Source: Patescibacteria group bacterium
GTDB taxonomy: Bacteria > Patescibacteriota > Minisyncoccia > Phycocordibacterales > UBA9973
Direction of reading: 5' to 3'
NCBI GenBank assembly: GCA_038063535.1
Contig: JBBTUV010000002.1
Coordinates: forward strand, 4,723-68,722
Length of the DNA stretch: 64,000 bases
Shown here one piece after another: positions 1 to 64,000 of the stretch (position 1 is the first letter of the stretch; each line of letters begins with the position of its first letter). Below the pieces are notes generated by a model, which worked only from the letters and a program-made list of their open reading frames with translations, was not told the DNA's origin and did not search any database. Both the position numbers and the translations under genes were made by a program.

Positions 1-1101
1 CGCAAAAATCGCTACCGCGGCCGCGACCAGGCGAGTACTTTCCCAAGAAAAAGTTTTGGAGCCAAGGATGACACGCACTACTTGGGCACGCAGCACAATG
101 AAAAGAAAAGTAGCCGGCAAGGACCAGAAAACTATTGAGCGGGCGGCCCCTCGGAGATGTCCTTTGAATTCCGCCAATTTGCCGGCAGTTACGGATCTTA
201 CCAGAGTCGGAAACGCCGCCACGGCGTAAGAGATGCCGATGATATTAAGCGGCACGGATTGAAGATTGTAAGAAAAGTTGAAGATCGAGATCGAGCCGAC
301 CGTAAGGAGCGAGGCCAGGGCAGTAATGAAGATGAGCGACATGCTGTTCGCCGCAAGTCCGAGCGTGCGAGGCACCGAAATGAGTGCCGCGTGCTTCATC
401 TCGGAAAAATTGATGGAGAGGGAAAACTTCGGTCGAAAACCGGCCTGGCTCGATGCGAGCGCCTGCACGCCGAAATGAAGCAGTGCCCCGAGCGCCACTC
501 CTGCCCCGAGGCCATAAATCCCAAGATGAGGATAAAAAACGATGATGCCGATGATAATGCCGAGATTATAAAGAACTGGTGACAGAGAGTAGATAAAAAA
601 CTTCCTGAAAAGCTGCGTGACCGTCCCGAAGAGGCTCGAAAGGCCCATCAAAATCGGCGAAAGGAGCATGATGCGGGAAAGCGCGGTGACTTCCGCCTGC
701 ATTGCCGGCGAAAAACCCGGAGCGATCAGCTGTGAAAGATCAGGCATCAGGAAAAAAGCGACCAGGGACACCAATACGATGAGAAAAAAGAAGGCCGTAA
801 AAACGTCGCTTAAGAACTTGCGTGCTTCATCTGTCACTTGGCCATCGGCCATCTTGGCGGAAAGATATGGGATCAATACGGTGATCGAAGCCAGCGAAGC
901 GATGGAGATGAAAATGAAATCCGGCACCCGAAAAGCCGCGTAGTAGGCATCGAGCGTGGGCGACGGACCGATAAAGTGAGCGAAGGAGCGGTCGCGCAGT
1001 AGCCCGAGGACTTGCGAAACGAGTGCAAAAGAGCCGAGAAGGAGCGCTGCTTGGTTTATATTGCCGTATTCCTTCCCGAAGAACCTAAAGAGCTTTTCCA
1101 T
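1..1101 (-). CDS. murJ: Lipid II flippase MurJ, N-terminal portion (C-terminus lies beyond the window start)
   Basis: Manual reverse-complement translation from the ATG at 1101 gives MEKLFRFFGKEYGNINQAALLLGSFALVSQVLGLLRDRSFAHFIGPSPTLDAYYAAF..., matching the MurJ N-terminal signature (SRVLGFARD / DAFFVAF region). The frame stays open to position 1. It is absent from the supplied ORF track because it runs off the window edge. The + strand ORFs 157..582 and 617..943 are its antisense. Confidence 0.75.
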   Translation of the reverse strand, partial: MEKLFRFFGKEYGNINQAALLLGSFALVSQVLGLLRDRSFAHFIGPSPTLDAYYAAFRVPDFIFISIASLASITVLIPYLSAKMADGQVTDEARKFLSDVFTAFFFLIVLVSLVAFFLMPDLSQLIAPGFSPAMQAEVTALSRIMLLSPILMGLSSLFGTVTQLFRKFFIYSLSPVLYNLGIIIGIIVFYPHLGIYGLGAGVALGALLHFGVQALASSQAGFRPKFSLSINFSEMKHAALISVPRTLGLAANSMSLIFITALASLLTVGSISIFNFSYNLQSVPLNIIGISYAVAAFPTLVRSVTAGKLAEFKGHLRGAARSIVFWSLPATFLFIVLRAQVVRVILGSKTFSWESTRLVAAAVAIFA

Positions 1102-3004
1102 CCCTAAGGGTATCGAGGTAATCTTTAATTTCTTTGTTGTCGGGCAAGAGGGCCAGGGCCGCCTCGGCATAGCCGACCGCGGCGGCGGCGTCGCCGAGAG
1201 CTTGATAATCGCGCGAGAGCGCGAGCTTGATGGCTGGATTCAGCGGATTGAGTTTCTCCGCGCTAGCATAAGCCTCAACCGCTTTGCTGAAGGCGCTGGG
1301 AACCCCTAAAGAGCCCAAGGTGTCGTAAACCGCGCCGAGCGTTTGGAAATTGACGTAATTATCTTTGTTGAACTCGGTCGCAGCCGTAGCCCCATTGATC
1401 GCTTCCTTGAGAACATTTTGAAGTTCCGCCTGCTCCTCAGTTGTGAGAGTAGTTTTCTCGGCCAGAGAATTGAGCTTGAGAAGATACACCTGTGAATAAG
1501 TGCGGAGGTAAAGATCGTTCGAGTAAAGTGAGACCGTTTTGGTAACGGCTGTTTCCGCCGAGGGAACAGTCGTTGCGGAAAGAGTTCTCGTAAAAAATGT
1601 CGCCGCCGCGAACCTTTCGAGATATTTGAAACCGAAAACAACCGAGGCTCCGAGGATTATAACCAGAAGTGAAATAGCAAAAAAACTTTTTCTCGGATCG
1701 ACGAAAAAGGAAATCTCGATCTTTCGCCCCGCGGAAAGCGCGAGAAATACCCCAGAGAGCACCACCGCCAGGATAAATAGCGCCGACCCGAGCGGGTAGA
1801 AAAAAGAAGCGGTAAAAAGGAAGAAGGAAGCGGTAAAGAAAAAAGTCCCTTCGGTACTAAAACTCTCCTTTAAGCCGGCAAGTAGTGAGCGCGCCCCGGC
1901 ATAAAGGAAAAAAGCGAAAAAGGAAAGCCAGGCCAAGATGCCCAGGGCTCCGACAGTCGAAAATATGGTCGGGATGGTTCCGACCCCGGAATCAAAAGTG
2001 GCATTCCAATAACTGGATGAGTTAATCTGTGCCGGCTTGTACATCGCCCAGGCATCGGCAAACCGATTCGGCCCCGCACCGAGCAGCGGGTCTTTAAGAA
2101 GTGCCGACTTCCCTACCGCAAAAGTGGAAGAGAACGTCGGGCGGACTTCTGGGCTTTGAACCCTCAACCTCTCCGGCAATACGCCGAAAATAAACTTTCC
2201 CGAAGTCAAAAAAAGGAGCGAGCAAAGGACAACGATAAAAGTCGCGAGCGGAAAGAAGTTCTTTCTCTCAACGCCGCCTTTTAAAAGAGAAAGTTTGTAG
2301 ATCAACACCAGAAGCGCAAAAACACCGACAAGCCCCCAAACCAGGGGCAAATTTACCAAAAAAACGAAGATAATGGAGAGAAGCGCCAGACCAGACACGA
2401 GGATTTTGTAAACTCTCTTAAGATCGAAAAATTCCAGAAGGAGCAGCGAGAGTATCGTTGTAAACCCCGCAAAAATGCCGAGGTTGTACCAAGAACCGAT
2501 GAGATTTCCGCTCTTGTCCCCCAAAATCCCGAAAGAAAGAATGGCAGGAATAAAAAATCGGAGGGCCTGGAAAACGAGCACCAAGGCAGAGGCGACGAGC
2601 AGGCCAAAAATTAGCTTTCGGGCCCAGATTTGCGACTGAAAAGATAGCGAGGCTAAAAGAAATGCCACAAATCCAGCGAGGATGAACCAGAAGCTCCCGA
2701 GATCGAAGATCGTACCGAAAAAAGACATACCGCGCGAGCTTGAAAAGAGAGCGGAAAGAAGCGTCACTAAAACCACGCCGAGCCCCGCCAGGAGAAGCGG
2801 CGAGCGCGGAGCGGACATTTTTCCGTCCGAAAATCGCGCCGCCAAGTAAAAAACCAGGGAAATGACAAGGCCCACAACAAAGAGGAGGCCCTTTGAAACC
2901 TCGACGGGCATTCTCGAGTAAGGGAGAAAAAAAATCGGAAGCAAGGAGAGAGTCAAAAGGAGGGACCAGCGGGAGATCTTATCGAGCGTCTGTGACCACA
3001 TCAT
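1085..3004 (-). CDS. O-antigen ligase-like (Wzy_C-type) polytopic membrane protein with a C-terminal TPR-like helical repeat region
   Basis: 639-aa ORF with more than 10 predicted TM helices, then a soluble C-terminus containing TPR-like repeats (AEKLNPLNPAIKLALSRDYQALGDAAAAVGYAEAALALLPDNKEIKDYL). It overlaps the murJ start by 17 nt, which suggests an operon. Family assignment is from domain architecture only. Confidence 0.45.
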   Translation of the reverse strand: MMWSQTLDKISRWSLLLTLSLLPIFFLPYSRMPVEVSKGLLFVVGLVISLVFYLAARFSDGKMSAPRSPLLLAGLGVVLVTLLSALFSSSRGMSFFGTIFDLGSFWFILAGFVAFLLASLSFQSQIWARKLIFGLLVASALVLVFQALRFFIPAILSFGILGDKSGNLIGSWYNLGIFAGFTTILSLLLLEFFDLKRVYKILVSGLALLSIIFVFLVNLPLVWGLVGVFALLVLIYKLSLLKGGVERKNFFPLATFIVVLCSLLFLTSGKFIFGVLPERLRVQSPEVRPTFSSTFAVGKSALLKDPLLGAGPNRFADAWAMYKPAQINSSSYWNATFDSGVGTIPTIFSTVGALGILAWLSFFAFFLYAGARSLLAGLKESFSTEGTFFFTASFFLFTASFFYPLGSALFILAVVLSGVFLALSAGRKIEISFFVDPRKSFFAISLLVIILGASVVFGFKYLERFAAATFFTRTLSATTVPSAETAVTKTVSLYSNDLYLRTYSQVYLLKLNSLAEKTTLTTEEQAELQNVLKEAINGATAATEFNKDNYVNFQTLGAVYDTLGSLGVPSAFSKAVEAYASAEKLNPLNPAIKLALSRDYQALGDAAAAVGYAEAALALLPDNKEIKDYLDTLRDGKAL

Positions 3005-3025
3005 TATATTATATAAGCAGTCGGG

Positions 3026-6000
3026 CTAAACTACAATGTTGATAAGTTTGCCGGGCACGAAAAACCTCTTTTTTATTTCTTTACCCTTGAGCCACTTTTC
3101 CATCTCCTGCAATCTTGTTGCAATATAAAAAGCGTCTTCCTCAGTTATGTTTCTTAGAGCCCTGAATTGAGACCGGACTTTGCCGTTTATCTGCACCACA
3201 TAAATTACCTCCCCAATGTCAACTTTGGAAATATCATATAGAGGCCAAGACTCCAGTTGAATGGACTTTTTGTTGCCTAAACTCTGCCAGAGTTCTTCCG
3301 TGATATACGGAGCAAAAGGTGAAAGTAATTTCAGGAAAACTTCAAATTCGTTTTTTGATATAGATTTGGCATCATTGATAAAAATCATGAGCGCAGAAAT
3401 TGCGGTATTAAATTTCATCACCTCAATATCCTCAGAGACCTTTTTGATCGTTTTGTGGAGCAGAGACACTGAAGAATTCGCAGCGGTGTAGGACCCACCG
3501 CGTACTCGCGGAAGGGTTAAGCCGGAAGAATTTTTTAGTGTCTCTGCAATCTTCCAAACTTTTTCGAGAAATCTCCGCGGGCCGATGATCGCCTCTTCGC
3601 TCCAGGGAATCGCCTGGTCGAAGGGCCCCATGAACATCTCATATAGACGCAAGGTGTCCGCGCCGTAGCGCTTTACAATATCGTCGGGGTTAATGGTATT
3701 CCCCTTTGATTTCGACATTTTCTCCCCTCCTTCGGCCAAAATAAGCCCGTGAGAGGTTCTTTTTTGATAAGGCTCGCTGGTGGGCACCAGGCCGAGGTCG
3801 TAGAGAAATTTGTGCCAGAAACGCGAATACAAGAGGTGGAGAGTGGTATGCTCCATGCCGCCGTTGTACCAGTTTACCGGCGTCCAGTACTTAAGTTTCC
3901 TGGGGTCGGCGAATTTTTTAAAATTTTTCGGATCAACATAACGAAGGTAATACCAGGAACTCCCGGCCCAGTTGGGCATGGTGTCGGTTTCCCGCTTCGC
4001 AGGACCTTTGCAGTCAGGACACTTCGTATTTACCCACTTTGAAATATTCGCGAGCGGCGATTCGCCGCTGTCCGTCGGCTGGTAATTTTTTACTTTCGGG
4101 AGCTCAACCGGCAAATCTTTCTCCGGCACGGGCACGTAGCCACACTTCGGGCAATGCACAATTGGTATCGGCTCACCCCAGTATCGCTGCCGCGAAAACA
4201 CCCAGTCCCGCAACTTGAAAGTGGTCTTTTCCTTTCCACCGACAAACCTCACGATTTCCTTTTTTGCCTCTTCTGAATCCATGCCGTCGAATTGCCCTGA
4301 ATTTGCCATAACCCCTTCGCCAGTATAAATATTTTCGGAATTATTTAATGGCTTCCAGGTGAATAATCTCCAGATGTGCGAGGTGGATTCGTCATAAACA
4401 AACTTTTCAACTTCCTTGCGATTTACCCAGTGTACCTCGTGTTTTTCTTTTTCTTCCTCTACAACTTCTTCTCGTTTATCACTTTGCAATTCAAAATAAA
4501 GCCCGTGAAAATGTGCGAAACGATTTACTTGTTTAGGATTGTGATAAAATTTGCTGTGATATTTTCCTAATTCCTTAATAAATTTTAGATCTGTGTACCC
4601 TGTCTCTTCTCGAACTTCCATTCGAGCAGCTTGTTCGGGGGTCTGGCCTTCTTCAATCCCACCGGTAACAAAAGTTCGCCAATCAACTTTTTTCCATTGC
4701 AAGCAGAGATATTTATCTTCCTGCCAATGTTTTACAATTACATCCACTGCGTTGCGTTCTACAAATGGTAACCCTTCACGGGGCTTAGATTGTTCAGTTT
4801 TATCCACCAGAACTTGCTCAATTACTTCACTATTTGGCAAACTGTATTTCTTCGCAAATTCATAGTCGCGCTCGTCGTGCGCCGGTACCGCCATAATCGC
4901 TCCGGTACCGTAATGCGGAAGCACATAGTCGGCGATCCAAACCGGAATTTCTTCTTTGTTTGCGGGGTTTATTGCCCTTACGCCTTTTAATTCCACCCCT
5001 GTTTTTGCTTTATTTTCCGCCGTTCTTTCAATTTCTGTTTTCCTCTTCGCTACTACAGTATACTGTAGTGCCTCCTCTCGGTTTGAAGTTTTTTCTAAAA
5101 GATTTTTAACAAGCGGATGCTCGGGTGCCAGCACTAAATAGGTTGCGCCGAATATGGTGTCGGGGCGGGTAGTGAAGACCTTAATAGAATCAACCCCTCC
5201 CAAACCCTCCCCGAAGGAGAGGGCCTTGGCGACAGCGCTTGAAACTTCATTCTTCTTTTGAAACACCTCATCATTTGTAAAACGAAGGATCCTGTAGCCC
5301 AGCTGATCTAATATCTTGGTCCTTTCCTCGTCCTCATTTTCTTGGTAATCATGGATGTCGCCATCGATTTCAATGACAAGCTTCTTCTCAAGACATACAA
5401 AATCAGCTATAAAGCGATCAATGATATGTTGTCTTCTGAAGTGGTATTGAATTGCGTTCCGGCGCAATAAATCCCAAACTGTTTTTTCTCCCTCGGTTGG
5501 ATTTTTCCTCATTTCTAAGGCTCGGGCTTGCAGGGTTCGCCATAATTCGGGACGAGTAGTAAAAAATCTAGGCATTTCCCCCTCTCCTTCGGGGAGGGCT
5601 GGGGAGGGGTTTTTAATTTCAAATTCAATCTCCGCGCCCTCGCTCTTCCCTATCCAATTACGTTGCGCGAGTTTTATCTGCGGCAGGTAATCGACGGTGT
5701 CTAGGTCTTTGTCGAGCCGCTCGGCGTACTTGGTAATCGCGAGCATCCATTGTTCTTTTTCGCGCTTCTCGACTAGGGCACCACAACGTTCGCAGCAGCC
5801 GTTTACAACTTCTTCGTTGGCAAGTCCTATTTTATCCTTTGGGCACCAATTGATGACTGCTTTTGCTTTATACGCCAGTCCTTTTTTCAAAAACTGCAAA
5901 AATATCCACTGCGTCCATTTGTAATATTTGGGATCAGTTGTGTTCACCTCGTGAGACCAGTCAAAAGACATACCGAGCGATTTGAATTGCTTGCGAAAAT

Positions 6001-6322
6001 TATCGGTATTCTTTTTAGTAATGAGCGCCGGTTGTTTGCCGGTTTTGATGGCGAAGTTTTCAGTCGGAAGTCCAAAAGCATCCCAGCCGATCGGGTAAAG
6101 CACGTTGTAGCCCTCCATGCGGCGCTTGCGCGAGATTATATCCATCGCCGTGTAGCCCCGCACATGGCCAGTGTGCAGGCCATCGGCGGAAGGATACGGA
6201 AACTCCATCAGGGAGTAGTATTTTTTCTTTTTGTCAAAATCCCGAGCGGCAGAGAGTTTTTTATTTTTCTCCCAGTATGCCTGCCATTTCTTTTCTATTT
6301 TCTTATGGTCATAACTCCCCAT
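3026..6322 (-). CDS. leuS: Leucyl-tRNA synthetase carrying two in-frame domain insertions (DUF559 endonuclease-fold and NUDIX)
   Basis: HTGHVRGYTAMDIISR (HIGH motif), KMSKSKGN, TTRPDT and GTGAIMAVPAHDERDYEFAKKY editing-domain motifs, and LRDWVFSRQRYWGEPIPIV. The likely start is the M of MGSYDHKKIEKKWQAYWEKNK at 6322, because the ORF-track start at 6418 would overlap the upstream gene's stop. Total 1130/1098 aa versus about 800-900 for a typical LeuRS. Confidence 0.9.
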   Translation of the reverse strand: MGSYDHKKIEKKWQAYWEKNKKLSAARDFDKKKKYYSLMEFPYPSADGLHTGHVRGYTAMDIISRKRRMEGYNVLYPIGWDAFGLPTENFAIKTGKQPALITKKNTDNFRKQFKSLGMSFDWSHEVNTTDPKYYKWTQWIFLQFLKKGLAYKAKAVINWCPKDKIGLANEEVVNGCCERCGALVEKREKEQWMLAITKYAERLDKDLDTVDYLPQIKLAQRNWIGKSEGAEIEFEIKNPSPALPEGEGEMPRFFTTRPELWRTLQARALEMRKNPTEGEKTVWDLLRRNAIQYHFRRQHIIDRFIADFVCLEKKLVIEIDGDIHDYQENEDEERTKILDQLGYRILRFTNDEVFQKKNEVSSAVAKALSFGEGLGGVDSIKVFTTRPDTIFGATYLVLAPEHPLVKNLLEKTSNREEALQYTVVAKRKTEIERTAENKAKTGVELKGVRAINPANKEEIPVWIADYVLPHYGTGAIMAVPAHDERDYEFAKKYSLPNSEVIEQVLVDKTEQSKPREGLPFVERNAVDVIVKHWQEDKYLCLQWKKVDWRTFVTGGIEEGQTPEQAARMEVREETGYTDLKFIKELGKYHSKFYHNPKQVNRFAHFHGLYFELQSDKREEVVEEEKEKHEVHWVNRKEVEKFVYDESTSHIWRLFTWKPLNNSENIYTGEGVMANSGQFDGMDSEEAKKEIVRFVGGKEKTTFKLRDWVFSRQRYWGEPIPIVHCPKCGYVPVPEKDLPVELPKVKNYQPTDSGESPLANISKWVNTKCPDCKGPAKRETDTMPNWAGSSWYYLRYVDPKNFKKFADPRKLKYWTPVNWYNGGMEHTTLHLLYSRFWHKFLYDLGLVPTSEPYQKRTSHGLILAEGGEKMSKSKGNTINPDDIVKRYGADTLRLYEMFMGPFDQAIPWSEEAIIGPRRFLEKVWKIAETLKNSSGLTLPRVRGGSYTAANSSVSLLHKTIKKVSEDIEVMKFNTAISALMIFINDAKSISKNEFEVFLKLLSPFAPYITEELWQSLGNKKSIQLESWPLYDISKVDIGEVIYVVQINGKVRSQFRALRNITEEDAFYIATRLQEMEKWLKGKEIKKRFFVPGKLINIVV
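4349..4801 (-). other. In-frame NUDIX hydrolase domain inserted into the leuS editing (CP1) region
   Basis: Nudix box GGIEEGQTPEQAARMEVREETGY (G-x5-E-x7-REVxEETG) inside leuS, between AKKYSLPNSEVIEQVL and GVMANSGQFDGM. That position is a loop of the editing domain in canonical LeuRS. The encoding DNA is conspicuously AT/poly-purine rich relative to the rest of leuS. Confidence 0.6.
5180..5605 (-). mobile_element. In-frame DUF559 (Vsr / very-short-patch-repair endonuclease-like fold) module inside leuS, bounded by ~32-bp GC-rich terminal inverted repeats
   Basis: Protein segment LWRTLQARALEMRKNPTEGEKTVWDLLRRNAIQYHFRRQHIIDRFIADFVCLEKKLVIEIDGDIHDYQENEDEERTKILDQLGYRILRFTNDEV has the DUF559 hallmarks (FRRQ, DF.C, IE.DG..H, R-D..L...G...LRF.N). 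It is inserted exactly between the catalytic core (..IEFEIKN) and the TTRPDT start of CP1. The nucleotide flanks aacccctcccaaaccctccccgaaggagaggg (5192..5223) and ccccctctccttcggggagggctggggagggg (5577..5609) are near-perfect inverted copies. The interior is visibly more AT-rich than the flanking leuS sequence. The FTTRP peptide occurs on both sides (RFFTTRPEL and KVFTTRPDT). Confidence 0.6.
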
Positions 6323-6329
6323 TTGCAGT

Positions 6330-7367
6330 TTAAAGAGGCTTCGGGTACGGCGGATAGAGATCTTTATCGATCGTGCGTTCGAAGCATGTGCGGCCGGCCT
6401 GGTGGTCCCAGGATTCATTCATGCCTCCCCCGGGGCTGGGATACGGATATGAGACCGCCATATCCCTGCCCTCCATCATCGGCATGGGGTAAATTGGTCC
6501 GCCGGAATATTCACGCCAGCCTTTCGGTATCGGAAGTGCGAAAGTCGCACAGAGCTCAAAGGTAAGCGGGCTCTTCACGGCATATTCATATTTCTCCCCT
6601 TTCTCGAATTCCGGTGGAACAGGCAAGGACCAGCCCGAGAGCGGGTTCGCAAGCTCGGATACATCCTTCGGCAGCTTTTGTTTCAGCTGCCAGTAATTGA
6701 CTACCTGATATTGAATATTTTGTAGATCCCCCACTCGCCTGTCGTCAAGGCGAAGCTGTCTTTGTTGCCAGGGGCTCCCCATCACAATAAAACTCAAGAC
6801 GATCGCAAGAAGCACGATGAGAGAAGATTTTATGGCACCCCAAAGTCCTACTGAGAAGCCCCAGATCTTCTTCATACCCCGAAGTTCGAAAATAAAATTA
6901 AATCCGACAAACGCAGCAGTGAGGAGCGCAATGGCAACTTTCAGGATGAAACGGGTGGTTATCTCCCCGGCGATGAAGTAACGCACAAGGGTGACAAGAT
7001 CGATGACTATGACGAGCGCGGAGAGAAATAAAATTATGTAGATGACCCACTTGCGGATAGTTTCATCAAGCCGGCCGACGCCGCGCGCGTAAAGTTTCTT
7101 CCAGAAATACGCGAGAAGAAGAAAAACCGGGAAGAAGATTATGAGCGTCGAGAGCGCCCCGCGAATCCCTTCGTAATCATAAGAGTTAAAGCCGTACTGG
7201 TAAGTAGCGTTCAAGACATCCGGGAAACGCTTGTTCAGGGTTTCGAAAACGAGATTCAGGAACGAAACGACGGTAGTAACGAGTGTAATTAGCACCCCGA
7301 GCGACAAAAAGAAAAAACCGATATTAAACCTGGGCGTATTACCGCCTAAATTTTCTTGTGTTTCCAT
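6330..7367 (-). CDS. Polytopic membrane protein with a C-terminal Pro/Tyr-rich soluble tail (DUF5671-like architecture), hypothetical
   Basis: 345-aa ORF with about 6 hydrophobic helices in the N-terminal 200 aa and a soluble tail with PYPSPGGG and YPPYPKPL. Its stop at 6330 lies just upstream of the preferred leuS start. Confidence 0.4.
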   Translation of the reverse strand: METQENLGGNTPRFNIGFFFLSLGVLITLVTTVVSFLNLVFETLNKRFPDVLNATYQYGFNSYDYEGIRGALSTLIIFFPVFLLLAYFWKKLYARGVGRLDETIRKWVIYIILFLSALVIVIDLVTLVRYFIAGEITTRFILKVAIALLTAAFVGFNFIFELRGMKKIWGFSVGLWGAIKSSLIVLLAIVLSFIVMGSPWQQRQLRLDDRRVGDLQNIQYQVVNYWQLKQKLPKDVSELANPLSGWSLPVPPEFEKGEKYEYAVKSPLTFELCATFALPIPKGWREYSGGPIYPMPMMEGRDMAVSYPYPSPGGGMNESWDHQAGRTCFERTIDKDLYPPYPKPL

Positions 7368-7404
7368 GCTTACATTATACCAAATCTTTGAATAATATTA
7401 TATA

Positions 7405-7788
7405 ATGAGAGGAGTGAATAAAAAATTCGAGGATTATTCGCGGAGGATTACCCGCTGGATTGGATCTCCGCAATCCATCATCATCCATACGATTTTCTTC
7501 ATCGGGATTTTCTTCTTGCGGCTTTGGGGATACTCTGGCACCGATGTACTTCTTTTCCTAACCACCCTAGTCTCGCTTGAGGCTATTTATCTTTCAATAT
7601 TCATCCAAATGACCGTGAACCGGCACGCTGAGGAGCTTGAGGAAGTCTCGGAAGATATCGAAGAAATACAGGAAAACGTGGGCGAAATACAAGAAAACGT
7701 GGGCGAAATACAAGAAAACGTCGAAGAAATACAGGAGGACGTCGAGGAAATACAAGAAGATGAGGAAGAAAATGCTGTGTCAAATTAA
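7405..7788 (+). CDS. DUF1003-like small membrane protein with a C-terminal acidic heptad-repeat tail
   Basis: RITRWIGSPQSIIIHTIFFIGIFFLRLWGY...LTTLVSLEAIYLSIFIQMTVNRH resembles the DUF1003 core. The C-terminus is EEIQENVGEIQENVGEIQENVEEIQEDVEEIQEDEEE. Confidence 0.45.
   Translation: MRGVNKKFEDYSRRITRWIGSPQSIIIHTIFFIGIFFLRLWGYSGTDVLLFLTTLVSLEAIYLSIFIQMTVNRHAEELEEVSEDIEEIQENVGEIQENVGEIQENVEEIQEDVEEIQEDEEENAVSN
7660..7770 (+). repeat. Tandem 21-nt repeat, 5 units (gaaatacaagaaaacgtgggc and variants), encoding EIQENVG heptads
   Basis: Directly visible in the sequence: gaagaaatacaggaaaacgtgggc gaaatacaagaaaacgtgggc gaaatacaagaaaacgtcgaa gaaatacaggaggacgtcgag gaaatacaagaagatgag. Confidence 0.85.
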
Positions 7789-8595
7789 AAACTCGATGAC
7801 ATCTCCATTTTGGACGATATATTCCTTGCCTTCGGTGCGCAGCCAGCCGTGCTCGCGCGCTTTCGCATAGGAACCGGCCTCGAGGAGTTTATCCCAACGG
7901 ATGACTTCCGCGCGGATAAATTTGTCGTGAAAGTCGCTATGTATGGAGCGTCCGGCAACCGGCGCGGTCGAGTCCCGCTTACAAGTCCAAGCGCGGCTCT
8001 CCTTTTCCCCCGTGGTGAAAAAAGTAATCAGGTTAAGTAAATCGTACCCCGCCTGTATGAGCTTGTCCAAGCCTTTCCCGAAGATCGGGTCTACTTCTAT
8101 ATACGGACCGGGAAGTTTCCCGACAATGTCTGTGCGGTTTTCCGCCGCCTCGGAAGTATTCAAGACATAAAGGATAGGTTTTTCAATTCCGGCCTGTTTC
8201 AACTCGAAATTGATCACCTCGATGTCGAATAGCGGGTCGAGCTTCTCGTGCACATGGGTGATGCTCTTGTCTTCGAAAATCCGCACCACCTCGATGATCG
8301 CATCGACTTCCCGGATATGAGAGAGAAATTTATTCCCGAGCCCCGCGCCCTCGCTCGCTCCTTTTACGAGGCCTGCAATATCCACGAACTCGACCACCGC
8401 CGGTATGGTTTTCTTTGACTTCGACATCGCGGAGAGTTTCTCGAGCCTCTCGTCCGGCACGGGTACGATCCCAACCGACGGATCGATGGTGCAGAAGGGG
8501 TAATTTTCCGCCGGCACTGAGAGCTTGGTGAGCGCGTTAAAAAGCGTACTCTTCCCAACATTCGGCAACCCGACAATTCCCACTTTTAGCGACAT
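7780..8595 (-). CDS. ychF: Ribosome-binding ATPase YchF/OLA1, short form lacking the central helical insertion
   Basis: MSLKVGIVGLPNVGKSTLFNALTK...FCTIDP...EFVDIAGLVKGASEGAGLGNKFLSHIREVDAI is near-identical to the E. coli YchF G-domain. The C-terminal TGS domain ends ...GKEYIVQNGDVIEFLI. 271 aa versus about 363 in E. coli. Confidence 0.8.
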   Translation of the reverse strand: MSLKVGIVGLPNVGKSTLFNALTKLSVPAENYPFCTIDPSVGIVPVPDERLEKLSAMSKSKKTIPAVVEFVDIAGLVKGASEGAGLGNKFLSHIREVDAIIEVVRIFEDKSITHVHEKLDPLFDIEVINFELKQAGIEKPILYVLNTSEAAENRTDIVGKLPGPYIEVDPIFGKGLDKLIQAGYDLLNLITFFTTGEKESRAWTCKRDSTAPVAGRSIHSDFHDKFIRAEVIRWDKLLEAGSYAKAREHGWLRTEGKEYIVQNGDVIEFLI

Positions 8596-9656
8596 TATTT
8601 GTATTCTTCGAGCTTCTCTTTAAGCTTGCCTTCTTCCTGCCTTATGTCGCTAAGCTCCTGCGCAAGGGTCTCACTGGCGCCCTCGAGCTCGCTTATTTCT
8701 TTTTTTATTTTCTCCATATTTTGAACTCTATGAAAATGCGGCATAGGGAAATGCTGCCGGCGCAGGAGTAATATCATTATAGAGATAAAACCAATGCCGA
8801 AGAGAATATATATAGAGAGCAGTCCGAAGCTGGACTCTAGCGAGAAGAACCATGAATTGCTTGTCTTTGTCTCCCCGGGGAGAAATATCCACTTATCTGT
8901 GAGTGTCTGTCTGTCCGTCGCGCTTATTTGGGACAATCCCTTCTCAAGTATCGACTGAAGCGTTTCTTTCCCTTTTGCAAGGGAGAAGGCGGGCTTGTAG
9001 TCAAGACCGGTGTTCCCCGCGATCTTCACGCTCGAGAGCACTTGCTTGGATAGATAAAAAGATAGAGAGGCTACATCCATCACAGCCGCATCGACTTCTC
9101 CAAGAACCACCTGTTGAAGCCCCACTTCGTTATCCGTCACTCCCTCGCGCACAACCCGCGGATAATTTGTCTGCGTGAAATTTTCAATAGTGGAGCCGGC
9201 AACAAGCGCGACTTTCTTCCCCTGAAAATCATTCAGGGTAAGACCTCCGCCTGCTTTATAATCCTTCCGAACCACTATCACCACCGGCACGGTAATGTAA
9301 GACTCGGTGAAAATGAGATACTTCTCTTTTTCCGGATCTGAGGTAAGAAAGGTCACGTCTCCTTTCCCCGCCTGGAAATCTGAAAGAAGTTGGCTACGGG
9401 AGCGAGGGGTCAGATACTCGATCCTTGCGCCGATTTTCTCCGCTACAAGTTCGATGTAGTCGACCGAAAGGCCCTGCAGATTGCCTGCCGGACTTTGGTA
9501 TGAATAGGGAGGATTATTGGCCTCTGGGTAGAGGACAATAGTGTCGTTCCGGGATGATAGCCAAAGGGTTTCCTCGGGCGTAAAAAGGCCGGACGTTGCC
9601 GAAAAAGCCTGGTTCGCTAAAAGAACGAAAAAGAGTATCGAGACGATTTTCTTCAT
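8595..9656 (-). CDS. Secreted solute-binding-protein family 3-like domain protein, followed by a TM helix and a C-terminal coiled coil
   Basis: Signal peptide MKKIVSILFFVLLANQAFS (probable start at 9656; the ORF-track start at 9773 is an upstream extension). A periplasmic-binding-fold region follows (VALVAGSTIENF..., DAAVMDVASLSFYLSK). Then a hydrophobic helix LLSIYILFGIGFISIMILLL and a charged heptad tail EKIKKEISELEGASETLAQELSDIRQEEGKLKEKLEEYK. Start and stop overlap the neighbours by 1-4 nt. Confidence 0.45.
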   Translation of the reverse strand: MKKIVSILFFVLLANQAFSATSGLFTPEETLWLSSRNDTIVLYPEANNPPYSYQSPAGNLQGLSVDYIELVAEKIGARIEYLTPRSRSQLLSDFQAGKGDVTFLTSDPEKEKYLIFTESYITVPVVIVVRKDYKAGGGLTLNDFQGKKVALVAGSTIENFTQTNYPRVVREGVTDNEVGLQQVVLGEVDAAVMDVASLSFYLSKQVLSSVKIAGNTGLDYKPAFSLAKGKETLQSILEKGLSQISATDRQTLTDKWIFLPGETKTSNSWFFSLESSFGLLSIYILFGIGFISIMILLLRRQHFPMPHFHRVQNMEKIKKEISELEGASETLAQELSDIRQEEGKLKEKLEEYK

Positions 9657-10702
9657 ATGCCTGCCGCTCGCGTCTTGTCTTCCCGCTCGATATCGTGGCC
9701 GACAAGGGCAAGTTTTTCCTCTTCGAGCCCGAGCTTCCTGCCAAGCACCCTCATGCGTTTGAAAGAGTACCAAGGAATGAAGTAAATAAGTACAGCGAGC
9801 CCCACTATCGGGATGAGAAGTCCCAGAACGTTGATAAGAACCACCAGCGCTTTCACTATCTTTGAATCCGAGACGAGAAGCTGCACGCCGAGGCCGGGTT
9901 TTTCGGTGTTGCTCTCCTGCTCGACTAAAAACGGCGTCGTATTGTAAACCCCAGCCACCAGACCAGAGCCGGACTCGTATTGAAATTCGCCGGCCGGTGT
10001 GTTTTTGACCAGCACCTCATCGAGATTTTTCTTTTTCGATTGGAGAAGCGCGATGAATTTCTCGCCGATCGACTTCTCTGATATGTCCTTAAAGATTATT
10101 TTTGTGAGAGCATCCGGCTCGCCTCTTCCCTTGACATATACCGAGGTTTTCGAATCTACAAGCGGAGAATACTCGGTGATAACCGGCAGAGCTGCCAGCC
10201 TCGAGGAGGGTTGCGCTCCGGGGAGAAGGGCAAGCGAGCCTTCTCCGATATTGATCCCGTTTTGGCCAAGGCTTGCGAGAATGTTGGTGCCCTTGCCGTC
10301 GTTCGCTAGTATTGCCCCATTTGCGAAACTGAAACTGGCTCTCCCCGTTTTTTTTGCAAGATACGTTACTTGGAAAATTTTCCCGGAACTTCCCAGAAAG
10401 CCGGGGTTCAATATCACGCCTTCGAAAATTACTCCGTTTCGCCCGACGGTCGGTTCCTGTGTCCAGAGATCGATGATGCTCCCCTCCTTGGAAACGGAAA
10501 CAACTTGGAGCGTGCCTTCCGGGAATGAGAGAGTGCCGGAAACCGCATTGATCGAGTCGGTCGGCGAGCTGACTCGCACCTCAACCGTAAACTTTTCTCC
10601 GACGACGACAGCTTTCTCTGAAACACTCTGAAAAAGGCTCTGGGCCAAGGCAAGATTCGTTCCTAACAGAAAAACAACGAAGAGGCCTATGAGGCGCTTC
10701 AT
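9653..10702 (-). CDS. Secreted cohesin-like domain protein with a C-terminal TM anchor
   Basis: Signal peptide MKRLIGLFVVFLLGTNLALA. The beta-rich N-domain carries FTVEVRVSSPTDSINAVSGTLSFPEGTLQVVSVSKEGSIIDLWTQEP ... ILANDGKGTNIL. A paralog of the next gene shares the NDGKGT and SIN.VS motifs. C-terminal TM LVVLINVLGLLIPIVGLAVLIYFIPW then a basic tail. The cohesin assignment is from recollection of CPR cohesin-like proteins and is not computed. Confidence 0.45.
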   Translation of the reverse strand: MKRLIGLFVVFLLGTNLALAQSLFQSVSEKAVVVGEKFTVEVRVSSPTDSINAVSGTLSFPEGTLQVVSVSKEGSIIDLWTQEPTVGRNGVIFEGVILNPGFLGSSGKIFQVTYLAKKTGRASFSFANGAILANDGKGTNILASLGQNGINIGEGSLALLPGAQPSSRLAALPVITEYSPLVDSKTSVYVKGRGEPDALTKIIFKDISEKSIGEKFIALLQSKKKNLDEVLVKNTPAGEFQYESGSGLVAGVYNTTPFLVEQESNTEKPGLGVQLLVSDSKIVKALVVLINVLGLLIPIVGLAVLIYFIPWYSFKRMRVLGRKLGLEEEKLALVGHDIEREDKTRAAGI

Positions 10703-11550
10703 GCTTTAGATTTTAACACTTTCCAGAGAATAATTCCAGATAAGGCGAGAAGAATCAGGGCCAGCCATTTAAGGGGAAGAATTCCGGGCACCAGGATATT
10801 CGCTTCCTGGAAATTTCCGGCAAAATCATAGGCTCGCACCGTTACTTTCCGTGGGAAAAATCCGGGAGAGAGCGGCTCCGGGCTGTACGCTTCGCGGAAG
10901 CCTGATGCTCCAACTTTCATCTCATACGATTTTATCCCAGAATCAACGTCCTCCGCATGAAAAACAATGAGCGAGGGGGTACGGGAAAATATCGAAGAAG
11001 GTATGAAGGCGATTTCGACTCCCTCGGGAGGAATTTTGTCGGAGTGCACTCCGCCTCCGCCAGCCCCACTACCCCCAATCAAGACTTCTGCTTCTCCGCG
11101 AGTATGAGGGAGCGGGGTGCCTTTCCCATCGTTTTTGAGGAGAGTACTCTCCGAAACGCCGAAATACGCTTCACCGGGCCTCTCTGCGGTAAATTTGAGC
11201 TCGATAAGCGGAAGTGGCGCAAGGCCGGAAACCTCCGGATCGTAAACACCCGAGACTCCTCCGGGAATGATCCCAGAAAAACTGATTTTCCCGCTCTCCT
11301 CCTTCGGAGATTCTATCCAGACACTGAGAAGTCCGCCCGACTCGTCATAGCCCGAAAACGACACCAAGTCTTCGGGGTAGGAAACGGCGACGCTTACCGA
11401 ATTTATTGAAATTCCGTCAGGATCCGCATAGATCGTGGCCGAGAATTCTGCCCCCGTCTCCGCGCTCTTTGGTGCTGATACATACACTTCCGCTGCCTGT
11501 GCCCTTAAAGCAAAGAATAATATTGCAATAATGAAGAAAAATTTTTTCAT
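10699..11550 (-). CDS. Secreted cohesin-like domain protein (paralog) with a Gly-rich linker and C-terminal TM anchor
   Basis: Signal peptide MKKFFFIIAILFFALRAQA. FSATIYADPDGISINSVSVAVSYPEDLVSFSGYDESGGLLSVWIESP ... LLKNDGKGTPLP is paralogous to 9653..10702. GGSGAGGGGV linker. C-terminal TM LKWLALILLALSGIILWKVLKSKA. 4-nt start/stop overlap with the neighbours. Confidence 0.45.
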   Translation of the reverse strand: MKKFFFIIAILFFALRAQAAEVYVSAPKSAETGAEFSATIYADPDGISINSVSVAVSYPEDLVSFSGYDESGGLLSVWIESPKEESGKISFSGIIPGGVSGVYDPEVSGLAPLPLIELKFTAERPGEAYFGVSESTLLKNDGKGTPLPHTRGEAEVLIGGSGAGGGGVHSDKIPPEGVEIAFIPSSIFSRTPSLIVFHAEDVDSGIKSYEMKVGASGFREAYSPEPLSPGFFPRKVTVRAYDFAGNFQEANILVPGILPLKWLALILLALSGIILWKVLKSKA

Positions 11551-11816
11551 GTTATTTTCTTTTCGTAAAAATACTCCTTTAACATACGTTTTAACAGACG
11601 ACTGCCTTGGCTTGTTTTAAGATATTTTTCCCTTCTCTTTGCGTCACGTTCATTGCGGTACGCTTCGTAATGTATCAGAACCCAGGGCCTGTGTGATTTA
11701 GTAGATAAGTTAAAACCGCCATTGTGCCGCTTGAGACGCTCTTTTATGTCATCAGTATAACCGACGTATAGGTCTCCATATTTCATGCTTTGTAATATAT
11801 ATACGTAATGGAACAT
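11547..11816 (-). CDS. GIY-YIG nuclease family protein (UPF0213-like, 89 aa)
   Basis: YVYILQSMKYGDLYVGYTDDIKERLKRHN is the canonical GIY-(x10)-YIG motif plus a conserved Arg. It is a small stand-alone protein embedded in the surface-protein operon. Confidence 0.75.
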   Translation of the reverse strand: MFHYVYILQSMKYGDLYVGYTDDIKERLKRHNGGFNLSTKSHRPWVLIHYEAYRNERDAKRREKYLKTSQGSRLLKRMLKEYFYEKKIT

Positions 11817-11825
11817 GTTTTTCTC

Positions 11826-11916
11826 TTAAGACCCTGTCCACAGGGTAGTAGATTTTGGCGAAGCCCTTCAGGGCGCGCTCCGCGCATCGCCAAAATTCAC
11901 TACCCTGTCCACCAAA
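11826..11916. repeat. Compound intergenic palindromic element between the dockerin gene stop and the GIY-YIG start
   Basis: accctgtccacagggt is a perfect palindrome. tagtagattttggcga and tcgccaaaattcacta form a 16/18 inverted repeat around a loop containing gcgcgctccgcgc. The direct repeat ccctgtccac occurs at both ends. All read directly from the sequence. Confidence 0.7.
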
Positions 11917-12796
11917 ATGCCAAGATTGAAAAGTCGACCAGATTGATAATGCCATCCGAATTGGTATCCACGCATTTCGGGGGATTATTTTTCCCATACA
12001 AGAAGGCGAGGATAGAAAAATCAACCAAGTTGATTTTCTGATCCGCGTTGCAGTCCCCTGGGATGTTCTTGGTTAGCTCCGCGGAAGGGATGTTCACATC
12101 CCCGACCGTGAATTTCACCACCTTGCTTATTCGAGGATCATTTTCGTATTTAATGTAAAAGGTGTAATCCCCCTTCGCAAAGTCTCTGGTCGGAACGACT
12201 ATTTTATAGCGGCCGCCTGCGTTCGAAACTAAGCTGAAACTTCGCTCGGCTCCAGTGAGGCTGATCTGCGGAGAAACGAGCAGGAGGAGATTCCGCGCAG
12301 GCAGGCTCGAGCCGTAGATCGTAAGAAAGTCTCCGGCTTTTACCTGCGCGCGATCGGCAAGGACAGTCGGGGCAAAACGGATGCCGGAGAGGTGCGTGAG
12401 GTAACCGCTCCTGACAACCAGGGGGTAGTTGATAAGGAGCGAGCGTTCGCCGGAAGTATCCCGCGCAAAGAGAGTGTACAAGATGGTGCTGTCATAGCTC
12501 TCTTCTAGTGTGGCAGAGAATTTGCCTTGGCCGTCTGCCAAAACATCTCCGGCCGCCGCACCCTCTTTTAAAATACTCACCGTGGCAAAGGGGTACGCCT
12601 CGCCGGTGAAACGAACGGCAATATTGGGGAGTGTTCCGCCCCCGCCCCCGCCTGCTGGAGGGGGCGGGGGCGTTGTCCCTGAAACCGTGGCGCTCACTGT
12701 AACAGTCTCTGTTACTTGCGCGAGAGCCACACTGCCCTCAACAAAAAGGAGGAGGGCCAAGAGAAGAAAGAAAATTTTAGAGCGGTTAGGATCCAT
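11900..12796 (-). CDS. Secreted dockerin-domain protein with a poly-Pro/poly-Gly linker
   Basis: C-terminal tandem type-I dockerin-like repeats DCNADQKINLVDFSILAFLYG and DTNSDGIINLVDFSILAFWW (D-x-N-x-D-x-x-I-N-x-x-D...L Ca-binding pattern). Linker TTPPPPPAGGGGGGT. Signal peptide from MDPNRSKIFFLLLALLLFVEG (start at 12796; the ORF-track start at 12883 would overlap the upstream gene). Confidence 0.6.
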   Translation of the reverse strand: MDPNRSKIFFLLLALLLFVEGSVALAQVTETVTVSATVSGTTPPPPPAGGGGGGTLPNIAVRFTGEAYPFATVSILKEGAAAGDVLADGQGKFSATLEESYDSTILYTLFARDTSGERSLLINYPLVVRSGYLTHLSGIRFAPTVLADRAQVKAGDFLTIYGSSLPARNLLLLVSPQISLTGAERSFSLVSNAGGRYKIVVPTRDFAKGDYTFYIKYENDPRISKVVKFTVGDVNIPSAELTKNIPGDCNADQKINLVDFSILAFLYGKNNPPKCVDTNSDGIINLVDFSILAFWWTG

Positions 12797-13898
12797 GAGA
12801 AGGTGCAGAAGCTCTCGCCTTCTCGATGATGTATCTATTGTATCGCTCGATGAGCCACCTGCCGCCGAAGAAGAGAATCGCAAGTACGATTATCATGACA
12901 ATCACAAGCTGCCAGGGAAAGACAAAGAAAAGAACGGTATCCCCGGCCGATTCGCCGGCCGAGCCGTAAACCAAACGCAGATTCGCGACGTATAGCCCGA
13001 CGGCGAAATTTCGCCATTGGTAGCCTGCGGCGCTCCAGAATTTGCCCCAGGCCCCGGCAGGAGCGACGTAGCTCTCCGGGCGCTCGTATTTCACCCAGTC
13101 AACGCTAAATTTCCGGGTGCTATTGGGAAGCACGTTCCCTACGCTCGCGTTCGCATCGAGCTTCTCGGTTGGCCAGTAAACGCTGTTGTGGATAACGATC
13201 TTTCCTTCCGGCTTCACCCGGTCGCCTCCGCCGTTTCGGAAGCGGTATTCAAAAGCGATCGGCAAGGTATTGTAAAAAAAATTTTTGTCTTTGGTCGCGA
13301 ATCCGACCAGCCCCGCGTCTTCCCGCACTTCCCCGGGAACCGAAAGAAGCACCAAGACCCCCGTCTTTGCCCCAACTGAAACTCCGGGCCCGCTCGGAGG
13401 CGAAGTTCCCCAAAAAATTACCGCGAAGTATCCGCCTGGCTCGGCATCTTTTGGGATCTCGATGGTGAAGGGGACTGTTTTCTGTTGCCTGGCCCCTAGA
13501 GTTATAGAAGCTGATTCTGCGTGTATCCATGTACCGAGGCCGTCTTTCGGCTCGACGAACGAAGGACTTCCGGTTTCGCCTTGGGCTTCGAAATTTGCAA
13601 AGGAAGAGTAGTAAATTTCGGTGGTCTCAGTTTCGTTGATGAGGAGTATCTCTCCCGCTAGAGTGTCTCCAGGGTTTCCGGAAATTTCAAAGCGGACGGG
13701 AGTAAGAGTGAGAGCGAATGTAGTGAGAGGAAAAAGATACACCCCAAACGCAATTACCGCAAACAGCGCCAATAGTACTCTGTATTTTAAATAATTCTTC
13801 ACTATGGAGATAATACAACTAGAACGTTCCGGTTGCAATAAAGGTAAGGGTATCAGTGTAGTCAGAGTGAGCTTGAGTAGTCCCAGCCACTGCACCAT
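12786..13898 (-). CDS. Beta-rich cell-surface protein with a C-terminal TM anchor (DUF916-like architecture, tentative)
   Basis: N-terminal hydrophobic segment VLLALFAVIAFGVYLFPLTTFALTL, a long beta-rich ectodomain, then a C-terminal TM LVIVMIIVLAILFFGG and a basic tail RWLIERYNRYIIEK. The start is uncertain: ATG at 13898 overlaps the upstream gene by 80 nt, and a GTG at 13802 is an alternative. Confidence 0.35.
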   Translation of the reverse strand: MVQWLGLLKLTLTTLIPLPLLQPERSSCIISIVKNYLKYRVLLALFAVIAFGVYLFPLTTFALTLTPVRFEISGNPGDTLAGEILLINETETTEIYYSSFANFEAQGETGSPSFVEPKDGLGTWIHAESASITLGARQQKTVPFTIEIPKDAEPGGYFAVIFWGTSPPSGPGVSVGAKTGVLVLLSVPGEVREDAGLVGFATKDKNFFYNTLPIAFEYRFRNGGGDRVKPEGKIVIHNSVYWPTEKLDANASVGNVLPNSTRKFSVDWVKYERPESYVAPAGAWGKFWSAAGYQWRNFAVGLYVANLRLVYGSAGESAGDTVLFFVFPWQLVIVMIIVLAILFFGGRWLIERYNRYIIEKARASAPSHGS

Positions 13899-14919
13899 TG
13901 ACAGCTATTTCAGCATGTCCCGCGCTAACCGGAGCTCCACCGGAATTTAAAATATTTTCACCGGCTGTTGTCAATGCGTCTATAACATTTGTGTTTGAGT
14001 TAGTGGCGCATGTATTGCCTGAATATGGCGCGGCTATAGTAAAGCCAACCAAGCCAACTGTGATTACGCATAATCCATAATTTTCAGTCCCAGCTGCCAT
14101 TGTTCCAGTTGTGCTGACAATATTGTCTGCCGGAACCGAGGTAGAAACCATTCCATTTGCGCCGTTGGTGTCACTCACTGTTACCACCATACCACCAGAT
14201 GCATTTGTATCACCCTCTGCTATTATCATATTTACAGAATCCGTTGTACCTGATACTTCTACATCGCCTGTGCCTATAGTACCCAAAGCAACGGAATAAG
14301 GAGTCGTTGTTTCGCCATCAGCTACGCCTGTATCTAGGTCAAAAGTAATACTCTGGCTTACTGTTGCAGTAATAGAAACGCGGTCATCATCATTTATAGA
14401 CATTGCGGCTGTACCCGTATCTCCGAATGTTCCGGAAAGAACTAACGTCGTCGTTCCCGCAGTACCATTAGTAATCTGACGAACTCCGGTAGATTGACTT
14501 GTAGCGTTAGTACCGATTTCAATAGTTACCACACTGGTTGCTGCAACCGCCGCGCTTCCGTTGGTGAATGTAATCACTGTAGCAGAAGTCCTTACGACTC
14601 CCCAGGTTGTGCCAGATGGAGCGGCAGCCAGAGTAACATCTACCCCGTCATCCGCAAGGTCAATATCAGTAAAATCTAAAGCGGCGGCAATGCTAGTACT
14701 ATTATCAAACGTAAGTATAAGAGTAGCAGACGCTGCAATTCCTGTAGGAGTAGTAAATGTTATTGTATGGTTAGCAAGGGTAGATGCTTTTTCCCTACTT
14801 AGTGTGTCTTTAAAAGCTGTTACCGAAGCTGCCATAGCGGCCTGTGGGGCGACAAGAATTAATAGCGATAAAATTGTAATTCCGCTAACAAATCGAAAAA
14901 GTTGCTTTTTGCTTTTCAT
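13819..14919 (-). CDS. Secreted Thr/Gly/Ser-rich beta protein, paralog A, ending in the conserved motif DYTDTLTFIATGTF
   Basis: Signal peptide MKSKKQLFRFVSGITILSLLILVAPQAAMA. About 40% T/G/S/A composition. An internal segment YGLCVITVG...NTCATNS is shared with paralog B (YGLCIVSTS...DTCAANS). The C-terminal 11 residues are nearly identical to paralog B. Confidence 0.5.
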   Translation of the reverse strand: MKSKKQLFRFVSGITILSLLILVAPQAAMAASVTAFKDTLSREKASTLANHTITFTTPTGIAASATLILTFDNSTSIAAALDFTDIDLADDGVDVTLAAAPSGTTWGVVRTSATVITFTNGSAAVAATSVVTIEIGTNATSQSTGVRQITNGTAGTTTLVLSGTFGDTGTAAMSINDDDRVSITATVSQSITFDLDTGVADGETTTPYSVALGTIGTGDVEVSGTTDSVNMIIAEGDTNASGGMVVTVSDTNGANGMVSTSVPADNIVSTTGTMAAGTENYGLCVITVGLVGFTIAAPYSGNTCATNSNTNVIDALTTAGENILNSGGAPVSAGHAEIAVNGAVAGTTQAHSDYTDTLTFIATGTF

Positions 14920-14976
14920 GCTTAAATTATATCAAATTTGGCCGTTTTAACATAGAAATCGGGCCTGTGGATAACC

Positions 14977-15774
14977 CTAAAACGTCCCGGTCGCGATGAA
15001 AGTAATAGCATCCGCATAGTCATTGTGCGCCGGCGTGGTTGAGGAGATCGAGACATTTACCGATATCTGCCCCCTCCCGCCGATAACCGGAAGGCCGTTA
15101 GTATCAAAAATATTCTCCGGGCTAGTTGAGAGTGATCCGGTGTCATTAGTCTCGGAGTTGGCTGCACAAGTATCGGCGTTGTACTCACCCTCATCGTCGA
15201 GCGTGCCTGTCGTGGCCGAAGTTGAAACGATACAAAGTCCATACATCTCTGTGCCGTCGGCGACTGCGCTGTCGGCACTATCGATATCATCAGCAGGCAC
15301 GGAGGCTGAAGCCAAACCATTTGCGCCGTTTGCGTTCGCAACCGTCACCACCGCCCCGCCGGCGGCGCGGGTCTCAAGGTCGACACAGATATGGTTCACC
15401 GAGTCGGTTGCGCCGGAGACGCGAGTGTCGGTGGTAGTGATGGTGCCGAGAGAGACCGTATAAGGGGCGGCCGATTCGGTCACCCCACAAGTGTCCGCCG
15501 CGGTGGTATCAATGTCAAAAGTAATAAGTGACGCCGATTCTTCCCAATATAAAAATCCGTATCGAATTTGAAAATTGGTGGAGGTGCCGCCGATATCAGA
15601 GAGAGTTGTGTGTCCGGCGGAAATGAGGCCGTAGTTTGTGGAGGTTGACCATTCTTCTCCGAAAGTGCCGATGATCGGATCGCGAACAATAAAACTAGTG
15701 CTCGTCATGTCAAATGCTAGCGTGGAAAAAGCAAAAAGGAGTACGGGAATAAGAAAAGCCAATCTTCGCATCAA
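14977..15774 (-). CDS. Secreted Thr/Gly/Ser-rich beta protein, paralog B, ending in NDYADAITFIATGTF
   Basis: Signal peptide MMRRLAFLIPVLLFAFSTLA. It shares several collinear blocks with 13819..14919, including the identical C-terminal TFIATGTF. Confidence 0.5.
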   Translation of the reverse strand: MMRRLAFLIPVLLFAFSTLAFDMTSTSFIVRDPIIGTFGEEWSTSTNYGLISAGHTTLSDIGGTSTNFQIRYGFLYWEESASLITFDIDTTAADTCGVTESAAPYTVSLGTITTTDTRVSGATDSVNHICVDLETRAAGGAVVTVANANGANGLASASVPADDIDSADSAVADGTEMYGLCIVSTSATTGTLDDEGEYNADTCAANSETNDTGSLSTSPENIFDTNGLPVIGGRGQISVNVSISSTTPAHNDYADAITFIATGTF

Positions 15775-15801
15775 CTATATTTTAGCAAATTTCTAACGGG
15801 A

Positions 15802-16209
15802 TTAGAATTCACCGGGCGGAAGTATGCCTGCCTCACTCGGCGCTAAGGATGATTGGCCGAAATCTCCGAGATTGACCGGCGCGATATTGACGACGAGATT
15901 GAGCGACGGCCGGTAAAGGTAGGCTCGCCGGGCACCCGTATATATGAGAACCTTGTCGCCCCGCTCCGCTTCAGCAAAGAAAGCCTTATTTTTCAAGACT
16001 TCCTCATCGGAAACAGTGGCAATTATCGGCGTTTCCCCGGAGGGGAGAAGAACAAGCTTCCCTACCCGCTCGGTGAGCTCTTGCGCCGCTGCTTTAGCCG
16101 CTTGCTCTGGATCCTCATAGGAGATTTTGCTCTTGTAGAAATAACCGAGAACGATGACCAGTACAACGAGAAAAACTATGATGAAGTATCGGCGGAGAAA
16201 ATTTCTCAT
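15802..16209 (-). CDS. Small N-terminally membrane-anchored protein, hypothetical
   Basis: 135 aa with an N-terminal TM YFIIVFLVVLVIVLGYF. Its start overlaps the stop of the giant gene by 4 nt (ATGA). Confidence 0.4.
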   Translation of the reverse strand: MRNFLRRYFIIVFLVVLVIVLGYFYKSKISYEDPEQAAKAAAQELTERVGKLVLLPSGETPIIATVSDEEVLKNKAFFAEAERGDKVLIYTGARRAYLYRPSLNLVVNIAPVNLGDFGQSSLAPSEAGILPPGEF

Positions 16210-19200
16210 TCACGTTTTCTTCTAATAATCGTCGCCGCTCCGATCACTATACCCAATGTGAGTGTGAACGCCACCGGTATAGTCGCGTCGCTTGCTCCCG
16301 CTCCCGCGAATTGCCGGGAAGCCGGCAGGGCTCCCGAATCGCCTCCCCCTCCGTCGCCTGCTCCACCGCCACCCACTCCTGGGTCTGGAGTTCCCCCACT
16401 TTCGGCGCCTCCAGTTCCCCCATCAGGAGAACCCGCGCCCGCGCCAACTTGGGCATCCGGAGTAGCGGATGCCTCAACTCCGCCACCTCCGCCTCCACGC
16501 GAAACTATATTAGCTGTCCAGCAAGAGCCGTTGTTTCCGAGATTGACTGTGGTGAAAGTAGAATCTACGTTGTTCCCGCCCGAGCAAGCCGAGTCTTTGA
16601 CCGAAATATAGCTGACGGTCGCAGTGGAACTGAAGGTGGTGGTCCATTGACTGCTGGCTGTGTCGGAAGAAACCGCCAGGATGTTTCCACTTTGTCCGGC
16701 GATGTCAAATGTGCCGGCAAAAGTGTAAGTGTTCCCGGCCTTGAATTTCAAGAATTTCCCCGCACCGTTCGCGGCACTGACGGTAAAATTATTGAAAGTA
16801 ATATTGCTGGCGCCCCCTATGGTAGTAATGGTTCCACTAGCCACTTCACTTCCAACGGAATAAAAAGTGGAAGGAGAATTTTGGTTGTTGTATTCCGTGG
16901 TTATCCAGTCAGCGGAGCGAATAACATTTGAGACTCTCGCTTCATCAATTCCACCGTTGAAATAAAAAGTTGACACCCCATTTCCTCCCATACTCAATGT
17001 GAGAGTACTGTCGGCATCAAGAGAACCTGTAGGTGTCGTAACAGTGTTTGGAGAAGCAACTAAATTTCCATTAAGATAAAAGGTTGGTATTGTTAATGAA
17101 CCATTGTGTGTCACCGCGAAATGATACCATTGGCCCGTGGCAACACTTGCAGCACCAGTTCCCCATTGTCCATCAGTTCCACTAAAGCTCCTGAAAAATT
17201 CAAAATTTGTTCGTGTGCTTCTTGCTATTGATAGCCAACCGAGATCTCCTGCGGCGTTTGTTTTTCCCAAGCCGCTTCCGAACGAATTGGTGAAGGCAGT
17301 TACATACAACCATTCTTCTACGGTTATGTTAGTAAGATTATTTATATCGGTTGAAGCATTTGTATTTATAATAGCAGTGGAACCATTGAAATTTGCTCCG
17401 CCATCTATTTTGGCAGAAATTGCAGTTGCGTTAGAAACCGTACCATTAATCATACTCGTGGTTGAATCTAATGCTCCTAAAGTAGTCCCATCCGGCAAAT
17501 GCCAAACCCCTTTGTAATTAGAATCCCAAACATTTGTTTTATCCGATTGGTCAGCGGTTACACTTGAATTTCCGTAAGCCATGTAAATAACAGTGTCGGT
17601 AGCCGTTGCAACTGTCGGAACTTTAACCCAATAAATTACTTCGCCGGTTGTAGCGATATATCTTTCCGTTTCGTGTTTCAATTGAGTTGTTAAAGTTAAA
17701 TCAGAGAAGAAAGCCACGTCATAACCATTCGCATTTTGAACCAATCCGCCATTAGCTACTGTTGCCAGGTATGAATACGTTCCTGAAATTAAGACAGGGA
17801 AATTTGTCTGGTCGGTGTTTGGAACTTTTGTTTTATCAATGGTGATGGTTCTATAATACTGATAAGGAGAACCGGGGGTGAGGGTAACCGTTCCGGAATT
17901 GTGAGTGAATGTTCCGTTGTTAGTTAAATTCCCGCTTAGGTTCAAGCTGGCTGGCGCACTCAATGTACTGCCTGTAGCAATAAGTGTGGTTTTTATATTC
18001 AAAGTTGGATTATAAGTATTGGCATTTGCAGTTAGGGCGTTGGTTCCATCGCCAATTGTCAAAACACCATCAACTGTTATGGTCTGCGAAGTTCCGGTTC
18101 CTAGAGTGTAGGTCACAATACCCGCAGGAATAAGAGAGAGGTTGTAAAAAGTGGTGTTGGCGACGTTAGTAGCAGAGGTGCTGGTGTATTGAAAAGTAGA
18201 CATGCCGGCGGTAAAGGTCCCCGTTGTCACCAACGGTGTTCCGGAGCCGGAGAGAGTCCAAGTTTTGGAGCCAGCGTTTAAAGTTTGATTGAGTGCGATT
18301 GTTAATACTCCTGTAGCGGTAATGCCTCCTGTTCCCGTGGCGGTGCTTGCCGTTGCCCCCGTCCCATCGCCCAAGGTTAGAGATGAGAATGTCCAGGCGG
18401 TAGCTCCACCGAAGTTGCCAGCTCCGTCCAAGAGGAAAGTTCCACCTGTTAGATTGATTGTGCCATCACCCGTAACATCTCCCCCGTTGACAGTAATGCT
18501 ATTCGTTCCGGAAAGAGTTCCTGCGGTCATGGTGATGTCTCCCGCGATGGTATTCGATGCATCCGCGAAAGACCAGCCCCCACCGACACCGTTAAAGGTA
18601 ACATTGTCTAAGTTGCCTGTTCCGTTATCAATGGTGTGGCCTGTGGCTGTGGCGGTAAATGTTGTCACTTGGGGAGAACCAGATTCAGAGAAAGTACCAG
18701 AGTTTACGAAATCGCCACCGACGGAGAGTGCGTTTGTTCCCATAGCAAGTATGGCGGAAGTTTGAATAGTGAGGTCTCCGTCAACAGAAGAAGAGGACGC
18801 AGAGGGGTCTGTGGTAACCGTTCCTCCTGGAGTGTAGGTCTTCCCTGTCCAGATAATTACCTTGGCTCCATCTTCGTAAACAGCATCATTGGTGGTAACT
18901 GTAAACATCATATCGCTGTCGCCTACATTGTCAAATTGGTCTAGATTGGCATTGGTAATAGGTCCCGCGTCTTCATGGCTTACAATCACTCTATTCTGAT
19001 AGAGGTTAAGACCCGAGACATTCCCTCCGCTAGCAGCTCTTGTTATGAGGTTGGCTTGGTTTCCTGCATTGGTGTCCAGAAAGATTGAAACTACTTGTCC
19101 TGCCGAGACGGTAACATTGGGAATTGAGTAGACACCGGAACCGTTGGCGACAGCAGAGTAAGTTCCTCCTCCGTTTACTCGCAGTGCGACTGTCGGACCT

Positions 19201-21254
19201 GTAGTCATAAGGGTGGTGCCTTCATCGGTGTAGACTGTTCCGGAGAAAGTAGCTCCTACCGGCGTCGCCGGACTCCCCGTAGGCACTGTGCCTGCATCGT
19301 AGTTGCCATAGGAATCTTCAGTGAATATTTTGTAGTAGTAAGCTGTGCCATTGGTAAGCCCGGTGTCTTGACAAGTTGTGGCGGGTGGAGAACCAGTCAC
19401 TACACAAGCCACGGTGTTAACTGTGTTGATGATGTTGCCTACCGTGTATGTTGTTCCTTCTACTGGAACATCAGTGACCACTGATGTTTCTCGACGCAGG
19501 ACGACCACTGTTCCGCCTGTGGTGAAAGATGAATCGACTGATGATGGATTAGTCCAAGCTAGGTCAACAATGGTGTTACCCGCGGTGACGGTAGAAGAAG
19601 CAACAGCTCCAGGAGAAGCGTTGTCTACTGTGATGGTGGCAGAATCGGTGTCAGTTCCCGCAGTCGTGTTAGTTGCCGTAATTGCAGTCACTGTTGCTGT
19701 TGTCGCATAACTCGCTCCCGGAACAGCCGGCATGTTGGCGTGAGTCTTGGGAGTAATCTTGACAACATAATCTGTGGGAGTGGTGGTGACATCTATGGCA
19801 CAAGTTGTCAGAGCGACAGCGTTTGCAGATGGGGTGGCGGAACATTTCAGTGCATCGGCTGTGGTGTATACACCGACTGTGGCAATGTTTGTGTAAGCAC
19901 TTGCATCTCCTGCAAGAGTTACTGTCATGCCTGTAACTGTGTCAGTGCCAGAGCTTGTGGCAAGAGAAAATCTATCAATTTCTGTGGCGGAAGCTCCCGG
20001 ACCGATGGTGGAGTTACTGCCGTCGGTGCCGTCACCGAGGGTAGTGGTGGGTGCATATTCCACCAACCCCCAAATGGTTGAAAACCAGTTGTCGGGGTTG
20101 CCGTCAGTTACGTTTACTCCGGCTATCATTGTGTCTAAAAGAGCGGGTGTCCACGCCCCGCCTGCTTGCGGGTCGGTGTAGGAAGTTAGTTGGTAGTTTC
20201 TCTTGAAAGTACTGTCGAAGTTTGTCTGCCAAGTGGTGTCGTTTTGGGAGGTGGAAGTTCCGCTTGTGGTTGTTCCGCTAGACTGCGATTTTATTTGTGG
20301 CGTCCAAGCACCCGCAACCGCTGTTTCCATTGTTTGTCGAGTTCCAACTTGTACTAAAGTAATGCTATCGTTGGACGCTCCTCCGGCGCTCGCCCAAGAT
20401 TCAAAATTGTAGTTTGCCTGTTGACCGCCCGTATTAGTATCCACTTCAATATAATCAGTTACATCATTAGGTGTCACTTCGTCAATCGCCGAAAAAAGTC
20501 CCGCAGTAGCCGCCGCATCTCCCGCAGAATCAGGTTGCATATGTAAAATTCCACCAGCTCCAGGTAATCCATTCTGTACCGAACCAGAATTGCTGTTGGC
20601 AGCGATGTCGTCAAAATACCAAACTCCAGTAGTGTGCGCTTCGGCGCCCCCATTGCCTACAAAATAAAACTGGTCTTGAACTTTGCTTATGTCTCTAGTG
20701 GAAGAGCCGATGTTCAGTGTTCCGTCAAGATACAGATTTACAGTATCAGTTGCTCCAGCCCCAGAAGTATCTATTTCAAGTTCCAACCTGTACCAAGTAT
20801 TTAAAGAAAGAGTAGAACCCGTGCCAATGCTTCCATCTTCATCCACCAAAGACAACTGCCCCGCATTATCTACTTTCACAAAAATCTGCCTAGTGGCATC
20901 AGCATTTCCTGTCACCATAAAAGAATTAGCGGCAGTAGGAAAAGTTTCAAAGCGAACATACGCTCGATAAAACTGTACTGTTCCATATTCGTTTGGGATA
21001 ACATAACCGCCCCGCCTTGAAGAACTTCCAGTAAGAGCTATCTTTAAAGAATAGGTGCCAGTTCGGACAGTGGTGGTATCAATCGCCCCAGGAGCAATCC
21101 ATTCGTTGTATTCAACATCGTTTGTTGTTGTTCCTAATTCAAATCCTGATGACCAAAGACGCGCAGCAAAAGTTTGCGAAGGAGAAATTAGCAAGGTAAA
21201 AAATACAATCGTTAAGAAGTGAACGAGAGCTATTTTTTTAATTCGAGAAATCAT
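16206..21254 (-). CDS. Giant (about 1680 aa) Thr/Gly/Asn-rich surface protein with an FN3-like segment, Gly-rich stalk and C-terminal TM anchor with RRKRE tail
   Basis: Continuous ORF. The likely start is MISRIKKIALVHFLTIVFFTLLISPSQTFA (signal peptide) at 21254; the ORF-track start at 21356 is an upstream extension. An FN3-like signature LTNGTAYYYKIFTEDSYGNYD is present. The C-terminus is GGGGGGVEAS...GGGGAGDGGGGDSG followed by TM FTLTLGIVIGAATII and RRKRE. No LPXTG or PEP motif was seen. Confidence 0.7.
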   Translation of the reverse strand: MISRIKKIALVHFLTIVFFTLLISPSQTFAARLWSSGFELGTTTNDVEYNEWIAPGAIDTTTVRTGTYSLKIALTGSSSRRGGYVIPNEYGTVQFYRAYVRFETFPTAANSFMVTGNADATRQIFVKVDNAGQLSLVDEDGSIGTGSTLSLNTWYRLELEIDTSGAGATDTVNLYLDGTLNIGSSTRDISKVQDQFYFVGNGGAEAHTTGVWYFDDIAANSNSGSVQNGLPGAGGILHMQPDSAGDAAATAGLFSAIDEVTPNDVTDYIEVDTNTGGQQANYNFESWASAGGASNDSITLVQVGTRQTMETAVAGAWTPQIKSQSSGTTTSGTSTSQNDTTWQTNFDSTFKRNYQLTSYTDPQAGGAWTPALLDTMIAGVNVTDGNPDNWFSTIWGLVEYAPTTTLGDGTDGSNSTIGPGASATEIDRFSLATSSGTDTVTGMTVTLAGDASAYTNIATVGVYTTADALKCSATPSANAVALTTCAIDVTTTPTDYVVKITPKTHANMPAVPGASYATTATVTAITATNTTAGTDTDSATITVDNASPGAVASSTVTAGNTIVDLAWTNPSSVDSSFTTGGTVVVLRRETSVVTDVPVEGTTYTVGNIINTVNTVACVVTGSPPATTCQDTGLTNGTAYYYKIFTEDSYGNYDAGTVPTGSPATPVGATFSGTVYTDEGTTLMTTGPTVALRVNGGGTYSAVANGSGVYSIPNVTVSAGQVVSIFLDTNAGNQANLITRAASGGNVSGLNLYQNRVIVSHEDAGPITNANLDQFDNVGDSDMMFTVTTNDAVYEDGAKVIIWTGKTYTPGGTVTTDPSASSSSVDGDLTIQTSAILAMGTNALSVGGDFVNSGTFSESGSPQVTTFTATATGHTIDNGTGNLDNVTFNGVGGGWSFADASNTIAGDITMTAGTLSGTNSITVNGGDVTGDGTINLTGGTFLLDGAGNFGGATAWTFSSLTLGDGTGATASTATGTGGITATGVLTIALNQTLNAGSKTWTLSGSGTPLVTTGTFTAGMSTFQYTSTSATNVANTTFYNLSLIPAGIVTYTLGTGTSQTITVDGVLTIGDGTNALTANANTYNPTLNIKTTLIATGSTLSAPASLNLSGNLTNNGTFTHNSGTVTLTPGSPYQYYRTITIDKTKVPNTDQTNFPVLISGTYSYLATVANGGLVQNANGYDVAFFSDLTLTTQLKHETERYIATTGEVIYWVKVPTVATATDTVIYMAYGNSSVTADQSDKTNVWDSNYKGVWHLPDGTTLGALDSTTSMINGTVSNATAISAKIDGGANFNGSTAIINTNASTDINNLTNITVEEWLYVTAFTNSFGSGLGKTNAAGDLGWLSIARSTRTNFEFFRSFSGTDGQWGTGAASVATGQWYHFAVTHNGSLTIPTFYLNGNLVASPNTVTTPTGSLDADSTLTLSMGGNGVSTFYFNGGIDEARVSNVIRSADWITTEYNNQNSPSTFYSVGSEVASGTITTIGGASNITFNNFTVSAANGAGKFLKFKAGNTYTFAGTFDIAGQSGNILAVSSDTASSQWTTTFSSTATVSYISVKDSACSGGNNVDSTFTTVNLGNNGSCWTANIVSRGGGGGGVEASATPDAQVGAGAGSPDGGTGGAESGGTPDPGVGGGGAGDGGGGDSGALPASRQFAGAGASDATIPVAFTLTLGIVIGAATIIRRKRE

Positions 21255-21326
21255 AAAAACACATAAAATTATATCATTTTTCCCTTTCCAATTGAAAAAA
21301 TAATGTGGATAGGTCATAATGAATGG

Positions 21327-22055
21327 ATGACAAACGAGGAGGTTCGAAGATACCAAGACCCTGAAACCGGCAAGCAGTGGTTTTCGATGGTTGACATAAT
21401 TGCTTTAACTACCTCCAGTAAAAATCCGCAGAATTACTGGAAAGTTCTAAAAAGTCGTTTAAAGAAAAGCGCTCCCGAGTTGGTTACAAAGTGTAACCAA
21501 CTTAAAATGAAAGCAAAAGATGGGAAATATTACCTCACCGACGCCGCCGATGTGGAAACCCTGACCGAGATCATCAAACTGATTCCGGGGGCAAATGTGC
21601 ATAGCCTCGAGGAATGCGTAGCACCGTTTGTAACAACCCCTCCAACCCCCACCCCCTCTTCTGTTTCCCCCAAAGGGGGAGAAGAATTACCCTCTCCTTC
21701 GGAGAGGGTTAGGGAGAGGTCAGAAGTCCCGACGTCCGAAGGAGTCGGGACCCCGACCGAAAGCGTCGGGGCTGAACTCCTCCTCGACGCTTACGAATCC
21801 GGAAATTATATTTTCATCGAAGCCTTCATCGCCGGCGTTTCATTGGAAGATTTGAACATAGACGTTGAGCCGAGAAAAATAATCATCGAGGGAAAAAGAA
21901 CGAGATCGGGAGACGATTATTTCACACAAGAATTACAATGGCTTTCCTTCTCCCGCACACTCGATCTCCCCGCTCCCGTTGACACGGAGAGAGCGGAAGC
22001 AACTGAAAGGGACGGGCATCTTACGATCCGTCTTCCGAAGGTGATTGTTCAGTAG
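21327..22055 (+). CDS. Hsp20/alpha-crystallin domain protein with an N-terminal Bro-N-like domain and a linker encoded by GC-rich palindromic elements
   Basis: C-terminal NYIFIEAFIAGVSLEDLNIDVEPRKIIIEGKRT...FSRTLDLPAPVDTERAEATERDGHLTIRLPK is a clear alpha-crystallin domain. The N-terminal GKQWFSMVDIIALTTSSKNPQNYWKVLKSRL...DGKYYLTDAADVETLTEIIKLIP loosely resembles Bro-N (.PWFVAKDVA..LG..NP....). The linker TTPPTPTPSSVSPKGGEELPSPSERVRERSEVPTSEGVGTPTESVG is encoded by the palindromic element at 21636..21771. Start taken as the M at 21327; the ORF-track start is 21303. Confidence 0.55.
   Translation: MTNEEVRRYQDPETGKQWFSMVDIIALTTSSKNPQNYWKVLKSRLKKSAPELVTKCNQLKMKAKDGKYYLTDAADVETLTEIIKLIPGANVHSLEECVAPFVTTPPTPTPSSVSPKGGEELPSPSERVRERSEVPTSEGVGTPTESVGAELLLDAYESGNYIFIEAFIAGVSLEDLNIDVEPRKIIIEGKRTRSGDDYFTQELQWLSFSRTLDLPAPVDTERAEATERDGHLTIRLPKVIVQ
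21636..21771. repeat. Cluster of GC-rich palindromic units inserted in-frame: a core-less derivative of the leuS DUF559-element TIRs plus two cccgac-N7-gtcggg hairpins
   Basis: aacccctccaacccccacccc (like the leuS left TIR start), tttcccccaaaggggga hairpin, ccctctccttcggagaggg (like the leuS right TIR), then gtcccgacgtccgaaggagtcgggac and cccgaccgaaagcgtcgggg hairpins. All visible directly. Confidence 0.7.
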
Positions 22056-25000
22056 AAGTTTCCTCCCCGCCCTGCCCGTCCTCTGGCGTGGCTTCTGAAG
22101 GAGGGGCAGGGGTAGTTGTTTCTTCTGGCAGAGGTTCCGAAATTACTTCCGGTTCGGGAGGAGTTTCCGCCGGAGGCGGATCAGCCTCGGGCTGAGGTTC
22201 AGGTGCTGGCTCGGGAGGAGTTTCCTCTTCCGGCATCGGTTCCGGGCTCGGCGGTGGCGGTAGCGGAGCGCTTTGATAAATTATCGTTGGCGGTGGAGAT
22301 GGCGCAGCCGCAGGCTCACTCCAATCGAGCACCAACCCGTCACCCAAGCTCTCTGCGGTCCTCGCGTCTTTCACGCCAAGCGCTATCCAGGAGAAGCGAA
22401 TATTGTGCGGAGCTTTTTTGCTGAGTAGTATTGTGAATCCGGTCTCATCTTTGTCGAGGATGACCGATGAGATCTTCGCCGAGAAAATATCCGAGAGCGC
22501 GACGTCGTCGATATTATCCGTCGCTTCAAACGTGATCGAGGCGGTTACCGCCGGCGTCGCTGCATAGGCCTCGGTGAAATCCACCCGCACTCTCTGGTCC
22601 CCTTCTTTTACGATGGCAAATCCTGCAGTGTCTTCATTGAAAGTAGGCGGCATCGTAAATTCCACCGGCCCGCCGAAAGTGACCCCGTTCTCGAGGCCCT
22701 CGGTGTTGCCGAAGAAAGTAAGCCCGGCGAACTTCGCGTCTTTTGCATTTAAAGTATCAGTGTCGATCGCGTTTGCGGTAAGACTAGGTGTGACTATCGA
22801 GATAGCCGCTGCTAGTTTATCAGTGAGGAGTTCGGAGAAATCAAGCTCTTCGTTCACACCTCCCCCATTATCACTCATGAATTTGGCTAGGATCGCTTTT
22901 GCCATATTTGAAGTCGTACCATTCTCCTCACCTGGAAGCGTGAGGCCGGCGAGCTTGTTGAGCCGCTCTCCGTTCCAATACCCCTGCTCGACGTAGACCA
23001 TGACTGTGCCGGCGTCACCGACCCAAGGCTCGAGTGCCTTCCCGATGACCGTGCCTGCTTTAGTCGCCTTTGTTGCCTTGCCCTGCTCGCTCGAGGTCGT
23101 CAGATAATCACCCGCGGCGATCTCCGGAGAATCGGCAGAGATCTTCACCGGCACGCGCCCGGAGAGCGCGACCGGCATCGGGTTGTCCTCTTCCCTAATG
23201 TTGTAACCGGTCGAAGAGAAATCGCCGGTGTTGTCTGAGATTATGCCGATAACATTCGTTTGATAAGCTTTGTTTGATTTTATTAACTTAGTTATTCGGC
23301 CTTTTACTTTCTCCCAGTCGATATTGCCATCGGTCATGTCATAGGTATTGACCAGCTCACTACCAGTCACTACTATATCTCCAACTTCCATTCCCGTCGC
23401 TACCGGATACATTTCGGCATAGTCAGCAGCCGGAGCTGCGTTGCAGTCGCGGATTTCATAAGCGGTTCCCGCGGTCGGGGCGGTCGCATTTGCCAAAGAT
23501 GAACATACGGCGGTGGTGCTTGCGGTTGCGGAAAGTCCCATACTCGTTATCCCGGCATTTGTGACTTTAAATTTGGAAACACTATTATTTTGCAAATCAA
23601 TAAAGTTACCGGAAAATGTCCCACTTCCGGTCGCAAAGCTCATGAGGAGCCCGGTACCGGTGAAAGTCGAGGTGTTATGATAGAATTGCGCCATCTGCGC
23701 GGCGGAGGTCATGGTCGTGCTATAGAGGCGAAGAATGTCTCCCTGAGTGGTCCCGGTGGACTCGCCGTAAATAGCAGCTGGTAATGCTACTCCACCGGCA
23801 AGACCATTGGTAAAGGCTTGAAGACCGAAAGTCGCCCCGGTTGTGCGGATACCTGTATTGGTGCCAGCCGTATTGGAGCCAGCATTGGAAACGACTTCCA
23901 GACCGCGCACGAGATTAGCAAGAGTTGTATTGTCAATGCTTCGGACAATTTGGTTGATAGCGGTATTGGCGGTAGTGGTGGGAGCATTGTTGACGACAAA
24001 ACGGTTTCCGACCTGTGTTCCGCCGGCGGAAGGATTGAAGGTATAATTTCCAAATACACCCGCAATAGAAGTGGTGGCGCTGTTGGCAGAAATTGTGTTC
24101 TCGAGATTTACCCGAGCCGATGTCTCGGAAGATGCTTCTCCGACTGAAAGATTTCCTAAATCATTTATTACCAGACCGATGGCATTGGAGCTCAACCTGG
24201 CTGTATGTAACGCATACAAAACATCCGGAGTAGTATCGTTGGCGTTATCGGAAAACGCGACATCAACGGTTAGAGAAGTGGTGCTAGCGATGGCGGTGAC
24301 AGTTCTAGTTTCTCCTGTGACAGTAATTCTGTCGCCGACGACAAGTTCAGTGGTAAAAAGAGTACTTACTCCCGTGACGGTAGTGGAAGCCGCTGGGTCA
24401 ATAGTACCAGTAAGAACTGCAGTAGCTTTTCCTGTGGTGCGGACATTGCCCGCGACGTCCAGGCGGGTGAGAGGAGAAGTTTGGTTGATGCCTACGTTGC
24501 CGCCAAAGTAATTGGTGCCAGTCGTCGAGTAGAGCGCAAAATTGTTGGTACCGCCTATAGGAGCGCTGTCTATGTAAACGCTCGCCATGTTGGTAAAGCT
24601 CCCCGCTCCTCCTTCCGATGGCCCCCCGACCCGCAATCCCGCGCCCCAAGTACTGGCACCCGTCGGGTTGAGACTCGTCCCGCTAGAGATATTCACCATA
24701 CTTATGTCGCCGGTCCCTGATGTGTTGGCGATAGAAGATGGGCGGACAATAACCGCCGCGGTATCATTTGCGGCGGTCGCCGCAGAGGTGTATGCGAGGT
24801 CTCCTGCTCCACCGACAGCCAAAAGATATCGGAGGTTCGTCGCGCCTATTCCTACCGCGCTATTAGCAGGATCGGCGACGAATAAATTGGCATTTGCGCC
24901 TGCAATACCCGCTCGGATGACACCGTTCACGTCAAGGAGCTGCGCCGGGGCCGCCGTCCCTATCCCGACGTTGCCTAAATCATTAATGGCAAGAGCTATT

Positions 25001-26664
25001 GCTCCGGAGCTAAGTTTAGCTGTATGTAACGCATACAAAACATCCGGAGTAGTATCGTTGAGAGTATCGGTAAAAGCTGTATCTACGGTAAGAGAAGTGT
25101 TGGTTGCGATAGCCGTGACAGTTCTAGTTTCTCCTGTGACAGTAATTCTGTCGCCGATGACTAATTCGGTAGTAAACAAAGTCCCGACGCCTGTGACAGT
25201 GGTTGATGCTATAGCATCAATGCTACCCGTCAATACTGCTGTGGCTTTGCCGGTAGTACGGACATTGCCGGCAACGTCGAGAAAAGTGAGAGGGGCGGTT
25301 TGATTGATACCAACGTTGCCTGTACTTGTAATTCTTAATCGTTCGATGAGAGATGAGGTTGCTTGGGTAGCAAGAGCTAGGTACCCTGCACCATTTCCTG
25401 AAGTACCATTTTCTTTTCGTCCAGCTATGGCTGCAAACGTACTAATGACACTTGTGCCAGTCGAATTACCGCCAAGTGAAACTTGTCCACCAAGGTTTAT
25501 ACCCTGGGAGTTTGTTGTTCTTACAAAAACGTTCCCATAAGAGTCAGTAACTCCATTTGCGCTAAGAACATCTAGAGCCGTAAAAGGCGAACTTGTTCCA
25601 ATCCCGACGCTGCCTGATCCAAAAATAGCTGCGTAGTTATTTGTTCCGCCGGTTGCAGTGGCATAAAGACCGACGTTGGTTGATGTTCCAGTATGAGTAT
25701 TCGAAAAATATCCACCGTAAGTTGTTTGTGCTCCCGTTGCATTCGCGCCAGAAAGAGAAACATTAATTCCTTTTTGACCTGTTAAACCGGCGGTACCTGT
25801 TATCGCAAGGTCAATGAGTGCTCCGGAAGAAAGAGAAGAAGAAGCGGCATATATACCTGTACCCGTAGTAAGAGAGTTGCCGGCCACGCTAAGTGCGCTC
25901 GCGGTGGTCACCTGAGTGGTATTGGCTGAAGTAAGAGTCGCGCCGGTCCCTGTGAATCCTGCGGCGCAGGCGAAGGCGCCGGTAGAGTTGGTGAGCGTGC
26001 AGCCGGTTGAACCGGAGCCCCCGCCGAGCAAAATATCTCCGGTTGAAGTGTTGTTCAAATTCAAAGCTCCGGAAGCGCCGCCATCAACCGCAAGCGGTGC
26101 GGTGCCGACCGATGCGAGCCGGGCGGTTGTCGCGTGGCCTAAAAGAATTCCACCGGTAGTAAGAACCGGGATCTGGCTGTCGGTCGCCGATTGCGCCGGG
26201 GTAAATCCGCCGACGGTTTTCGAGTTGATGGCGTAGCCGGAGGAAACTACCCGCGGCCGCGGATCGAGAGTCTCGTATGACTCACCTGTACCCCCCACAT
26301 CACACGTTCCAGATTTTGCAGAGACCTGTACGTCCACATACACCGTATCTGTCGTTTGAAAATTAAAATCGAGCGTATCGACATTGCCGATGTATGCATC
26401 GAAGACGCCGTTTCTTACGACGAGAGTGTCCGGGTTCGGCGCGCCCGTAGGCCAGACTTTCGAGCCGGCTGTGGCGGCATCGTAAAGCGCAAACTTGAAA
26501 CAATAATCTGTGCCCGAGCCGCCGAGCAAACTTTCACTGGAGTTGTAGAGCCGGCCTTGGAAGTTTATGATAAGCGGGACGCCCGCCGCGGAGCGCGCAA
26601 AAAGAGGAACAAGAAAAACTGCTATGATGAGAACTGAAAAAAAAGAGACGAGTCGGTTTCTCAC
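22021..26664 (-). CDS. Giant 1547-aa secreted Thr/Gly/Ala/Ser-rich protein with large internal repeats and a Pro-rich C-terminal tail
   Basis: Signal peptide MRNRLVSFFSVLIIAVFLVPLFARSAAG. Two copies of a segment of about 110 aa (GNVRTTGKATAVLTGSIDAIASTTVTGVGTLFTTELVIGDRITVTGETRTVTAIATNTSLTVD... and its near-identical copy). The C-terminus is PSPPPTIIYQSAPLPPPPSPEPMPEEETPPEPAPEPQPEADPPPAETPPEPE. No C-terminal TM. Confidence 0.7.
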   Translation of the reverse strand: MRNRLVSFFSVLIIAVFLVPLFARSAAGVPLIINFQGRLYNSSESLLGGSGTDYCFKFALYDAATAGSKVWPTGAPNPDTLVVRNGVFDAYIGNVDTLDFNFQTTDTVYVDVQVSAKSGTCDVGGTGESYETLDPRPRVVSSGYAINSKTVGGFTPAQSATDSQIPVLTTGGILLGHATTARLASVGTAPLAVDGGASGALNLNNTSTGDILLGGGSGSTGCTLTNSTGAFACAAGFTGTGATLTSANTTQVTTASALSVAGNSLTTGTGIYAASSSLSSGALIDLAITGTAGLTGQKGINVSLSGANATGAQTTYGGYFSNTHTGTSTNVGLYATATGGTNNYAAIFGSGSVGIGTSSPFTALDVLSANGVTDSYGNVFVRTTNSQGINLGGQVSLGGNSTGTSVISTFAAIAGRKENGTSGNGAGYLALATQATSSLIERLRITSTGNVGINQTAPLTFLDVAGNVRTTGKATAVLTGSIDAIASTTVTGVGTLFTTELVIGDRITVTGETRTVTAIATNTSLTVDTAFTDTLNDTTPDVLYALHTAKLSSGAIALAINDLGNVGIGTAAPAQLLDVNGVIRAGIAGANANLFVADPANSAVGIGATNLRYLLAVGGAGDLAYTSAATAANDTAAVIVRPSSIANTSGTGDISMVNISSGTSLNPTGASTWGAGLRVGGPSEGGAGSFTNMASVYIDSAPIGGTNNFALYSTTGTNYFGGNVGINQTSPLTRLDVAGNVRTTGKATAVLTGTIDPAASTTVTGVSTLFTTELVVGDRITVTGETRTVTAIASTTSLTVDVAFSDNANDTTPDVLYALHTARLSSNAIGLVINDLGNLSVGEASSETSARVNLENTISANSATTSIAGVFGNYTFNPSAGGTQVGNRFVVNNAPTTTANTAINQIVRSIDNTTLANLVRGLEVVSNAGSNTAGTNTGIRTTGATFGLQAFTNGLAGGVALPAAIYGESTGTTQGDILRLYSTTMTSAAQMAQFYHNTSTFTGTGLLMSFATGSGTFSGNFIDLQNNSVSKFKVTNAGITSMGLSATASTTAVCSSLANATAPTAGTAYEIRDCNAAPAADYAEMYPVATGMEVGDIVVTGSELVNTYDMTDGNIDWEKVKGRITKLIKSNKAYQTNVIGIISDNTGDFSSTGYNIREEDNPMPVALSGRVPVKISADSPEIAAGDYLTTSSEQGKATKATKAGTVIGKALEPWVGDAGTVMVYVEQGYWNGERLNKLAGLTLPGEENGTTSNMAKAILAKFMSDNGGGVNEELDFSELLTDKLAAAISIVTPSLTANAIDTDTLNAKDAKFAGLTFFGNTEGLENGVTFGGPVEFTMPPTFNEDTAGFAIVKEGDQRVRVDFTEAYAATPAVTASITFEATDNIDDVALSDIFSAKISSVILDKDETGFTILLSKKAPHNIRFSWIALGVKDARTAESLGDGLVLDWSEPAAAPSPPPTIIYQSAPLPPPPSPEPMPEEETPPEPAPEPQPEADPPPAETPPEPEVISEPLPEETTTPAPPSEATPEDGQGGEETSTEQSPSEDGS
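24151..24500. repeat. Copy 1 of an approximately 350-bp near-identical direct repeat inside the giant gene
   Basis: atttcctaaatcatttattaccag...gctgtatgtaacgcatacaaaacatccggagtagtatcgttg...gtgacagttctagtttctcctgtgacagtaattctgtcgccga... recurs at 24971..25320 with roughly 85-90% identity by eye. Confidence 0.7.
24971..25320. repeat. Copy 2 of the approximately 350-bp direct repeat (period about 820 bp)
   Basis: See copy 1; ttgcctaaatcattaatggcaag...gctgtatgtaacgcatacaaaacatccggagtagtatcgttg...gtgacagttctagtttctcctgtgacagtaattctgtcgccga... Confidence 0.7.
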
Positions 26665-26706
26665 ATCGAAATTATATCATTATTTTATTTGATTTTTCCC
26701 TGTGGA

Positions 26707-27447
26707 TTACTCTAAAATTTCAAATTCATCACTCACAATTGAAATTTTTTTTCTCCTGCGAACAAAGTAAATTGCCAAGCTCCCTCCTGTAATCAAAATC
26801 AAGGTGGTTACATAGAGTAACCAACTGAAATCGTCTTGTTTAAAGGGCTCGGAGGAAATTGATGCAGGTATCTCATTTTGTAGAAGAATTTCGGGTTCCG
26901 GCTGAATTTTAGTTGAGCTCTCCTTGACAAAGAGGGGGGGCGAGGGTGAAGTAATCTTATTCTCGCCGCCGGGCGTCGGCGCATTAGCTCGCCAAGCACC
27001 TGATATTTTCCCTATTGTATTTCCATCCCCTGCGCCGCCCAGGCTCGACGAGTAGGAAACTTGATCAAGTATCTCGTCTTCATTTTTTAGCGCAAGGGTC
27101 TCCCCGGAATTGTTGAGCGAATAACTCGAATCGAAAAGGTTGCCCGCGAACGCCGGCCAGTCGGATTTGAACTTGGCGGCATCTGCGGCAATAACGGCAT
27201 AACCACCTGGAGGAACGCTCTCAAGACCTGCGACGAATACTAGCTTATGGTTCGTATCCGCTTCGAAAAATTTAAGCTCGGAGAGACCGATCGGCCCAGA
27301 GGAATCATTGAAAATCTCCACCCATTCCCTGCTCTCATCGGCACCGGATAGATCGTACATTATCTCCGAAAACTCCAGCCCGGCAAAAACGCGATATGCA
27401 GAGAAAAAGAGAATCCCCACCAAAATTAAAACAGGACATTTTGCCAT
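26707..27447 (-). CDS. Lamin-tail-domain (LTD) protein with an N-terminal signal/anchor and C-terminal TM helix
   Basis: FSEIMYDLSGADESREWVEIFNDSSGPIGLSELKF matches the LTD signature (EI..N..G.D...EWIEL.N). C-terminal TM WLLYVTTLILITGGSLAIYFV then RRRKK. Start taken at MAKCPVLILVGILFF. Confidence 0.55.
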   Translation of the reverse strand: MAKCPVLILVGILFFSAYRVFAGLEFSEIMYDLSGADESREWVEIFNDSSGPIGLSELKFFEADTNHKLVFVAGLESVPPGGYAVIAADAAKFKSDWPAFAGNLFDSSYSLNNSGETLALKNEDEILDQVSYSSSLGGAGDGNTIGKISGAWRANAPTPGGENKITSPSPPLFVKESSTKIQPEPEILLQNEIPASISSEPFKQDDFSWLLYVTTLILITGGSLAIYFVRRRKKISIVSDEFEILE

Positions 27448-27461
27448 GTTATGATAATAGC

Positions 27462-28451
27462 ATGACAAAGGTAGAATTCCTGGCGGTTGGAGATATAGTG
27501 ATAGACGCTTTTATCCGATTACGTGACGCGCATGTGCACTGCCGGATAGACACCGATTCCTGCGAACTCTGTCTTCGCTTCGGCGATAAAGTTCCCTATG
27601 AATCGGTGACCGTCGTCCCCGCTGTTGGGAACGCACCGAACGCCGCGGTCTCTGCCGCGCGTCTGGGGCTTTCCTCAGCGCTAGTTTCTAACTTAGGTGA
27701 CGATAAAGAGGGACGAGATTGCCTTGCGTCGCTAAAACGTGATAATGTGTTTACTGATTTTGTAAAGACCCATAAAGGGATAAGGACCAACTATCATTAC
27801 GTGCTCTGGTACGATATAGACCGCACCATACTCATCAAGCATGAAAAATATCCCTACGAACTAGGCGAGGTCGGCGAGCCGGGATGGGTGTACTTCAGCT
27901 CGGTGAGCGAAAGCGCCTTCCCTTTCCACAACTCTGTGGCGGATTACTTGGAAAAACACCCAGATATCAAGCTTGCATTCCAACCCGGAAAGAACGAGAT
28001 CAAATTGGGTAAGGAAAAGCTGTCACGCCTCTACGCACGCGCCGAAATATTCTTCTGTAACGTCGAGGAAGCGGAAGTGATCTTGGGTATGGAGACGAAA
28101 GACGTCCTTGCGCTTTCGCGGGGCATCAAAGAGCTGGGGCCAAAGATGGTCTCGATCTCGGACGGCCCGAACGGCGCTTACCTTTACGAAAATAACAATC
28201 TCTGGCACTTACCTATTTACCCGGACATTGCTCCGCCCTTGGACCGCACCGGCGCCGGAGACGCTTTTTCTTCCACATTCACGGCAGCTCTTGCTTTGGG
28301 TAAATCCCCTCTCGAAGCCTTCGCCTGGGGACCGATAAATTCGATGTCGGTCGTGCAAGATATCGGCGCACAGCGCGGACTCCTCTCGCGAGAGAAACTC
28401 GAGGAATATCTTGCCAAAGCCCCTCTGGAGTATAAGGCGAAGAGAATCTAA
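27462..28451 (+). CDS. PfkB-family carbohydrate kinase (ribokinase-like)
   Basis: N-terminal GDIVID and C-terminal DRTGAGDAF motifs typical of the ribokinase/PfkB family. Start taken at MTKVEFLAVGDIV. Confidence 0.7.
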   Translation: MTKVEFLAVGDIVIDAFIRLRDAHVHCRIDTDSCELCLRFGDKVPYESVTVVPAVGNAPNAAVSAARLGLSSALVSNLGDDKEGRDCLASLKRDNVFTDFVKTHKGIRTNYHYVLWYDIDRTILIKHEKYPYELGEVGEPGWVYFSSVSESAFPFHNSVADYLEKHPDIKLAFQPGKNEIKLGKEKLSRLYARAEIFFCNVEEAEVILGMETKDVLALSRGIKELGPKMVSISDGPNGAYLYENNNLWHLPIYPDIAPPLDRTGAGDAFSSTFTAALALGKSPLEAFAWGPINSMSVVQDIGAQRGLLSREKLEEYLAKAPLEYKAKRI

Positions 28452-29449
28452 GGGATTCTACGTTTCAAAACTTTTTTCACCGCTTCTTTGATGGAATTTT
28501 TTCCCATCTCGTATTCCTCGATAAGTTCCTCCGGCGTACCTGATTGGCCAAATCTATCCTTAACTCCTATAAATTCAATGGGTACAGGAAAATTCTCGGC
28601 GAGAACTTCCGCCACCGCCGAACCGGCCCCGCCCATCGTCTGATGCTCTTCCACCGTCACGATCGCCTTGCACTCTTTGGCAAGGGTGACCACGCTCCCT
28701 GCGTCCAGGGGCTTAATCGTCGCGAGGTTCATCACTTTTGTTTTTATTCCCTCCGCCTCGAGCTCGCGCGCGGCCAGAAGCGCCCGGTAGAGAAGTCCGC
28801 CGGTCGCGATGATGCCTACATCCGCGACGCCTATTTCCGGCATCCAGAAAATTTCTTCCCGGCCGAGTGCAAACGGGGTTTCCTCGGTGGTCATAACAGG
28901 AGTTTTTTCACGCAAAAGTCGCAGGTACGCGGGCTTTCCCGTTTTTGCTATCGCAAGCGTCGCCTTTTTCGCCTCGAGCGCATCGCAGGGCGAGATCACG
29001 TCCATATTTGGAAGCGCGCGCATGAGCGTGAGGTCTTCGAGCGCCTGATGAGTGCCGCCATCGGCGCCGACGGAGATCCCCCCGTGCGAGCCCACGATCT
29101 TCACCGGCACGTCGTTGTAAGCGATCGTAGTCCTGATCTGCTCCCAATTCCTCCCCGGGGAAAACATCGCATAGCTCGAGACAAAAGGAATTTTTCCCAT
29201 CGCCGCCATCCCGCTTGCTACCGTAACCAGATTCTGCTCCGCCACCCCGACTTGCACGAACCGCTCGGGAAATTTTTCGGCGAAGAGGTGCATCTGGGTT
29301 GACTCAGTGAGGTCGGCGCAAAGCCCAACAACATTCTTGTCGGCCTCCCCGGCCGCGAGTAATCCCTGTCCGAAACCTTTGCGGATCGGCACTTGCTCGA
29401 CATCGGCGCTGAAAATTTTAGGGTTTAATTTTAATTTCGGGTTAAGCAT
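28448..29449 (-). CDS. Transketolase, C-terminal (pyrimidine-binding) subunit of a split enzyme
   Basis: GFGQGLLAAGEADKNVVGLCADLTESTQM...VGVAEQNLVTVASGMAAMGKIPFVSSYAMF...GSHGGISVGADGGTHQALEDL. TAATG overlap with the N-terminal subunit gene. Confidence 0.85.
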   Translation of the reverse strand: MLNPKLKLNPKIFSADVEQVPIRKGFGQGLLAAGEADKNVVGLCADLTESTQMHLFAEKFPERFVQVGVAEQNLVTVASGMAAMGKIPFVSSYAMFSPGRNWEQIRTTIAYNDVPVKIVGSHGGISVGADGGTHQALEDLTLMRALPNMDVISPCDALEAKKATLAIAKTGKPAYLRLLREKTPVMTTEETPFALGREEIFWMPEIGVADVGIIATGGLLYRALLAARELEAEGIKTKVMNLATIKPLDAGSVVTLAKECKAIVTVEEHQTMGGAGSAVAEVLAENFPVPIEFIGVKDRFGQSGTPEELIEEYEMGKNSIKEAVKKVLKRRIP

Positions 29450-30306
29450 TATTCTTTTCTTATTTTTCCTCCGAGGGTACGCAGCTCATCGAGCGCTCGC
29501 ATGCCTTCCTCCTTATTCGGCGGTTTGCCGTGCCACCTATAATCCCTCTCGAATTCTTTTACACCCTTTCCCGGAATCGTGTGTGCGAGGATCATCGTCG
29601 GTTTTTCATATATCGCCTGCGCTTCCTCTACCGCCTCATTGAACGCACGGAAATCGTGACCGGAAACTTCGATTACGTGCCAGTTGAATGCGCGGTATTT
29701 GTCGGCAAGTGGTTCAAGCGGCATGATGTTTTCGGTAAAGCCGTCAATTTGGATGTTGTTGCGATCCATCACCGCGATCAAGTTTCGGAGCTTGTTTTTA
29801 CCCGCGAGCATTGCCGCTTCCCAGGTGTTGCCTTCATCGTGCTCGCCGTCGCTGGTGAAGCAATAAATGAACCGATCGCGGTCTTTGCCGTCCATCCGGT
29901 CCGCAAGCGCCATCCCGACCGCTTGCGAGAGCCCCGCGCCCAAGGGACCGGAAGAAGTCTCAAGCCAGGGCATATATTCGCGGTGCGGATGCCCCTGCAG
30001 GCGTGTGCCGAACTTGCGAAGGGTCATAAGCTCCGCCACGGGGAAGTATCCCGCGTGCGCCATCGTCGAGTAGTAGACCGGGCAGATGTGACCGTTCGAG
30101 AGCACGAACCTATCGCGCTCTTCCCACAATGGGTTCTTGGGGTCGTGTTTGAGAACGTGGAAAAAGAAAAGAGTGAAAATGTCCGCCATGCCGAGCGGTC
30201 CCGCCGTGTGGCCGGAACCGGCCTCCACCAGCATCTCGATGACGCTCTTCCTGATCTCATTTGCTTTCTTTTCCAGCTCTAGAATTTTTTTATCACTTAA
30301 CTGCAT
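29449..30306 (-). CDS. Transketolase, N-terminal (TPP-binding) subunit of a split enzyme
   Basis: GSGHTAGPLGMADIFTLFF...SNGHICPVYYSTMA...GPLGAGLSQAVGMALA...SDGEHDEGNTWEAAM are TPP-binding motifs. Confidence 0.85.
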   Translation of the reverse strand: MQLSDKKILELEKKANEIRKSVIEMLVEAGSGHTAGPLGMADIFTLFFFHVLKHDPKNPLWEERDRFVLSNGHICPVYYSTMAHAGYFPVAELMTLRKFGTRLQGHPHREYMPWLETSSGPLGAGLSQAVGMALADRMDGKDRDRFIYCFTSDGEHDEGNTWEAAMLAGKNKLRNLIAVMDRNNIQIDGFTENIMPLEPLADKYRAFNWHVIEVSGHDFRAFNEAVEEAQAIYEKPTMILAHTIPGKGVKEFERDYRWHGKPPNKEEGMRALDELRTLGGKIRKE

Positions 30307-30998
30307 CAGAGTTCTTGGAATCCTCTTATTGTCCCAATTATATCAGAAGAATTGAAGAGCGCCGAGCCGGCGACGAGTTTGGTCGCTCCGGCGGCGACAA
30401 GCCGCGGCGCTGTCACGGCGTTCACGCCGATATCGACAGCAATCGGAAGCTCAGGAAATTGTTTTCTTAAAGTTTCTACCCGACCGTAAACTCTCTCATC
30501 CAGCTCGACTCCCCCAAAACTTACCTTATCGTTCCCCATGCACTGCACGAAATCGATTTGCTCTCGGAGTGGAAAAATTTGCTCAAGCGCGGTCGAGGGT
30601 TTGAATGCGACTCCGATATCGATCGTATCACGCACGTATCTGTCCATGCCCTCGAGAAACTCGAGAAAGCCTTGCGCGTCACCGACAGACTCAAGGTGAA
30701 AGATAAGCCTTCGTGCGCCAAGTTTCGCGTAAATGTCAAAATTTTGAATCGCATCACTTACCATTAAGTCTAACTCGAAATCTATATCCTCCCAGAACGG
30801 CAAACCCTCTTCTTCGTTCTCTATTCTTTTGAAATGAATATCCATGCCATCGAGAGTAAAAGGCCAGGTAAGATTTTTGGCGAAGATCCCATCGCAGATG
30901 TCTATCTGCGCTATCGGCACAATTCCCCGCACCAGGGAAATTTTATTCTTGAGCTCGTCGTAAGTTTTTGTGATTATCGCCGGAATGACTTCGGTCAT
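30306..30998 (-). CDS. rpe: Ribulose-phosphate 3-epimerase-like TIM-barrel protein
   Basis: QIDICDGIFAKNLTWP ... FHLE ... VDIGVNAVTAPRLVAAGATKLVAGSALF pattern of the Rpe family. It sits in the tkt/rpiB context. The sequence is divergent, so assignment is moderate. Confidence 0.55.
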   Translation of the reverse strand: MTEVIPAIITKTYDELKNKISLVRGIVPIAQIDICDGIFAKNLTWPFTLDGMDIHFKRIENEEEGLPFWEDIDFELDLMVSDAIQNFDIYAKLGARRLIFHLESVGDAQGFLEFLEGMDRYVRDTIDIGVAFKPSTALEQIFPLREQIDFVQCMGNDKVSFGGVELDERVYGRVETLRKQFPELPIAVDIGVNAVTAPRLVAAGATKLVAGSALFNSSDIIGTIRGFQEL

Positions 30999-31795
30999 AT
31001 GCCCAGTTTCTTTTTTTGTTTTTGTACTTCCTCGACCAAAAGATCATGAAAAACACCGTTCGAGGCGATAAACTCATTATCTGGAAATTTCCACGAACTA
31101 CCATCAAGCTTGGTTATCTTTCCCCCAGCCTCTTGTACAAGTAAAACACCGGCGGCAAAGTCATAGCCATCTAAACCGAGTTCGATTCCCACTTCGACTC
31201 CGCCTTGCGCCAAAAGAGCCAAATCAAGCGCACAACATCCGAAGTCCCTGACTGTAAGCCCCGCAAAGCGTTCAGGTAAATAATGCATGAGTGCCCGCGC
31301 AAACTTTCGGTCTTCCGCGCTTTTACCTTTTCCGCTCACCAGGATGGCATGTGAAGAATTATCCTTCGACACATTAATTTTTTTGTCATTCAGATATGCT
31401 CCCTTGCCGGTTTCAGCATAAAAAAGACTTCGGGTTATGGGATTGTACACCACTCCCACAATAATTTTATTTTTATGCTCGAGAGCAATCGACAGGGCAA
31501 AAAATGGCAAGCAATTGGAAAAATTCCGTGTCCCATCTATCGGATCAATATGCCAAGTGTAATCGCCCTTATTGTTGGTGTAGCCGGTCTCTTCGCCTAA
31601 AATACAGTAACCAGGGTAAGTTTCACAGATTACTTTTTTTATTACTTCTTCGGATTCCCTATCGGCAACAGTAGTAATACTTTTATCCTCCTTAAATTCC
31701 TTCAATATCTCCGTCTCATAATACTTCTCGAGAATCTTGCCGGCTGCGAGTGCCGCTTGGATCGCCACTTCTAGTTCTCGAGATTTGCTTTGCAT
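30995..31795 (-). CDS. Inositol monophosphatase family protein (SuhB / FBPase-IMPase-like)
   Basis: ILGEETG ... WHIDPIDGTRNF ... motif set of the IMPase superfamily. Confidence 0.75.
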   Translation of the reverse strand: MQSKSRELEVAIQAALAAGKILEKYYETEILKEFKEDKSITTVADRESEEVIKKVICETYPGYCILGEETGYTNNKGDYTWHIDPIDGTRNFSNCLPFFALSIALEHKNKIIVGVVYNPITRSLFYAETGKGAYLNDKKINVSKDNSSHAILVSGKGKSAEDRKFARALMHYLPERFAGLTVRDFGCCALDLALLAQGGVEVGIELGLDGYDFAAGVLLVQEAGGKITKLDGSSWKFPDNEFIASNGVFHDLLVEEVQKQKKKLGI

Positions 31796-32269
31796 CTATG
31801 GCTTAATCGCGTCTATTTTTCCGAGCCTGCGCACGTGGCGTTCATCGCCCGAGTACGGCGTGGCGAGCCAGCGTCTCGACGCTTCGAGTACATCATCCTC
31901 GGTTAGGTATCTCGCGGCAAAGGAGAGGACGTTCGAGTCATTGTGCTCTCGTGAGCGGACGATAATATCCGCCTCGTCGTCTACAACGCAATCCGCGCGC
32001 CCGTAATAGACGACCGCGCGGACATGGGGAAATTTGTTAGCGGCCATAGCCTCACCTTGCCCGGTCGCGCCGAAAATGATACCGCGCACCGTGTCTGGGT
32101 TCTTTGACACTTCCCGGGCTACCGGAATGACAAAGTCCGGATAATCATCATGCTCGTCGTACTCATGCGCGCCCATGTCCACCACCTCGTGCCCTTGGCC
32201 AGCTAGGTACGGAACAAGCTTCTCCTTAAGCCCGAAACCCGCATGGTCGGTGCCGACGTAGATCTTCAT
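31796..32269 (-). CDS. rpiB: Ribose-5-phosphate isomerase B
   Basis: MKIYVGTDHAGFGLKEKLVPYLAGQGHEVVDMG ... GIIFGATGQGEAMAANKFPHVRAVV is the RpiB/LacAB fold signature. Confidence 0.85.
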   Translation of the reverse strand: MKIYVGTDHAGFGLKEKLVPYLAGQGHEVVDMGAHEYDEHDDYPDFVIPVAREVSKNPDTVRGIIFGATGQGEAMAANKFPHVRAVVYYGRADCVVDDEADIIVRSREHNDSNVLSFAARYLTEDDVLEASRRWLATPYSGDERHVRRLGKIDAIKP

Positions 32270-32283
32270 GCTACTATTATACT
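32270..32283. promoter_or_regulatory. 14-nt divergent intergenic region carrying a TATAAT (minus strand, 6 nt from the rpiB ATG) and a TATTAT/TATACT (plus strand, immediately upstream of the dapF ATG); apparent leaderless bidirectional promoter
   Basis: Sequence gctactattatact between the rpiB start (cat at 32267..32269) and the dapF ATG at 32284. Its reverse complement reads agTATAATagtagc-ATG. Confidence 0.4.
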
Positions 32284-33069
32284 ATGGAGTTTTATAAATA
32301 TCACGGCACCGGCAATGATTTTATTGTTGTGGATAACAGAAGCGGGAAATTTGACTCGCAGGATATAGAAAAAATCAAGATGCTCTGCCACCGGCGATTC
32401 GGAATCGGGGCGGACGGGATTCTGCTTCTTGAGGAGAGTAATACAGTCGATTTTAAGATGATCTATATTAATTCCGACGGCTCAAGAGGTTCGATGTGCG
32501 GAAACGGCGGCAGATGCATTGTGCACTTTGCCAACACGCTTGGTTTGGTGAAGGATCCAAGAAAAGTGAAATTCGAAGCGGTGGACGGTATCCACGAAGC
32601 GGAAATTCTCGACTATGATTCTTCTTTAGGCCTGATTAAACTCAAGATGCAGGATGTCGATGACATTAGCGAAAGAAATGGTCTGCCGTTTATTTGCCAA
32701 GGCACAACTCCGCACAATATTAAGTATGTGGAAAATTTAAAAGATTTCCCCGTGTTCGTCGAAGGGAAAAAGATAGCCGATTCCGATCCCGACAGAATGA
32801 ACACGAACTTCGTGGAAATAAAAAATGGGGTGTTGCACGTCCGCACCTACGAGCGGGGTGTAGAAGATGAAACTTGGGCCTGCGGCACGGGAGCGACATC
32901 GGTCGCGATCGCTTCGCACCATCTCGGGAAATTAAGGGAGAACGTCGCTCATATCAGTATGCCCGGGGGCGAGCTCACCGTAAAATTCGAGCCGCAACCA
33001 GACGGCACTTACCAAAACATCTATCTCACCGGCCCGGCCGTTTGCGTATTCAAAGGCGAGATTAAATAG
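32284..33069 (+). CDS. dapF: Diaminopimelate epimerase
   Basis: MEFYKYHGTGNDFIVVDN, catalytic Cys motifs SMCGNGGRC and ETWACGTGATS. Confidence 0.85.
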   Translation: MEFYKYHGTGNDFIVVDNRSGKFDSQDIEKIKMLCHRRFGIGADGILLLEESNTVDFKMIYINSDGSRGSMCGNGGRCIVHFANTLGLVKDPRKVKFEAVDGIHEAEILDYDSSLGLIKLKMQDVDDISERNGLPFICQGTTPHNIKYVENLKDFPVFVEGKKIADSDPDRMNTNFVEIKNGVLHVRTYERGVEDETWACGTGATSVAIASHHLGKLRENVAHISMPGGELTVKFEPQPDGTYQNIYLTGPAVCVFKGEIK

Positions 33070-34075
33070 TCTTGGCAGTTTTCAAGACGTGGTCGACGAG
33101 GGTGTAGGTGTAACCCATTTCGTTGTCGTACCAGCCCATGACCTTGACGAGGTTGCCGTCGATCACGCGAGTCAGTGCCAAGTCTGCGATCGAGCCGTAA
33201 GGCGAGCCGAGAATATCAGTCGAGACCAGCGGTTCTTCAGTGGTCGTAAAAATTCCCTCCCATCTTTTTTCTTTGGCAGCTTTTTTAAGAATTTCATTTA
33301 CTTCTTCGGCAGTCGTATTTTTCTTCGAGACGAAAGTAATGTCAACGATTGAACCCGCCACCACCGGCACCCTTATCGAAATGCCGTCGAATTTGTTCTC
33401 AAGCTTGGTGAAAGCTTTAGTCACCGCGATCGCCGCTCCGGTCGAAGAAGGCACGATGTTCTGCGCCGCCGCTCTCCCCTCCCGGAAGTCCTTCTTACTC
33501 GGTCCGTCAACGAGGGCCTGCGAAGCAGTGTACCCATGCACAGTATTAAGGATCGCCTTCTCTATCCCTAGCGCTTCGTCTAGTATCGCGATCAAGGGCG
33601 AAGCGGCGTTCGTGGTGCACGAGGCGTTCGAAGTCACGTCGCAGGTGCCGAACTTGTCTTCGTTCACCCCCATCAAAATCGTCTCTCCAGTTCCATCACC
33701 CTTCGCTGGCGCAGTTATCACAACTTTTTTGGCACCGGCTTTAAGATGCACGCTCGCCGCATCAAAAGAAGTAAAAAGGCCAGTAGCCTCCACCACTATC
33801 TCCACGCCCAAATCTTTCCAAGGCAGTTTGCTCGGGTCCTTTTCCGCCAAAACTTTCACTTTTTTCCCGTCAATTTCCAAATCTGCGCCGGCAACTTTTA
33901 TCTCATGAGGCCACTTGCCGTAGACCGTATCGTACTTAAGTAAGTAGGCCATCATTTTCACGTCGCCCAAGTCGTTGAAAGCCACAACTTCGATCTCCGG
34001 TTTCTCCCAAGCAACTTTCAAAAACGCCCTGCCGATCCTGCCGAAACCATTGATGCCAACTTTTATTCTTTTCAT
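33062..34075 (-). CDS. gap: Glyceraldehyde-3-phosphate dehydrogenase
   Basis: MKRIKVGINGFGRIGRAFLK ... SNASCTTNAASPL ... WYDNEMGY. Confidence 0.9.
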   Translation of the reverse strand: MKRIKVGINGFGRIGRAFLKVAWEKPEIEVVAFNDLGDVKMMAYLLKYDTVYGKWPHEIKVAGADLEIDGKKVKVLAEKDPSKLPWKDLGVEIVVEATGLFTSFDAASVHLKAGAKKVVITAPAKGDGTGETILMGVNEDKFGTCDVTSNASCTTNAASPLIAILDEALGIEKAILNTVHGYTASQALVDGPSKKDFREGRAAAQNIVPSSTGAAIAVTKAFTKLENKFDGISIRVPVVAGSIVDITFVSKKNTTAEEVNEILKKAAKEKRWEGIFTTTEEPLVSTDILGSPYGSIADLALTRVIDGNLVKVMGWYDNEMGYTYTLVDHVLKTAKTI

Positions 34076-35082
34076 TTGAGATGTTTTATTTTGGAAAAAT
34101 TCTTCGAGGGAAGCACTTTGAAATAATCATCGATATATGGAAACATTGTATCACAGGCCACAAAGCATGCCAACACTTCCCCTCTATGATTACGTAAACT
34201 TTTCAAGCTTTTTTTTCTTTTGTATTCCGCAAGCTTTTTTAGGAGCCCCCGATACTGCATGCCGGTCGAGGGCCCGACGAAAAGTCCCGAGCGGATAAGC
34301 TCAAGGCTGCCTCCGTATGCTTCCCGCCCATTTATTGCAACGACTTCATCCGTAGCTTTTCTCCACGGAAGTCCGAGTCTGTCTATCATCCCTTCTCCCC
34401 TAGGCCCCGGAATAGACGAGCCCTCTTTAATAGCGACCCCGACCACTTTGATTTTTTTATTTCTATCCTTCAAGTACGAACCTGCGCCCAATATTGTGCC
34501 TCCGGTACCGATAGAGGAAACGAGCAGCGAGAGGTCTCTCCCGAGTTGACTCCAGAGTTCTTTCCCGAGGTAATCTCGCCCTGCGCCCGGGTTCGCGGGA
34601 TTAATATATTGATTGAAATTGTGCCAGCCACTCTTCCGTCCGAGTTTTTTAGCATCAGCAATTCCGCCGACGGGAGAGAAAACATCAGGGGAAGGTGGCC
34701 CGTGGGAAACAAGGATGTTCGCGCCGACCAAACGTAAGAGTCTCTTTTTGTGCTCCGGCACGTCCGGGGTGATGATTGCGTGCAAATTCGGAATGCCGAA
34801 ATGCTTTGACAGCACAGAGAGAGAAAGCACGGTGTTTCCTGAAGAATACTCTACAAGATTCTTCACGCCCTTTGCTTGCATACGTTTGAGCATGAGATAC
34901 GAAGGGAGCGATTTGATGTTCGCAAGTGGGACGAACTGCATGAGTTTAATGAATATCTTCACTTTCTCGCGAGAGAAGGGATTCAAGGAAACGGGCAGCT
35001 CGACGAGCGGCGCAGGCCCGAGCGAGCCGGGTGAGAGATAATCCAGGATAGCGTCTGGCCCCTCAAAAACTCGCTCTTTCAT
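34072..35082 (-). CDS. PLP-dependent fold-type II enzyme (cysteine synthase / CBS-like family)
   Basis: SSGNTVLSLS and GTGGTILGAGSYLK glycine-rich PLP-phosphate loops. Specific function is not resolvable by eye. Confidence 0.5.
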   Translation of the reverse strand: MKERVFEGPDAILDYLSPGSLGPAPLVELPVSLNPFSREKVKIFIKLMQFVPLANIKSLPSYLMLKRMQAKGVKNLVEYSSGNTVLSLSVLSKHFGIPNLHAIITPDVPEHKKRLLRLVGANILVSHGPPSPDVFSPVGGIADAKKLGRKSGWHNFNQYINPANPGAGRDYLGKELWSQLGRDLSLLVSSIGTGGTILGAGSYLKDRNKKIKVVGVAIKEGSSIPGPRGEGMIDRLGLPWRKATDEVVAINGREAYGGSLELIRSGLFVGPSTGMQYRGLLKKLAEYKRKKSLKSLRNHRGEVLACFVACDTMFPYIDDYFKVLPSKNFSKIKHLK

Positions 35083-35085
35083 GGG

Positions 35086-35099
35086 TATAGTATACTATA
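35086..35099. promoter_or_regulatory. Perfect 14-bp palindrome TATAGTATACTATA filling a 24-nt divergent intergenic region (cysK-like gene / dnaE); symmetric -10-like boxes for both leaderless genes
   Basis: gggTATAGTATACTATAaagtgctATG. The minus-strand gene start (cat) lies at 35080..35082 and the dnaE ATG at 35107. Confidence 0.5.
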
Positions 35100-35106
35100 A
35101 AGTGCT

Positions 35107-38100
35107 ATGCCGGGCTTCACTCATCTTCATACCCATAGCCATTATTCCCTGCTCGACGGCCTCTCCAAGGTCGAGGCGCTGCTGGACCTTGCCCAGAAAT
35201 TCGAAATGAAGGCGCTAGCGCTGACCGACCATGGCAATCTCTATGGCGCGATCGAATTTTACAAACTCGCGAAAGCGCGCGGCATCAAGCCTATCATTGG
35301 CGTGGAAGCTTACATCGCCGAGCGCGGGTTAGCCGACAAGGAACCCGGCATCGACAACCGCCGCTATCACTTAACTCTGCTTGCCAAAAACCTCGAGGGC
35401 TACCGGAACTTGATCAAGCTAGTCACTATCTCGCACCTCGAAGGTTATTACTACAAACCGCGGATGGACAAGGAAGTCCTGCGCAAATATGCCGCGGGGA
35501 TTATCGCGCTTTCCGGGTGTCTGGCCGGCGAGCTCTCAAGGGCGCTCAGCTCAAGCGATGAGGAAAAGGCCCGAGCCATCATCCGCGAGCACCAGGAAAT
35601 TTTTGGAAAGGATAATTATTTTCTCGAGATTCAAAAAAATTCGAAGACCTTCGACAATGAAAAAGTCCGCGAGGGGATCAAAAAACTCGCCAAGGAGTTC
35701 GGGGTCCCGATCGTCGGCACGATCGATTCACATTATCCTTGCGAAGATGATCACAGGGCGCACGAGACCTTGCTTGCTATCCAGACTAGTTCCGACATAA
35801 AAGACGAAAACAAATTCACCTTCGGTGAAGATGATTATTCTTTCGTAGATTCCGAAAAAGCCGCAGAGCTTTTCCGCGACGTTCCCGGCGCGGTTGAGAA
35901 CACTCTTCGGGTCGCAGAGATGTGCAACCTAGAGCTCGAGCTCGGGAAATGGGTTTTTCCAGATTTTAAAATCGCTGGAGGCAAGACCCCCAATGAGCGA
36001 CTCGAGGAACTTGCGCGGGGAGGATATGAGCGGCTTGGAATAAAAGAGACGCCCGTCCTTAAAGAGCGTTTGGAACATGAGCTAAAAGTAATATTCGATA
36101 AAGGCTATTCGCCATATTTTTTGGTTGTCGCCGACCTCATGTACTACGCGAGACAGCACGGGATTCTCACCACCATCCGCGGCTCGGTGGCAGGATCGCT
36201 CGTGACTTACCTTCTCGGCATTACCAACATCGACCCGATCGAGTACAAACTTCCTTTCGAAAGGTTTTTGAACCCGTTTCGTCCCTCCGCGCCGGATATC
36301 GACATGGATTTTGCCGACAACCGCCGGGATGAGATGATCGAGTACACGAAGAAAAAGTACGGCGAGGATAAGGTCGCGCAGATCGGGACTTTCGGAACAA
36401 TGATGGCCCGCGGCGCGGTACGCGACGTGGCGAGGGCTCTGGGCTACCCCTATTCAGTCGGGGACCGGATCTCGCGGATGGTCCCCTTCGGAAGCCAAGG
36501 AATGCCGATGACGATAGATCACGCGATGGAGATCGTGGCGGAACTGAAGGAAGCATACGAGCGCGAACAAGATACGCGGGAGATCGTCGACCTTGCCAAG
36601 AAACTCGAGGGTTGCGTCCGGCATATCAGCGTACACGCTGCTGGGGTAGTGATCGCGCCGGGGCCCTTGACCGAATACGTCCCGCTTCAATACGATCCGA
36701 AGGGCGAAGCGATCATCACCCAGTACGATATGTACTCGATCGAAGACGCCGGGCTCCTCAAGTTCGATTTTCTCGGGATCAGGAATCTTGCGATCCTCGC
36801 CGATGCAATACGTCTGGTAAAAAAATTCTATAACGTCGATATCGATATCGAGCGGATTCCACTTGACGACAAGAAAACATTTTCGCTTCTGGCGCGCGGG
36901 CAAACCGAAGGGCTTTTTCAGCTTAACGGCGCGGGTATGACCCGCTATTTGAAAGAACTCCGGCCGACCACCATTCACGACATCAATGCCATGATCGCGC
37001 TTTTCCGCCCGGGGCCGATGGAAATAATTCCAGAATACATCAAGCGCAAGCACGACCCGAAGCGGGTAAAATATCTCGACCCGCGAATGAAAAAATTTCT
37101 GGGCGATTCTTACGGGCTCATCGTCTATCAGGACGATCTTCTATTCTCGGCGATCGAACTTGCCGGTTATAACTGGGAGGAAGCAGATAAGTTCAGGAAG
37201 GCAGTTGGTAAGAAGATCCCCGCGGAAATGGCCGCTCAATACGAGAAGTTCACCAAGGGCATAGTCGCGGGCGGCCAGACGCAGGAATTTGCCGAGAAGC
37301 TCTGGAAACTTTTTGAACCGTTCCAGGCGTACGGCTTCAACAAGGCTCATGCTGCAAGCTACGGCAAAGTTGCTTACCAGACCGCCTACATGAAAGCGCA
37401 TTACCCGGTCGAATACATGACCGCGATCCTTACCGCCGAGTCCGGCGACATCGAGAAGATCGCGACCATCATCGAGGAGTGCAAGAACATGAAAATTCCG
37501 GTGCTGCCGCCGGACCTGGGCGAAAGCTACGGCGGCTTCACCGTCATTCGCGAAGAAGATGTTTCCAGGAAAATTCGCTTCGGGCTTTACACGATTAAAA
37601 ATCTGGGCACGGATATCGCTGATGCGGTGATCGAGGAGCGAAAGACCAGCGGTAAATACAAATCCATCACTGATTTCCTGGACCGCATCAAACACAAAAA
37701 TCTGAACAAGAAATCAATGGAGGCTCTTATCAAATCGGGGGCGATGGATGCTCTCGGGGAGCGCGGGAGCCTGCTTGCAAATCTCGAGGAGATGCTTGAG
37801 TACAACCGCGAAGCACAGAACCAGAATCAAAATCAGACTTCCCTTTTCGGAGGGATCGCGGCGCCAGCACCGGCATTCCGCTTGCGTGAATCGTCACCGG
37901 CAACACAGGCGGAGAAACTCCTCTGGGAAAAGGAGCTCCTGGGACTTTACATTTCCGGCCATCCGCTCGATCGTATCCGCGACAAGCTCGAAAAGAGAGA
38001 TATCAACATTAAAAAAATAAAAGAAGAAGTGAAGGGGAATGTGCCGGTCACGATCGCTGGGATTATAGAGGTTTCGCGGCAAGTTATCACCAAGAACAAC

Positions 38101-38283
38101 GAGCGGATGGCGTTCCTGCGGATTGCCGACTTTACGAGCTCGATCGAAGCGGTCGCCTTCCCTTCTATTTTCAAAGCCAGTATCGATGTCCTGGTGCCAG
38201 AGAAATGCATTGCTATCTCCGGCAAAGTCTCCCTCCGAAACGGCGAAAAATCCATCATCATCGAAGCGGTGAAAGAAGTCTAG
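35107..38283 (+). CDS. dnaE: DNA polymerase III alpha subunit (short, 1058 aa)
   Basis: N-terminal PHP domain FTHLHTHSHYSLLDGLSKV...LALTDHGNLYGAIEFY, palm GVHAAGVVI, and fingers motifs. Confidence 0.9.
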   Translation: MPGFTHLHTHSHYSLLDGLSKVEALLDLAQKFEMKALALTDHGNLYGAIEFYKLAKARGIKPIIGVEAYIAERGLADKEPGIDNRRYHLTLLAKNLEGYRNLIKLVTISHLEGYYYKPRMDKEVLRKYAAGIIALSGCLAGELSRALSSSDEEKARAIIREHQEIFGKDNYFLEIQKNSKTFDNEKVREGIKKLAKEFGVPIVGTIDSHYPCEDDHRAHETLLAIQTSSDIKDENKFTFGEDDYSFVDSEKAAELFRDVPGAVENTLRVAEMCNLELELGKWVFPDFKIAGGKTPNERLEELARGGYERLGIKETPVLKERLEHELKVIFDKGYSPYFLVVADLMYYARQHGILTTIRGSVAGSLVTYLLGITNIDPIEYKLPFERFLNPFRPSAPDIDMDFADNRRDEMIEYTKKKYGEDKVAQIGTFGTMMARGAVRDVARALGYPYSVGDRISRMVPFGSQGMPMTIDHAMEIVAELKEAYEREQDTREIVDLAKKLEGCVRHISVHAAGVVIAPGPLTEYVPLQYDPKGEAIITQYDMYSIEDAGLLKFDFLGIRNLAILADAIRLVKKFYNVDIDIERIPLDDKKTFSLLARGQTEGLFQLNGAGMTRYLKELRPTTIHDINAMIALFRPGPMEIIPEYIKRKHDPKRVKYLDPRMKKFLGDSYGLIVYQDDLLFSAIELAGYNWEEADKFRKAVGKKIPAEMAAQYEKFTKGIVAGGQTQEFAEKLWKLFEPFQAYGFNKAHAASYGKVAYQTAYMKAHYPVEYMTAILTAESGDIEKIATIIEECKNMKIPVLPPDLGESYGGFTVIREEDVSRKIRFGLYTIKNLGTDIADAVIEERKTSGKYKSITDFLDRIKHKNLNKKSMEALIKSGAMDALGERGSLLANLEEMLEYNREAQNQNQNQTSLFGGIAAPAPAFRLRESSPATQAEKLLWEKELLGLYISGHPLDRIRDKLEKRDINIKKIKEEVKGNVPVTIAGIIEVSRQVITKNNERMAFLRIADFTSSIEAVAFPSIFKASIDVLVPEKCIAISGKVSLRNGEKSIIIEAVKEV

Positions 38284-38807
38284 TTGTACAGGCTCATCGC
38301 TTTTTCTTTAGATTCGGAGAAAATTACTTCGATCGCCTCGGCGATTTTTTTAGAAAGTTTTTTGAGAGTCTCAAGTTCGGCAGGCTTGAATTTGTCTAGA
38401 ATAAATTTGATAACTTCTTTCTCGCCGCGGGGCTTTTTTAATTTGCCCGAAGGAGTCGAGGGGGTTATGCCAACACGGATTCGCAAAAATTCTTCGCTCT
38501 TGAGAGCACGAATTATCGAGGCTAGGCCTCTGTGCCCCCCGGCTGAGCGGTTGAAGGAAATCTTGAATTTTCCCAAGGGCAAATCAAGGTCGTCGTAGAT
38601 GACTATCAAGCCTTTCCGATCCTTTTTTGATTTCAGAAGGGGCGCGATTGCGCGACCGGAATTATTCATGAAATTATCCGGGTAGAGAAATTTGATTTTT
38701 TTGTCATCTAATTTCTTCTCTACAAGCGCACCGACAGTTCTCCCGGTGTTGTGCCGAGTATTTTCGTATTCTTCGCCCGGGTTGCCGAGTCCCACGACCA
38801 GTTTCAT
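38280..38807 (-). CDS. pth: Peptidyl-tRNA hydrolase
   Basis: MKLVVGLGNPGEEYENTRHNTG...AGGHRGLASI. Confidence 0.85.
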   Translation of the reverse strand: MKLVVGLGNPGEEYENTRHNTGRTVGALVEKKLDDKKIKFLYPDNFMNNSGRAIAPLLKSKKDRKGLIVIYDDLDLPLGKFKISFNRSAGGHRGLASIIRALKSEEFLRIRVGITPSTPSGKLKKPRGEKEVIKFILDKFKPAELETLKKLSKKIAEAIEVIFSESKEKAMSLYN

Positions 38808-38868
38808 TTATTTAGTATCCCATGCGGTCGGCGATTGTGTCAACAGAATTTTATGCTATATTATCAGG

Positions 38869-39432
38869 ATGGATTCGAATCTAAAGACCGGCAAGCAGTC
38901 TTTCTGGGAGACTTTGCGCTTTATCGTCCTTGCTCTTGCTATCGTTATCCCAATCCGCGTCTTCGTTGCCCAGCCTTTTATTGTTTCCGGCTCCTCGATG
39001 CACCCGACGTTTGAGAACGGCGAGTATCTCATCATTGACGAGATTTCTTACCGGCTGGGAGAACCCGAGCGTGACGACGCGGTAATTTTCCGATATCCGA
39101 AGGACCCGAGCAAATTTTTCATTAAAAGGATCATCGGGCTTCCGAATGAAACTGTTGAAATAAAAACGGGCGTGGTAATGATATACAACGAAGGAAACCC
39201 TGAGGGCTTCACTCTGCTCGAGCCATACGTAAAAAACACCTCTCCTGGCGACACTCGCATCAAACTCAGGAGCGATGAATATTTCATGATGGGCGACAAC
39301 CGCAACGCCAGCTCCGATTCTCGCTATTGGGGACCGGTGAAAAGAGATCTTCTGGTCGGAAGAGCGCTCCTCCGGCTCTGGCCTTTCGGGCGCTTGAGCA
39401 TTTTCCCTGGTGCTTACAATGAAGAAAGCTAA
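38869..39432 (+). CDS. lepB: Signal peptidase I
   Basis: GSSMHPTFENGEYLII (catalytic Ser box) ... RIIGLPNETVEI ... MMGDNRNASSDSRYWGPV (box E). The ORF-track N-terminal extension (38692) is antisense to pth. The start at MDSNLK is preceded by TATATT 6 nt upstream. Confidence 0.8.
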   Translation: MDSNLKTGKQSFWETLRFIVLALAIVIPIRVFVAQPFIVSGSSMHPTFENGEYLIIDEISYRLGEPERDDAVIFRYPKDPSKFFIKRIIGLPNETVEIKTGVVMIYNEGNPEGFTLLEPYVKNTSPGDTRIKLRSDEYFMMGDNRNASSDSRYWGPVKRDLLVGRALLRLWPFGRLSIFPGAYNEES

Positions 39433-40726
39433 AACAAAAAACGCAAGCCCGGAAGTCTTCACCGCTCCTCGCGGAATGCGGGACATCATCGGCGATGATT
39501 ACTACAATTTCCAGGGATTTTTCGAAAAAGCGCAAGAGATTGGGGTCTACTACGGATTCCGTCCGATCGAGACCCCGATTCTCGAGCATGAAGAAGTACT
39601 GACCTCCTCGATCGGTGAAGGCACGGACATTGTGGATAAGGAAATGTACACGCTCCGGACAAAAGGCGGTGACCGGCTGGCTCTCCGGCCAGAGCATACT
39701 GCGCCCTTGATGCGTGCCTACCTCGAACACGGCATGCACACCTTCCCCCAGCCCGTGCTTTTCTATCAGTACGGACCGATCTTCAGACACGATAAGCCGC
39801 AGCGAGGGCGCTACAGGCAATTTTGGCAGTTCGACCTCGACTCGCTCGGCTCGGAAAAAAGCATCATGGATGCGCTGGTGATAAAAGCGGGGATGAGCAT
39901 CCTTGAAGATGCCGGAGCGCAAAACCTGCAGGTTGAGATAAATTCGATCGGAGACAAAGAGTGCCGCGGAGCGTACTTGCGAGAGCTCACCGCTTATTAC
40001 CGAAAGCACATCTCCGGGCTTGCGACAGCGGACCGCGAACGCTTGAAGACCAACCCCCTTCGTATCCTCGATTCGAAAGAAGAAAAGACTCTCGAGGTGA
40101 ACGAGGGGGCGCCCGACGCGGTCAGTTTTCTCTGCGCTTCCTGCAAAAAACACTTCAAGGAGGTGCTCGAATACCTCGAGGAGATGAACGTTTCCTTCAA
40201 CCTTAATAAAAACCTGGTGCGCGGACTTTCTTACTACACCCGGAGCGTTTTCGAAATTTACGTGGAGGACGAAGTCGACGGAGCGCCGGTGCAAGTGCAG
40301 GTAGCTTCCGGCGGCCGCTATGACTACCTGGCCCGGGGTATCGGCGGGAAACGCGACGTGCCGGCGGTTGGGATATCAATGGGAGTGGACAGGATAGTCG
40401 AATCGAAATGGTACAAGAAGCTTTCACCGCGCATTATCAAAAAGCCCAAGATCTATTTCATCCAGCTTGGAACCGAGGCGAAACTGAAGAGCTTGAACAT
40501 CATCGAGACGCTGCGCAAGGCCCACATCCCTATCGCTCAAACGATCTCTAAAGACAGCCTCTCGGCCCAGCTTGCCACCGCAGAGAAAATGTCCATTCCG
40601 TATGCCATCATTTTCGGAGTGAAGGAAGCGCTGGAAAATTCGGTGATCGTGCGCCACATGGGAAACCGTTCGCAGGAAACGGTGAAACTCGCCAAACTTG
40701 TCGACTATTTGAAAGACCTTAAGTAA
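39410..40726 (+). CDS. hisS: Histidyl-tRNA synthetase
   Basis: Class II motifs: RGMRDIIGDDY, FRPIETPILE, YGPIFRHDKPQRGRYRQFWQFDLD, GGRYDYL. Confidence 0.85.
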   Translation: MLTMKKAKTKNASPEVFTAPRGMRDIIGDDYYNFQGFFEKAQEIGVYYGFRPIETPILEHEEVLTSSIGEGTDIVDKEMYTLRTKGGDRLALRPEHTAPLMRAYLEHGMHTFPQPVLFYQYGPIFRHDKPQRGRYRQFWQFDLDSLGSEKSIMDALVIKAGMSILEDAGAQNLQVEINSIGDKECRGAYLRELTAYYRKHISGLATADRERLKTNPLRILDSKEEKTLEVNEGAPDAVSFLCASCKKHFKEVLEYLEEMNVSFNLNKNLVRGLSYYTRSVFEIYVEDEVDGAPVQVQVASGGRYDYLARGIGGKRDVPAVGISMGVDRIVESKWYKKLSPRIIKKPKIYFIQLGTEAKLKSLNIIETLRKAHIPIAQTISKDSLSAQLATAEKMSIPYAIIFGVKEALENSVIVRHMGNRSQETVKLAKLVDYLKDLK

Positions 40727-40732
40727 GCTGTC

Positions 40733-41278
40733 TTGCCTAAAAAAATTCTACAAAAGGAAAATAAGATTTTGCGCGAGGTTGCCAAAGAAGTACCTCTGGT
40801 CGAGATCGGTAAACCAAAAACTAAAAAAATTCTGAAAGAAATGTCCCAGGCGCTCGCGAGGGAGTCCGACGGCGTCGCGCTCGCCGCACCGCAGATCGGA
40901 TATCCGCTTCGGATTTTCTTGGTAACGGGGAAAATTTTTATGAAAGCCCCGACGCCCAAAGGGGTCGGGGTCCCGACCGCAAGCGTCGGGAAAAAACCCA
41001 AAGATCTTGTATTCATAAATCCGAAAATCACGAAGCTCTCACGCGAAAAAGCCTGGTTGCCGGAAGGCTGCCTCTCCGTCCGGCCATTCTACGGCAAAAC
41101 CCATCGCTCGAAGAAGGCAACGATAGCGGCCTATGATGAGAGGGGTAAAAAAATCACCAGAGGCGCCTCGGGCCTATTGGCGCAGATCTTCCAGCATGAG
41201 ACGGACCACCTTGAGGGAATTCTTTTTATCGATCATGCGAAGGACATATATGAAGAGAAACCCGAAATCAAAACTTAG
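40733..41278 (+). CDS. def: Peptide deformylase with an element-encoded insertion loop
   Basis: GVALAAPQIG (motif 1), EGCLSV (motif 2), QHETDHLEGILF (motif 3). There are 25 residues (KIFMKAPTPKGVGVPTASVGKKPKD) between motif 1 and LVFINP where canonical Def has about 7. Confidence 0.85.
   Translation: MPKKILQKENKILREVAKEVPLVEIGKPKTKKILKEMSQALARESDGVALAAPQIGYPLRIFLVTGKIFMKAPTPKGVGVPTASVGKKPKDLVFINPKITKLSREKAWLPEGCLSVRPFYGKTHRSKKATIAAYDERGKKITRGASGLLAQIFQHETDHLEGILFIDHAKDIYEEKPEIKT
40947..40990. repeat. Two tandem GC-rich hairpins (ccccgac-gcccaaagg-ggtcgggg; tcccgac-cgcaagc-gtcggga) inserted in-frame in def
   Basis: Visible directly. Same unit type as 21722..21771. Confidence 0.75.
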
Positions 41279-42068
41279 CTTCGCTTTTTGGGGAACTCCG
41301 GAGATTGCGAAGGAAACGCTTGAGATATTGAAACAATCCGGATTTTTGCCTTCGCTCATCGTCACATCTGCCGACAAGCCAAAAGGTCGGAAATTGGAGA
41401 TCACTCCCCCGCCGGTGAAAGTTTGGGCGATCGAGAACAAGATTCCTTGCATCCAGCCTGAAAAACTAGAGTCTGACATGCTAGTGCCTAGTGATTTATC
41501 CATAGTGGTCGCATACGGAAAAATAATCCCGGAAGAAATCCTGAACGCTCCCAAGCTCGGCTCGATCAATGTTCACTATTCGCTTCTTCCGAAATATCGC
41601 GGAGCCTCACCGGTCGAAAGTGCAATACTTGCTGGCGAGACAGAAACCGGCGTGACTATCCAGAAAATGGTTTACAAATTAGATTCTGGACCTATCTTGG
41701 CGCAGGAGAAAGTAAAAATAGGCCCGGATGAAACGGCCCCGGCGCTCAAAAAAAGACTTACCGGGCTTGGAGCGGAAATGCTGGTGGAATTGTTAAAAGA
41801 TATGAATAGGAAAGAAACTTCGCAGGAAGAATCGAAGGCAACGTATTGCAAAAAAATTACAAAAGCAGACGGGGAAATAGATTTAAACAATGATCCGCTA
41901 AAAAACTACAACAAATTCCGCGCCTATAACATTTGGCCGCGAACTTATTTTATGAAAAACGGAAAGAGAGTCATCATAACCAGCGCCGCACTTAAAGACG
42001 GGAAATTTTTGATAAAAAAGGTTATCCCCGAGGGAGGAAAGGAAACAGATTTTAGTACTTTCCGGTAA
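41250..42068 (+). CDS. fmt: Methionyl-tRNA formyltransferase
   Basis: FWGTPEIA..., INVHYSLLPKYRGASPVESAILAGETETGVTIQKM. Start taken at MKRNPKSK, which overlaps the def 3' end by 29 nt. Confidence 0.8.
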   Translation: MKRNPKSKLSFAFWGTPEIAKETLEILKQSGFLPSLIVTSADKPKGRKLEITPPPVKVWAIENKIPCIQPEKLESDMLVPSDLSIVVAYGKIIPEEILNAPKLGSINVHYSLLPKYRGASPVESAILAGETETGVTIQKMVYKLDSGPILAQEKVKIGPDETAPALKKRLTGLGAEMLVELLKDMNRKETSQEESKATYCKKITKADGEIDLNNDPLKNYNKFRAYNIWPRTYFMKNGKRVIITSAALKDGKFLIKKVIPEGGKETDFSTFR

Positions 42069-42450
42069 AGGGGTTGCGGCGAGATAAGCCCTTCAGCATT
42101 TTTTTGATACTGCGGGCGCCGCGAACGATGAGCGTCTGCCTTCGGTCTTTATCTTTAGAGATCTCACGGAAGAGGTTCTCTTTCACCGCATCGATCGCCG
42201 CGTAAAGGTCTTCTTCGTCCGCCTCGCCGTAATATTCTTTCCCCTCAAGCTCGATCAGGCAATCGGCGTGAAAAACTTCCCCCTTATTATGATGCCGAGT
42301 GGCCTTGGAGACTTCGAATTTCACTTTCACGTCCGCACCCTTTTCCTCCATTTTGAGAAGTAGTCTGCTTAAGTCCGTGACTTTCTTTGAGACATAATCT
42401 CCTATGGCGGCGGTAAGTTCAATGTTCTTCCCAAATAAATTTATCTGCAT
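42052..42450 (-). CDS. hpf: Ribosome hibernation promoting factor / RaiA (short form)
   Basis: MQINLFGKNIELTAAIGDYVSKKV...VKVKFEVSK...HHNKGEVFHADCLIELEG. Start taken at M50 of the listed ORF, giving a non-overlapping arrangement with glgP. Confidence 0.75.
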   Translation of the reverse strand: MQINLFGKNIELTAAIGDYVSKKVTDLSRLLLKMEEKGADVKVKFEVSKATRHHNKGEVFHADCLIELEGKEYYGEADEEDLYAAIDAVKENLFREISKDKDRRQTLIVRGARSIKKMLKGLSRRNPFTGKY

Positions 42451-42467
42451 CTCTCCATTATAACACG

Positions 42468-44090
42468 CTAGGCGAGGTGCGAGTGTTTCTCCCGCAGAGT
42501 CGGGATATAGAGTTTCTCGATATACTCCCGGAGCACACGGGCGGTGGAGAAATTCTTCAGTATCGTCTCCCGAGCGCTCTCCATTTTTTTTCTCCACTCT
42601 GCTTTATCTCGGTAAGCGGGCACGATTTCTCTTTCGAGGGTCAAAAGTAGCGCGGCGGCACTGCGCGGATCGTCCACCACCCAACCGATGTCGGCCGGTT
42701 CTACCTCGGCCACCCAGCCGTCGCGGGTAGTGAGTGCAAGCACGCCGTTCAATGCCGCCTTCATTCCACTCGTCCCGCAGGCTTCATACCCAGGAACGGG
42801 AGTGTTCAGCCAGATGTCTGAACCGGCGACGAGCATCTCCGCAAGATCGGTGCTCCAGTTCGGAAGAAAAACGGCCGTGCCACGGAGCTTACCCTCGATT
42901 ATCTTTTTTATTTTCGCGACATAGGGGTTGCCATTCTCGTCTTCGCTAGTGGGACCAGAGAAGATGAGACGGATGGGCACGGAGGAGCTCTTCGCTATCC
43001 GCAAAATCTCATCGGCATGGTCGAGAAGAAGCGTAGGTTGTTTGTATTCCACGAATCTCCTGGCCCAAGAAAGAACAAGGTCTCCTTCTTCCCATGCTTC
43101 GCCGGTTTTTTCTTTTACGAAGGCGAGAAGTTTCTTTTTGTTTTCTTTATGCGCCAAGTCGATCTCCCTCTCGCCTGTTTTGTCCCATCTCGGCAGATAA
43201 ATGCCGTTAGTGATAGATTCGAGTTTCTCTTCCGGCCAGAGAACTTTCGCTTTTTCCGCGTGTAGGCGGCTCACGGCGTTGGCACGGCTTGAGAGGCGCA
43301 GCGCAAGCGCGGTCATCGAAAGAAGGCTCGGCATGTCCGGCCGCCATCCAAGGAGCGAAATATCTTTGCCCGCAAGCCCCATCTCTTCCGCGTACTGCTC
43401 GAGGAACAGGCCTACTTTATCTTCGGCAAAAAGCTCGAGCCCTTCCGGGAGGAGCGTGTGATTCGTAAATACGATGTGCTTGTTCGCATAGCCGAGCGCA
43501 AGCGCAAAATCAGCGAGCTGATGCTCCATCTCGTGCCGCACAAGCTCAAGCGCGATGAGGGCGCTGTGGCTTTCGTTCAAGTGATATACCCCGGGGTGAA
43601 AGCCGAGAGCCTTCAACATACGGAATCCGCCGAGCCCAAGAATTATCTCTTGCTTCAAGCGCAGATCGCGGTTCATGTCATAGAGTTTTTTTGTTATATC
43701 GCGGTCGATCGGGTCGTTCGCCGGGAGATCGGTGTCGAGCAGATACACCCTTGCATCTCCTTCCTGCCACTCCCATGCTCCGATCGTAACCATCCGCTCT
43801 TCTATCACAAGCTCCGCCTGCGCGGAAACTTTTTTCAGATTTCCAATAGGCGCTTTTCCGGCAAGAATACTTTGGCCTTCTTTGTAGTAAAGACCGACGG
43901 CCAAGAGTGGAAATCCTTGCCGTGCGGCTTCGCGCACGTAGTCGCCCGCAAGCACACCTAAGCCTCCGGCATATGTAGGCAAAGCGCTATCAAGCGCATA
44001 CTCAGCGCAAAAATAGGCGACCGGCTTTTCTTTGAACTCGGTATATACTTTCTCTTTCCTAAATTGCTCGAACCATTTTTCGTTATCCAT
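42468..44090 (-). CDS. glgP: Alpha-glucan (glycogen) phosphorylase, short GT35 type
   Basis: FCAEYALDSALPTYAGGLGVLAGD ... EACGTSGMKAALNGVLALTTRDGW (PLP-Lys region). Confidence 0.8.
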   Translation of the reverse strand: MDNEKWFEQFRKEKVYTEFKEKPVAYFCAEYALDSALPTYAGGLGVLAGDYVREAARQGFPLLAVGLYYKEGQSILAGKAPIGNLKKVSAQAELVIEERMVTIGAWEWQEGDARVYLLDTDLPANDPIDRDITKKLYDMNRDLRLKQEIILGLGGFRMLKALGFHPGVYHLNESHSALIALELVRHEMEHQLADFALALGYANKHIVFTNHTLLPEGLELFAEDKVGLFLEQYAEEMGLAGKDISLLGWRPDMPSLLSMTALALRLSSRANAVSRLHAEKAKVLWPEEKLESITNGIYLPRWDKTGEREIDLAHKENKKKLLAFVKEKTGEAWEEGDLVLSWARRFVEYKQPTLLLDHADEILRIAKSSSVPIRLIFSGPTSEDENGNPYVAKIKKIIEGKLRGTAVFLPNWSTDLAEMLVAGSDIWLNTPVPGYEACGTSGMKAALNGVLALTTRDGWVAEVEPADIGWVVDDPRSAAALLLTLEREIVPAYRDKAEWRKKMESARETILKNFSTARVLREYIEKLYIPTLREKHSHLA

Positions 44091-44105
44091 TTCTCTCTGA
44101 TTTTT

Positions 44106-45596
44106 CTAGGACCCTCTTTGCTCCGGCTGACCGCCGCGGATCTCCCGATACTTGGCTTTATATTTTTCTATCGTCTCTTCCACTTCCTTGTGCGGTATTT
44201 CCACGCGCAGAAGATCGATCGCGTTTATAGTATCGTAAATATCGAGCTTGTTCTCGAGCTTGTACCTCGCGTCGCGCCAGAGGATCGCTTTTTCGTACTC
44301 GCCTCGCTCGGTGGCATCTTTCTCGAGCCTCTTCATCATATCCACGAACGCATGATACACTCCGCGCTCTGCGCCGCCGCGGCCTTCCGTACGATCTCGG
44401 AAAGGTATGCGCAAGATCGTCTTTTGTTCTTCCATCATCATTCTGATTTTGCCAGTCCTCTGCCAGTTAAACGCGGTCGAGATGATCTTTTCATAGAGGC
44501 TCCGCCCCTGCTCGAGGCTATCCTTTGCAATATCCGGAATAAATCGCAAGGTCTCAAGGAGATTGTATGCCCCGTATTCTATCATCTCGAGGCTCCACCA
44601 GGGTTTGGCAGAGGCCCACCAGAAATGGTCCGAGGCAAGAGCGATATCCATCTTCGCCCGCACCTCTGGGTAGCGAGGGTGACCTTTATCCATCCGGTAC
44701 ACTTCCGAAAGCAGAAGTTCGGTGAATTCCCACTGCCATTTGTGGATGATGTTCTCCGGGTCTTTCCAGGAAAGGAATTGTACGCCCCGCTCGATGTCCT
44801 CTTTACTCGAAGCCCAGGTGGCCGAGGCGGGAACTATCTCATTCTTTTCCCTATAATGCTTCGCCAGGTCGCTCACCTTCACAAGTTCAAAATCTTCGGT
44901 CTTGAATATCTCAAAGAGCATCTTCTCCAGTCCCGGACGGTGATGGCCGAATGTTTCCGCATCCATTGCGGTCACCACATAGTTCCCGCCCGCCAGCTCT
45001 TCGCGCATTGCATCTGCCAGGGTCTCGCGCGAGCGTACTACCGCGCTCATGATCAGATTCGAAAGCCGCCTATCGCGAAAGAACACTTTTAACTTTGAAC
45101 CTTCAACGTTGTAGATTTGACTATAGTCCACTTGCCCCACCTCACCGCCGCAGGAAATCTCATCGAGGATCATCCACTTGAAGCCGAGCTTCTCGACGAT
45201 CGGGGCGAGCTTGGGAAAATACGCCATCTCCGGCGGGAAAAATCCTCCCGGCTCCCAACTGCCGAGATAATTTTTCAAAGTTTCGGTATTCAAATTGATC
45301 TGCCGCTCGATCTCTGCCTCTCCCAAATACGGCAGTATGGGGTGATACTTTGCAGAGCCGGTTATTTCTACTCTCCCCTCCGCTACCAAGCCCTTTATCT
45401 CTTCGATCAGATCAGCGTACCCGTATTTGTGTAAGAGATCGAAGAGCGCTCCGTTTATATTGAGCGAGAGACGCACGTGCCTGTTCTTTTTTATCCCCTC
45501 GAGCACCGGCCGGTAGCTCTGCGCAACTATCGTAGCGAGAATATCCGGCTGCTGGTTGACCGGCTGGTAAAAATGAAGAAAGTTGGCCCAGCGCAT
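44106..45596 (-). CDS. Glycoside hydrolase family 57 protein (alpha-amylase / branching-enzyme-like)
   Basis: N-terminal HFYQP motif and overall GH57-like pattern. It sits between glgP and glgA. Confidence 0.55.
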   Translation of the reverse strand: MRWANFLHFYQPVNQQPDILATIVAQSYRPVLEGIKKNRHVRLSLNINGALFDLLHKYGYADLIEEIKGLVAEGRVEITGSAKYHPILPYLGEAEIERQINLNTETLKNYLGSWEPGGFFPPEMAYFPKLAPIVEKLGFKWMILDEISCGGEVGQVDYSQIYNVEGSKLKVFFRDRRLSNLIMSAVVRSRETLADAMREELAGGNYVVTAMDAETFGHHRPGLEKMLFEIFKTEDFELVKVSDLAKHYREKNEIVPASATWASSKEDIERGVQFLSWKDPENIIHKWQWEFTELLLSEVYRMDKGHPRYPEVRAKMDIALASDHFWWASAKPWWSLEMIEYGAYNLLETLRFIPDIAKDSLEQGRSLYEKIISTAFNWQRTGKIRMMMEEQKTILRIPFRDRTEGRGGAERGVYHAFVDMMKRLEKDATERGEYEKAILWRDARYKLENKLDIYDTINAIDLLRVEIPHKEVEETIEKYKAKYREIRGGQPEQRGS

Positions 45597-45598
45597 GG

Positions 45599-47079
45599 CT
45601 ACTGGCTGAATTGATTAAGCGCCCGGTGAAAAAGTTTTTCGTACTCTCGCGCCGATTTTTCCCAGGAGAAATTCACCTCCATCGCCCGCCGCGCTATCCC
45701 CCGCCAGATCTTCGGATATTTGTAAGTTTCATACGCCCTCATAAAAGTTCCCAGAAAAGCGAACTGGTCGAAATTTTCAAAAACGAACCCGGTTCCCGGA
45801 TCCGCCTCTCCGGCATGGTCATGCACGCTGTCAGCGAGACCCCCGATCTTCCGGACTATCGGCACTACCCCGTAGCGCATCGCTTCCATCTGGGTAAGCC
45901 CACAAGGCTCAAAGCGGGACGGGATCAGGATCGCATCGGCTCCGGCATAGATAGTGTGCGGCAGGATATTGTCGAAGGAAAGATGGGTTGCGACGGTCTT
46001 GAATTTTTTGTTGAGCTCATTGAAAAAGGAAATGTACTTGGAGTCTCCGGTCCCGAGCGCAACCAACTGGAAATCGAAATTGAGAAGCAGAGGTTCGAGC
46101 GTATCGAGGAGAAGATCGAGGCCCTTTTGCTCGGACATCCGCGAAACTATCGCCACCACAAACGCATTCTTGCTCTCTGGTAAATTGAACTTCTCTTGGA
46201 GGATCTTTTTATTTCTTATCTTCGCATCGAGCTCATCGGCGTTGTATTTGTACTCGACATATGGATTCTCCTCCGGATCGTAAAGCTCGTAATTGATACC
46301 GTTCAATATTCCGAAAAGTCTGGAGCGCCGCTCGGCGAGGAGATCGCCCAAGCCCTCGCCGTATTCCGGAGTGGTGATCTCCCGCGCGTAAGTGGGCGAA
46401 ACGGTGGAGATAACGTCGGCAAAACGGATACCCCGACGCATGAAATTCGCTTTGAGCATCCGCGGATCGGTGATCGCGGGAATGGCGGACTGGCCGTCAT
46501 CATAATCAAGCTCGGAAACGTGCCGGTGGTCGAAATTGCCCTGGAAAGAAAGATTGTGAATGACGAATACCGAGCCTATTCTCGAAAGCGCAGGGTCCTT
46601 GGCATAATCGGTCTTCAAATAGTTGGGGATGAGTCCCGTTTGCCAGTCGTTCCCGACGATTATGTCCGGCCGCCATTTGGGAGAGTTCCTCAAGAACTCA
46701 AGCGTACCCCTCGAAAGGAGCGCCCAACGAGCCGGATCATCGTCGTAGCCATAGACACTCCCTCTCTTTTCGAAGTATTCCTGGTTTTCAAGAAAATAAT
46801 TTACTGGCCCGGATCCATCCTTGAAGACCTTTACATTGCAAATGAGGTCTTCCCCCTCCCCGTTCGGCACGTGCAGGCCTTCGAGCTCCATCTCCATTGG
46901 GAATTCTTCGGCGCTCACGGCGGCGTATTTGGGTATCATGATCCGCACATCGTGCCCGAGTTCGGAAAGCGCTTGGGGAAGTGCGTAGAGCACCTCGCCG
47001 AGCCCTCCGACTTTGGCAAAAGGCACAGCCTCGGAGCCGACGAAAAGGATTTTCAAATTATGCTTTCTCGATAATAACA
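45599..47079 (-). CDS. glgA: Glycogen synthase (GT5)
   Basis: KILFVGSEAVPFAKVGGLGEVLYALPQALSELGHDVRIMIPKY. Start taken at MLLSRKHNLKILF (ATG at 47079). Confidence 0.85.
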
Positions 47080-47597
47080 TCGGGGTGATTTTTATAATTC
47101 GGATTTTTAATAAATTCCGGTTTCCCTTTTTTCTCAACCACGTAATACGCAAAACCTCTCATCTTCTTTACCGGTTCGTAGTCCGCATGCTTTGGCGCAC
47201 CTGCGTTGTCACCTGTGTAAACTGGAGAATCGTCAATAGTGACAAGCCAAGACGCTCCGGTGTTCACTCCCAGGTGGCCAGCACGTTTCGGAATCTCAAT
47301 CTTATCGCCTTTTTTGACAAAAACTGCTTTCACCCAGAGAACTCCACCATCAGCAATCGGGCTCTGGAGCATTATGATTCCCTCTCCCGCAAGAACTTCG
47401 TAAGTTTCGATAAAATCCGAGACGTGATAGTGCCCGAAGGTTTTGATATATTCGTCGCCGACGAGACCTGCTGCCCAGACGGTGATGTTTTTCTTTTCCG
47501 CACCCCCGCGGATCATGTAGTAATGCACAGCCGGGCCCTTCGCGCCCGGATCTTTGAGCACTTCGCGCATTTCTTCGTGCCGGCGCTCTGCTAGCAT
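47058..47597 (-). CDS. Cupin-type (archaeal-type) glucose-6-phosphate isomerase
   Basis: TFGHYHVSDFIETYEV matches the cPGI signature T.GH.H....E.Y. About 180 aa, single cupin. Confidence 0.65.
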   Translation of the reverse strand: MLAERRHEEMREVLKDPGAKGPAVHYYMIRGGAEKKNITVWAAGLVGDEYIKTFGHYHVSDFIETYEVLAGEGIIMLQSPIADGGVLWVKAVFVKKGDKIEIPKRAGHLGVNTGASWLVTIDDSPVYTGDNAGAPKHADYEPVKKMRGFAYYVVEKKGKPEFIKNPNYKNHPDVIIEKA

Positions 47598-47992
47598 TCT
47601 TTAATTCTAGCACGCAAATTAGTGCTTGAGTAGTTGTGCTCGCGGGAGTTATATATCACTTTTATGTTCGGCAAATTATCGCGTGCGTAATTGGGCTTGT
47701 CCTTCCAATCCGCCCCCATAAAACGCACGTCGGGATTTAATTTCTTGAGAAGTTCGTAAAGGCCCTTCTCTGTATCATAGACTTCTGTCTGGTCTACATA
47801 CTTGCATCCTTCGAGGCGTATCCTCCTTTCTTCAAGTGTCTCTATTGGCTTCTTTTTATCCGGCCTGTCCACTGAAGGATCAATTTGTAGCCCCACGATT
47901 AAATAATCGCACTGCGCTCGACATTCGCGAAGCATAAGCAAATGCCCCGCATGCAGTAAATCAAACGCTCCGCATGTGAATCCTTTAATCAT
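47591..47992 (-). CDS. Cytidylyl/adenylyl-transferase-like protein (TagD / RfaE-domain-II family)
   Basis: GFTCGAFDLLHAGHLLML is the HxGH nucleotidyltransferase motif. Confidence 0.65.
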   Translation of the reverse strand: MIKGFTCGAFDLLHAGHLLMLRECRAQCDYLIVGLQIDPSVDRPDKKKPIETLEERRIRLEGCKYVDQTEVYDTEKGLYELLKKLNPDVRFMGADWKDKPNYARDNLPNIKVIYNSREHNYSSTNLRARIKEC

Positions 47993-48051
47993 TTGTCTTT
48001 ATACTCTAGCAAAATAAAGCTAAAATAACAAGCCCCTTGACACATTGGAGC

Positions 48052-48080
48052 TTGCATTTTGTAGTGAAATATGATATAAT
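48052..48080 (+). promoter_or_regulatory. Sigma-70-like promoter TTGCAT-N17-TATAAT reading into the GC-rich non-coding island
   Basis: cTTGCATtttgtagtgaaatatgaTATAATcat, with an additional TTGACA at 48037..48042. Confidence 0.4.
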
Positions 48081-48087
48081 CATAGTT

Positions 48088-49075
48088 AGTAACAGGAAGT
48101 TCTTCGTAGTTTCACCCTGCATTGCATGGAGGTGGTAAGCCTATGATTCCACGGTGGTTGAAAGCTGGGCGGAGGAAGAGGGTCCGCCGCTTTGGGTCAT
48201 TCAGGGCTCTGCAGAAATCAGAGCATCTGTTCGATTCAGAACGCGGTAGGGCGGACAGGAAGAAGCTGAAGCAGAGAGGGTCACGGCGGTACCACGGTTA
48301 ACCCCTTTCGGAGGTGTGCAATGACGGAAGAAGCTCGTGCATTACCAAGCAGGGAAGCACGGACCATCAGGAGATCCGTACGGCAGCAGTGGAACAGGGA
48401 GGAGTTTCTTCCTCCCCGGGGTTTTATTCACCCCGATCCAAAAAGGCTCCGCCCTCAAATAGAGGCGGCGGAAGGCCTGGAGCCGGATTTCGCCAGGGAG
48501 GTTGAGTTTCGTCTCCTGGCGAAAAGAGTTCTGGGAACCGGCTCGAAAGGTCCTCGGTCCCGAAGGCTGCTGAGAAAGGCAGCCCGAGTTGGTAGGACAT
48601 TGACGCCAGGTGATCCGCGTCGCGAGGATTTCCGAGAACTCGGTAGGTTGTGGATGCAACTCGTGGGGGAACCCCCACCTTGTATCTGCGAGAACGGGAC
48701 CTCCGAAAGTGACCGGACTGTCTCGAACCCCGGATGTGGATTCTGCGGACTCGAGCGGAACCCAGATGATGACGAGCCGATGATGTAGTGTTGATCGTCG
48801 GTGAAGCAAAGACGAGGCTCGGGACAACGAAATGATCGTTCCGAGCCTTTACATTTTTATGGCGATAAATCGCTATTTTTTTATGTATAAAAAAAGAGAA
48901 GCGAAGGCCGAGCTGAATGCTCTCGAACCTCCGCTCGCCTCCTTCTACCCCGATTTTCCGGGGTGCCCGACTGGGTATGTTGTGCCGGTGGGGTCTTGCT
49001 TGCCGCCATCCGTTCCTTAAGCGGCAAGTTGTTGACAGCCAAATATTTTCTCCGCTCATCTGCCAGCCTCCACTC
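48088..49075 (+). ncRNA. Candidate large (about 1 kb) structured non-coding RNA of unknown family
   Basis: A GC-rich block flanked by AT-rich DNA. All ORFs are Arg/Pro-rich, overlap on both strands, and have no recognisable protein features. Dense perfect hairpins are visible: gggagga-gtttct-tcctccc; ggcgga-ggaagaggg-tccgcc; ggctgc-tgagaaag-gcagcc; gtgggg-gaac-ccccac; cttgccgc-N14-gcggcaag followed by a U-containing stretch near 49037..49075. A promoter lies upstream. Strand and ends are tentative. Confidence 0.3.
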
Positions 49076-49136
49076 GCAGAGAATAAGTGACTGCCGTATG
49101 CCTAATCCAAGATTATATTCTTCCAAATTCCCCTCC

Positions 49137-49164
49137 TTGTCAATTCACTCCGACAAGTTATAAT
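49137..49164 (+). promoter_or_regulatory. Promoter TTGTCA-N16-TATAAT with an embedded CTTGTC-N10-GACAAG inverted repeat, 6 nt upstream of the PP2C ATG (leaderless)
   Basis: cTTGTCAattcactccGACAAGtTATAATttccctATG. Confidence 0.45.
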
Positions 49165-49170
49165 TTCCCT

Positions 49171-50070
49171 ATGACATCCCCCGAATTCGGCTTCCCCAAA
49201 CCCGAAGACCAAGCACCTCTCCCTCCCGGCTCGACAATTGAGGAATTAAGATTTCAATGGGCTGCAGACTTAAGGGCTGCAGAACACCATAAAAAAATTG
49301 AAGACGCACTTATTGCCATGGCAGAAAAAATGGCTTTTGCGGTTTTTGACGGCTCGAGCCAACCGCCAGGGGGAGAGATTGCCGCAAATCTTGCAAAAGA
49401 TCACATAGAAAAATCATTAAGGGAACTTCCTAGTGGTTTATCGATGGAAGAAATAATATACAGATTTAGGGAAATGTTTGCGCAAGCGCACAAAACCATT
49501 TTGGAAGCTTCCGCGACAAATAGTGAACTGAGAGGAATAGCAACCACCGCAACCTTGATGCAAGTGATTAGAGCCCCTGGCGGAAAGAAAAGAGTCGTGA
49601 TAGCCAACGCCGGCGACAGCCGGGTATGCATTCTAAGAAAAGGTAAAAGAGTTCTGGAACAAATAACTCGCGACAATACAGTCTACAACGATATGCTGGT
49701 GGCAGGGGGCAAGACAGAAGAACAAATAATTGAGAATCAGGTTCGGATAAGTAATGTAGCTGACGGAACTACCTTGGAAAAAACCGAACAAAGGCTGCTC
49801 CGCGAGTGGGGAGATATGTTAAGTAACGGGCTGGGAGGCAGTAGTATGGCAGATTTCTCCGCCGTACCAGATATTTATACACCTCTCATAGAAGATGGGG
49901 ATATGGTTCTAATTTTTACTGACGGCGTGGGAAAAAAATATACAGACCAAGACATTGCCCAGATTGTTCTGGAGGAGAAAGACCCTGACCGGATAATAAA
50001 ACGCCTCGTGCAAGACCCTCCTTACCCAGACGATGCTGCAGCTGCTGCCTTGAAGCTTCTTGCGGCGTGA
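49171..50070 (+). CDS. PP2C-family Ser/Thr protein phosphatase
   Basis: FAVFDGSS...GG and VVIANAGDSRVCIL motifs of PPM phosphatases. Start taken at MTSPEFGF (ATG at 49171). Confidence 0.75.
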   Translation: MTSPEFGFPKPEDQAPLPPGSTIEELRFQWAADLRAAEHHKKIEDALIAMAEKMAFAVFDGSSQPPGGEIAANLAKDHIEKSLRELPSGLSMEEIIYRFREMFAQAHKTILEASATNSELRGIATTATLMQVIRAPGGKKRVVIANAGDSRVCILRKGKRVLEQITRDNTVYNDMLVAGGKTEEQIIENQVRISNVADGTTLEKTEQRLLREWGDMLSNGLGGSSMADFSAVPDIYTPLIEDGDMVLIFTDGVGKKYTDQDIAQIVLEEKDPDRIIKRLVQDPPYPDDAAAAALKLLAA

Positions 50071-50083
50071 TATAATTTTCGAG

Positions 50084-50725
50084 ATGAGCAGCAAACTAAT
50101 CTATTTCGTACGGCATGGGGAGAGCGAGCTCAATAGGCAAGGTATCCGCCAAGGGCCGGGCGGCGCGCTCTCCGAGCTCGGCCAGGCACAGACAAAGCTT
50201 GCCGCGAAAAAATTCCCGAGAAAAAGAGGACGGCCCGAGATCATCCTCTCCTCCCCTTTTGAGCGTACGCGGGAGACAGCTGGAATTATCGCGGAAGAGC
50301 TCGGCCTGCCGATCGAATTCTCCGAGCTCCTCGTCGAGCGCAGGAATCCAAGCGAGATCGTCGGGCATACCGAAGCAGAGCCCGAAACAAAAAAGATCGT
50401 GGACTTGATCGATAAAAGTTTTCATGACGACAGCTGGCGATACTCCGATGAAGAAAATTTCACCGACTTGAAAGTGCGCGCCCGAAAACTGCTCGAGTAC
50501 ATCCCGAAAAGAAAAGAAAAACGCATCCTCATGGTCACGCATAAAATCTTCTTGAAGATGATCGTGGCCTACATGCTTCACGGCGAGAAGCTCACCGCCT
50601 CGGTCTACAACACGCTTTCCTTCTTTAACCCCATCGATAACGCAGGGCTCACCATCGTGAAATACGAAGCGCATTGGTTCCGTCCGCCGGAGTGGAAAAT
50701 CCTGGTGTGGAATGACGAAGGATAG
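50084..50725 (+). CDS. Histidine phosphatase superfamily (branch 1, SixA/GpmB-like) protein
   Basis: LIYFVRHGESELN (RHG catalytic motif) ... MVTHK. Confidence 0.7.
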   Translation: MSSKLIYFVRHGESELNRQGIRQGPGGALSELGQAQTKLAAKKFPRKRGRPEIILSSPFERTRETAGIIAEELGLPIEFSELLVERRNPSEIVGHTEAEPETKKIVDLIDKSFHDDSWRYSDEENFTDLKVRARKLLEYIPKRKEKRILMVTHKIFLKMIVAYMLHGEKLTASVYNTLSFFNPIDNAGLTIVKYEAHWFRPPEWKILVWNDEG

Positions 50726-50775
50726 CTAAATGTTATTTGCCCTTGACATTTGGGTAGAAGTGCTAAAATCGAGGA

Positions 50776-51495
50776 GTGGCTTACAGAATGGAAGAAGTGG
50801 GTGTGCCGGTAGTTTTCGGAGGGGGAACTCCATCACATTTCTCCTTTATAATCAAAGACTCGGCCGGAAGGCCCATCAAATATTTCGAGCACGAGCGCGG
50901 GAAAAACGCTTATCTTGCGGTAGTTAAAAAAGATCTTTCTTATTTCCGGCATTATCCTTACCAATTCGACAAGAAGCTCGGGAGTTTCACTATCCCGGAC
51001 CTTTATTTCCCTGCAGAAGGCGACTATCGGCTGGTGGCCGATTTTTTTCCGCTCAATATCAAGGAGGAGGAAGTACCGCACGCAAAGGCGTTTTTCAATT
51101 TCTCGATTGGGGGTCCAGTAGGTGCGAAGCCGCTCGGGACACTCGAGCGGGTAAAATTCGAAGAAATCTTCAAGGTGTCGATGTGGAGCCACCCCGAGTC
51201 TCCGACACCGGGCGAAGTAACGCTTGTCTTCGAGGTTAGGATAGACGACCGGCCAGTCACAACCCTCGAGGAATACTTGGGCGGGTTCGGACAGCTCTCG
51301 ATTTTTGAGACTGAGACACTCGAATTTTTCCACGAGGTGTCGCAGAAAAGCCGCAACCCCTCAAGCGAGGCGGTGGCCGGGCAGATAGAATTTAAGGTGA
51401 AATTTCCTGCAAGCGGAATTTACAAGATGTTCCTCGAGTTCAAATTCAAGGAGAATATCACCATCACGCCCTTTTTGATCAAAGTGAAGAGATAA
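50776..51495 (+). CDS. Hypothetical protein
   Basis: 239-aa ORF with no recognised motifs and ordinary composition. Confidence 0.4.
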   Translation: MAYRMEEVGVPVVFGGGTPSHFSFIIKDSAGRPIKYFEHERGKNAYLAVVKKDLSYFRHYPYQFDKKLGSFTIPDLYFPAEGDYRLVADFFPLNIKEEEVPHAKAFFNFSIGGPVGAKPLGTLERVKFEEIFKVSMWSHPESPTPGEVTLVFEVRIDDRPVTTLEEYLGGFGQLSIFETETLEFFHEVSQKSRNPSSEAVAGQIEFKVKFPASGIYKMFLEFKFKENITITPFLIKVKR

Positions 51496-51550
51496 TCAAA
51501 GACCTATGAAAAGGTGATTTTTTTACCGGCAGGCGCTATGATTATCTTGC

Positions 51551-52540
51551 ATGCAAACAAACTCGGATAATTCCTTGGGGTTTCAATCGCTCTCCGGAAT
51601 CCTCATCACCGCCGGATTTCTCCTTGCTATCGCCCTTTATGCTTTTTTCCATTGGCAGGAGACACTCGAGCTCTTCGGCCTACTTCGGAGAGCAGACACC
51701 GGCTGGATGATACTCGCGATCCTTACCCAAATTCCCACTTATATTTTCGCTGGTATTGTCTGGGACCTCTCGGCACGCGCCCTCAACTATAGCCTGACCT
51801 TGAAATCTCTGACCGAGCTTGCGATCGAGCAGCTGGCAGTAGGCCAGATCATTCCTTCCGGAGGCCTGGCAGGAAATATCATCGTCATCCGCGCGATGAA
51901 ACGCTTCGGCCTCCCCACCACTCTGGCGATCGAGATTTTTTTCATCGAGACTCTTTCTTTCTACATTGCTTACGCCCTGGTCGCACTTGTATCGATTCTA
52001 ATCCTCTGGTGGCACAACGATATCACTTCTCTTATTTCAACCCTAGTCTCCATATTCTTTGCGATCCAGGTCACGCTTTCATTCCTCATCTACGCGGCGG
52101 TCAACCACAAAAACTGGCGAGTGCTCTTATGGCTCAAGGAAAAAAAATTCTTGCCGAAATTGTTCGGGGTAATTGAAAATATATCAAAAGACAGGGTATT
52201 CTCCGGGCGTCTCTTATTTGAAACTTCCCTTTTCCGCTTGGGGGTCTTCGCGCTCGATACGCTTACGCTTTTTGCCATATTGCGCGCGATCGGTGCCTCC
52301 GCGAGCCTGACCACCGCTTTCGTGGCCTTGGTGATCGCTTCGATTGCCGGTACTGTGGTGCTTTTGCCGGGAGGAATCGGCGGCTATGAGGCGGCCTCAA
52401 TTCTGATCTTGAACCTCTTCGGAGTTCCGGTCGGCTCCGCCATCGCAGCCACGGCAATACTGCGCGGCCTTACCCTTTGGCTGCCGCTTATCCCGGGGAT
52501 AATCCTCGCCCGGCAGGATCTCGGAATATCAAAAAAATAG
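51551..52540 (+). CDS. Flippase-like polytopic membrane protein (UPF0104 / LPG-synthase-TM family)
   Basis: 8 predicted TM helices with LLPGGIGGYEAASILIL near the C-terminus, the PgGlGv.E family motif. Confidence 0.5.
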   Translation: MQTNSDNSLGFQSLSGILITAGFLLAIALYAFFHWQETLELFGLLRRADTGWMILAILTQIPTYIFAGIVWDLSARALNYSLTLKSLTELAIEQLAVGQIIPSGGLAGNIIVIRAMKRFGLPTTLAIEIFFIETLSFYIAYALVALVSILILWWHNDITSLISTLVSIFFAIQVTLSFLIYAAVNHKNWRVLLWLKEKKFLPKLFGVIENISKDRVFSGRLLFETSLFRLGVFALDTLTLFAILRAIGASASLTTAFVALVIASIAGTVVLLPGGIGGYEAASILILNLFGVPVGSAIAATAILRGLTLWLPLIPGIILARQDLGISKK

Positions 52541-52546
52541 AATCTT

Positions 52547-52984
52547 CTAGATACGATGATTGTGGACTTTTTTCTCCAGGTCGGTGACTTTATGCTCTAG
52601 ATTCACGATTGAGTCGCGAATATCAGAAACGGCGCGGATTTCGGTTTCAACTTCGGTTTCGGTTTTTTCGGTCAAGCGCTTCTCGCCGCGCAGCCCCGAG
52701 AGAATAAGTTCGTTCCCGATGAAGCTCGAAATGAAGGAGCCGGTGAAGTATAAAATGATAACGCCAACTAAAAGCGAAAGCGGGCCGTCCCACCATGGTG
52801 ATATTGTTGCATCAATGGTCGAAGTCCCGAGGTAAGAGTACCAGTCATGTAGCCGATCTGCCGTATGCCACACTCCCCTCCAGAAAAGCACAACCCCTAC
52901 CCCCACCACCATGGCATAGAGCTTCGGCCGATGGCTCAAATAGACCGTCAATTTTTTCTCAAGTGTGTCCGCCCAGGTTTTCAT
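52547..52984 (-). CDS. Small membrane protein with a C-terminal coiled coil, hypothetical
   Basis: Two TM helices (LYAMVVGVGVVLFW, LSLLVGVIILYFTGSFI) and then a charged heptad tail. Confidence 0.4.
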   Translation of the reverse strand: MKTWADTLEKKLTVYLSHRPKLYAMVVGVGVVLFWRGVWHTADRLHDWYSYLGTSTIDATISPWWDGPLSLLVGVIILYFTGSFISSFIGNELILSGLRGEKRLTEKTETEVETEIRAVSDIRDSIVNLEHKVTDLEKKVHNHRI

Positions 52985-53057
52985 AATATTAATTTACCAT
53001 AAAAAAAGTGAGGGCGCACGATTGGTCTTCGTACGCCGCTATCACTGGCTGGGATTT

Positions 53058-53288
53058 TCAGGCATTTTTTCCTTTCCTTTCTATGGCGGCTCTCACCGCA
53101 CGAATGGCGGCCAGCTGTTCCACCTTACTGGCCAGAAAAACCTCCCGGGGGAGCTGAAGCGGAAACCCCGTCTCCGCCTCCCAGTGCTCGGGGTTCTTCC
53201 CGGAGCATAGGTCCTTGACCCTGCGACTGAGAGCCGCGAGGTCGGGATAGTTGCTATAATAAGCAACCAACCGTTCGACGGTACTCAT
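53058..53288 (-). CDS. Small hypothetical protein (76 aa)
   Basis: ORF only. Weak. Confidence 0.25.
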   Translation of the reverse strand: MSTVERLVAYYSNYPDLAALSRRVKDLCSGKNPEHWEAETGFPLQLPREVFLASKVEQLAAIRAVRAAIERKGKNA

Positions 53289-53369
53289 ATTTTTGCGCCT
53301 CCTGGCGCGATTGGGGAAAACGGAACTTCGCCTTCAACTTCAATATAGAAAAAAGAGGCGTTTTGTCAA

Positions 53370-53870
53370 TCAATATTCAATGATGATCGGAAAAGAGATG
53401 GAAGCATCATGCTCCGGCAGGCCGGAGGCGTTATCTTTCTCAAGGACCAGGGTTGCCGGGCCGATGTAGGAAGCGGGCACTGCCAGGTCGCCCTTGAAAG
53501 GCACGAACTCGCTTGTCATCCACTCACCTTGCGCCTCGGCATAGTGTTCAGCCAAAACTTTGCCATCCTTATCCAAAACTTTCAGAGGAAAACTCGCTTC
53601 GAAAAACCAATTCCCCCTCGCCCGGCCAAGAACGGAGAATTCCTTACCCACTACCGCGCCGGGAAAGGGCAGCTCCACTTCTATCAGGTCCGCCGAAGCG
53701 TTCGCGTAAGTCACGACTTCTACCTTGCCTGGCGCTTCGGGAGAAATCGCCGCTGGCACTGGAGGCGGATTGCTACCGCTTGCATCGCGCGAATTTTGCT
53801 TATCGATGTAACGGGTAATGAGAATCGCCGCGATGAAGAAGACGATGATAATTATTATGTTTCTTTTCAC
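53370..53870 (-). CDS. Gmad2 immunoglobulin-like domain protein, membrane-anchored
   Basis: N-terminal TM IIIIIVFFIAAILI. The C-terminal beta domain carries GNWFFEASFPLKVLDKDGKVLAEHYAEAQGEWMTSEFVPF, typical of the Gmad2 (spore-germination Ig-like) family. GTG start preceded by TGcTAAAAT 7 nt upstream. Confidence 0.5.
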   Translation of the reverse strand: MKRNIIIIIVFFIAAILITRYIDKQNSRDASGSNPPPVPAAISPEAPGKVEVVTYANASADLIEVELPFPGAVVGKEFSVLGRARGNWFFEASFPLKVLDKDGKVLAEHYAEAQGEWMTSEFVPFKGDLAVPASYIGPATLVLEKDNASGLPEHDASISFPIIIEY

Positions 53871-53908
53871 GAGTTCTATTTTAGCACATTTCTTGTATAA
53901 TGAAGTGT

Positions 53909-54703
53909 ATGAAGCTCAAGCTTGGGATCATCGCGCTCATCTTTTTAGCAGCGGTTCCGATTTCTATAGTCATATACTATCGCCTTGACCCTGAGCTACT
54001 TGCAAAAATCTCTTTCTACCTCGACCTTGCCAATCCGTCCGTCCGGATAGTAAAGCTCACTGAAGGCCTGCGGAAGGAAGAGGTAGCTGATCTACTTTCC
54101 CAAAAACTCGACTGGAGCGAGGGCGATAAACTCGCCTTTCTTGAGTTCTCCCGTGGAACCAAAAATCCGGAGGGGCAATATTTTCCGAAAACTTATTTAA
54201 TCCACAAGGACGAGGAGCCGGCTAAGGTCGGCGACCTCATGTTCACCGAATACCGGAGGGCGGTGGAGAAGGCAAAGCCGAAGAGCGCCAGCGCCAGCGT
54301 GCTCAACGAGGAGAACGTGCTCAAGATCGCCTCGCTCATCCAGCGCGAAGCGGCCGGTAAGGGCGATATGGCGCTCATCTCCGGAATCCTTTGGAACCGG
54401 GTCTGGAGCGAGATGAAACTGCAGGTGGATGCCACGCTCCAGTACGCGAAGGGCTCTGAAGAAAACGATTGGTGGCCTTCGGTTTCAGGGAAGGACCGGA
54501 AAATAAAATCGCCGTATAACACTTATCTCCACGACGGCCTGCCGCCCACGCCTATCTCAAACCCAGGTACTGCCGCGATCTATGCCGCCTATCACCCGGC
54601 GAAGACCAGTTGCCTCTTTTTCCTGCACGACAAAAACCGGCAGATCCACTGCACGAAAACTTACGAAGAGCATAAGAAAAATATTGAGAGATACTTGAAA
54701 TGA
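53909..54703 (+). CDS. mltG: Endolytic murein transglycosylase MltG (YceG-like)
   Basis: N-terminal TM, EGQYFPKTYLI, and SPYNTYLHDGLPPTPISNPG motifs. Start taken at M4 (53909) because the ORF-track start overlaps a TATAAT box at 53896..53901. Confidence 0.8.
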   Translation: MKLKLGIIALIFLAAVPISIVIYYRLDPELLAKISFYLDLANPSVRIVKLTEGLRKEEVADLLSQKLDWSEGDKLAFLEFSRGTKNPEGQYFPKTYLIHKDEEPAKVGDLMFTEYRRAVEKAKPKSASASVLNEENVLKIASLIQREAAGKGDMALISGILWNRVWSEMKLQVDATLQYAKGSEENDWWPSVSGKDRKIKSPYNTYLHDGLPPTPISNPGTAAIYAAYHPAKTSCLFFLHDKNRQIHCTKTYEEHKKNIERYLK

Positions 54704-54739
54704 GTTATAATATATCTGTTATTAAGTAACCAAAGAAAC

Positions 54740-55219
54740 ATGAAATATTTAATCGGCATTGTTATTTTAGCAATTTTGGGCGTAGGAATTTATTCGACTT
54801 CAAATAAAGAGAACGAGGTGGCCGCACCGGGGCCGGCTCCGGCGGAAGAAATTTCGGAAGAAGAGGAGAGCACACCAACGGAAACTCCGACACAGGGATC
54901 GCCTACTGAGCCGGGGAGCTACGAGCCGTACTCGCCGGAGAAGCTCGCTCGTGCGGAGAGTGGCGATGTGGTACTTTTCTTCCGCGCGTCTTGGTGCCCG
55001 ACATGTCGGGCACTCGACGCGAATATCCGCACGAATTCTGGCAGCATTCCCGGGGCAGTGACAGTTCTTGATGTCGATTACGACAACTCGACCGAGCTCA
55101 AGCAGAAATACGGCGTCACCTACCAGCACACATTGGTGCAAGTGGATGCCTCTGGCAACCTGATCGCAAAGTGGCAGGGCTCCCCCACTCTCTCTGACTT
55201 GGTTTCAAAAATTCGGTAG
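54740..55219 (+). CDS. Membrane-anchored thioredoxin-fold thiol:disulfide oxidoreductase (TlpA/ResA-like)
   Basis: N-terminal TM, Pro/Glu-rich linker, then VVLFFRASWCPTCRALD (WCPTC active site). Confidence 0.7.
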   Translation: MKYLIGIVILAILGVGIYSTSNKENEVAAPGPAPAEEISEEEESTPTETPTQGSPTEPGSYEPYSPEKLARAESGDVVLFFRASWCPTCRALDANIRTNSGSIPGAVTVLDVDYDNSTELKQKYGVTYQHTLVQVDASGNLIAKWQGSPTLSDLVSKIR

Positions 55220-55945
55220 ATGACGTTGCTGGCAATATCTTTCGTTGCCGGAGCGCTCACAGTGCTTGCGCCCTGTATCTTGCCGCTTCTTCCGGTCATT
55301 CTCGGCACTTCCGCAGCCGGGAGGAGTCGCGCCACGCCATACGTAGTGGTCGGGTCGCTCGCGCTCTCTATTATCTTCTTCACCTACCTACTTAAGGCAA
55401 CCACCGCCCTCATCATGGTTCCGCCGGAATTCTGGACATACCTATCCGGCGGAATTTTGTTACTCTTCGGACTTACCCTGCTTTTCCCCGGCCTATGGGA
55501 GAACCTGCCGGGGCTGGCTCGACTGTCATCGGGATCGAACAAGCTTCTGGGTGAAGGTTATCAGAAGAAAACCCTCTGGGGCGACGCGCTGGTCGGCGCC
55601 GCGCTCGGCCCGATTTTCTCAACCTGCTCGCCAACTTACTTCGTCATTTTGGCTTCGGTCCTCCCGGCAAGTTTTTTCCTGGGGAGCGTTTACCTTCTCG
55701 CCTATGTCCTCGGTCTCTCCCTGGTCCTTCTCTTAATCGCGAAGCTCGGCGAGCACTTCGCAGGGAAACTCGCCGACATCTCCAATCCTAGGAGCTCTTT
55801 TAAGCGCGGGCTCGGCATTCTTTTTCTTCTCCTTGGAATTCTTATCGCGACCGGCTACGAGAAGAAGCTGGAGACGAAGATTCTCGATAGTGGCTACTTC
55901 GATATCACAAAAATAGAAAATAAACTGCTTGAAGGTATCAAATAG
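55220..55945 (+). CDS. ccdA: Cytochrome c-type biogenesis / disulfide-bond reductant transporter CcdA (DsbD TM domain)
   Basis: TVLAPCILPLLPVILG and PIFSTCSPTYFVIL, the two conserved Cys-containing TM motifs of CcdA. Start adjacent to the thioredoxin gene stop. Confidence 0.7.
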   Translation: MTLLAISFVAGALTVLAPCILPLLPVILGTSAAGRSRATPYVVVGSLALSIIFFTYLLKATTALIMVPPEFWTYLSGGILLLFGLTLLFPGLWENLPGLARLSSGSNKLLGEGYQKKTLWGDALVGAALGPIFSTCSPTYFVILASVLPASFFLGSVYLLAYVLGLSLVLLLIAKLGEHFAGKLADISNPRSSFKRGLGILFLLLGILIATGYEKKLETKILDSGYFDITKIENKLLEGIK

Positions 55946-56097
55946 GTATTGGGCTCCCAATGCTGGATGCGTTCAGAACCCTAGATTGGACCAACATTAA
56001 GGAAGAACTGCAATTCAGCAATATTCTTGATTGGAAACAACTAGCCCCTAGTTTAGCGTAAAAACTTGATTATGGCTAGGTTGAATCCGAATCGTAA

Positions 56098-56126
56098 TTG
56101 AATAAAAAATAAGATTAAGTTATAAT
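56098..56126 (+). promoter_or_regulatory. Candidate promoter TTGAAT-N17-TATAAT upstream of tRNA-Ile
   Basis: aaTTGAATaaaaaataagattaagtTATAATgcc, about 85 nt upstream of the tRNA. Confidence 0.35.
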
Positions 56127-56210
56127 GCCACTAATGAAAGTCCGAGAATTAAAAGGAATAAAGGGTTTCAATCCCATTATCTAGGGAGTTTTATACTCCC
56201 GCCTTTTTAT

Positions 56211-56283
56211 AGTCGGATAGCTCAGCTAGTAGAGCATTCCCCTGATACGGGAACGGTCGCAGGTGCAAATCCTGCTCCGACTA
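56211..56283 (+). tRNA. tRNA-Ile (anticodon GAU), no encoded CCA
   Basis: Manual cloverleaf: acceptor AGUCGGA/UCCGACU, D-arm GCUC-AGCUAGUA-GAGC, anticodon arm UUCCC-CUGAUAC-GGGAA, variable CGGUC, T-arm GCAGG-UGCAAAU-CCUGC, discriminator A. The T-loop has G at position 55. Confidence 0.75.
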
Positions 56284-56331
56284 CTAATATTCTTTTATAC
56301 TTACCACTCCAATGTTTATTCATACATAAAG

Positions 56332-56403
56332 TGCCCTTGAGAGGAATCGGACCTCTACCTTCTCGTTAGAACCAAGAAATTCTATCCATTAAACTACAAG
56401 GGC
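56332..56403 (-). tRNA. tRNA-Arg (anticodon UCU), no encoded CCA
   Basis: Reverse complement gcccttgtagtttaatggatagaatttcttggttctaacgagaaggtagaggtccgattcctctcaagggca. Perfect 7-bp acceptor stem, D-loop with GG, anticodon arm UCUUG-GUUCUAA-CGAGA, T-arm AGAGG-UCCGAUU-CCUCU. G at position 32 and C at position 55 are non-canonical. Confidence 0.65.
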
Positions 56404-56426
56404 AAAAAGAAAATCAAGAATGGATC

Positions 56427-56717
56427 TTAGTTTGCTCTTCTTCTCGTCATAATTATGGCAATAACTGGATTTGTGATTTTTTTAACTAATGCAATAATTA
56501 AGAAAAGATAGATGGGAATAGTTATTAGTAGATAGGTAAATGCTAAATCAGTTTTATCCTCGAATATTGATTTGATGTTGTATATAATTCCTCCTTCTGG
56601 ATATAGTGGCACTAAAACCAAGACATCAAGCACCCAAAAGGTAATCCAAATACCCGAAAGTATCCAATACCATTGTTTTACCTTCTTTATTATTTGGTCA
56701 TTTATCATATCTCTCAT
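56427..56717 (-). CDS. Small two- to three-TM membrane protein, hypothetical
   Basis: 96 aa: WYWILSGIWITFWVLDVLVLVPLY, LAFTYLLITIPIYLFLIIALV. Confidence 0.35.
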   Translation of the reverse strand: MRDMINDQIIKKVKQWYWILSGIWITFWVLDVLVLVPLYPEGGIIYNIKSIFEDKTDLAFTYLLITIPIYLFLIIALVKKITNPVIAIIMTRRRAN

Positions 56718-56899
56718 CTTACTACACTAGATTAAATAAAGTAAAGAATTGGGGGGGTATAAGGCAAATCCAAAAAATGAATTAGAAATGGTTAGACATT
56801 CCCGCACACACCTTAAAAATAAAGCCGGATTAGAACTAAAAAGGTATTAAATGGTATTGGTAGCTTGTTATGGAAAACATACCATACTATAATTAAGGT

Positions 56900-57370
56900 A
56901 TGAAAAAGAATCTTCAGTTATTGGCTTATCTAGCTAAAGGACATCCTGAAGCCTCTATTACTGTGCTAATTAAACTATGCTACTTAGCTGATTTAATTAG
57001 TCTTAAGAGATTTAAAAAGAAAATCTCAACTTTTGAATATATAAGATATTATTTCGGTCCTTTTGATCCTGAGGTTTACGGTGATTTAGAATCTTTAGTA
57101 AAGGATGGGGTTTTAATTGCAACACCCGAATATACGCAAAAGGGGGCTGAGGCAATTATTTATCATTTCAATGAGACAAAAGACTTGAACATTAAAGATA
57201 TATCAAAAGAGGATAAGGTTATTCTGGACGAGCTTTTAGAATCAGTCCGAGGTTATGGAGCAAAAACTCTTACGGAAATTACATATAATACCAAACCAAT
57301 GAAAGCTCTTGGGGCAACTCTTGGAGGTAATGAAAATCTAGGAAAGGAGCTTAATTTAACTACTGCTTAG
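56900..57370 (+). CDS. Panacea-domain (DUF4065, SocA-like) putative antitoxin
   Basis: LQLLAYLAKGHPEASITVLIKLCYLADLISLKRFKKKISTFEYIRYYFGPFDPEVY follows the DUF4065 pattern (KL.YLAD ... Y....YGPf...vY). Preceded by TATAAT and aagg. Confidence 0.55.
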   Translation: MKKNLQLLAYLAKGHPEASITVLIKLCYLADLISLKRFKKKISTFEYIRYYFGPFDPEVYGDLESLVKDGVLIATPEYTQKGAEAIIYHFNETKDLNIKDISKEDKVILDELLESVRGYGAKTLTEITYNTKPMKALGATLGGNENLGKELNLTTA

Positions 57371-57382
57371 TTGTATGCTGTT

Positions 57383-57898
57383 ATGGAAATGCCAGACGGC
57401 ATATTGTTAAAAAACATAAATTTACGTAATGCTTTTTTAGATAGAAAATCTATAGAAGCAAATACTGGCAAAATTAAAGCTAAATACAAGCTTTTGACAT
57501 TTAAGGATCTTATACTTAGAGATCTTGGGGTTTTTGTTTTTCATATATTGACCACGGGCAAGGACTCATATATAAAAGAAAAAACGATGGATATTTTTCT
57601 TGCGGACTGGGAATATAGGGATGGGACACATTTAAATTCGGAATGTTCTAAGTTATGTAGTCAAAAAGTGGATATTATAAATAAAGAGGTATTACTAGAA
57701 AAAATCCGAGATACAAATAATAGATTTCCGCATACTGGCACACTTAGTCAAATAAAATTTAATGAGATTTTAAAATTCATTAGAGAAGATTTTGAGAAAA
57801 CAGATTTAAAAACGGATTTTGATGTAAAAGAGATTATTAACTCTATGTTTGACAAGAAGCAAGTGGCAAAAAATATTCTTGATAAGTTTGGGCTATAG
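57383..57898 (+). CDS. Uncharacterised 171-aa protein immediately downstream of the Panacea gene; candidate toxin partner (PanT-like)
   Basis: Starts 12 nt after the Panacea gene stop and is co-oriented. No recognisable motif. No TM. Confidence 0.4.
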   Translation: MEMPDGILLKNINLRNAFLDRKSIEANTGKIKAKYKLLTFKDLILRDLGVFVFHILTTGKDSYIKEKTMDIFLADWEYRDGTHLNSECSKLCSQKVDIINKEVLLEKIRDTNNRFPHTGTLSQIKFNEILKFIREDFEKTDLKTDFDVKEIINSMFDKKQVAKNILDKFGL

Positions 57899-58024
57899 TT
57901 CTTTCCAAATTTCAAAGGCTTCGGCTGGATCAAGATCCCATTCTTCAGCAAAAGCTTGAAGCTCCTTTGCTTCTTCAGGGCTTAGGTCGTTGTCTTTTGC
58001 TATCTCAAATGTTTCCTCATCCAT
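57893..58024 (-). CDS. Tiny acidic ORF (43 aa), hypothetical
   Basis: Reverse-complement translation MDEETFEIAKDNDLSPEEAKELQAFAEEWDLDPAEAFEIWKEL. Begins 2 nt after the stop of the 35-aa membrane ORF. Below the ORF-track size cutoff. Weak. Confidence 0.2.
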   Translation of the reverse strand: MDEETFEIAKDNDLSPEEAKELQAFAEEWDLDPAEAFEIWKEL

Positions 58025-58026
58025 AT

Positions 58027-58134
58027 CTAATTACTAAATTTCTCTAATAAAAAAACAATTAAAATAAGAAGTCCGGCTATTAGCCAAAACTTGGGGTCTT
58101 TATAATTCTTTGTGTCAAATCCCTTATATCTCAT
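58027..58134 (-). CDS. Tiny membrane peptide ORF (35 aa), hypothetical
   Basis: Reverse-complement translation MRYKGFDTKNYKDPKFWLIAGLLILIVFLLEKFSN. Lies about 30 nt downstream of res. Weak. Confidence 0.2.
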   Translation of the reverse strand: MRYKGFDTKNYKDPKFWLIAGLLILIVFLLEKFSN

Positions 58135-58164
58135 AACATCTTTTAATGCTTTTTATAATTTTCT

Positions 58165-60474
58165 CTATAAAGATTTCCATTTCCCATTTTCATAATCATA
58201 TTTTTTATCTTGGTTTAATGTCCAAATTCTGTTTTCATTATCTGATTTAGATATACCACCAAATAGTCTGTCTGCCTTATTTTCTTTAATATAGACCTGT
58301 AGTGCCTCAGCTTTCAATTTAGTATCACTGCTTGTAGCTGTTTGCCCTCCCTTAGTATCAAAAATGCCCGTCCTGCCGTCTTTGTAGTGGACAATGAAGT
58401 CTGCGTAGAAAGTGGCAGGTTTTTCCTTTTCGTCATTGTAGGGTATGCCTAGATATATTTCATTTTTAGCATCTCCATTTTTAAACCACCAAGCAATATT
58501 TTTGTTCTTCTCAAGATAGTTTTCAATAAAACCCATTTCAGTTTTCCATTTAGGGGACACATAGGTTGGGACCATTACACACCGCTTATAATTTTTTACA
58601 ACGGTATTTTTAGAGTAGTAATCTTCTTTAGGAACGTTCCATTTAGGTATTTCTTTATATTTCTTTTCTACCTTGCCTCTATATTTTGCGTATTTTTTTA
58701 TAGAATCCTGAATTATACTTTGAGAAAACCCCATATTAGTTAAAATAACTTTCTGAACATAAAGTTTGTCTATACTTTTAATTCCAAGATATTTTTCAAA
58801 AATCTGATATATTGCAACTCGTATTTTATCAAAGGATCTTGCTTGTTGGAACTCACCACAATTCTTCTTGAGAAAAGCAATAAACTTTCGTTCTACTTCT
58901 TCATCATCCATTTTTACTTTGTTTTTTTCTTCTGCCTTTATATTTTGATTTTCTTTATCTATGTCTTTTATAAGACCGTCAACGATCATTTTTTCTTCAA
59001 TTCTTTTAATATCAAGGAGCAGGCTAGTTCCGTCAGCACTCTTAAACTTTTTTAAAAGATTAAGGTTATTTCTTGCTTCTTTTTCATTTAACTTACCGCC
59101 AATTTTGTCTATAAATTCATCAAAGAAGTATTTTCTATAATCAAGCATAAGGTCATTGTATTCACCTCGCATAAGATAGACCGACTTTAGATCAATGTCT
59201 TTGTAGGACTTTATCCTTATTGCTTTTTTAACCTTAAGATATTCTAAGGCATCTTCTTCAATTTTAATTTCTTCAAGATTTGCATAGACATAAGCACGAT
59301 TTAAATCTTCTTCCTTGTAATGTTTAAACTCTGGCATTCTCATAATTCTACCGACTGTCTGTATTTCAAATATCTCACTCTTAGTCTGTCTAAATTTAAC
59401 TAATATGTGGGCTCTAGGACAATCCCAGCCAGTAGCTACAACTTGTTTAAAAATAAGAAAATCAACCCTACTGTTTAGTTTTTTAATATCTTCTAAATTT
59501 TCTTTATCATCACCTGTTAGCCATCGGGCAAGATTTTTATTCTTATAACTAAAACCCCTTTCGTCTAAGAATTTTTCAACCCAATCTCTTTTTTGTTTAT
59601 CTAAGGCACTTAGTTTTTCTCCTTCGTTTGGTAATTGGACAAGGACTAAAGGTCTTATTTTTGAACCCTCTTTTTTGTATAGTTTCTCTAATTCTTCTCG
59701 TTTTTTTAGTGCTTCTTCAAATATAATCTGATCACCACTTTTCTCACTTTTAAGGTCCTTAGACTTAATCTCAGGGTTAATAATAACCTCCTTTTTTATC
59801 ATCTGTGCATCTTTTACGGTCTGTAATTCAACATATTCTCCCTCTCTATCCCCATAAACATAACCACCGCCAATTTTGGGCGTTGCAGTCATATCTATTT
59901 GAAGGGCTGGTTTAATTATTTCCTCTATGATCTGAATCGTATTCGGTGTAATATTTAGATGACTTTCATCTACAATAAGGACAACTTTTCTGCCTTCGTC
60001 TTGAGTATTTTCACAAAACTTTCTAAGGTTTTTATCATACTCATTATCTTTCATAAATTTATTTATTGGATCACCTTTCTTTATGTCTTTGTCAGGATTG
60101 TCCTTTCCAGCCTTTGAAAAAATTTGCTCCCAGTTTATAAAAAGAACTTCATTTTCTTTTATTTCATTATCAAGAATATCCTCCAAAAATGACATCACTA
60201 TACCACCGCCTCCGATATTCTCTTCAAGACTATCTTTGCTTTGCTCTGCTAAAACACCTTTTGAAATCCATACGAAAGATAAATTGGACTCGCTCTCAAG
60301 GGCTAAGCGTTCAATGATACCAGACATCATAACTGTCTTACCCGATCCAGTCGGGGATCTGAAAAGAATCTTTTTAAAATTTACACCATCAAAAGACTTC
60401 AGAAACTTGTCTGCTTGTTCATAAATATTATCTACTGTTTCCTGTTGATATTTTTTAAAAGAAATGTTGTTCAT
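58165..60474 (-). CDS. res: Type III restriction enzyme Res subunit (SF2 helicase-nuclease)
   Basis: Walker A FRSPTGSGKTVMM, motif II VLIVDESH, helicase motif VATGWDCPR. Immediately downstream of, and translationally coupled to, the mod gene. Confidence 0.7.
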   Translation of the reverse strand: MNNISFKKYQQETVDNIYEQADKFLKSFDGVNFKKILFRSPTGSGKTVMMSGIIERLALESESNLSFVWISKGVLAEQSKDSLEENIGGGGIVMSFLEDILDNEIKENEVLFINWEQIFSKAGKDNPDKDIKKGDPINKFMKDNEYDKNLRKFCENTQDEGRKVVLIVDESHLNITPNTIQIIEEIIKPALQIDMTATPKIGGGYVYGDREGEYVELQTVKDAQMIKKEVIINPEIKSKDLKSEKSGDQIIFEEALKKREELEKLYKKEGSKIRPLVLVQLPNEGEKLSALDKQKRDWVEKFLDERGFSYKNKNLARWLTGDDKENLEDIKKLNSRVDFLIFKQVVATGWDCPRAHILVKFRQTKSEIFEIQTVGRIMRMPEFKHYKEEDLNRAYVYANLEEIKIEEDALEYLKVKKAIRIKSYKDIDLKSVYLMRGEYNDLMLDYRKYFFDEFIDKIGGKLNEKEARNNLNLLKKFKSADGTSLLLDIKRIEEKMIVDGLIKDIDKENQNIKAEEKNKVKMDDEEVERKFIAFLKKNCGEFQQARSFDKIRVAIYQIFEKYLGIKSIDKLYVQKVILTNMGFSQSIIQDSIKKYAKYRGKVEKKYKEIPKWNVPKEDYYSKNTVVKNYKRCVMVPTYVSPKWKTEMGFIENYLEKNKNIAWWFKNGDAKNEIYLGIPYNDEKEKPATFYADFIVHYKDGRTGIFDTKGGQTATSSDTKLKAEALQVYIKENKADRLFGGISKSDNENRIWTLNQDKKYDYENGKWKSL

Positions 60475-60476
60475 AT

Positions 60477-62189
60477 TTAAAAATTAAATATTGTTTTGTA
60501 AGTTTCTAATATCTTTTCTGGTATTGCTTCAATGGTAAATTTAATACCCAAATCCCCAAACTCTTCTTTGGAAAAGTCTTTTGCATACGAAAAAACATAA
60601 ACAGATACTGGTTTATCCTTCAATTTCTTTAATTGTTCAATAAAATCTTCAAAATAGAAAAGGTCAAAAAGTATAGCTGTATATCTGTTTTGACTTTGAA
60701 AAACCTTAATCCTGTTTTTCTTATAGCTATCTCCAACTAAATTAAAAGAGCCTTCTTTGAGGCAAAGAATTTCTGTTGATCCATCAACTATCTTATGCTT
60801 CAAATAATCAATAGATTTTTCCAGCTTAACAAAGTCAGTTTTAAGATATTTTAAATTACCCCCCAATCCTTTAATCTTCTTATTTTCTAAGTTTTTATAT
60901 CCCATTGAAACTTTTTTAATTCTCTCATAGGTAATATTTTCACAGAGCTTGTTTTCATTGTTTGTGCAAAGAATAAATTTACGATTGCCATTATCTTCTT
61001 TGTTTAAGCTTAAAACAGATTGACCGGTTGTCCCTGAGCCAGCAAAAAAATCTAAAATCGTTGATTCTGTATTAGTGGCAAGTTGAATAAGTGTCCTTAT
61101 CAAAATTGATGGTTTAGGATTATCAAAAATATCCTCTTCATCATTACCTATATTAAAAATATCTCGTAGTTCCTTTTTTCCTTCTGTGGTTGTTCCTTTG
61201 TTAAGAAAAACAGAATACGGGGTTATATTTCTTTCCTCGTTTATGAATATTTTTATTGACGGAACGGCATCACCCTTTTTGCCCCAATAAATTCTATTAT
61301 CTTTGTCCAATTCTAAAAACTCTTCTTGAGAGACATTAAATTGTCTTTTGAATTTTTTACCTGACGGTGATTTAACTGTATAATAATTTTCGTGATTTAT
61401 ATCTGACGCACCTTCTTTATTTGATATACTACCTGCTTTGTATGGACCTCTTTTATCATTATCAGGATTGCCATATTCATTTTGAAAATTTGGCATTTCC
61501 CTTATTTTATTTAAAACTTGACTCCTTTTAAAAACTACAAGGATATATTCGTGGTCTTTTCTAAAGCTTGTTGTGTTTTTCATTTTCCCATCCCGCCCAT
61601 CACCACTTTTTCTCCAAACAATCACATCCGATTGATTTTGACCAAAGATCTCTTCAATAAGGATTTTCAAACCAGCAAACTCATTGTCGTCTATTGAAAT
61701 AAACATTACTCCGTTTTTTGAAAGAAGGCTTTTCGCCAACTTCAATCTTTTTGACATAAAGGATAACCATTTACTATGTCTATATCTATCTTCTTTATCA
61801 ACATAATGGTCATTGTATGTAAAATCTTTACTACCGGTGTTGTATGGCGGATCAATATAAATAGCATCAACTTTATTTTTATGGGTATATGAAAGCACCG
61901 AAAGAGAATGATAGTTATCCCCCTCAATTAAAATATTAAAATCCTCATTTTTATCGGTAATAATATCAGGATAGTTATTTCCTTTTTCTCGTAAAATCGG
62001 CAAGGCATCTTTACTATCTTTATCAAATTTTTCAATTTTATTCTCCCAAACAAGCCCGTATCTTTTACGGTCTTTTAGTTTTTTTATTTTAAGCTCAAGA
62101 TTTGAAATGCGATCAAGAAGCTCTTTTTCTTTCGTATCAGTTTCCTTTGTCATAGGCACCCCTGAGGTGCCTAAAAACAAAATAGGCAT
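60477..62189 (-). CDS. mod: Type III R-M Mod subunit, N6-adenine DNA methyltransferase (beta class)
   Basis: Motif IV IYIDPPYNTG precedes motif I ILDFFAGSGTTGQS, the beta-class order. N-terminal coiled coil. About 570 aa. Confidence 0.8.
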   Translation of the reverse strand: MPILFLGTSGVPMTKETDTKEKELLDRISNLELKIKKLKDRKRYGLVWENKIEKFDKDSKDALPILREKGNNYPDIITDKNEDFNILIEGDNYHSLSVLSYTHKNKVDAIYIDPPYNTGSKDFTYNDHYVDKEDRYRHSKWLSFMSKRLKLAKSLLSKNGVMFISIDDNEFAGLKILIEEIFGQNQSDVIVWRKSGDGRDGKMKNTTSFRKDHEYILVVFKRSQVLNKIREMPNFQNEYGNPDNDKRGPYKAGSISNKEGASDINHENYYTVKSPSGKKFKRQFNVSQEEFLELDKDNRIYWGKKGDAVPSIKIFINEERNITPYSVFLNKGTTTEGKKELRDIFNIGNDEEDIFDNPKPSILIRTLIQLATNTESTILDFFAGSGTTGQSVLSLNKEDNGNRKFILCTNNENKLCENITYERIKKVSMGYKNLENKKIKGLGGNLKYLKTDFVKLEKSIDYLKHKIVDGSTEILCLKEGSFNLVGDSYKKNRIKVFQSQNRYTAILFDLFYFEDFIEQLKKLKDKPVSVYVFSYAKDFSKEEFGDLGIKFTIEAIPEKILETYKTIFNF

Positions 62190-62194
62190 CTCAA

Positions 62195-62330
62195 CATAAG
62201 ATGCCGACAGAACAACAGCTTACGCCATCAATTCTGCTATCTTAGAGGTTAAGATGCCCATTCTGGGCAGAATTGACGGCAAAAAGCTGATTTTCCTTTT
62301 ATATAAACTATTATCCTGTCGGCAATTCAA
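62195..62330. promoter_or_regulatory. Nested inverted-repeat structure (A-B-B'-A') in the divergent region upstream of mod-res
   Basis: A gatgccgacag (62197) pairs with ctgtcggcaa (about 62316). B gccatcaattctgc pairs with gcagaattgacggc (13/14). Read directly from the sequence. Confidence 0.45.
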
Positions 62331-62379
62331 ATATAACAAATTTTGACAAAGTATGCCAATGTAAAGTAAAGTTAAGTAT

Positions 62380-63180
62380 ATGAGCAAAAAGGCAAAGGAT
62401 GATTTTGGTCCGATTGATCCAAAATTTGACCCTGAAAAATACTATGACGAAAATATTAAGCCTTATATGGAAAGCAAGGGCGTGGCAAAAATGTGGAATT
62501 ACTTTATGGAAATTACAAAGACCGATTATTTCCAAAATTTTATAAAAGAAATTAGAGCGAAATATGGTATACCTGAAAACGGCTTTAAAATGCACGATGA
62601 AAAAATCGGAATTCCGGCTGAAACAATTGTGCTTCCAAGAGAGAAAAATGACGAACTGAGAGAAGAAATAATAGAAAAAATTTGTAAAAAATATCAATTA
62701 CATTACTTTGATTTTTATGATGTTATAGAATTTTATATTTATTATAATATACTAAGACCCCTAAATGATGTCGGAGCGATGGGACTATTCAGGGTTTCAG
62801 ATGTTATAGATGAAAAAGAAGAGCCATTTGGAAAGCTTTTTCAAGATAGTGATGATATGGCATACCCTATTGCCATTCGTATAAGTCCATATGCCAGCCA
62901 AAGAGACCTTATTGATTTTATTGAAAATAAAGTAGTTTGGAAAAACAGTATTAAATTTTTACAGAATAAATACAGGAAAGATAATATAAAGATTGGTAAG
63001 ATAAAAAATAAAAAGCAGTCAGTTCAAGAAAGAAATGATTTTATATGGCAAAACCGGCATTTACCCCGCAAGCAAATAATGAGCTTAATAACTGATAAAT
63101 TCGGCTATGATCGGACTGTAGATTATGGCTATATTGGCAAGATAATTTCACTAGAAAAGAGAAAGAGAAAAGAACTGTAG
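62380..63180 (+). CDS. Hypothetical 266-aa protein in the defence island
   Basis: Clean ORF, Lys/Glu/Asp-rich, no recognised motif. Antisense ORF 62311..62697 rejected. Confidence 0.45.
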   Translation: MSKKAKDDFGPIDPKFDPEKYYDENIKPYMESKGVAKMWNYFMEITKTDYFQNFIKEIRAKYGIPENGFKMHDEKIGIPAETIVLPREKNDELREEIIEKICKKYQLHYFDFYDVIEFYIYYNILRPLNDVGAMGLFRVSDVIDEKEEPFGKLFQDSDDMAYPIAIRISPYASQRDLIDFIENKVVWKNSIKFLQNKYRKDNIKIGKIKNKKQSVQERNDFIWQNRHLPRKQIMSLITDKFGYDRTVDYGYIGKIISLEKRKRKEL

Positions 63181-63406
63181 GGCAGATTTTTTCTGCCCAG
63201 CAGTAAAATCTTATACTTCACTTGGCATAAAGAATATCCTGAAGACATCCTTCGGGATTTTTTATGTCAGAAGAAGCGAAAAAAAACACAAAAGAGCAGG
63301 AAAAATTTGAATCGGGGCAAAATCTGCTCGGCTTGTTTGCCATTCTTTTGGCGGTTGATAAGAGGATCAATCCACAAAATTATGAATTTCTTAACCAGCA
63401 AAAAGA

Positions 63407-64000
63407 AAATGATTGATACTGTCAAAATAAGAATACCGAGAGAAAAAATGAGAACTTTAGCCGGTGATCGCTTCGTAGGATGGGAGCTTGTAGGGCAAGA
63501 TGCCCGTAAATATAAAAGGTTAGCCAAAAACCCAACAGAAAGCCAGAAGAAAGAGGCATACTTCCCAAAACTATGGACCTATGCAAGATGGTTAGATGAA
63601 AAATATCAGTCGGTATATATAATCATTGAATTTTCTGTCCCGAAACTTCTTTTTCAAAATAGCTTGTATGAGGTTATAGAAAATGATTTCCGAGCAGTTA
63701 TTTTAGCTCTTAAAGAAAGATTGCAAGAAATGGGTGAAATTGTGTCTATTGAAACACTTGAAAATGCGGAAGTTATGTCGCTTCACGCCTCAAAAAACAT
63801 TATTTTAAAAGAATACATAGCCATCTCTATATTGAAAGAATTGAGGAAAATAAATATAAGCAAGAAGTTTCATTTAAGCGAGGAGCAGTTCAAAAATGGC
63901 GGACACATTTTGCATATATATACCGATGTTCATTCTATCGCTTTTTATGACAAGCTCTTTGAGCTGGATCAAGGTCCGACTAAGGCATTTGATAAGGACC
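63407..64000 (+). CDS. Hypothetical protein, N-terminal 198 aa (continues past the window end)
   Basis: Manual translation from ATG 63407: MIDTVKIRIPREKMRTLAGDRFVGWELVGQDARKYKRLAKNPTESQKKEAYFPKLWTYARWLDEKYQSVYIIIEFSVPKLLFQNSLYEVIENDF..., open to the end of the window. Absent from the ORF track because it is unterminated. No family recognised. Confidence 0.4.

What the first reader, a model, noticed from the sequence alone, without database searches (positions are those of the whole stretch)
21636..21771. Family of GC-rich palindromic elements that insert in-frame into protein-coding genes (RPE-like), related to the leuS element termini
Two hairpin unit types recur inside ORFs without breaking the frame. 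One is ccctc(t)ccttcgg(g/a)gaggg. The other is cccgac-N7-gtcggg.

Copies seen:
- the leuS DUF559-element termini (5192..5223, 5577..5609)
- a composite core-less copy forming the linker of the Bro-N-like / Hsp20 fusion (21636..21771)
- two tandem hairpins lengthening a loop of peptide deformylase (40947..40990)

In each host protein they encode Pro/Gly/Ser/Glu/Val-rich loop peptides. This is the behaviour described for Rickettsia palindromic elements. Seeing it here, apparently tied to a DUF559-carrying parent element, suggests a MITE-like family whose parent is the leuS element. That would be a concrete mechanism for generating new linkers and domain fusions in a reduced genome.
Basis: seen in the sequence. 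Interest (0 to 1): 0.75.

Follow-up and report, generated by a model that had tools for sequence, protein, structure and literature searches.

The report
Hairpin insertion elements inside bacterial genes
Two unrelated kinds of small GC-rich hairpin DNA have inserted, without breaking the reading frame, into essential genes of an ultra-small groundwater bacterium; one kind is a previously undescribed 45-base double hairpin found throughout the Patescibacteria, in protein genes, a ribosomal RNA gene and next to tRNA genes.

Summary
The window comes from a Patescibacteria MAG in Hainich groundwater.

**Two independent families, not one:**
- **Type 2 (CCCGAC…GTCGGG)** is a 45-nt element made of two abutting 7-bp hairpins. 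It has an invariant bulged G, and every pair the search did not fix covaries.
  - A scan of 596 Gb of genomes hit almost only Patescibacteria.
  - Copies lie in unrelated housekeeping genes, a 23S rRNA gene, intergenic DNA, and duplicated tRNA 5' ends.
  - Genic copies, unlike intergenic ones, are filtered for length (a multiple of 3) and for orientation.
  - In def orthologs, synonymous sites are 83% identical inside the element versus 32% outside it.
  - Element-bearing def genes are scattered among empty relatives.
  - Copies within one genome resemble each other more than copies in other genomes.
- **Type 1 (CCCTCTCC-TTCG-GGAGAGGG + G-rich tail)** forms the inverted termini of DUF559 endonuclease cassettes. 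It occurs in many phyla, mostly as solo or paired arms. The cassette sits at the same leuS codon in at least six other organisms.

types 1 and 2 never co-occur elsewhere. The Bro-N/Hsp20 fusion predates the elements, which only lengthen its linker.

The behaviour resembles Rickettsia palindromic elements, but this is a new family. What mobilises it is unknown.

The parts
21727..21771 (+). Type-2 double-hairpin element, copy 1. 45 nt = 15 codons, encoding VPTSEGVGTPTESVG, in the Bro-N/Hsp20 linker. Hairpin 1 is T-CCCGAC-G-TCC-GAA-GGA-GTCGGG-A; hairpin 2 is C-CCCGAC-CGAAAGC-GTCGGG-G.
   Evidence: Repeat D6. Covariance model 63.1 bits, E = 5e-11. Fold z = -3.4 as DNA and -3.7 as RNA. The 5' flank AAG fits the family consensus A-(G/A) before the element.
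40947..40991 (+). Type-2 double-hairpin element, copy 2. 45 nt = 15 codons, encoding APTPKGVGVPTASVG, in a variable loop of peptide deformylase.
   Evidence: Repeat D6. Covariance model 64.9 bits. Fold z = -4.6 and -4.0. Many orthologs lack it. AlphaFold pLDDT is below 50 for residues 73-86, between confident strands.
21690..21720 (+). Type-1 arm standing alone: hairpin CCCTCTCC-TTCG-GAGAGGG plus the G-rich tail GGGAGAGG. It encodes (L)PSPSERVRER in the Hsp20 linker.
   Evidence: 87-90% identical to the leuS arms (D14, I2). 0 expected by chance.
21657..21686 (+). A further C/G hairpin (core TTCCCCC-AAA-GGGGGAG, 21665-21681), encoding SPKGGE. The C-rich run 21638-21656 begins AACCCCTCC, which resembles the outer terminus of the leuS arm. 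This may be a degenerate left arm.
   Evidence: Hairpin scan. Fold of the linker shows four hairpins, z = -3.3 and -3.7. The similarity to the leuS left arm is weak (9 of 10 nt on the outer terminus only).
5192..5223 (.). Type-1 arm: one terminal inverted repeat of the DUF559 cassette in leuS (the 3' end on the coding strand, encoding ALSFGEGLGGV).
   Evidence: Inverted repeat I1, 32 nt, 94% complementary.
5580..5611 (.). Type-1 arm: the other terminal inverted repeat of the cassette (the 5' end on the coding strand, encoding NPSPALPEGEGE).
   Evidence: Inverted repeat I1. As RNA the two arms pair with each other as a ~31-bp long-range stem, z = -5.0.
5216..5566 (-). DUF559 (Vsr-like PD-(D/E)XK endonuclease) domain between the arms. 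The whole cassette 5192-5611 is 420 nt = 140 codons, in frame with leuS.
   Evidence: Pfam PF04480, E = 6.5e-32, profile positions 3-108 of 109. Local profile hit E = 1e-47. The same site is occupied in L168, L191, L192, L227, P0241 and P0252.
21303..22055 (+). Host gene: Bro-N-like domain + linker + Hsp20.
   Evidence: Pfam HSP20 at aa 167-247. The N-domain aligns to the Bro-N domain of P0206 at 56% identity.
40733..41278 (+). Host gene: peptide deformylase.
   Evidence: Pfam PF01327, E = 3.6e-41.
3026..6418 (-). Host gene: leucyl-tRNA synthetase, which also carries a NUDIX domain.
   Evidence: Pfam.

Best explanation
The finding covers two unrelated families of small GC-rich palindromic insertion elements.

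Type 2 is a non-autonomous mobile element, 41-48 nt long (45 nt in both window copies), found across the Patescibacteria.
- Anatomy: two directly abutting hairpins, each with a 7-bp stem. The core CCGAC/GTCGG is invariant and the outermost pair is free to covary. Hairpin 1 also has an invariant unpaired G and a 2-3 bp covarying inner stem.
- Insertion (inferred): it inserts in either orientation, 3' of A-(G/A), with no visible target duplication. Targets include protein genes, rRNA, tRNA-derived sequence and spacers.
- Selection (shown by pattern): what survives in genes is filtered. Surviving copies have a total length that is a multiple of 3, have no stop codon, favour one orientation, and sit in loops, linkers or termini. 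There they are translated as 13-16 residue P/T/G/V/S-rich disordered loops.
- Mobilisation (inferred): the conserved folded shape is probably what an unidentified trans-acting enzyme recognises.

Type 1 is the terminal inverted repeat of DUF559 endonuclease cassettes that insert in-frame at fixed sites of conserved genes, in a homing-like way. Far more numerous solo or paired arms, such as the one in the Hsp20 linker, are either remnants or copies mobilised in trans.

In the window both types simply lengthen regions that were already variable: a def loop and an old inter-domain linker.
For: Phylum restriction and excess over chance:
- About 110 stretches are named CPR lineages and 7 are unclassified MAGs. 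One is a Gammaproteobacteria-labelled MAG at 46% GC. One is Rhodoplanes at 70% GC.

Structure under selection:
- All 5 pairs not fixed by the search covary. Covariation score is 0.194 versus 0.084 when shuffled (0 of 500 shuffles as high).
- There are 146 double-change cells versus 50 expected, and slid registers collapse.
- The bulged G is present in 100 of 102 distinct loop sequences. All three inner pairs are Watson-Crick in 60%, versus 9% with shuffled partners.

Promiscuous location:
- 61 host ORFs span 110 Pfam families, including ribosomal protein S3, SMC, UvrA, PIF1, class II aaRS, FBP aldolase, sigma-70, DnaJ and GatB.
- Copies occur in all three phases and both orientations.
- One copy lies inside a 23S rRNA gene.
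- At least 14 copies split duplicated tRNA 5' ends exactly after G10.

Selection filters act only in genes:
- Core length is 1 mod 3 in 46 of 62 genic copies versus 11 of 43 non-genic copies.
- Orientation is 52:10 in genes versus 10:9 between genes.
- Among internal genic copies the figures are 36:4 for orientation and 30 of 40 for length.

Gain, loss and turnover:
- Element-bearing def genes are scattered among empty relatives; for example P0089 is 86% identical to the empty P0086.
- Decaying copies exist, with covariance-model scores falling from 64 to 51, 41 and 39 bits.
- 4-fold sites are 83% identical in the element versus 32% in the rest of def.
- Orthologs read the same element in different internal frames.
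- Similarity of the variable parts is 0.625 within a genome and 0.479 between genomes (0 of 2000 permutations as high).

Tolerated loop:
- pLDDT is below 50 for residues 73-86, between confident strands.
- The segment is also length-variable among solved deformylases.

Type 1 and DUF559:
- 5 of the 8 DUF559 domains in the type-1 loci abut an arm.
- DUF559 homologs from many phyla read through such hairpins at their termini.
- The cassette sits at the same leuS codon in L168, L191, L192, L227, P0241 and P0252, and in UvrD and DegT genes elsewhere.
Against: - No mobilising enzyme has been identified.
- No strain-level presence/absence polymorphism was seen for the two window copies.
- No clean filled/empty junction was obtained. 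The closest pair is 23% diverged at DNA level.
- The identical stem core across a very deep phylum is unusual for selfish repeats, which normally diverge with their transposase. It could instead mean that a host function maintains the motif.
- The partial tRNA 5' duplication that accompanies tRNA-linked copies is not explained by any simple insertion model.
- For type 1, mobilisation of solo arms by DUF559 is inference only.
Confidence: 0.72

Rival explanations
1. There is one MITE-like family whose autonomous parent is the DUF559 element in leuS. The 21636-21771 segment is a core-less composite copy, and the family creates new linkers and domain fusions.
For: - The type-1 arm at 21690-21720 is 87-90% identical to the leuS arms.
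- Core-less inverted arm pairs do exist elsewhere, for example L212 with two perfect arms 46 nt apart, and about 12 pairs at 45-48 nt.
- The linker is lengthened from about 14 aa (P0122) to 47 aa.
Against: - Type 2 has no association with DUF559 or with type 1 anywhere else.
- Type 1 occurs across host GC of 31-72%, whereas type 2 is restricted to CPR.
- The fusion is ancestral to all homologs.
- No target-site duplication is visible.
- DUF559 is an endonuclease family, not a known transposase.
Confidence: 0.08
2. The type-2 double hairpin is not selfish DNA. It is a host-functional structured motif, such as a protein-binding site on DNA, or an RNA hairpin affecting processing, stability or translation, and selection keeps it at particular sites.
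For: - There is strong covariation, and the stem core is identical across the whole phylum.
- The DNA is conserved at orthologous sites where flanking synonymous positions are saturated.
- Copy number is low, roughly one per 65 kb.
- Placement just upstream of tRNA genes is stereotyped.
Against: - Copies sit in every context: all frames, both strands, 110 host families, rRNA and spacers.
- Distribution among orthologs is patchy and some copies are decaying.
- Copies within a genome are more alike than copies between genomes.
- Genic copies show signs of being merely tolerated (length and orientation filters, disordered loop) rather than positioned.
- They are slightly rarer in genes than random positions are: 52% versus 65%.
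Confidence: 0.13
3. The elements are intervening sequences removed at the RNA level, for example by cleavage at the hairpins or at the long arm-arm stem followed by ligation. On this view the host proteins never contain the extra residues.
For: - The two leuS arms form a ~31-bp long-range stem that closes off the DUF559 ORF.
- CPR genes are known to be rich in introns and rRNA insertions (PMC13011429; the L058 23S gene also has two group I introns).
Against: - Excision would remove any need for frame preservation. Yet genic type-2 copies are strongly biased to lengths that are multiples of 3.
- All 8 DUF559 cassettes inspected are in frame with their hosts.
- No Rfam intron or ribozyme match was found.
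Confidence: 0.04
4. These are ordinary low-complexity linker or loop sequence, or an assembly artefact, with no insertion involved.
For: - The peptides are P/G/S/T-rich and lie in regions that are variable in all homologs.
Against: - There is 85-94% DNA identity between unrelated genes, with palindromic structure.
- Type 1 is read in different frames.
- Synonymous sites are conserved.
- Identical sequence was recovered from four independent samples.
- Hundreds of copies exist in other assemblies.
Confidence: 0.01

Closest known systems
Rickettsia palindromic elements (RPE; Ogata et al. 2000 and 2002, as summarised in PMC10969869)
   Same: - Palindromic repeats inserted in-frame into many unrelated housekeeping genes of a reduced genome.
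- They are translated as extra peptide segments compatible with protein function.
- Intergenic copies also exist.
   Different: - RPEs are about 100-150 bp, fall into ten families, and are confined to Rickettsia.
- The type-2 element is 41-48 nt with a different architecture (two abutting 7-bp hairpins with a bulged G).
- It has a different host phylum, spans a whole phylum, and also sits in rRNA and in tRNA-derived decoys.
REP / REPIN elements with RAYT (Y1, IS200/IS605-like) transposases (PMC2817692, PMC3116915)
   Same: - Short imperfect palindromes with a bulge.
- Complementary mutations preserve the hairpin.
- A conserved short motif sits next to the hairpin foot: GT(A/G)G in REPs, A-(G/A) here, and TTAG or GTAG at tRNA sites.
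- They occur as doublets.
- Copies within a genome are similar to each other.
- An ORF flanked by two inverted units (RAYT) parallels DUF559 flanked by two type-1 arms.
   Different: - REPs are extragenic by definition, number more than 100 per genome, and are species-specific in sequence.
- About half of type-2 copies are intragenic, density is roughly one per 65 kb, and the stem core is the same across the phylum.
- Doublets here are direct and abutting, not inverted.
- No RAYT has been linked to them.
- DUF559 is a PD-(D/E)XK nuclease, not an HUH/Y1 enzyme.
Prokaryotic MITEs (for example Correia, RUP, Nezha; review PMC10969869)
   Same: - Small, non-autonomous and structured.
- They can generate in-frame fusions.
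- Type-1 cassettes have 32-nt terminal inverted repeats, and core-less arm pairs exist.
   Different: - No target-site duplication was seen for either type.
- No parent IS with a recognised transposase is known.
- Type 2 has no terminal inverted repeats in the MITE sense; it is two tandem hairpins.
Homing endonuclease genes (free-standing, or in inteins and introns)
   Same: - The DUF559 cassette occupies the same codon position of leuS in at least seven organisms.
- It also sits in conserved sites of UvrD and DegT genes.
- It encodes an intact endonuclease domain.
   Different: - There is no intein or intron around it. It is translated in frame as part of the host protein and is bounded by GC-rich hairpin arms.
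- DUF559 is not an established homing endonuclease family.
GC clusters of yeast mitochondrial genomes; rRNA intervening sequences (from my own knowledge, not checked here)
   Same: - Short GC-rich palindromic mobile units in AT-richer genomes that can sit in coding or rRNA sequence as extra hairpins.
   Different: - Different sequences, hosts and (presumed) mechanisms.
- No sequence relationship was tested.

Membership tests
Rickettsia palindromic elements (RPE) | About 100-150 bp repeats belonging to the described RPE families, in Rickettsia genomes | tested here: not met
   The element is 41-48 nt. The host is Patescibacteria. RPE sizes and host range are taken from PMC10969869. No RPE consensus library was available for a direct sequence comparison.
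Rickettsia palindromic elements (RPE) | In-frame insertion into many unrelated protein-coding genes, translated as an extra segment | tested here: met
   61 host ORFs span 110 Pfam families. There is a length multiple-of-3 filter in genes. The window copies are 15 codons each. Translation itself is inferred, not observed.
Rickettsia palindromic elements (RPE) | Inserted segment lies in a position compatible with the fold (a surface loop) | tested here: met
   In the def model, pLDDT is below 50 and the chain is coil for residues 73-86, between confident strands. The loop is hypervariable among 120 orthologs. The other window copy is in an inter-domain linker.
REP / REPIN (RAYT-associated) | Imperfect palindrome with hairpin-preserving complementary changes | tested here: met
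REP / REPIN (RAYT-associated) | Conserved GT(A/G)G head next to the palindrome | tested here: inconclusive
   The 5' flank is A (81-93%) then G/A (95%) directly before the element, and TTAG or GTAG at tRNA sites. At those sites the bases belong to the tRNA, not to the element.
REP / REPIN (RAYT-associated) | Extragenic location and more than 100 copies per genome | tested here: not met
   52% of copies are in open frames of at least 200 aa. Density is roughly one per 65 kb.
REP / REPIN (RAYT-associated) | A RAYT gene flanked by two inverted units in the same genome | not tested
   Whole genomes could not be scanned. No candidate was seen in the 8-kb loci.
MITE (type-1 arms with the DUF559 cassette as parent) | Terminal inverted repeats shared between the autonomous and the short forms | tested here: met
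   32-nt arms, 94% complementary, flank DUF559. The same unit stands alone at 21690-21720. Core-less pairs occur in L212 and other loci.
MITE (type-1 arms with the DUF559 cassette as parent) | Target-site duplication | tested here: not met
   No direct repeat flanks the leuS cassette. The DUF559 N-terminal motif (Y/F)xT(A/T)xPxx(Y/W) is family-wide, so its resemblance to LeuS VFTTRPDT is probably not a duplication.
MITE (type-1 arms with the DUF559 cassette as parent) | The parent encodes a transposase that mobilises the short forms | not testable with these tools
   DUF559 is a Vsr-like PD-(D/E)XK endonuclease domain. No activity data exist.
IS200/IS605-derived palindrome-associated elements | Hairpin ends, insertion 3' of a fixed short motif, no target duplication | tested here: inconclusive
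   These features fit. However, I recall the features of this family from memory, and no Y1 transposase has been linked to the element.
IS200/IS605-derived palindrome-associated elements | Strand-specific insertion relative to replication | tested here: not met
   Intergenic copies between co-directional genes are 10 same and 9 opposite. The sample is small.
Homing endonuclease cassette (DUF559 element) | The same conserved site is occupied in orthologous genes of different organisms, with an intact nuclease ORF | tested here: met
   The window plus L168, L191, L192, L227, P0241 and P0252 are all at ...EFKIK|...|..VFTTRPDT of LeuS. The Pfam match is full length.
Any Rfam RNA family | Score at or above the family's gathering threshold | tested here: not met
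   The best matches are whalefall-1 at 18 bits (threshold 37) and anti-hemB at 19.4 bits (threshold 49.5). Nothing matched the leuS arms.

The most novel reading that the evidence does not exclude
The 45-nt double hairpin may be a new class of mobile DNA specific to the Patescibacteria. On this reading it is propagated by an as-yet unknown enzyme conserved across the phylum, which recognises the folded CCGAC hairpins with the bulged G. When it hits a tRNA gene (after G10 of the D-stem), its insertion chemistry copies the first 15-27 nt of the target. That leaves an intact tRNA preceded by an element-bearing decoy. This would be a target-restoring insertion mechanism not described for REPs, MITEs or RPEs. 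It would be a steady source of new loops in proteins and of extra hairpins in rRNA in these minimal genomes.
Probability: 0.3. Interest if true: 0.85.

Novelty: new variant of a known kind. Interest (0 to 1): 0.68.

Why it matters
Patescibacteria have some of the smallest bacterial genomes and are thought to carry little repetitive or selfish DNA.

- **A selfish repeat in essential genes.** A phylum-wide, structure-constrained hairpin element is tolerated inside ribosomal protein, aaRS, repair and rRNA genes. So even these genomes carry a proliferating repeat.
- **A mechanism for variable loops.** It explains the hypervariable loops and linkers seen in CPR proteins. The same def loop and the same Hsp20 linker are occupied by at least four different hairpin-derived peptide families in different lineages.
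- **Practical uses.** The element can be a lineage marker. It is also a source of annotation artefacts (odd P/G/T-rich peptides, split tRNA-like fragments) and a caution for alignments and phylogenies of CPR marker genes.
- **DUF559.** The DUF559 cassettes with hairpin arms, inserted in frame at fixed sites of leuS, uvrD-like and other genes in several phyla, point to a function for a large domain of unknown function: a mobile, homing-like endonuclease.
- **Testable questions.** The tRNA-decoy architecture and the unknown mobilising enzyme can both be tested directly.

Tried and rejected
- **Exact-protein look-up of def** failed twice because the recorded gene uses a different start. The Hsp20 protein located the source instead.
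- **Rfam** gave no family for either unit.
- **Viral contigs** gave one hit, a 73% GC actinophage-like contig full of PDPT repeats. I judged it chance, so there is no evidence for a phage vehicle.
- **Strain-level polymorphism** was not seen. The 90% clusters of both window proteins hold only start-codon variants or fragments.
- **Clean empty-site junction:** the closest filled/empty def pair (P0089/P0086) is 77% identical at DNA level and the loop has diverged. Boundaries could not be read directly; they were inferred from flank statistics and covariation.
- **Replication-linked strand bias** as the cause of the 52:10 orientation bias was rejected, because intergenic copies are 10:9.
- **Simple tandem duplication** as the origin of the tRNA decoys was rejected. 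The sequence upstream of the decoy does not resemble the spacer before the real tRNA.
- **Pre-existing decoys as neutral landing pads** are unlikely, because decoys without the element are rare (at most 3-4 of 17).
- **FTTRP at the start of the DUF559 block** as a target duplication of LeuS VFTTRPDT was rejected. The motif (Y/F)xT(A/T)xPxx(Y/W) is shared by DUF559 homologs outside leuS.
- **The CCCGAC-AT-GTCGGG palindrome at 54996-55011** is just the codons of a thioredoxin WCPTC motif.
- **Physical linkage of types 1 and 2** elsewhere was not found.
Full report
**Source and observation**

The window matches contigs from Hainich groundwater metagenomes. The same Hsp20-fusion protein was recovered from four samples. 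NCBI names the MAG 'Patescibacteria group bacterium'. GC content is 48%.

- **Type-1 unit.** CCCTCTCCTTCGG(G/A)GAGGG occurs three times, with none expected in 100 shuffles.
- **Repeat search.** An unbiased search returns two results.
  - 32-nt inverted arms lie at 5192-5223 and 5580-5611 (94% complementary), and a third copy at 21690-21720 is 87-90% identical to them.
  - A 47-nt direct repeat, 21724-21770 versus 40944-40990, is 85% identical.
- **Host frames.** All copies lie in open frames: LeuS, a Bro-N-like/Hsp20 protein, and peptide deformylase.
- **Level of conservation.** Type 1 is read in different frames in leuS (ALSFGEGLGG) and in the Hsp20 gene (LPSPSERVRERS). So what is conserved is DNA, not peptide.

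**Type 2: anatomy**

An alignment of 119 distinct copies shows two directly abutting hairpins.
- Each has a 7-bp stem: N-CCCGAC...GTCGGG-N'.
- Hairpin 1 has an unpaired G after the outer stem (100 of 102 distinct loop sequences). This is followed by a 2-3 bp inner stem and a 2-4 nt loop.
- Hairpin 2 has a 5-7 nt loop.

My search fixed the twelve CCCGAC/GTCGGG pairs. The five pairs it did not fix all covary:
- Outermost pair of hairpin 1: CG 65, UA 43, UG 5, AU 1, GC 1.
- Outermost pair of hairpin 2: UA 71, CG 39, UG 7.
- First inner pair: CG 86, AU 17, UA 9.

The formal controls agree.
- Covariation score is 0.194 versus 0.084 for shuffled partners (0 of 500 shuffles as high).
- There are 146 double-change cells versus 50 expected (0 of 500).
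- Slid registers collapse.

Variants such as TCCGAC...GTCGGA doublets confirm that CCGAC/GTCGG is the invariant core.

Both window copies are canonical 45-nt members. They score 64.9 and 63.1 bits with the covariance model, and nothing else in the window exceeds 11 bits. They fold as predicted, with z = -3.4 to -4.6.

**Type 2: distribution**

- About 110 stretches are from named CPR lineages: Saccharibacteria, Nomura-, Kaiser-, Zambryski-, Lipton-, Yanofsky-, Adler-, Doudna-, Wolfe-, Taylor-, Giovannoni-, Vogel- and Shapirobacteria, Paceibacterota and Minisyncoccia.
- Seven are from unclassified MAGs.
- One is from a MAG labelled Gammaproteobacteria (46% GC).
- One is from Rhodoplanes (70% GC, probably chance).

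Among 2.9 million viral contigs there was a single match, in a high-GC contig, which I judged to be chance. Rfam has no matching family.

The model finds 11 further copies in about 710 kb of CPR DNA. That is roughly one per 65 kb, of the same order as the window's two per 64 kb.

**Type 2: where it sits, and what selection does to it**

- **In genes.** Of 120 copies, 62 lie in open frames of at least 200 aa. Random 42-nt segments of the same loci do so 65% of the time. Genes are therefore tolerated, not preferred.
- **Hosts.** The host ORFs are unrelated housekeeping genes: 110 Pfam families in 61 ORFs. They include ribosomal protein S3, SMC/RecN, UvrA, PIF1, class II aaRS, FBP aldolase, sigma-70, DnaJ and GatB.
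- **Frames.** All three phases and both orientations occur. They give PTPEGVGVPTESVG, PRRPEGSGSRPKASG or PDAPKRSGPRPKRRG.
- **In rRNA.** One copy lies inside a 23S rRNA gene, with contiguous rRNA sequence on both sides (L058).

Genic copies carry two signatures of purifying selection that intergenic copies lack.
- **Length.** The core is 1 mod 3 (so the whole element is a multiple of 3) in 46 of 62 genic copies versus 11 of 43 non-genic copies.
- **Orientation.** It is 52:10 in genes (p = 6e-8), versus 10:9 for intergenic copies lying between co-directional genes.
- **Internal copies.** Among the 40 genic copies with at least 30 aa of open frame on each side, the figures are 36:4 for orientation and 30 of 40 for length.

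Insertion is therefore orientation-neutral, and the gene copies are a filtered subset that is read through.

The flank consensus is A (81-93%) then G/A (95%) immediately 5' of the element, with no visible target duplication.

**Type 2: evidence for gain, loss and proliferation**

The def loop between the GxGLAAPQIG...I strand and ...VFINP is hypervariable.
- About 11 of 120 orthologs carry PTPxGVGxPT..SVG there.
- Others carry three other odd peptide families: PPRP..PSQGE, LLNENNxV and PDPLLVKERG.
- On a tree of the rest of the protein, the element-bearing genes are scattered.
- For three of them the nearest relative is empty, at 85-87% identity.

I tested synonymous sites in seven def orthologs chosen by protein similarity alone.
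- Four-fold degenerate third positions are 83% identical inside the element (139 of 168).
- They are 32% identical in the rest of the gene (188 of 583).

Further observations point the same way.
- Some copies are decaying (CCA ACA..., CTG ACG...), and their model scores fall from 64 to 39 bits.
- Orthologs in other host families keep the element at the same site but read it in different internal frames, for example SGSGSRP versus GVGVPT.
- The variable parts of copies from the same assembly are more alike than those from different assemblies: 0.625 versus 0.479, with 0 of 2000 permutations as high.

Together these fit an element that proliferates within genomes, lands repeatedly in the few permissive sites of small proteins, and then decays.

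The AlphaFold model of the window deformylase (mean pLDDT 76) puts the 15 inserted residues in a coil. pLDDT is below 50 for residues 73-86, between confident strands. Solved deformylases also vary in length at this point.

**Type 2 and tRNA genes (unexplained)**

At least 14 intergenic copies lie in a duplicate of the first 15-27 nt of the tRNA gene immediately downstream.
- The element splits the duplicate exactly after G10 (...TTAG|element|CTCAGTTGG...). In one case the split is after G15.
- The duplicate reproduces the idiosyncrasies of its own tRNA (Lys, Ala, Thr, Val, Arg, Ile, Gly).
- It usually starts 65-89 nt upstream.
- Of 63 tRNAs in these loci, 17 have such a decoy, versus 2.6% in a mismatched control.
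- Decoys without the element are rare.
- The sequence upstream of the decoy is unlike the spacer, so this is not a simple tandem duplication.

Either the insertion chemistry copies part of the target, or only rare rescued events survive an otherwise lethal hit in the tRNA D-stem.

**Type 1 and DUF559**

It is therefore not CPR-specific.
- Only 5 of 121 units lie within 150 nt of a DUF559 domain.
- But 5 of the 8 DUF559 domains in those loci abut a unit, and those domains sit in open frames of 485-1259 aa.
- DUF559 homologs from many phyla read through such hairpins at their ends, for example NPLPEGEGE, PLSFGEGLG, SPPLEGLGEV and PSPKGAGE.

The cassette recurs at fixed sites.
- It occupies the same LeuS position (...EFKIK|...|..VFTTRPDT) in L168, L191, L192, L227, P0241 and P0252.
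- It is in frame in a UvrD-type helicase (L127, L128) and in a DegT aminotransferase (L206).
- In the window it is 420 nt = 140 codons.
- Its arms pair as a ~31-bp long-range stem, z = -5.0.

About 45 units have an inverted partner.
- Inner distances are 18-125 nt, with a cluster at 45-48 nt and L212 perfect at 46 nt.
- When DUF559 lies between the arms the distance is 260-510 nt.

A parent-and-derivative relationship is therefore plausible for type 1. However, there is no target duplication, and DUF559 is a Vsr-like nuclease, not a known transposase.

**The two types are independent, and the fusion is old**

- The 868 kb of DNA around type-2 copies contains no DUF559 domain.
- In 860 kb of the CPR loci no type-1-like hairpin lies within 500 nt of any of the 120 type-2 copies.
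- The 723 kb of type-1 loci contain no CCCGAC hairpin. The covariance model, run on 623 kb of these loci, finds only two weak hits, on one contig.
- The segment 21636-21771 is therefore a pile-up, not a composite. It holds a C/G hairpin (21657-21686), a solo type-1 arm (21690-21720) and a type-2 element (21727-21771).

All aligned homologs of the host protein (206-306 aa, down to 33% identity) are already Bro-N + Hsp20 with a hypervariable linker.
- The closest ones carry other hairpin-like peptides there: NPPLLSKEGLRGG, PPRPSDTPPSQGGE and PVRSRAHAEGASPSDRGAATSNG.
- The shortest linker (P0122) is itself a type-1-like unit.

The elements lengthen the linker from about 14 to 47 residues. They did not make the fusion.

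**Comparison with known systems, and novelty**

The behaviour matches Rickettsia palindromic elements: in-frame insertion in unrelated housekeeping genes, at tolerated positions (PMC10969869). Size, architecture, sequence and host all differ, so this is not an RPE.

It shares several features with REP/REPIN elements: hairpin-preserving changes, a bulge, a short motif at the hairpin foot, doublets, and an ORF flanked by two inverted units. It fails their definition on extragenic location and copy number, and no RAYT is linked to it (PMC2817692).

Searches of the held literature found no description of these hairpins in Patescibacteria, or of hairpin arms around DUF559.

I class it as a new variant of a known kind. 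The tRNA-decoy architecture and the phylum-wide constancy of the stem core are its most unusual features.

Noticed in passing
L006, L009, L044, L048, L050, L054, L069, L078, L101, L105, L106, L110, L119 and others (for example L009:6714-6800): Type-2 elements sit inside a duplicated copy of the first 15-27 nt of the tRNA gene just downstream. The duplicate is split exactly after G10 of the D-stem, and usually starts 65-89 nt upstream of the intact tRNA. It matches that tRNA's own sequence. L050 has two successive decoys. No simple insertion or tandem-duplication model explains this.
   Followed up: partly
L058:3504-3547 (23S rRNA gene at 1208-4040): A type-2 element lies inside a Saccharibacteria 23S rRNA gene, which also carries two group I introns. 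The rRNA sequence is contiguous on both sides of the element.
   Followed up: partly
window 5192-5611; L168, L191, L192, L227, L127, L128, L206: A DUF559 endonuclease cassette bounded by hairpin arms is translated in frame at the same LeuS codon position in at least seven organisms. It also sits in UvrD-type helicase and DegT aminotransferase genes. Its arms pair as a ~31-bp long-range stem. In L168 a further hairpin peptide (NPSLDLPKGEV) is nested inside the DUF559 domain. In L227 the 3' arm is tandemly duplicated.
   Followed up: partly
window 4409-4753 (-), aa 556-670 of the leuS ORF: The LeuS ORF carries a NUDIX hydrolase domain (Pfam E = 5e-14) just after the editing-domain match. L227's LeuS has the same NUDIX insert, so it is a lineage feature rather than an assembly error.
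   Followed up: no
window 22166-22180; L011:3039-3068, L041:7040-7069, L008:4137: A third GC-rich hairpin family, TCCGCC-N3-6-GGCGGA, is the most frequent GC-rich 6-bp hairpin stem in the CPR loci (36 in 860 kb) and is often a tandem doublet. The window copy lies in the C-terminal tail of the 1547-aa ORF 22021-26664(-), next to further hairpins (22056-22200).
   Followed up: no
def loop and Hsp20-fusion linker of homologs P0004, P0022, P0042, P0052, P0064, P0081, P0083, P0091, P0092, P0094, P0099, P0101, P0111, P0123-P0127, P0133: The same def loop and the same Hsp20 linker are occupied in other lineages by other recurrent peptide families: PPRP..TPPSQGGE (in both proteins), PDPLLVKERG, LLNENNxV and PVRSRAHAEGASPSDRGAATSNG. 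These probably derive from further hairpin element families.
   Followed up: partly
window 21478-21506 and 26802-26830: A 29-nt near-palindrome AGTTGGTTACAAAGTGTAACCAACT is repeated at 86% identity. It occurs once in the Bro-N-like domain (encoding ELVTKCNQLK) and once in the unrelated ORF 26707-27468(-), which shows no similar peptide. The cause is unknown.
   Followed up: partly
window 54996-55011: The perfect palindrome GCCCGACATGTCGGGC looks like an element half-site. It is in fact the codons of a thioredoxin-like WCPTC active site, so the resemblance is chance.
   Followed up: yes
L219:11160-11209 and 13294-13344: This is the only type-1 metagenome contig with weak covariance-model hits to the type-2 element (28-33 bits). 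It may be a CPR contig carrying diverged copies of both families.
   Followed up: no

What the first reader, a model, noticed from the sequence alone, without database searches (positions are those of the whole stretch)
56284..64000. AT-rich defence island inserted at a tRNA-Ile / tRNA-Arg(UCU) pair: type III R-M plus Panacea TA plus orphan genes
Immediately 3' of tRNA-Ile the composition switches to strongly AT-rich. The genes change to Lys/Ile/Asn-rich proteins of defence type:
- a Panacea (DUF4065) antitoxin with an unknown partner
- a type III mod-res pair followed by two tiny ORFs
- two further unknown proteins, 62380..63180 and 63407 to the window end

tRNA-Arg(UCU) itself lies inside the AT-rich DNA. 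By the defence-island logic, the unknown genes flanked by R-M and TA modules are good candidates for uncharacterised anti-phage functions. The element's other boundary and any integrase must lie beyond the window.
Basis: partly seen in the sequence, partly recalled or inferred. Interest (0 to 1): 0.75.

Follow-up and report, generated by a model that had tools for sequence, protein, structure and literature searches.

The report
Small integrative defence-carrying element of CPR bacteria
The AT-rich block is most of a 10.5-kb mobile element, one of a widespread and apparently undescribed family in ultra-small (CPR) bacteria, that inserts with a serine recombinase, probably copies itself by rolling-circle replication, and carries anti-phage systems and two tRNA genes as cargo.

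Summary
The AT-rich block is real, foreign and carries defence genes. It is not an island inserted at the tRNA pair.

It is the first 8 kb of a 10.46-kb integrative element. The element runs from window 55952 to about 66416, which is 2.4 kb past the window end.

**Backbone.** At least 16 related elements in CPR/Patescibacteria contigs share this gene order:
- p266
- p50
- a 375-aa rolling-circle initiator with the Rep_trans fold
- an excisionase-type HTH protein
- a large serine recombinase (LSR)

The two "orphan" genes proposed as new defence candidates are p266 (C-terminal HTH) and the Rep. Both are backbone, not cargo.

**Boundaries.** The left end is a GGCTCC core 7 bp after ccdA and 254 bp upstream of tRNA-Ile. 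Both tRNAs and a small membrane ORF sit in a 670-bp insert flanked by backbone DNA, so they are cargo. Relatives integrate at the 3' end of tRNA-Asn or tRNA-Glu.

**attP.** It lies inside the LSR reading frame. Integration detaches the last ~33 codons, which persist, still conserved, at the opposite end of the element.

**Cargo.** Here it is a type III R-M system and a Panacea toxin-antitoxin pair. Relatives carry type II or III R-M, SIR2-HerA, or a retron-type RT-protease.

No empty site and no excised circle were found.

The parts
55952..55957 (.). attL core GGCTCC, the left end of the element, 7 bp after the ccdA/DsbD_2 stop codon at 55945
   Evidence: The same hexamer closes the element at the LSR 3' end (L001 14032-14037 = window 66411-66416). 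It does not occur anywhere in the 10.4 kb between. The same core is found at both junctions in most of the related elements examined, with variants such as TTGCTCC. The minimal shared core is CTCC (L021).
55951..56061 (+). Detached 3' end of the LSR reading frame: the P' arm of attP plus about 33 codons (..LPMLDAFRTLDWTNIKEELQFSNILDWKQLAPSLA*)
   Evidence: A homologous fragment lies at the left boundary of 11 other elements, on the LSR strand. Divergence peaks at the third codon position beyond the arm (0.49 against 0.28 and 0.26). Database ORFs join the LSR C-terminus and this tail in frame.
56080..56750 (.). A ~670-bp insert module inside the backbone, holding the two tRNAs and the 96-aa ORF
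   Evidence: blastn: L001 3573-3700 matches L019 7877-8004 (81%), and L001 4372-4481 matches L019 8007-8117 (70%). The two flanks of the insert are therefore adjacent in L019.
56211..56284 (+). tRNA-Ile(GAU), cargo of the element
   Evidence: ARAGORN and Rfam, 66.5 bits. The T-loop is UGCAAAU (G at position 55), the D-loop lacks GG, and no CCA is encoded.
56331..56403 (-). tRNA-Arg(UCU), cargo of the element
   Evidence: ARAGORN and Rfam, 57.3 bits. The T-loop is UCCGAUU (C at position 55). AGA codons run at 25.4 per 1000 in element genes against 8.4 per 1000 in host ORFs.
56427..56717 (-). 96-aa ORF with hydrophobic stretches that read as membrane segments (not tested), cargo, function unknown
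   Evidence: ORF and gene call. No Pfam, PADLOC, PHROG or NCBIfam hit.
56751..56860 (.). Conserved non-coding backbone segment, followed by a promoter-like site (56865-56893) ahead of panA
   Evidence: 70% identity to L019 8007-8117. TTGTTA-17-TATAAT consensus match. This is a consensus match only.
56900..57370 (+). PanA-type (SocA/Panacea, DUF4065) antitoxin candidate
   Evidence: Pfam PF13274 5.2e-14, above the cut-off. PADLOC PDC-M19A 5e-8.
57383..57898 (+). Partner of PanA (171 aa from the ATG; 175 aa from TTG at 57371): candidate toxin of unknown family
   Evidence: It abuts panA on the same strand. No hit in Pfam, PADLOC, PHROGs, NCBIfam or PDB sequences. It is unrelated to the PanA partners in L034 and L038.
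57893..58134 (-). Two tiny ORFs (43 aa at 57893-58024; 35 aa at 58027-58134) downstream of res
   Evidence: Gene calls on all contigs of this population. Not scanned against any library; nothing known about them.
58165..60474 (-). Type III restriction subunit (Res, 769 aa)
   Evidence: Pfam ResIII 2.7e-20; PADLOC REase_III 2e-15. GSGKT and DESH helicase motifs and a C-terminal D..DTK motif are visible in the translation.
60477..62189 (-). Type III modification methyltransferase (Mod, 570 aa; 558 aa from an alternative start)
   Evidence: PADLOC MTase_III 7.3e-85; Pfam N6_N4_Mtase 3.8e-36. DPPY and FAGSGTT motifs are visible in the translation.
62380..63180 (+). p266: backbone protein with a C-terminal three-helix HTH and an N-terminal domain with no solved-structure match
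63181..63263 (+). Two conserved hairpins between p266 and p50 (63181-63199; 63236-63258 followed by T5): terminator/attenuator or candidate replication origin
   Evidence: Terminator-like call. By eye, the stems appear kept through changes on both sides in other elements; this was not counted.
63264..63416 (+). p50: small backbone ORF overlapping the rep start; core ..QNLLGLFAILLAVDKRINPQNY..
   Evidence: Conserved, on the same strand immediately upstream of Rep, in all but one of the 13 loci mapped (35-84% aa identity; absent from L022, which starts inside rep).
63409..64000 (+). Rep375: rolling-circle initiator/relaxase-type protein (first 197 of 375 codons; the ORF ends at 64536 in window numbering)

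Best explanation
Window 55952-64000 is the left 8 kb of a 10.46-kb site-specifically integrated mobile element. It ends at window-numbered 66416, on the same contig.

How it works, with each step marked as shown or inferred:

1. Integration. A large serine recombinase at the far right end recombines an attP site with a chromosomal site at a GGCTCC core. The attP site lies inside the 3' end of the recombinase's own reading frame.
   - Shown: both junctions, and the same junction structure in 12 elements.
   - Inferred: the catalysis itself.

2. Gene splitting. Integration splits the recombinase gene. The integrated copy ends in host-encoded codons. The native last ~33 codons remain at the opposite end of the element.
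   - Shown: the position of the fragment, its conservation and its codon-position pattern.
   - Inferred: any functional consequence.

3. Excision. An excisionase-family HTH gene directly precedes the recombinase and probably acts as directionality factor or regulator. Inferred.

4. Replication or transfer. After excision the circle is probably copied, or nicked for transfer, by the 375-aa Rep_trans-fold protein. p50 and the HTH protein p266 would act as accessory or regulatory factors.
   - Shown: the fold and the invariant Tyr.
   - Inferred: the activity.

5. Cargo. The remaining genes are cargo:
   - a complete type III R-M system
   - a Panacea-type toxin-antitoxin pair
   - a small membrane ORF
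   - two tRNA genes
   These benefit the host by restricting phage, stabilise the element as addiction modules, or both.

tRNA-Arg(UCU) fits the element's threefold excess of AGA codons over the 50%-GC host.

The low GC content points to recent import from a low-GC CPR donor. So do the 91-95% identical backbone modules in Nomurabacteria MAGs.
For: **Contig extension.** The window belongs to an 88.9-kb Hainich groundwater contig. Downstream of the window lie the rest of Rep375, a 55-aa ORF, an HTH_17 protein and a 509-aa LSR. The contig ends 125 bp after the LSR stop.
- LSR: Resolvase 4.7e-16, Recombinase 8.8e-13, Zn_ribbon_recom 6e-11, PHROG integrase 3e-66.
- HTH: TIGR01764 'excisionase family' at 41.1 bits against a cut-off of 28.8.

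**Family.** The order [tail fragment]...p266-p50-Rep-HTH17-(cargo)-LSR recurs in 13 further loci. They come from Nomurabacteria, Paceibacterota, Moraniibacteriota, Parcubacteria and Saccharibacteria MAGs, in unrelated chromosomal contexts.

**Junctions.**
- The LSR genes are alignable up to ..TTGGCTCC and then diverge. They continue into tRNA-Asn(GTT) in 8 loci and tRNA-Glu(TTC) in 2.
- At the other end the same core is followed by the conserved tail.
- P' arms have GGCTCC-N18-GAAC, while tRNA B' arms have N13. From my own knowledge of serine integrases, this 5-bp offset is what is described for attP against attB half-sites.

**Tail is coding.** Third-position divergence is 0.49 against 0.28 and 0.26. 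Nine database ORFs join the LSR C-terminus and the tail in frame. One of them sits at the junction of a tandem pair of elements in L038.

**tRNAs are internal.** Collinearity with L019 on both sides of a 670-bp insert.

**Foreignness.**
- GC 0.33 against 0.50.
- The closest ccdA relatives (76-77% identity) have a redoxin gene directly after ccdA and no island.
- Our LSR is 95% identical to that of L022, and our Rep 91% to that of L019.

**Cargo in relatives.** Type III R-M in 9 further loci (10 counting ours), type II R-M in 2, SIR2+HerA, a retron-type RT-protease, PanA pairs in 2, and a faint HEPN hit in 1.
Against: - No empty site (attB) and no excised circle (attP) was recovered.
  - All 13-15 contigs of this population carry the element.
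  - The two JGI metagenome scans and one IMG/VR scan, for the right flank and for a degenerate attP pattern, found nothing. The source data are ENA/Logan, which those scans do not cover.
- Only 173 bp of right flank are known.
  - Unlike most relatives it is not a tRNA.
  - It resembles a P' arm weakly: top 0.2% of a host null.
  - The true original target here is therefore unresolved, and the element may abut an old scar.
- Rep375 itself has no Pfam, PHROG or NCBIfam hit. Equivalence of Y180 to the RepD catalytic Tyr was not checked residue by residue.
- Mobility, replication and defence activity are all inferred.
- The integrated LSR lacks its native tail and could be inactive.
Confidence: 0.82

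Rival explanations
1. A defence island integrated at the 3' end of tRNA-Ile by a tyrosine-type integrase, with a tRNA-derived direct repeat at the far end. The unknown genes 62380-63180 and 63407-onward would be uncharacterised anti-phage genes.
For: AT-rich DNA, R-M and TA genes lie next to a tRNA whose 3' end faces the island. Relatives of this element do use tRNA 3' ends as targets.
Against: - The element's core and the detached LSR tail lie 254 bp upstream of tRNA-Ile. Backbone DNA flanks the tRNA module on both sides.
- No repeat of 12 nt or more of either tRNA occurs downstream.
- The integrase is a serine recombinase.
- The two unknown genes are conserved backbone in elements with entirely different cargo, and one has the Rep_trans fold.
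Confidence: 0.05
2. A fixed, no longer mobile remnant. The element integrated once, and the truncated recombinase (native tail lost) cannot excise it. It now persists as a domesticated defence and tRNA island.
For: - Every contig of the population from several samples has it, and no empty site or circle was seen.
- Many decayed remnants of the family exist in other genomes.
- The right flank is atypical.
Against: - All backbone ORFs are intact and full length, including the catalytic ARVST motif of the LSR.
- GC has not shifted towards the host value (0.33 against 0.50).
- Most integrated relatives have the same kind of truncated LSR, yet the family is clearly spreading between lineages: 91-95% identical modules sit in different CPR hosts.
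Confidence: 0.1
3. A prophage or phage satellite, for example inovirus-like. Rep375 would be the gpII-type replication protein and p50 a small coat-like protein.
For: Weak Phage_CRI (G2P) hits in 7 of 43 Rep homologues. p50 is small with a hydrophobic core. The best structural match to p266 is a small-terminase HTH.
Against: - No morphogenesis, capsid, tail or Zot-type ATPase genes occur in any of 16 elements.
- No relative of Rep375 was found in IMG/VR, in INPHARED phages or in PLSDB plasmids.
- The terminase match covers only a generic 51-residue HTH.
Confidence: 0.03

Closest known systems
Integrative and mobilizable elements (IMEs) of Firmicutes that encode a Rep_trans/MobT protein plus a site-specific integrase (reviewed in PMC5704250; PMC5357655; PMC7563843)
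   Same: Both are small (about 5-20 kb). Both have an integration/excision module and a Rep_trans-type rolling-circle initiator or relaxase for maintenance or mobilisation of the excised circle. Both carry accessory cargo such as TA and R-M modules.
   Different: - The hosts here are CPR/Patescibacteria.
- Rep375 is too divergent to hit PF02486 itself.
- p266 and p50 have no counterpart I could find.
- According to that review, serine-recombinase IMEs usually insert within genes. This family mostly uses tRNA 3' ends.
- No coupling protein or oriT is evident, and the conjugative helpers such IMEs depend on are, to my knowledge, not typical of CPR genomes. That point was not tested.
Large-serine-recombinase elements such as SCCmec (CcrB/CcrC), the Anabaena fdxN element (XisF) and serine-integrase prophages
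   Same: Three-domain LSR (Resolvase, Recombinase, Zn ribbon). Short att sites with a small common core and no long direct repeats. The best NCBIfam matches are CcrB (98 bits) and XisF (78 bits).
   Different: - Scores are far below those families' cut-offs (900 and 375 bits), so it is not a member of either.
- attP lies inside the recombinase ORF, so the gene's 3' end is exchanged on integration. I found no report of this for serine integrases in the searchable literature. That is absence of evidence only.
SSV1-type archaeal tyrosine integrases (attP within int; PMC8371274) and integration-dependent immunity of mycobacteriophage BPs (attP within the repressor gene; PMC4557955)
   Same: The attachment site lies inside a coding sequence of the element's own control gene. 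The integrated and excised states therefore encode different protein forms.
   Different: - Those are tyrosine-recombinase systems.
- In SSV1 the gene is split into two large parts. In BPs the repressor is truncated, not the integrase.
- Here only the last ~33 residues of a serine recombinase are swapped, and the consequence is unknown.
pT181-family rolling-circle plasmid initiators (PDB 4cwc, 4cij)
   Different: 9-12% sequence identity. An extra ~120-residue helical C-terminal domain. The protein is encoded on an integrated element rather than a free plasmid. There are no tblastn relatives in PLSDB.
Mobile defence islands and satellites that shuttle anti-phage systems, such as P4-like satellites and defence hotspots in ICEs (from my own knowledge)
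   Same: A conserved mobility backbone with a variable slot filled by different defence systems in different copies. Here the slot holds type II R-M, type III R-M, SIR2-HerA, a retron-type RT-protease or a PanA TA pair.
   Different: The backbone is unrelated, the host phylum is different, and no helper phage or conjugative element has been identified.

Membership tests
Large serine recombinase (LSR) integrative element | Recombinase with an N-terminal resolvase catalytic domain (Ser nucleophile), a recombinase domain and a zinc-ribbon domain | tested here: met
   PF00239 4.7e-16, PF07508 8.8e-13 and PF13408 6e-11, all above their cut-offs. PHROG_95 'integrase' 3e-66. The N-terminus reads MKAIILARVSTEDQ, with Ser10.
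Large serine recombinase (LSR) integrative element | Element bounded by short att sites that share only a few-bp core, with the recombinase gene next to one end | tested here: met
   GGCTCC lies at 55952 and at window-numbered 66411, with none between. The LSR is the terminal gene. Eleven relatives show the same structure, most with the same core.
Large serine recombinase (LSR) integrative element | An unoccupied attB and/or a circular attP junction can be demonstrated | tested here: inconclusive
   Neither was found for this element. Contiguous P-P' junctions exist only in tandem or remnant copies of relatives.
Large serine recombinase (LSR) integrative element | attP and attB half-sites differ in the spacing of the distal motif (about 5 bp) | tested here: met
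   P' arms have core-N18-GAAC and tRNA B' arms core-N13-GAAC. The right flank of this particular element has the P'-type spacing, which is atypical.
Rep_trans (PF02486) / G2P (PF05144) rolling-circle initiators, MobT relaxases | Significant match to the family profile | tested here: not met
   Rep375 has 0 Pfam families even at E<=1. Only 7 (PF05144, best 1.4e-5) and 2 (PF02486, best 8e-4) of 43 homologues give weak hits. There are no PDB sequence hits with the family profile.
Rep_trans (PF02486) / G2P (PF05144) rolling-circle initiators, MobT relaxases | Rep_trans fold | tested here: met
Rep_trans (PF02486) / G2P (PF05144) rolling-circle initiators, MobT relaxases | Catalytic tyrosine and acidic metal ligands in the active site | tested here: inconclusive
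   Y180, E74, E217, E222, R220 and R224 are invariant in 43 sequences. Their structural equivalence to the RepD active site was not checked.
Rep_trans (PF02486) / G2P (PF05144) rolling-circle initiators, MobT relaxases | Cognate origin (dso or oriT) with a nick site | not tested
   Two conserved hairpins at 63181-63199 and 63236-63258 are candidates only.
Type III restriction-modification system | Mod: N6/N4 methyltransferase of type III architecture | tested here: met
   PADLOC MTase_III 7.3e-85 over residues 35-489. PF01555 3.8e-36. DPPY and FAGSGTT motifs.
Type III restriction-modification system | Res: SF2 helicase-type ATPase with a C-terminal nuclease, adjacent to mod and co-oriented with it | tested here: met
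   PF04851 2.7e-20 and REase_III 2e-15. The mod stop at 60477 and the res start at 60474 are on the same strand.
Panacea (PanA) toxin-antitoxin pair | Antitoxin with the SocA/Panacea (DUF4065) domain | tested here: met
   PF13274 5.2e-14, 53.6 bits against a cut-off of 25.7.
Panacea (PanA) toxin-antitoxin pair | Adjacent co-directional partner that is a toxin neutralised by PanA | not testable with these tools
   The partner ORF abuts panA (57371 or 57383). It has no family or PDB hit. Its toxicity is unknown.
   The boundary core and element-homologous DNA lie upstream of tRNA-Ile. The longest shared word between either tRNA and the downstream 10 kb is 9-11 nt.

The most novel reading that the evidence does not exclude
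A serine integrase whose attachment site lies inside its own reading frame acts as a state sensor. The full-length enzyme, carrying the conserved ~33-residue tail WLPxLxxFRTLxWxxIKxELQFS, can be made only from the excised or tandem form. The integrated copy makes a tail-less enzyme with different activity, directionality or stability. That would be a new control logic for large serine recombinases.

It would operate in a CPR-wide family of about 8-16-kb elements that shuttle defence systems between ultra-small bacteria, possibly by natural DNA uptake and not by conjugation.
Probability: 0.3. Interest if true: 0.75.

Novelty: new variant of a known kind. Interest (0 to 1): 0.6.

Why it matters
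CPR/Patescibacteria are thought to have few mobile elements and few defences, and how genes move between them is poorly understood. One paper I read reports genomic islands in these bacteria found by composition-based prediction, including one with a type I R-M system. It mentions no recombinase, integrase or tRNA target (PMC12455944).

This locus defines a concrete and abundant element family:
- at least 181 Rep clusters and 752 p266 cluster representatives
- recognisable ends, a preferred target (the tRNA-Asn 3' end), a replication protein and a cargo slot that repeatedly holds anti-phage systems

That makes horizontal transfer of defence in CPR bacteria directly tractable. The family also supplies a set of natural serine integrases with predictable att sites.

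The placement of attP inside the ORF is a testable new way of coupling integrase form to integration state.

It also warns against one use of 'guilt by association'. The unknown genes sitting between an R-M system and a TA module here are the vehicle, not the weapons.

Tried and rejected
1. **Empty site through exact-protein look-up of ccdA.** All contexts carry the element or break inside it.
2. **Empty site through the closest ccdA homologues (76-77% identity).** Synteny is not conserved and a redoxin gene follows ccdA. This shows absence of the island but gives no attB.
3. **Extending the contig to the right.** Every contig with the LSR stops within 125 bp of its stop codon.
4. **Metagenome scan for the right flank, then metagenome and IMG/VR scans for a degenerate attP pattern.** All returned 0 hits. 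These collections do not hold the ENA/Logan source data.
5. **Right flank as a decayed tRNA-Asn.** Rejected: the local alignment score equals the shuffle mean, z = 0.2.
6. **A second GCTCC..GAACCCT motif in the right flank as another scar.** It is not supported by the in-register PWM, z = -0.8.
7. **About 10-kb contigs (L002, L021, L026, L034, L035) as excised circles.** They have no terminal overlaps, and all show attL/attR-type ends.
8. **Search with the reconstructed LSR C-terminus plus tail.** It returned only short ORFs (remnants and tandem junctions) and no full-length tailed LSR. The word index appears to favour short proteins.
9. **p266 against Pfam and PDB by sequence.** Nothing consistent. 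By fold, only a generic HTH.
10. **Codon compensation for tRNA-Ile(GAU).** Not supported: ATT+ATC is 53 per 1000 in the element against 51 per 1000 in the host. The argument holds only for tRNA-Arg/AGA. The host ORF set was chosen greedily and may include spurious ORFs.
11. **Rep375 relatives in IMG/VR, PLSDB and INPHARED.** None.

Full report

Yes, with corrections.
- ARAGORN and Rfam find tRNA-Ile(GAU) at 56211-56284 (+) and tRNA-Arg(UCU) at 56331-56403 (-).
- GC is about 0.50 for 56 kb and then 0.30-0.35 to the window end. Measured over the segments, it is 0.503 against 0.332.
- At 100-bp resolution GC is already 0.30 at 56050-56199, upstream of tRNA-Ile.

The gene content is as described:
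- A SocA_Panacea protein (56900-57370, Pfam 5.2e-14) with an abutting partner that has no family hit.
- A type III Mod (60477-62189, PADLOC MTase_III 7e-85) and Res (58165-60474, ResIII 2.7e-20) on the minus strand, followed by two tiny ORFs.
- A 266-aa ORF with no hit (62380-63180).
- The last ORF is real, but it starts at 63409, not 63407. The 63407 frame is closed.

**2. Extending the sequence**

An exact-protein look-up of the 266-aa protein placed the window on an 88,940-bp Hainich groundwater contig, ERZ1292625. The host genes are typical of CPR/Patescibacteria. L001 coordinates plus 52379 give window numbering.

Beyond the window lie:
- the rest of the 375-aa ORF (to 64536)
- a 55-aa ORF
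- a 59-aa HTH_17 protein, which meets the TIGR01764 'excisionase family' cut-off
- a 509-aa large serine recombinase overlapping its stop codon, at 64934-66463 (Resolvase, Recombinase, Zn_ribbon_recom; PHROG integrase 3e-66)

GC-rich DNA (0.56) resumes inside the last codons of that gene. The contig ends 125 bp after its stop.

**3. A family, not a one-off**

The 375-aa protein has at least 181 homologous clusters, all unannotated, from CPR MAGs and metagenomes. I fetched 13 further loci and mapped our proteins onto them. One order recurs:

[short 'tail' fragment] ... p266 - p50 - Rep375 - HTH_17 - (cargo) - LSR

The span is 8-16 kb. The loci come from Nomurabacteria, Paceibacterota, Moraniibacteriota, Parcubacteria and Saccharibacteria MAGs, in unrelated chromosomal contexts. 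The p266 family alone has 752 cluster representatives at E<=1e-3.

**4. The ends of the element**

The 3' ends of the LSR genes of ours and of L013 are nearly identical up to ..TTGGCTCC and then diverge.
- In L012, L013, L019, L020, L023, L024, L029 and L035 the sequence runs straight into the 3' end of a minus-strand tRNA-Asn(GTT). L012 and L035 are cut by the contig end. L022 continues into a truncated copy.
- In L025 and L026 it runs into tRNA-Glu(TTC).

At the other end of each element the same core is followed by a conserved sequence that continues the LSR reading frame: W-L-P-x-L-x-x-F-R-T-L-(D/N)-W-x-x-I-K-x-E-L-Q-F-S....

In our window this is GGCTCC at 55952-55957, 7 bp after the ccdA stop, followed by ..LPMLDAFRTLDWTNIKEELQFSNILDWKQLAPSLA* (to 56061). 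GGCTCC occurs at both ends of the 10.46 kb and nowhere between.

In L021 the shared core shrinks to CTCC, which narrows the crossover.

The P' arms carry core-N18-GAAC, while the tRNA B' arms carry core-N13-GAAC. From my own knowledge of serine-integrase att sites, a 5-bp outward shift of the distal motif in attP relative to attB is the established pattern. I did not verify this in a paper here.

**5. attP lies inside the recombinase ORF**

Three observations support this.
- The tail fragment sits in the LSR frame relative to the core in 12 elements.
- Beyond the DNA-binding arm (codons 13-23), pairwise divergence is 0.49 at third positions against 0.28 and 0.26 at first and second positions. 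This is the signature of selection on a protein. Within the arm the three positions are similar, as expected for a combined DNA-site and coding constraint.
- Nine ORFs in the protein database join the LSR C-terminus and the tail in frame, for example ...RSPYNHILTFANQPNWLPLVDEFRTLNWTAIKQELQFSGIL....

One of these ORFs lies in L038 at the junction between a decayed element and a complete one arranged in tandem. That junction is an intact P-core-P' site. Another is a solitary scar in a host context (L036).

Integration therefore removes the last ~33 codons of the LSR and replaces them:
- with 2-3 tRNA-derived codons in most relatives (..WLRE*, ..WLRG*)
- with 14 flank-derived codons here (..WLPLYDEIRTHFEQNPD*)

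Whether this changes enzyme behaviour is unknown.

**6. The tRNAs are cargo**

blastn against L019 shows two matches:
- L001 3573-3700 (window 55952-56079) aligns to L019 7877-8004 at 81%
- L001 4372-4481 (window 56751-56860) aligns to L019 8007-8117 at 70%

The two segments are adjacent in L019. The 670 bp between them in our element (56080-56750) hold tRNA-Ile, tRNA-Arg and the 96-aa membrane ORF. No other family member has internal tRNAs. No repeat of either tRNA occurs downstream. 'Inserted at the tRNA pair' is therefore wrong.

On a rationale for the cargo:
- AGA makes up 56% of Arg codons in element genes (25.4 per 1000) against 19% (8.4 per 1000) in host ORFs. tRNA-Arg(UCU) fits this.
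- The argument does not hold for tRNA-Ile(GAU).

Both tRNAs score well in Rfam but lack U55 in the T-loop.

**7. What the backbone proteins are**

*Rep375*
- It has no hit of its own in any profile library. Seven of 43 homologues touch Phage_CRI/G2P and two touch Rep_trans.
- An AlphaFold model built on 43 sequences is confident (pLDDT 91, pTM 0.89).
- Y180 and K182 are invariant and D181 is nearly so.
- I conclude that it works like a Rep_trans initiator or MobT relaxase. It fails the sequence-profile membership test, so I call it a divergent new branch of that fold.

*p266*
- It is a DNA-binding protein whose role is open: regulator, origin accessory or att accessory.

*p50*
- It is small, has a hydrophobic core and overlaps the rep start. 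In the closer relatives it is more conserved than Rep or p266.

*Intergenic hairpins*
- Two hairpins lie between p266 and p50, and by eye their stems appear kept through paired changes in other elements. They are either terminator/attenuator structures or the origin.

**8. Cargo and the 'defence island' idea**

The cargo really is defence-type.
- In our element the type III R-M sits in the left arm on the opposite strand.
- In nine relatives a different type III R-M (31-45% Mod identity) fills a slot between HTH_17 and the LSR.
- In L038 and L023 that slot holds type II R-M systems.
- L023 also carries SIR2 plus HerA.
- L026 carries a retron-type RT-protease (PADLOC 3e-169).
- L034 and L038 carry PanA pairs whose partners are unrelated to ours.
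- L012 has a faint HEPN hit on one of two small left-arm ORFs.

The only uncharacterised cargo here is the PanA partner (57383-57898), the 96-aa membrane ORF and the two tiny ORFs.

**9. Foreignness and history**

- The closest ccdA relatives (76-77% identity) have a redoxin gene directly after ccdA and no island. They are too distant to give an attB.
- Backbone modules are mosaic. Our LSR is 95% identical to that of a Nomurabacteria MAG (L022) whose Rep is only 57% identical. Our Rep is 91% identical to that of another Nomurabacteria MAG (L019) whose LSR is 69% identical.
- Together with GC 0.33 in a 0.50 host, this indicates recent transfer and recombination among elements.
- No relatives of Rep375 exist in IMG/VR, INPHARED phages or PLSDB plasmids. 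This argues against a phage or a known plasmid lineage.

**10. What remains unresolved**

- The right flank is not a tRNA. Like the right flank of L021, it resembles a P' arm in register (top 0.2% of a host null). It even translates to a tail-like ..LYDEIRT.. sequence.
- The simplest reading is that our element abuts an old scar of an earlier element, as seen explicitly in L038. With only 173 bp of flank this cannot be settled.
- No empty site and no circular form were found.
- Excision, replication, restriction and toxicity are all inferred.

**11. Comparison with known systems, and novelty**

In function it is closest to the Firmicute IMEs that combine an integrase with a Rep_trans/MobT protein and carry TA or R-M cargo (PMC5704250). 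It is also close to LSR-borne islands such as SCCmec. NCBIfam's best hit is CcrB at 98 bits against a cut-off of 900, so it is not a member.

The attP-inside-a-gene arrangement parallels SSV1-type integrases (PMC8371274) and integration-dependent immunity in mycobacteriophage BPs (PMC4557955). Both are tyrosine-recombinase systems.

My literature searches found:
- no paper combining Patescibacteria, 'serine recombinase' and 'integrative'
- one paper on Patescibacteria genomic islands, which mentions no recombinase, integrase or tRNA target
- no report of a serine integrase whose attP lies in its own ORF

This is absence of evidence within a limited library.

I rate it a new variant of a known kind: an ordinary principle (an integrative element shuttling defence genes) in an unusual host group, with a divergent Rep, two new backbone proteins and an unusual att arrangement.

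**12. Verdict**

Interest is 0.6. The value lies in the element family and its split integrase gene, not in new defence genes.

Noticed in passing
window 56211-56284 and 56331-56403: Both element-borne tRNAs lack the near-universal U55 in the T-loop: UGCAAAU in tRNA-Ile and UCCGAUU in tRNA-Arg. tRNA-Ile also lacks the GG of the D-loop (AGCuAGUA). Neither encodes CCA, whereas the tRNA-Asn targets of related elements have canonical T-loops and an encoded CCA.
   Followed up: partly
proteins P0394-P0396, P0401, P0406, P0410; loci L036 3150-3670 and L038 9850-10420: Many independent LSR remnants start at the same point, just before ..ITKDDYDKKL (LSR residue 396, by position probably the coiled-coil region; not tested). 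Each is fused to a different unrelated upstream sequence. In L038 the partner is Rep residue ~135, possibly through a short shared word. In L036 another GGCTCC plus tail-like site lies 60 bp upstream. The recurrent breakpoint is unexplained.
   Followed up: partly
window 63181-63199 and 63236-63263: Two hairpins lie between the p266 stop and the p50 start: GGGCAGAtttttTCTGCCC, and ATCCTGAAGacatCCTTCGGGAT followed by T5. By eye, both stems appear kept through changes on both sides in other elements. They could be a terminator/attenuator or the Rep origin.
   Followed up: partly
L001 14032-14209 (window numbering 66411-66588); L021 9441-9480: In our element and in L021 the flank beyond attR is not a tRNA. 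It scores in the top 0.2% of host windows for the element's own P' arm and translates to a tail-like peptide (WLPLYDEIRT.., WLRLLDDVRT..). This suggests integration next to an old element scar or into a pseudo-attP-like site.
   Followed up: partly
L038 7335-17063: A tandem array. A decayed element (p266-like, small ORF, Rep N-terminus fused to the LSR C-terminus plus tail) is followed directly by a complete element carrying a PanA pair and a HindIII-like type II R-M system, ending at tRNA-Asn.
   Followed up: yes
L023 2102-4931 and 12040-16241; L026 3465-5234: Other family members carry SIR2+HerA, a type II R-M system (two D12-class methyltransferases plus an AlwI-like nuclease), and a retron-type RT-protease (PADLOC RT-Protease_XI 3e-169) as cargo.
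   Followed up: yes
L027 3775-4038, L028 9423-9698, L029 634-909: In the most distant family members an 87-91-aa ORF whose sequence recalls SpoVG (from memory; not scanned) sits just upstream of Rep. A large unrelated ORF (393-550 aa) in L027 and L028 replaces p266.
   Followed up: no
L021, L026 (MAGs labelled Gammaproteobacteria), L027 (Ignavibacteria), L034 (Woesearchaeota): Short contigs (6-10.5 kb) that are almost entirely this CPR-type element are binned into non-CPR MAGs. This is probably mis-binning caused by composition, but real occurrence outside CPR was not excluded.
   Followed up: no
window 60477-62189 and 56427-56717 versus L002, L003, L009, L010: Gene calls differ between contigs: Mod is called at 558 or 570 aa, and the membrane ORF at 93 or 96 aa. 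This may reflect small sequence differences within the population or only different start choices; the sequences were not compared.
   Followed up: no
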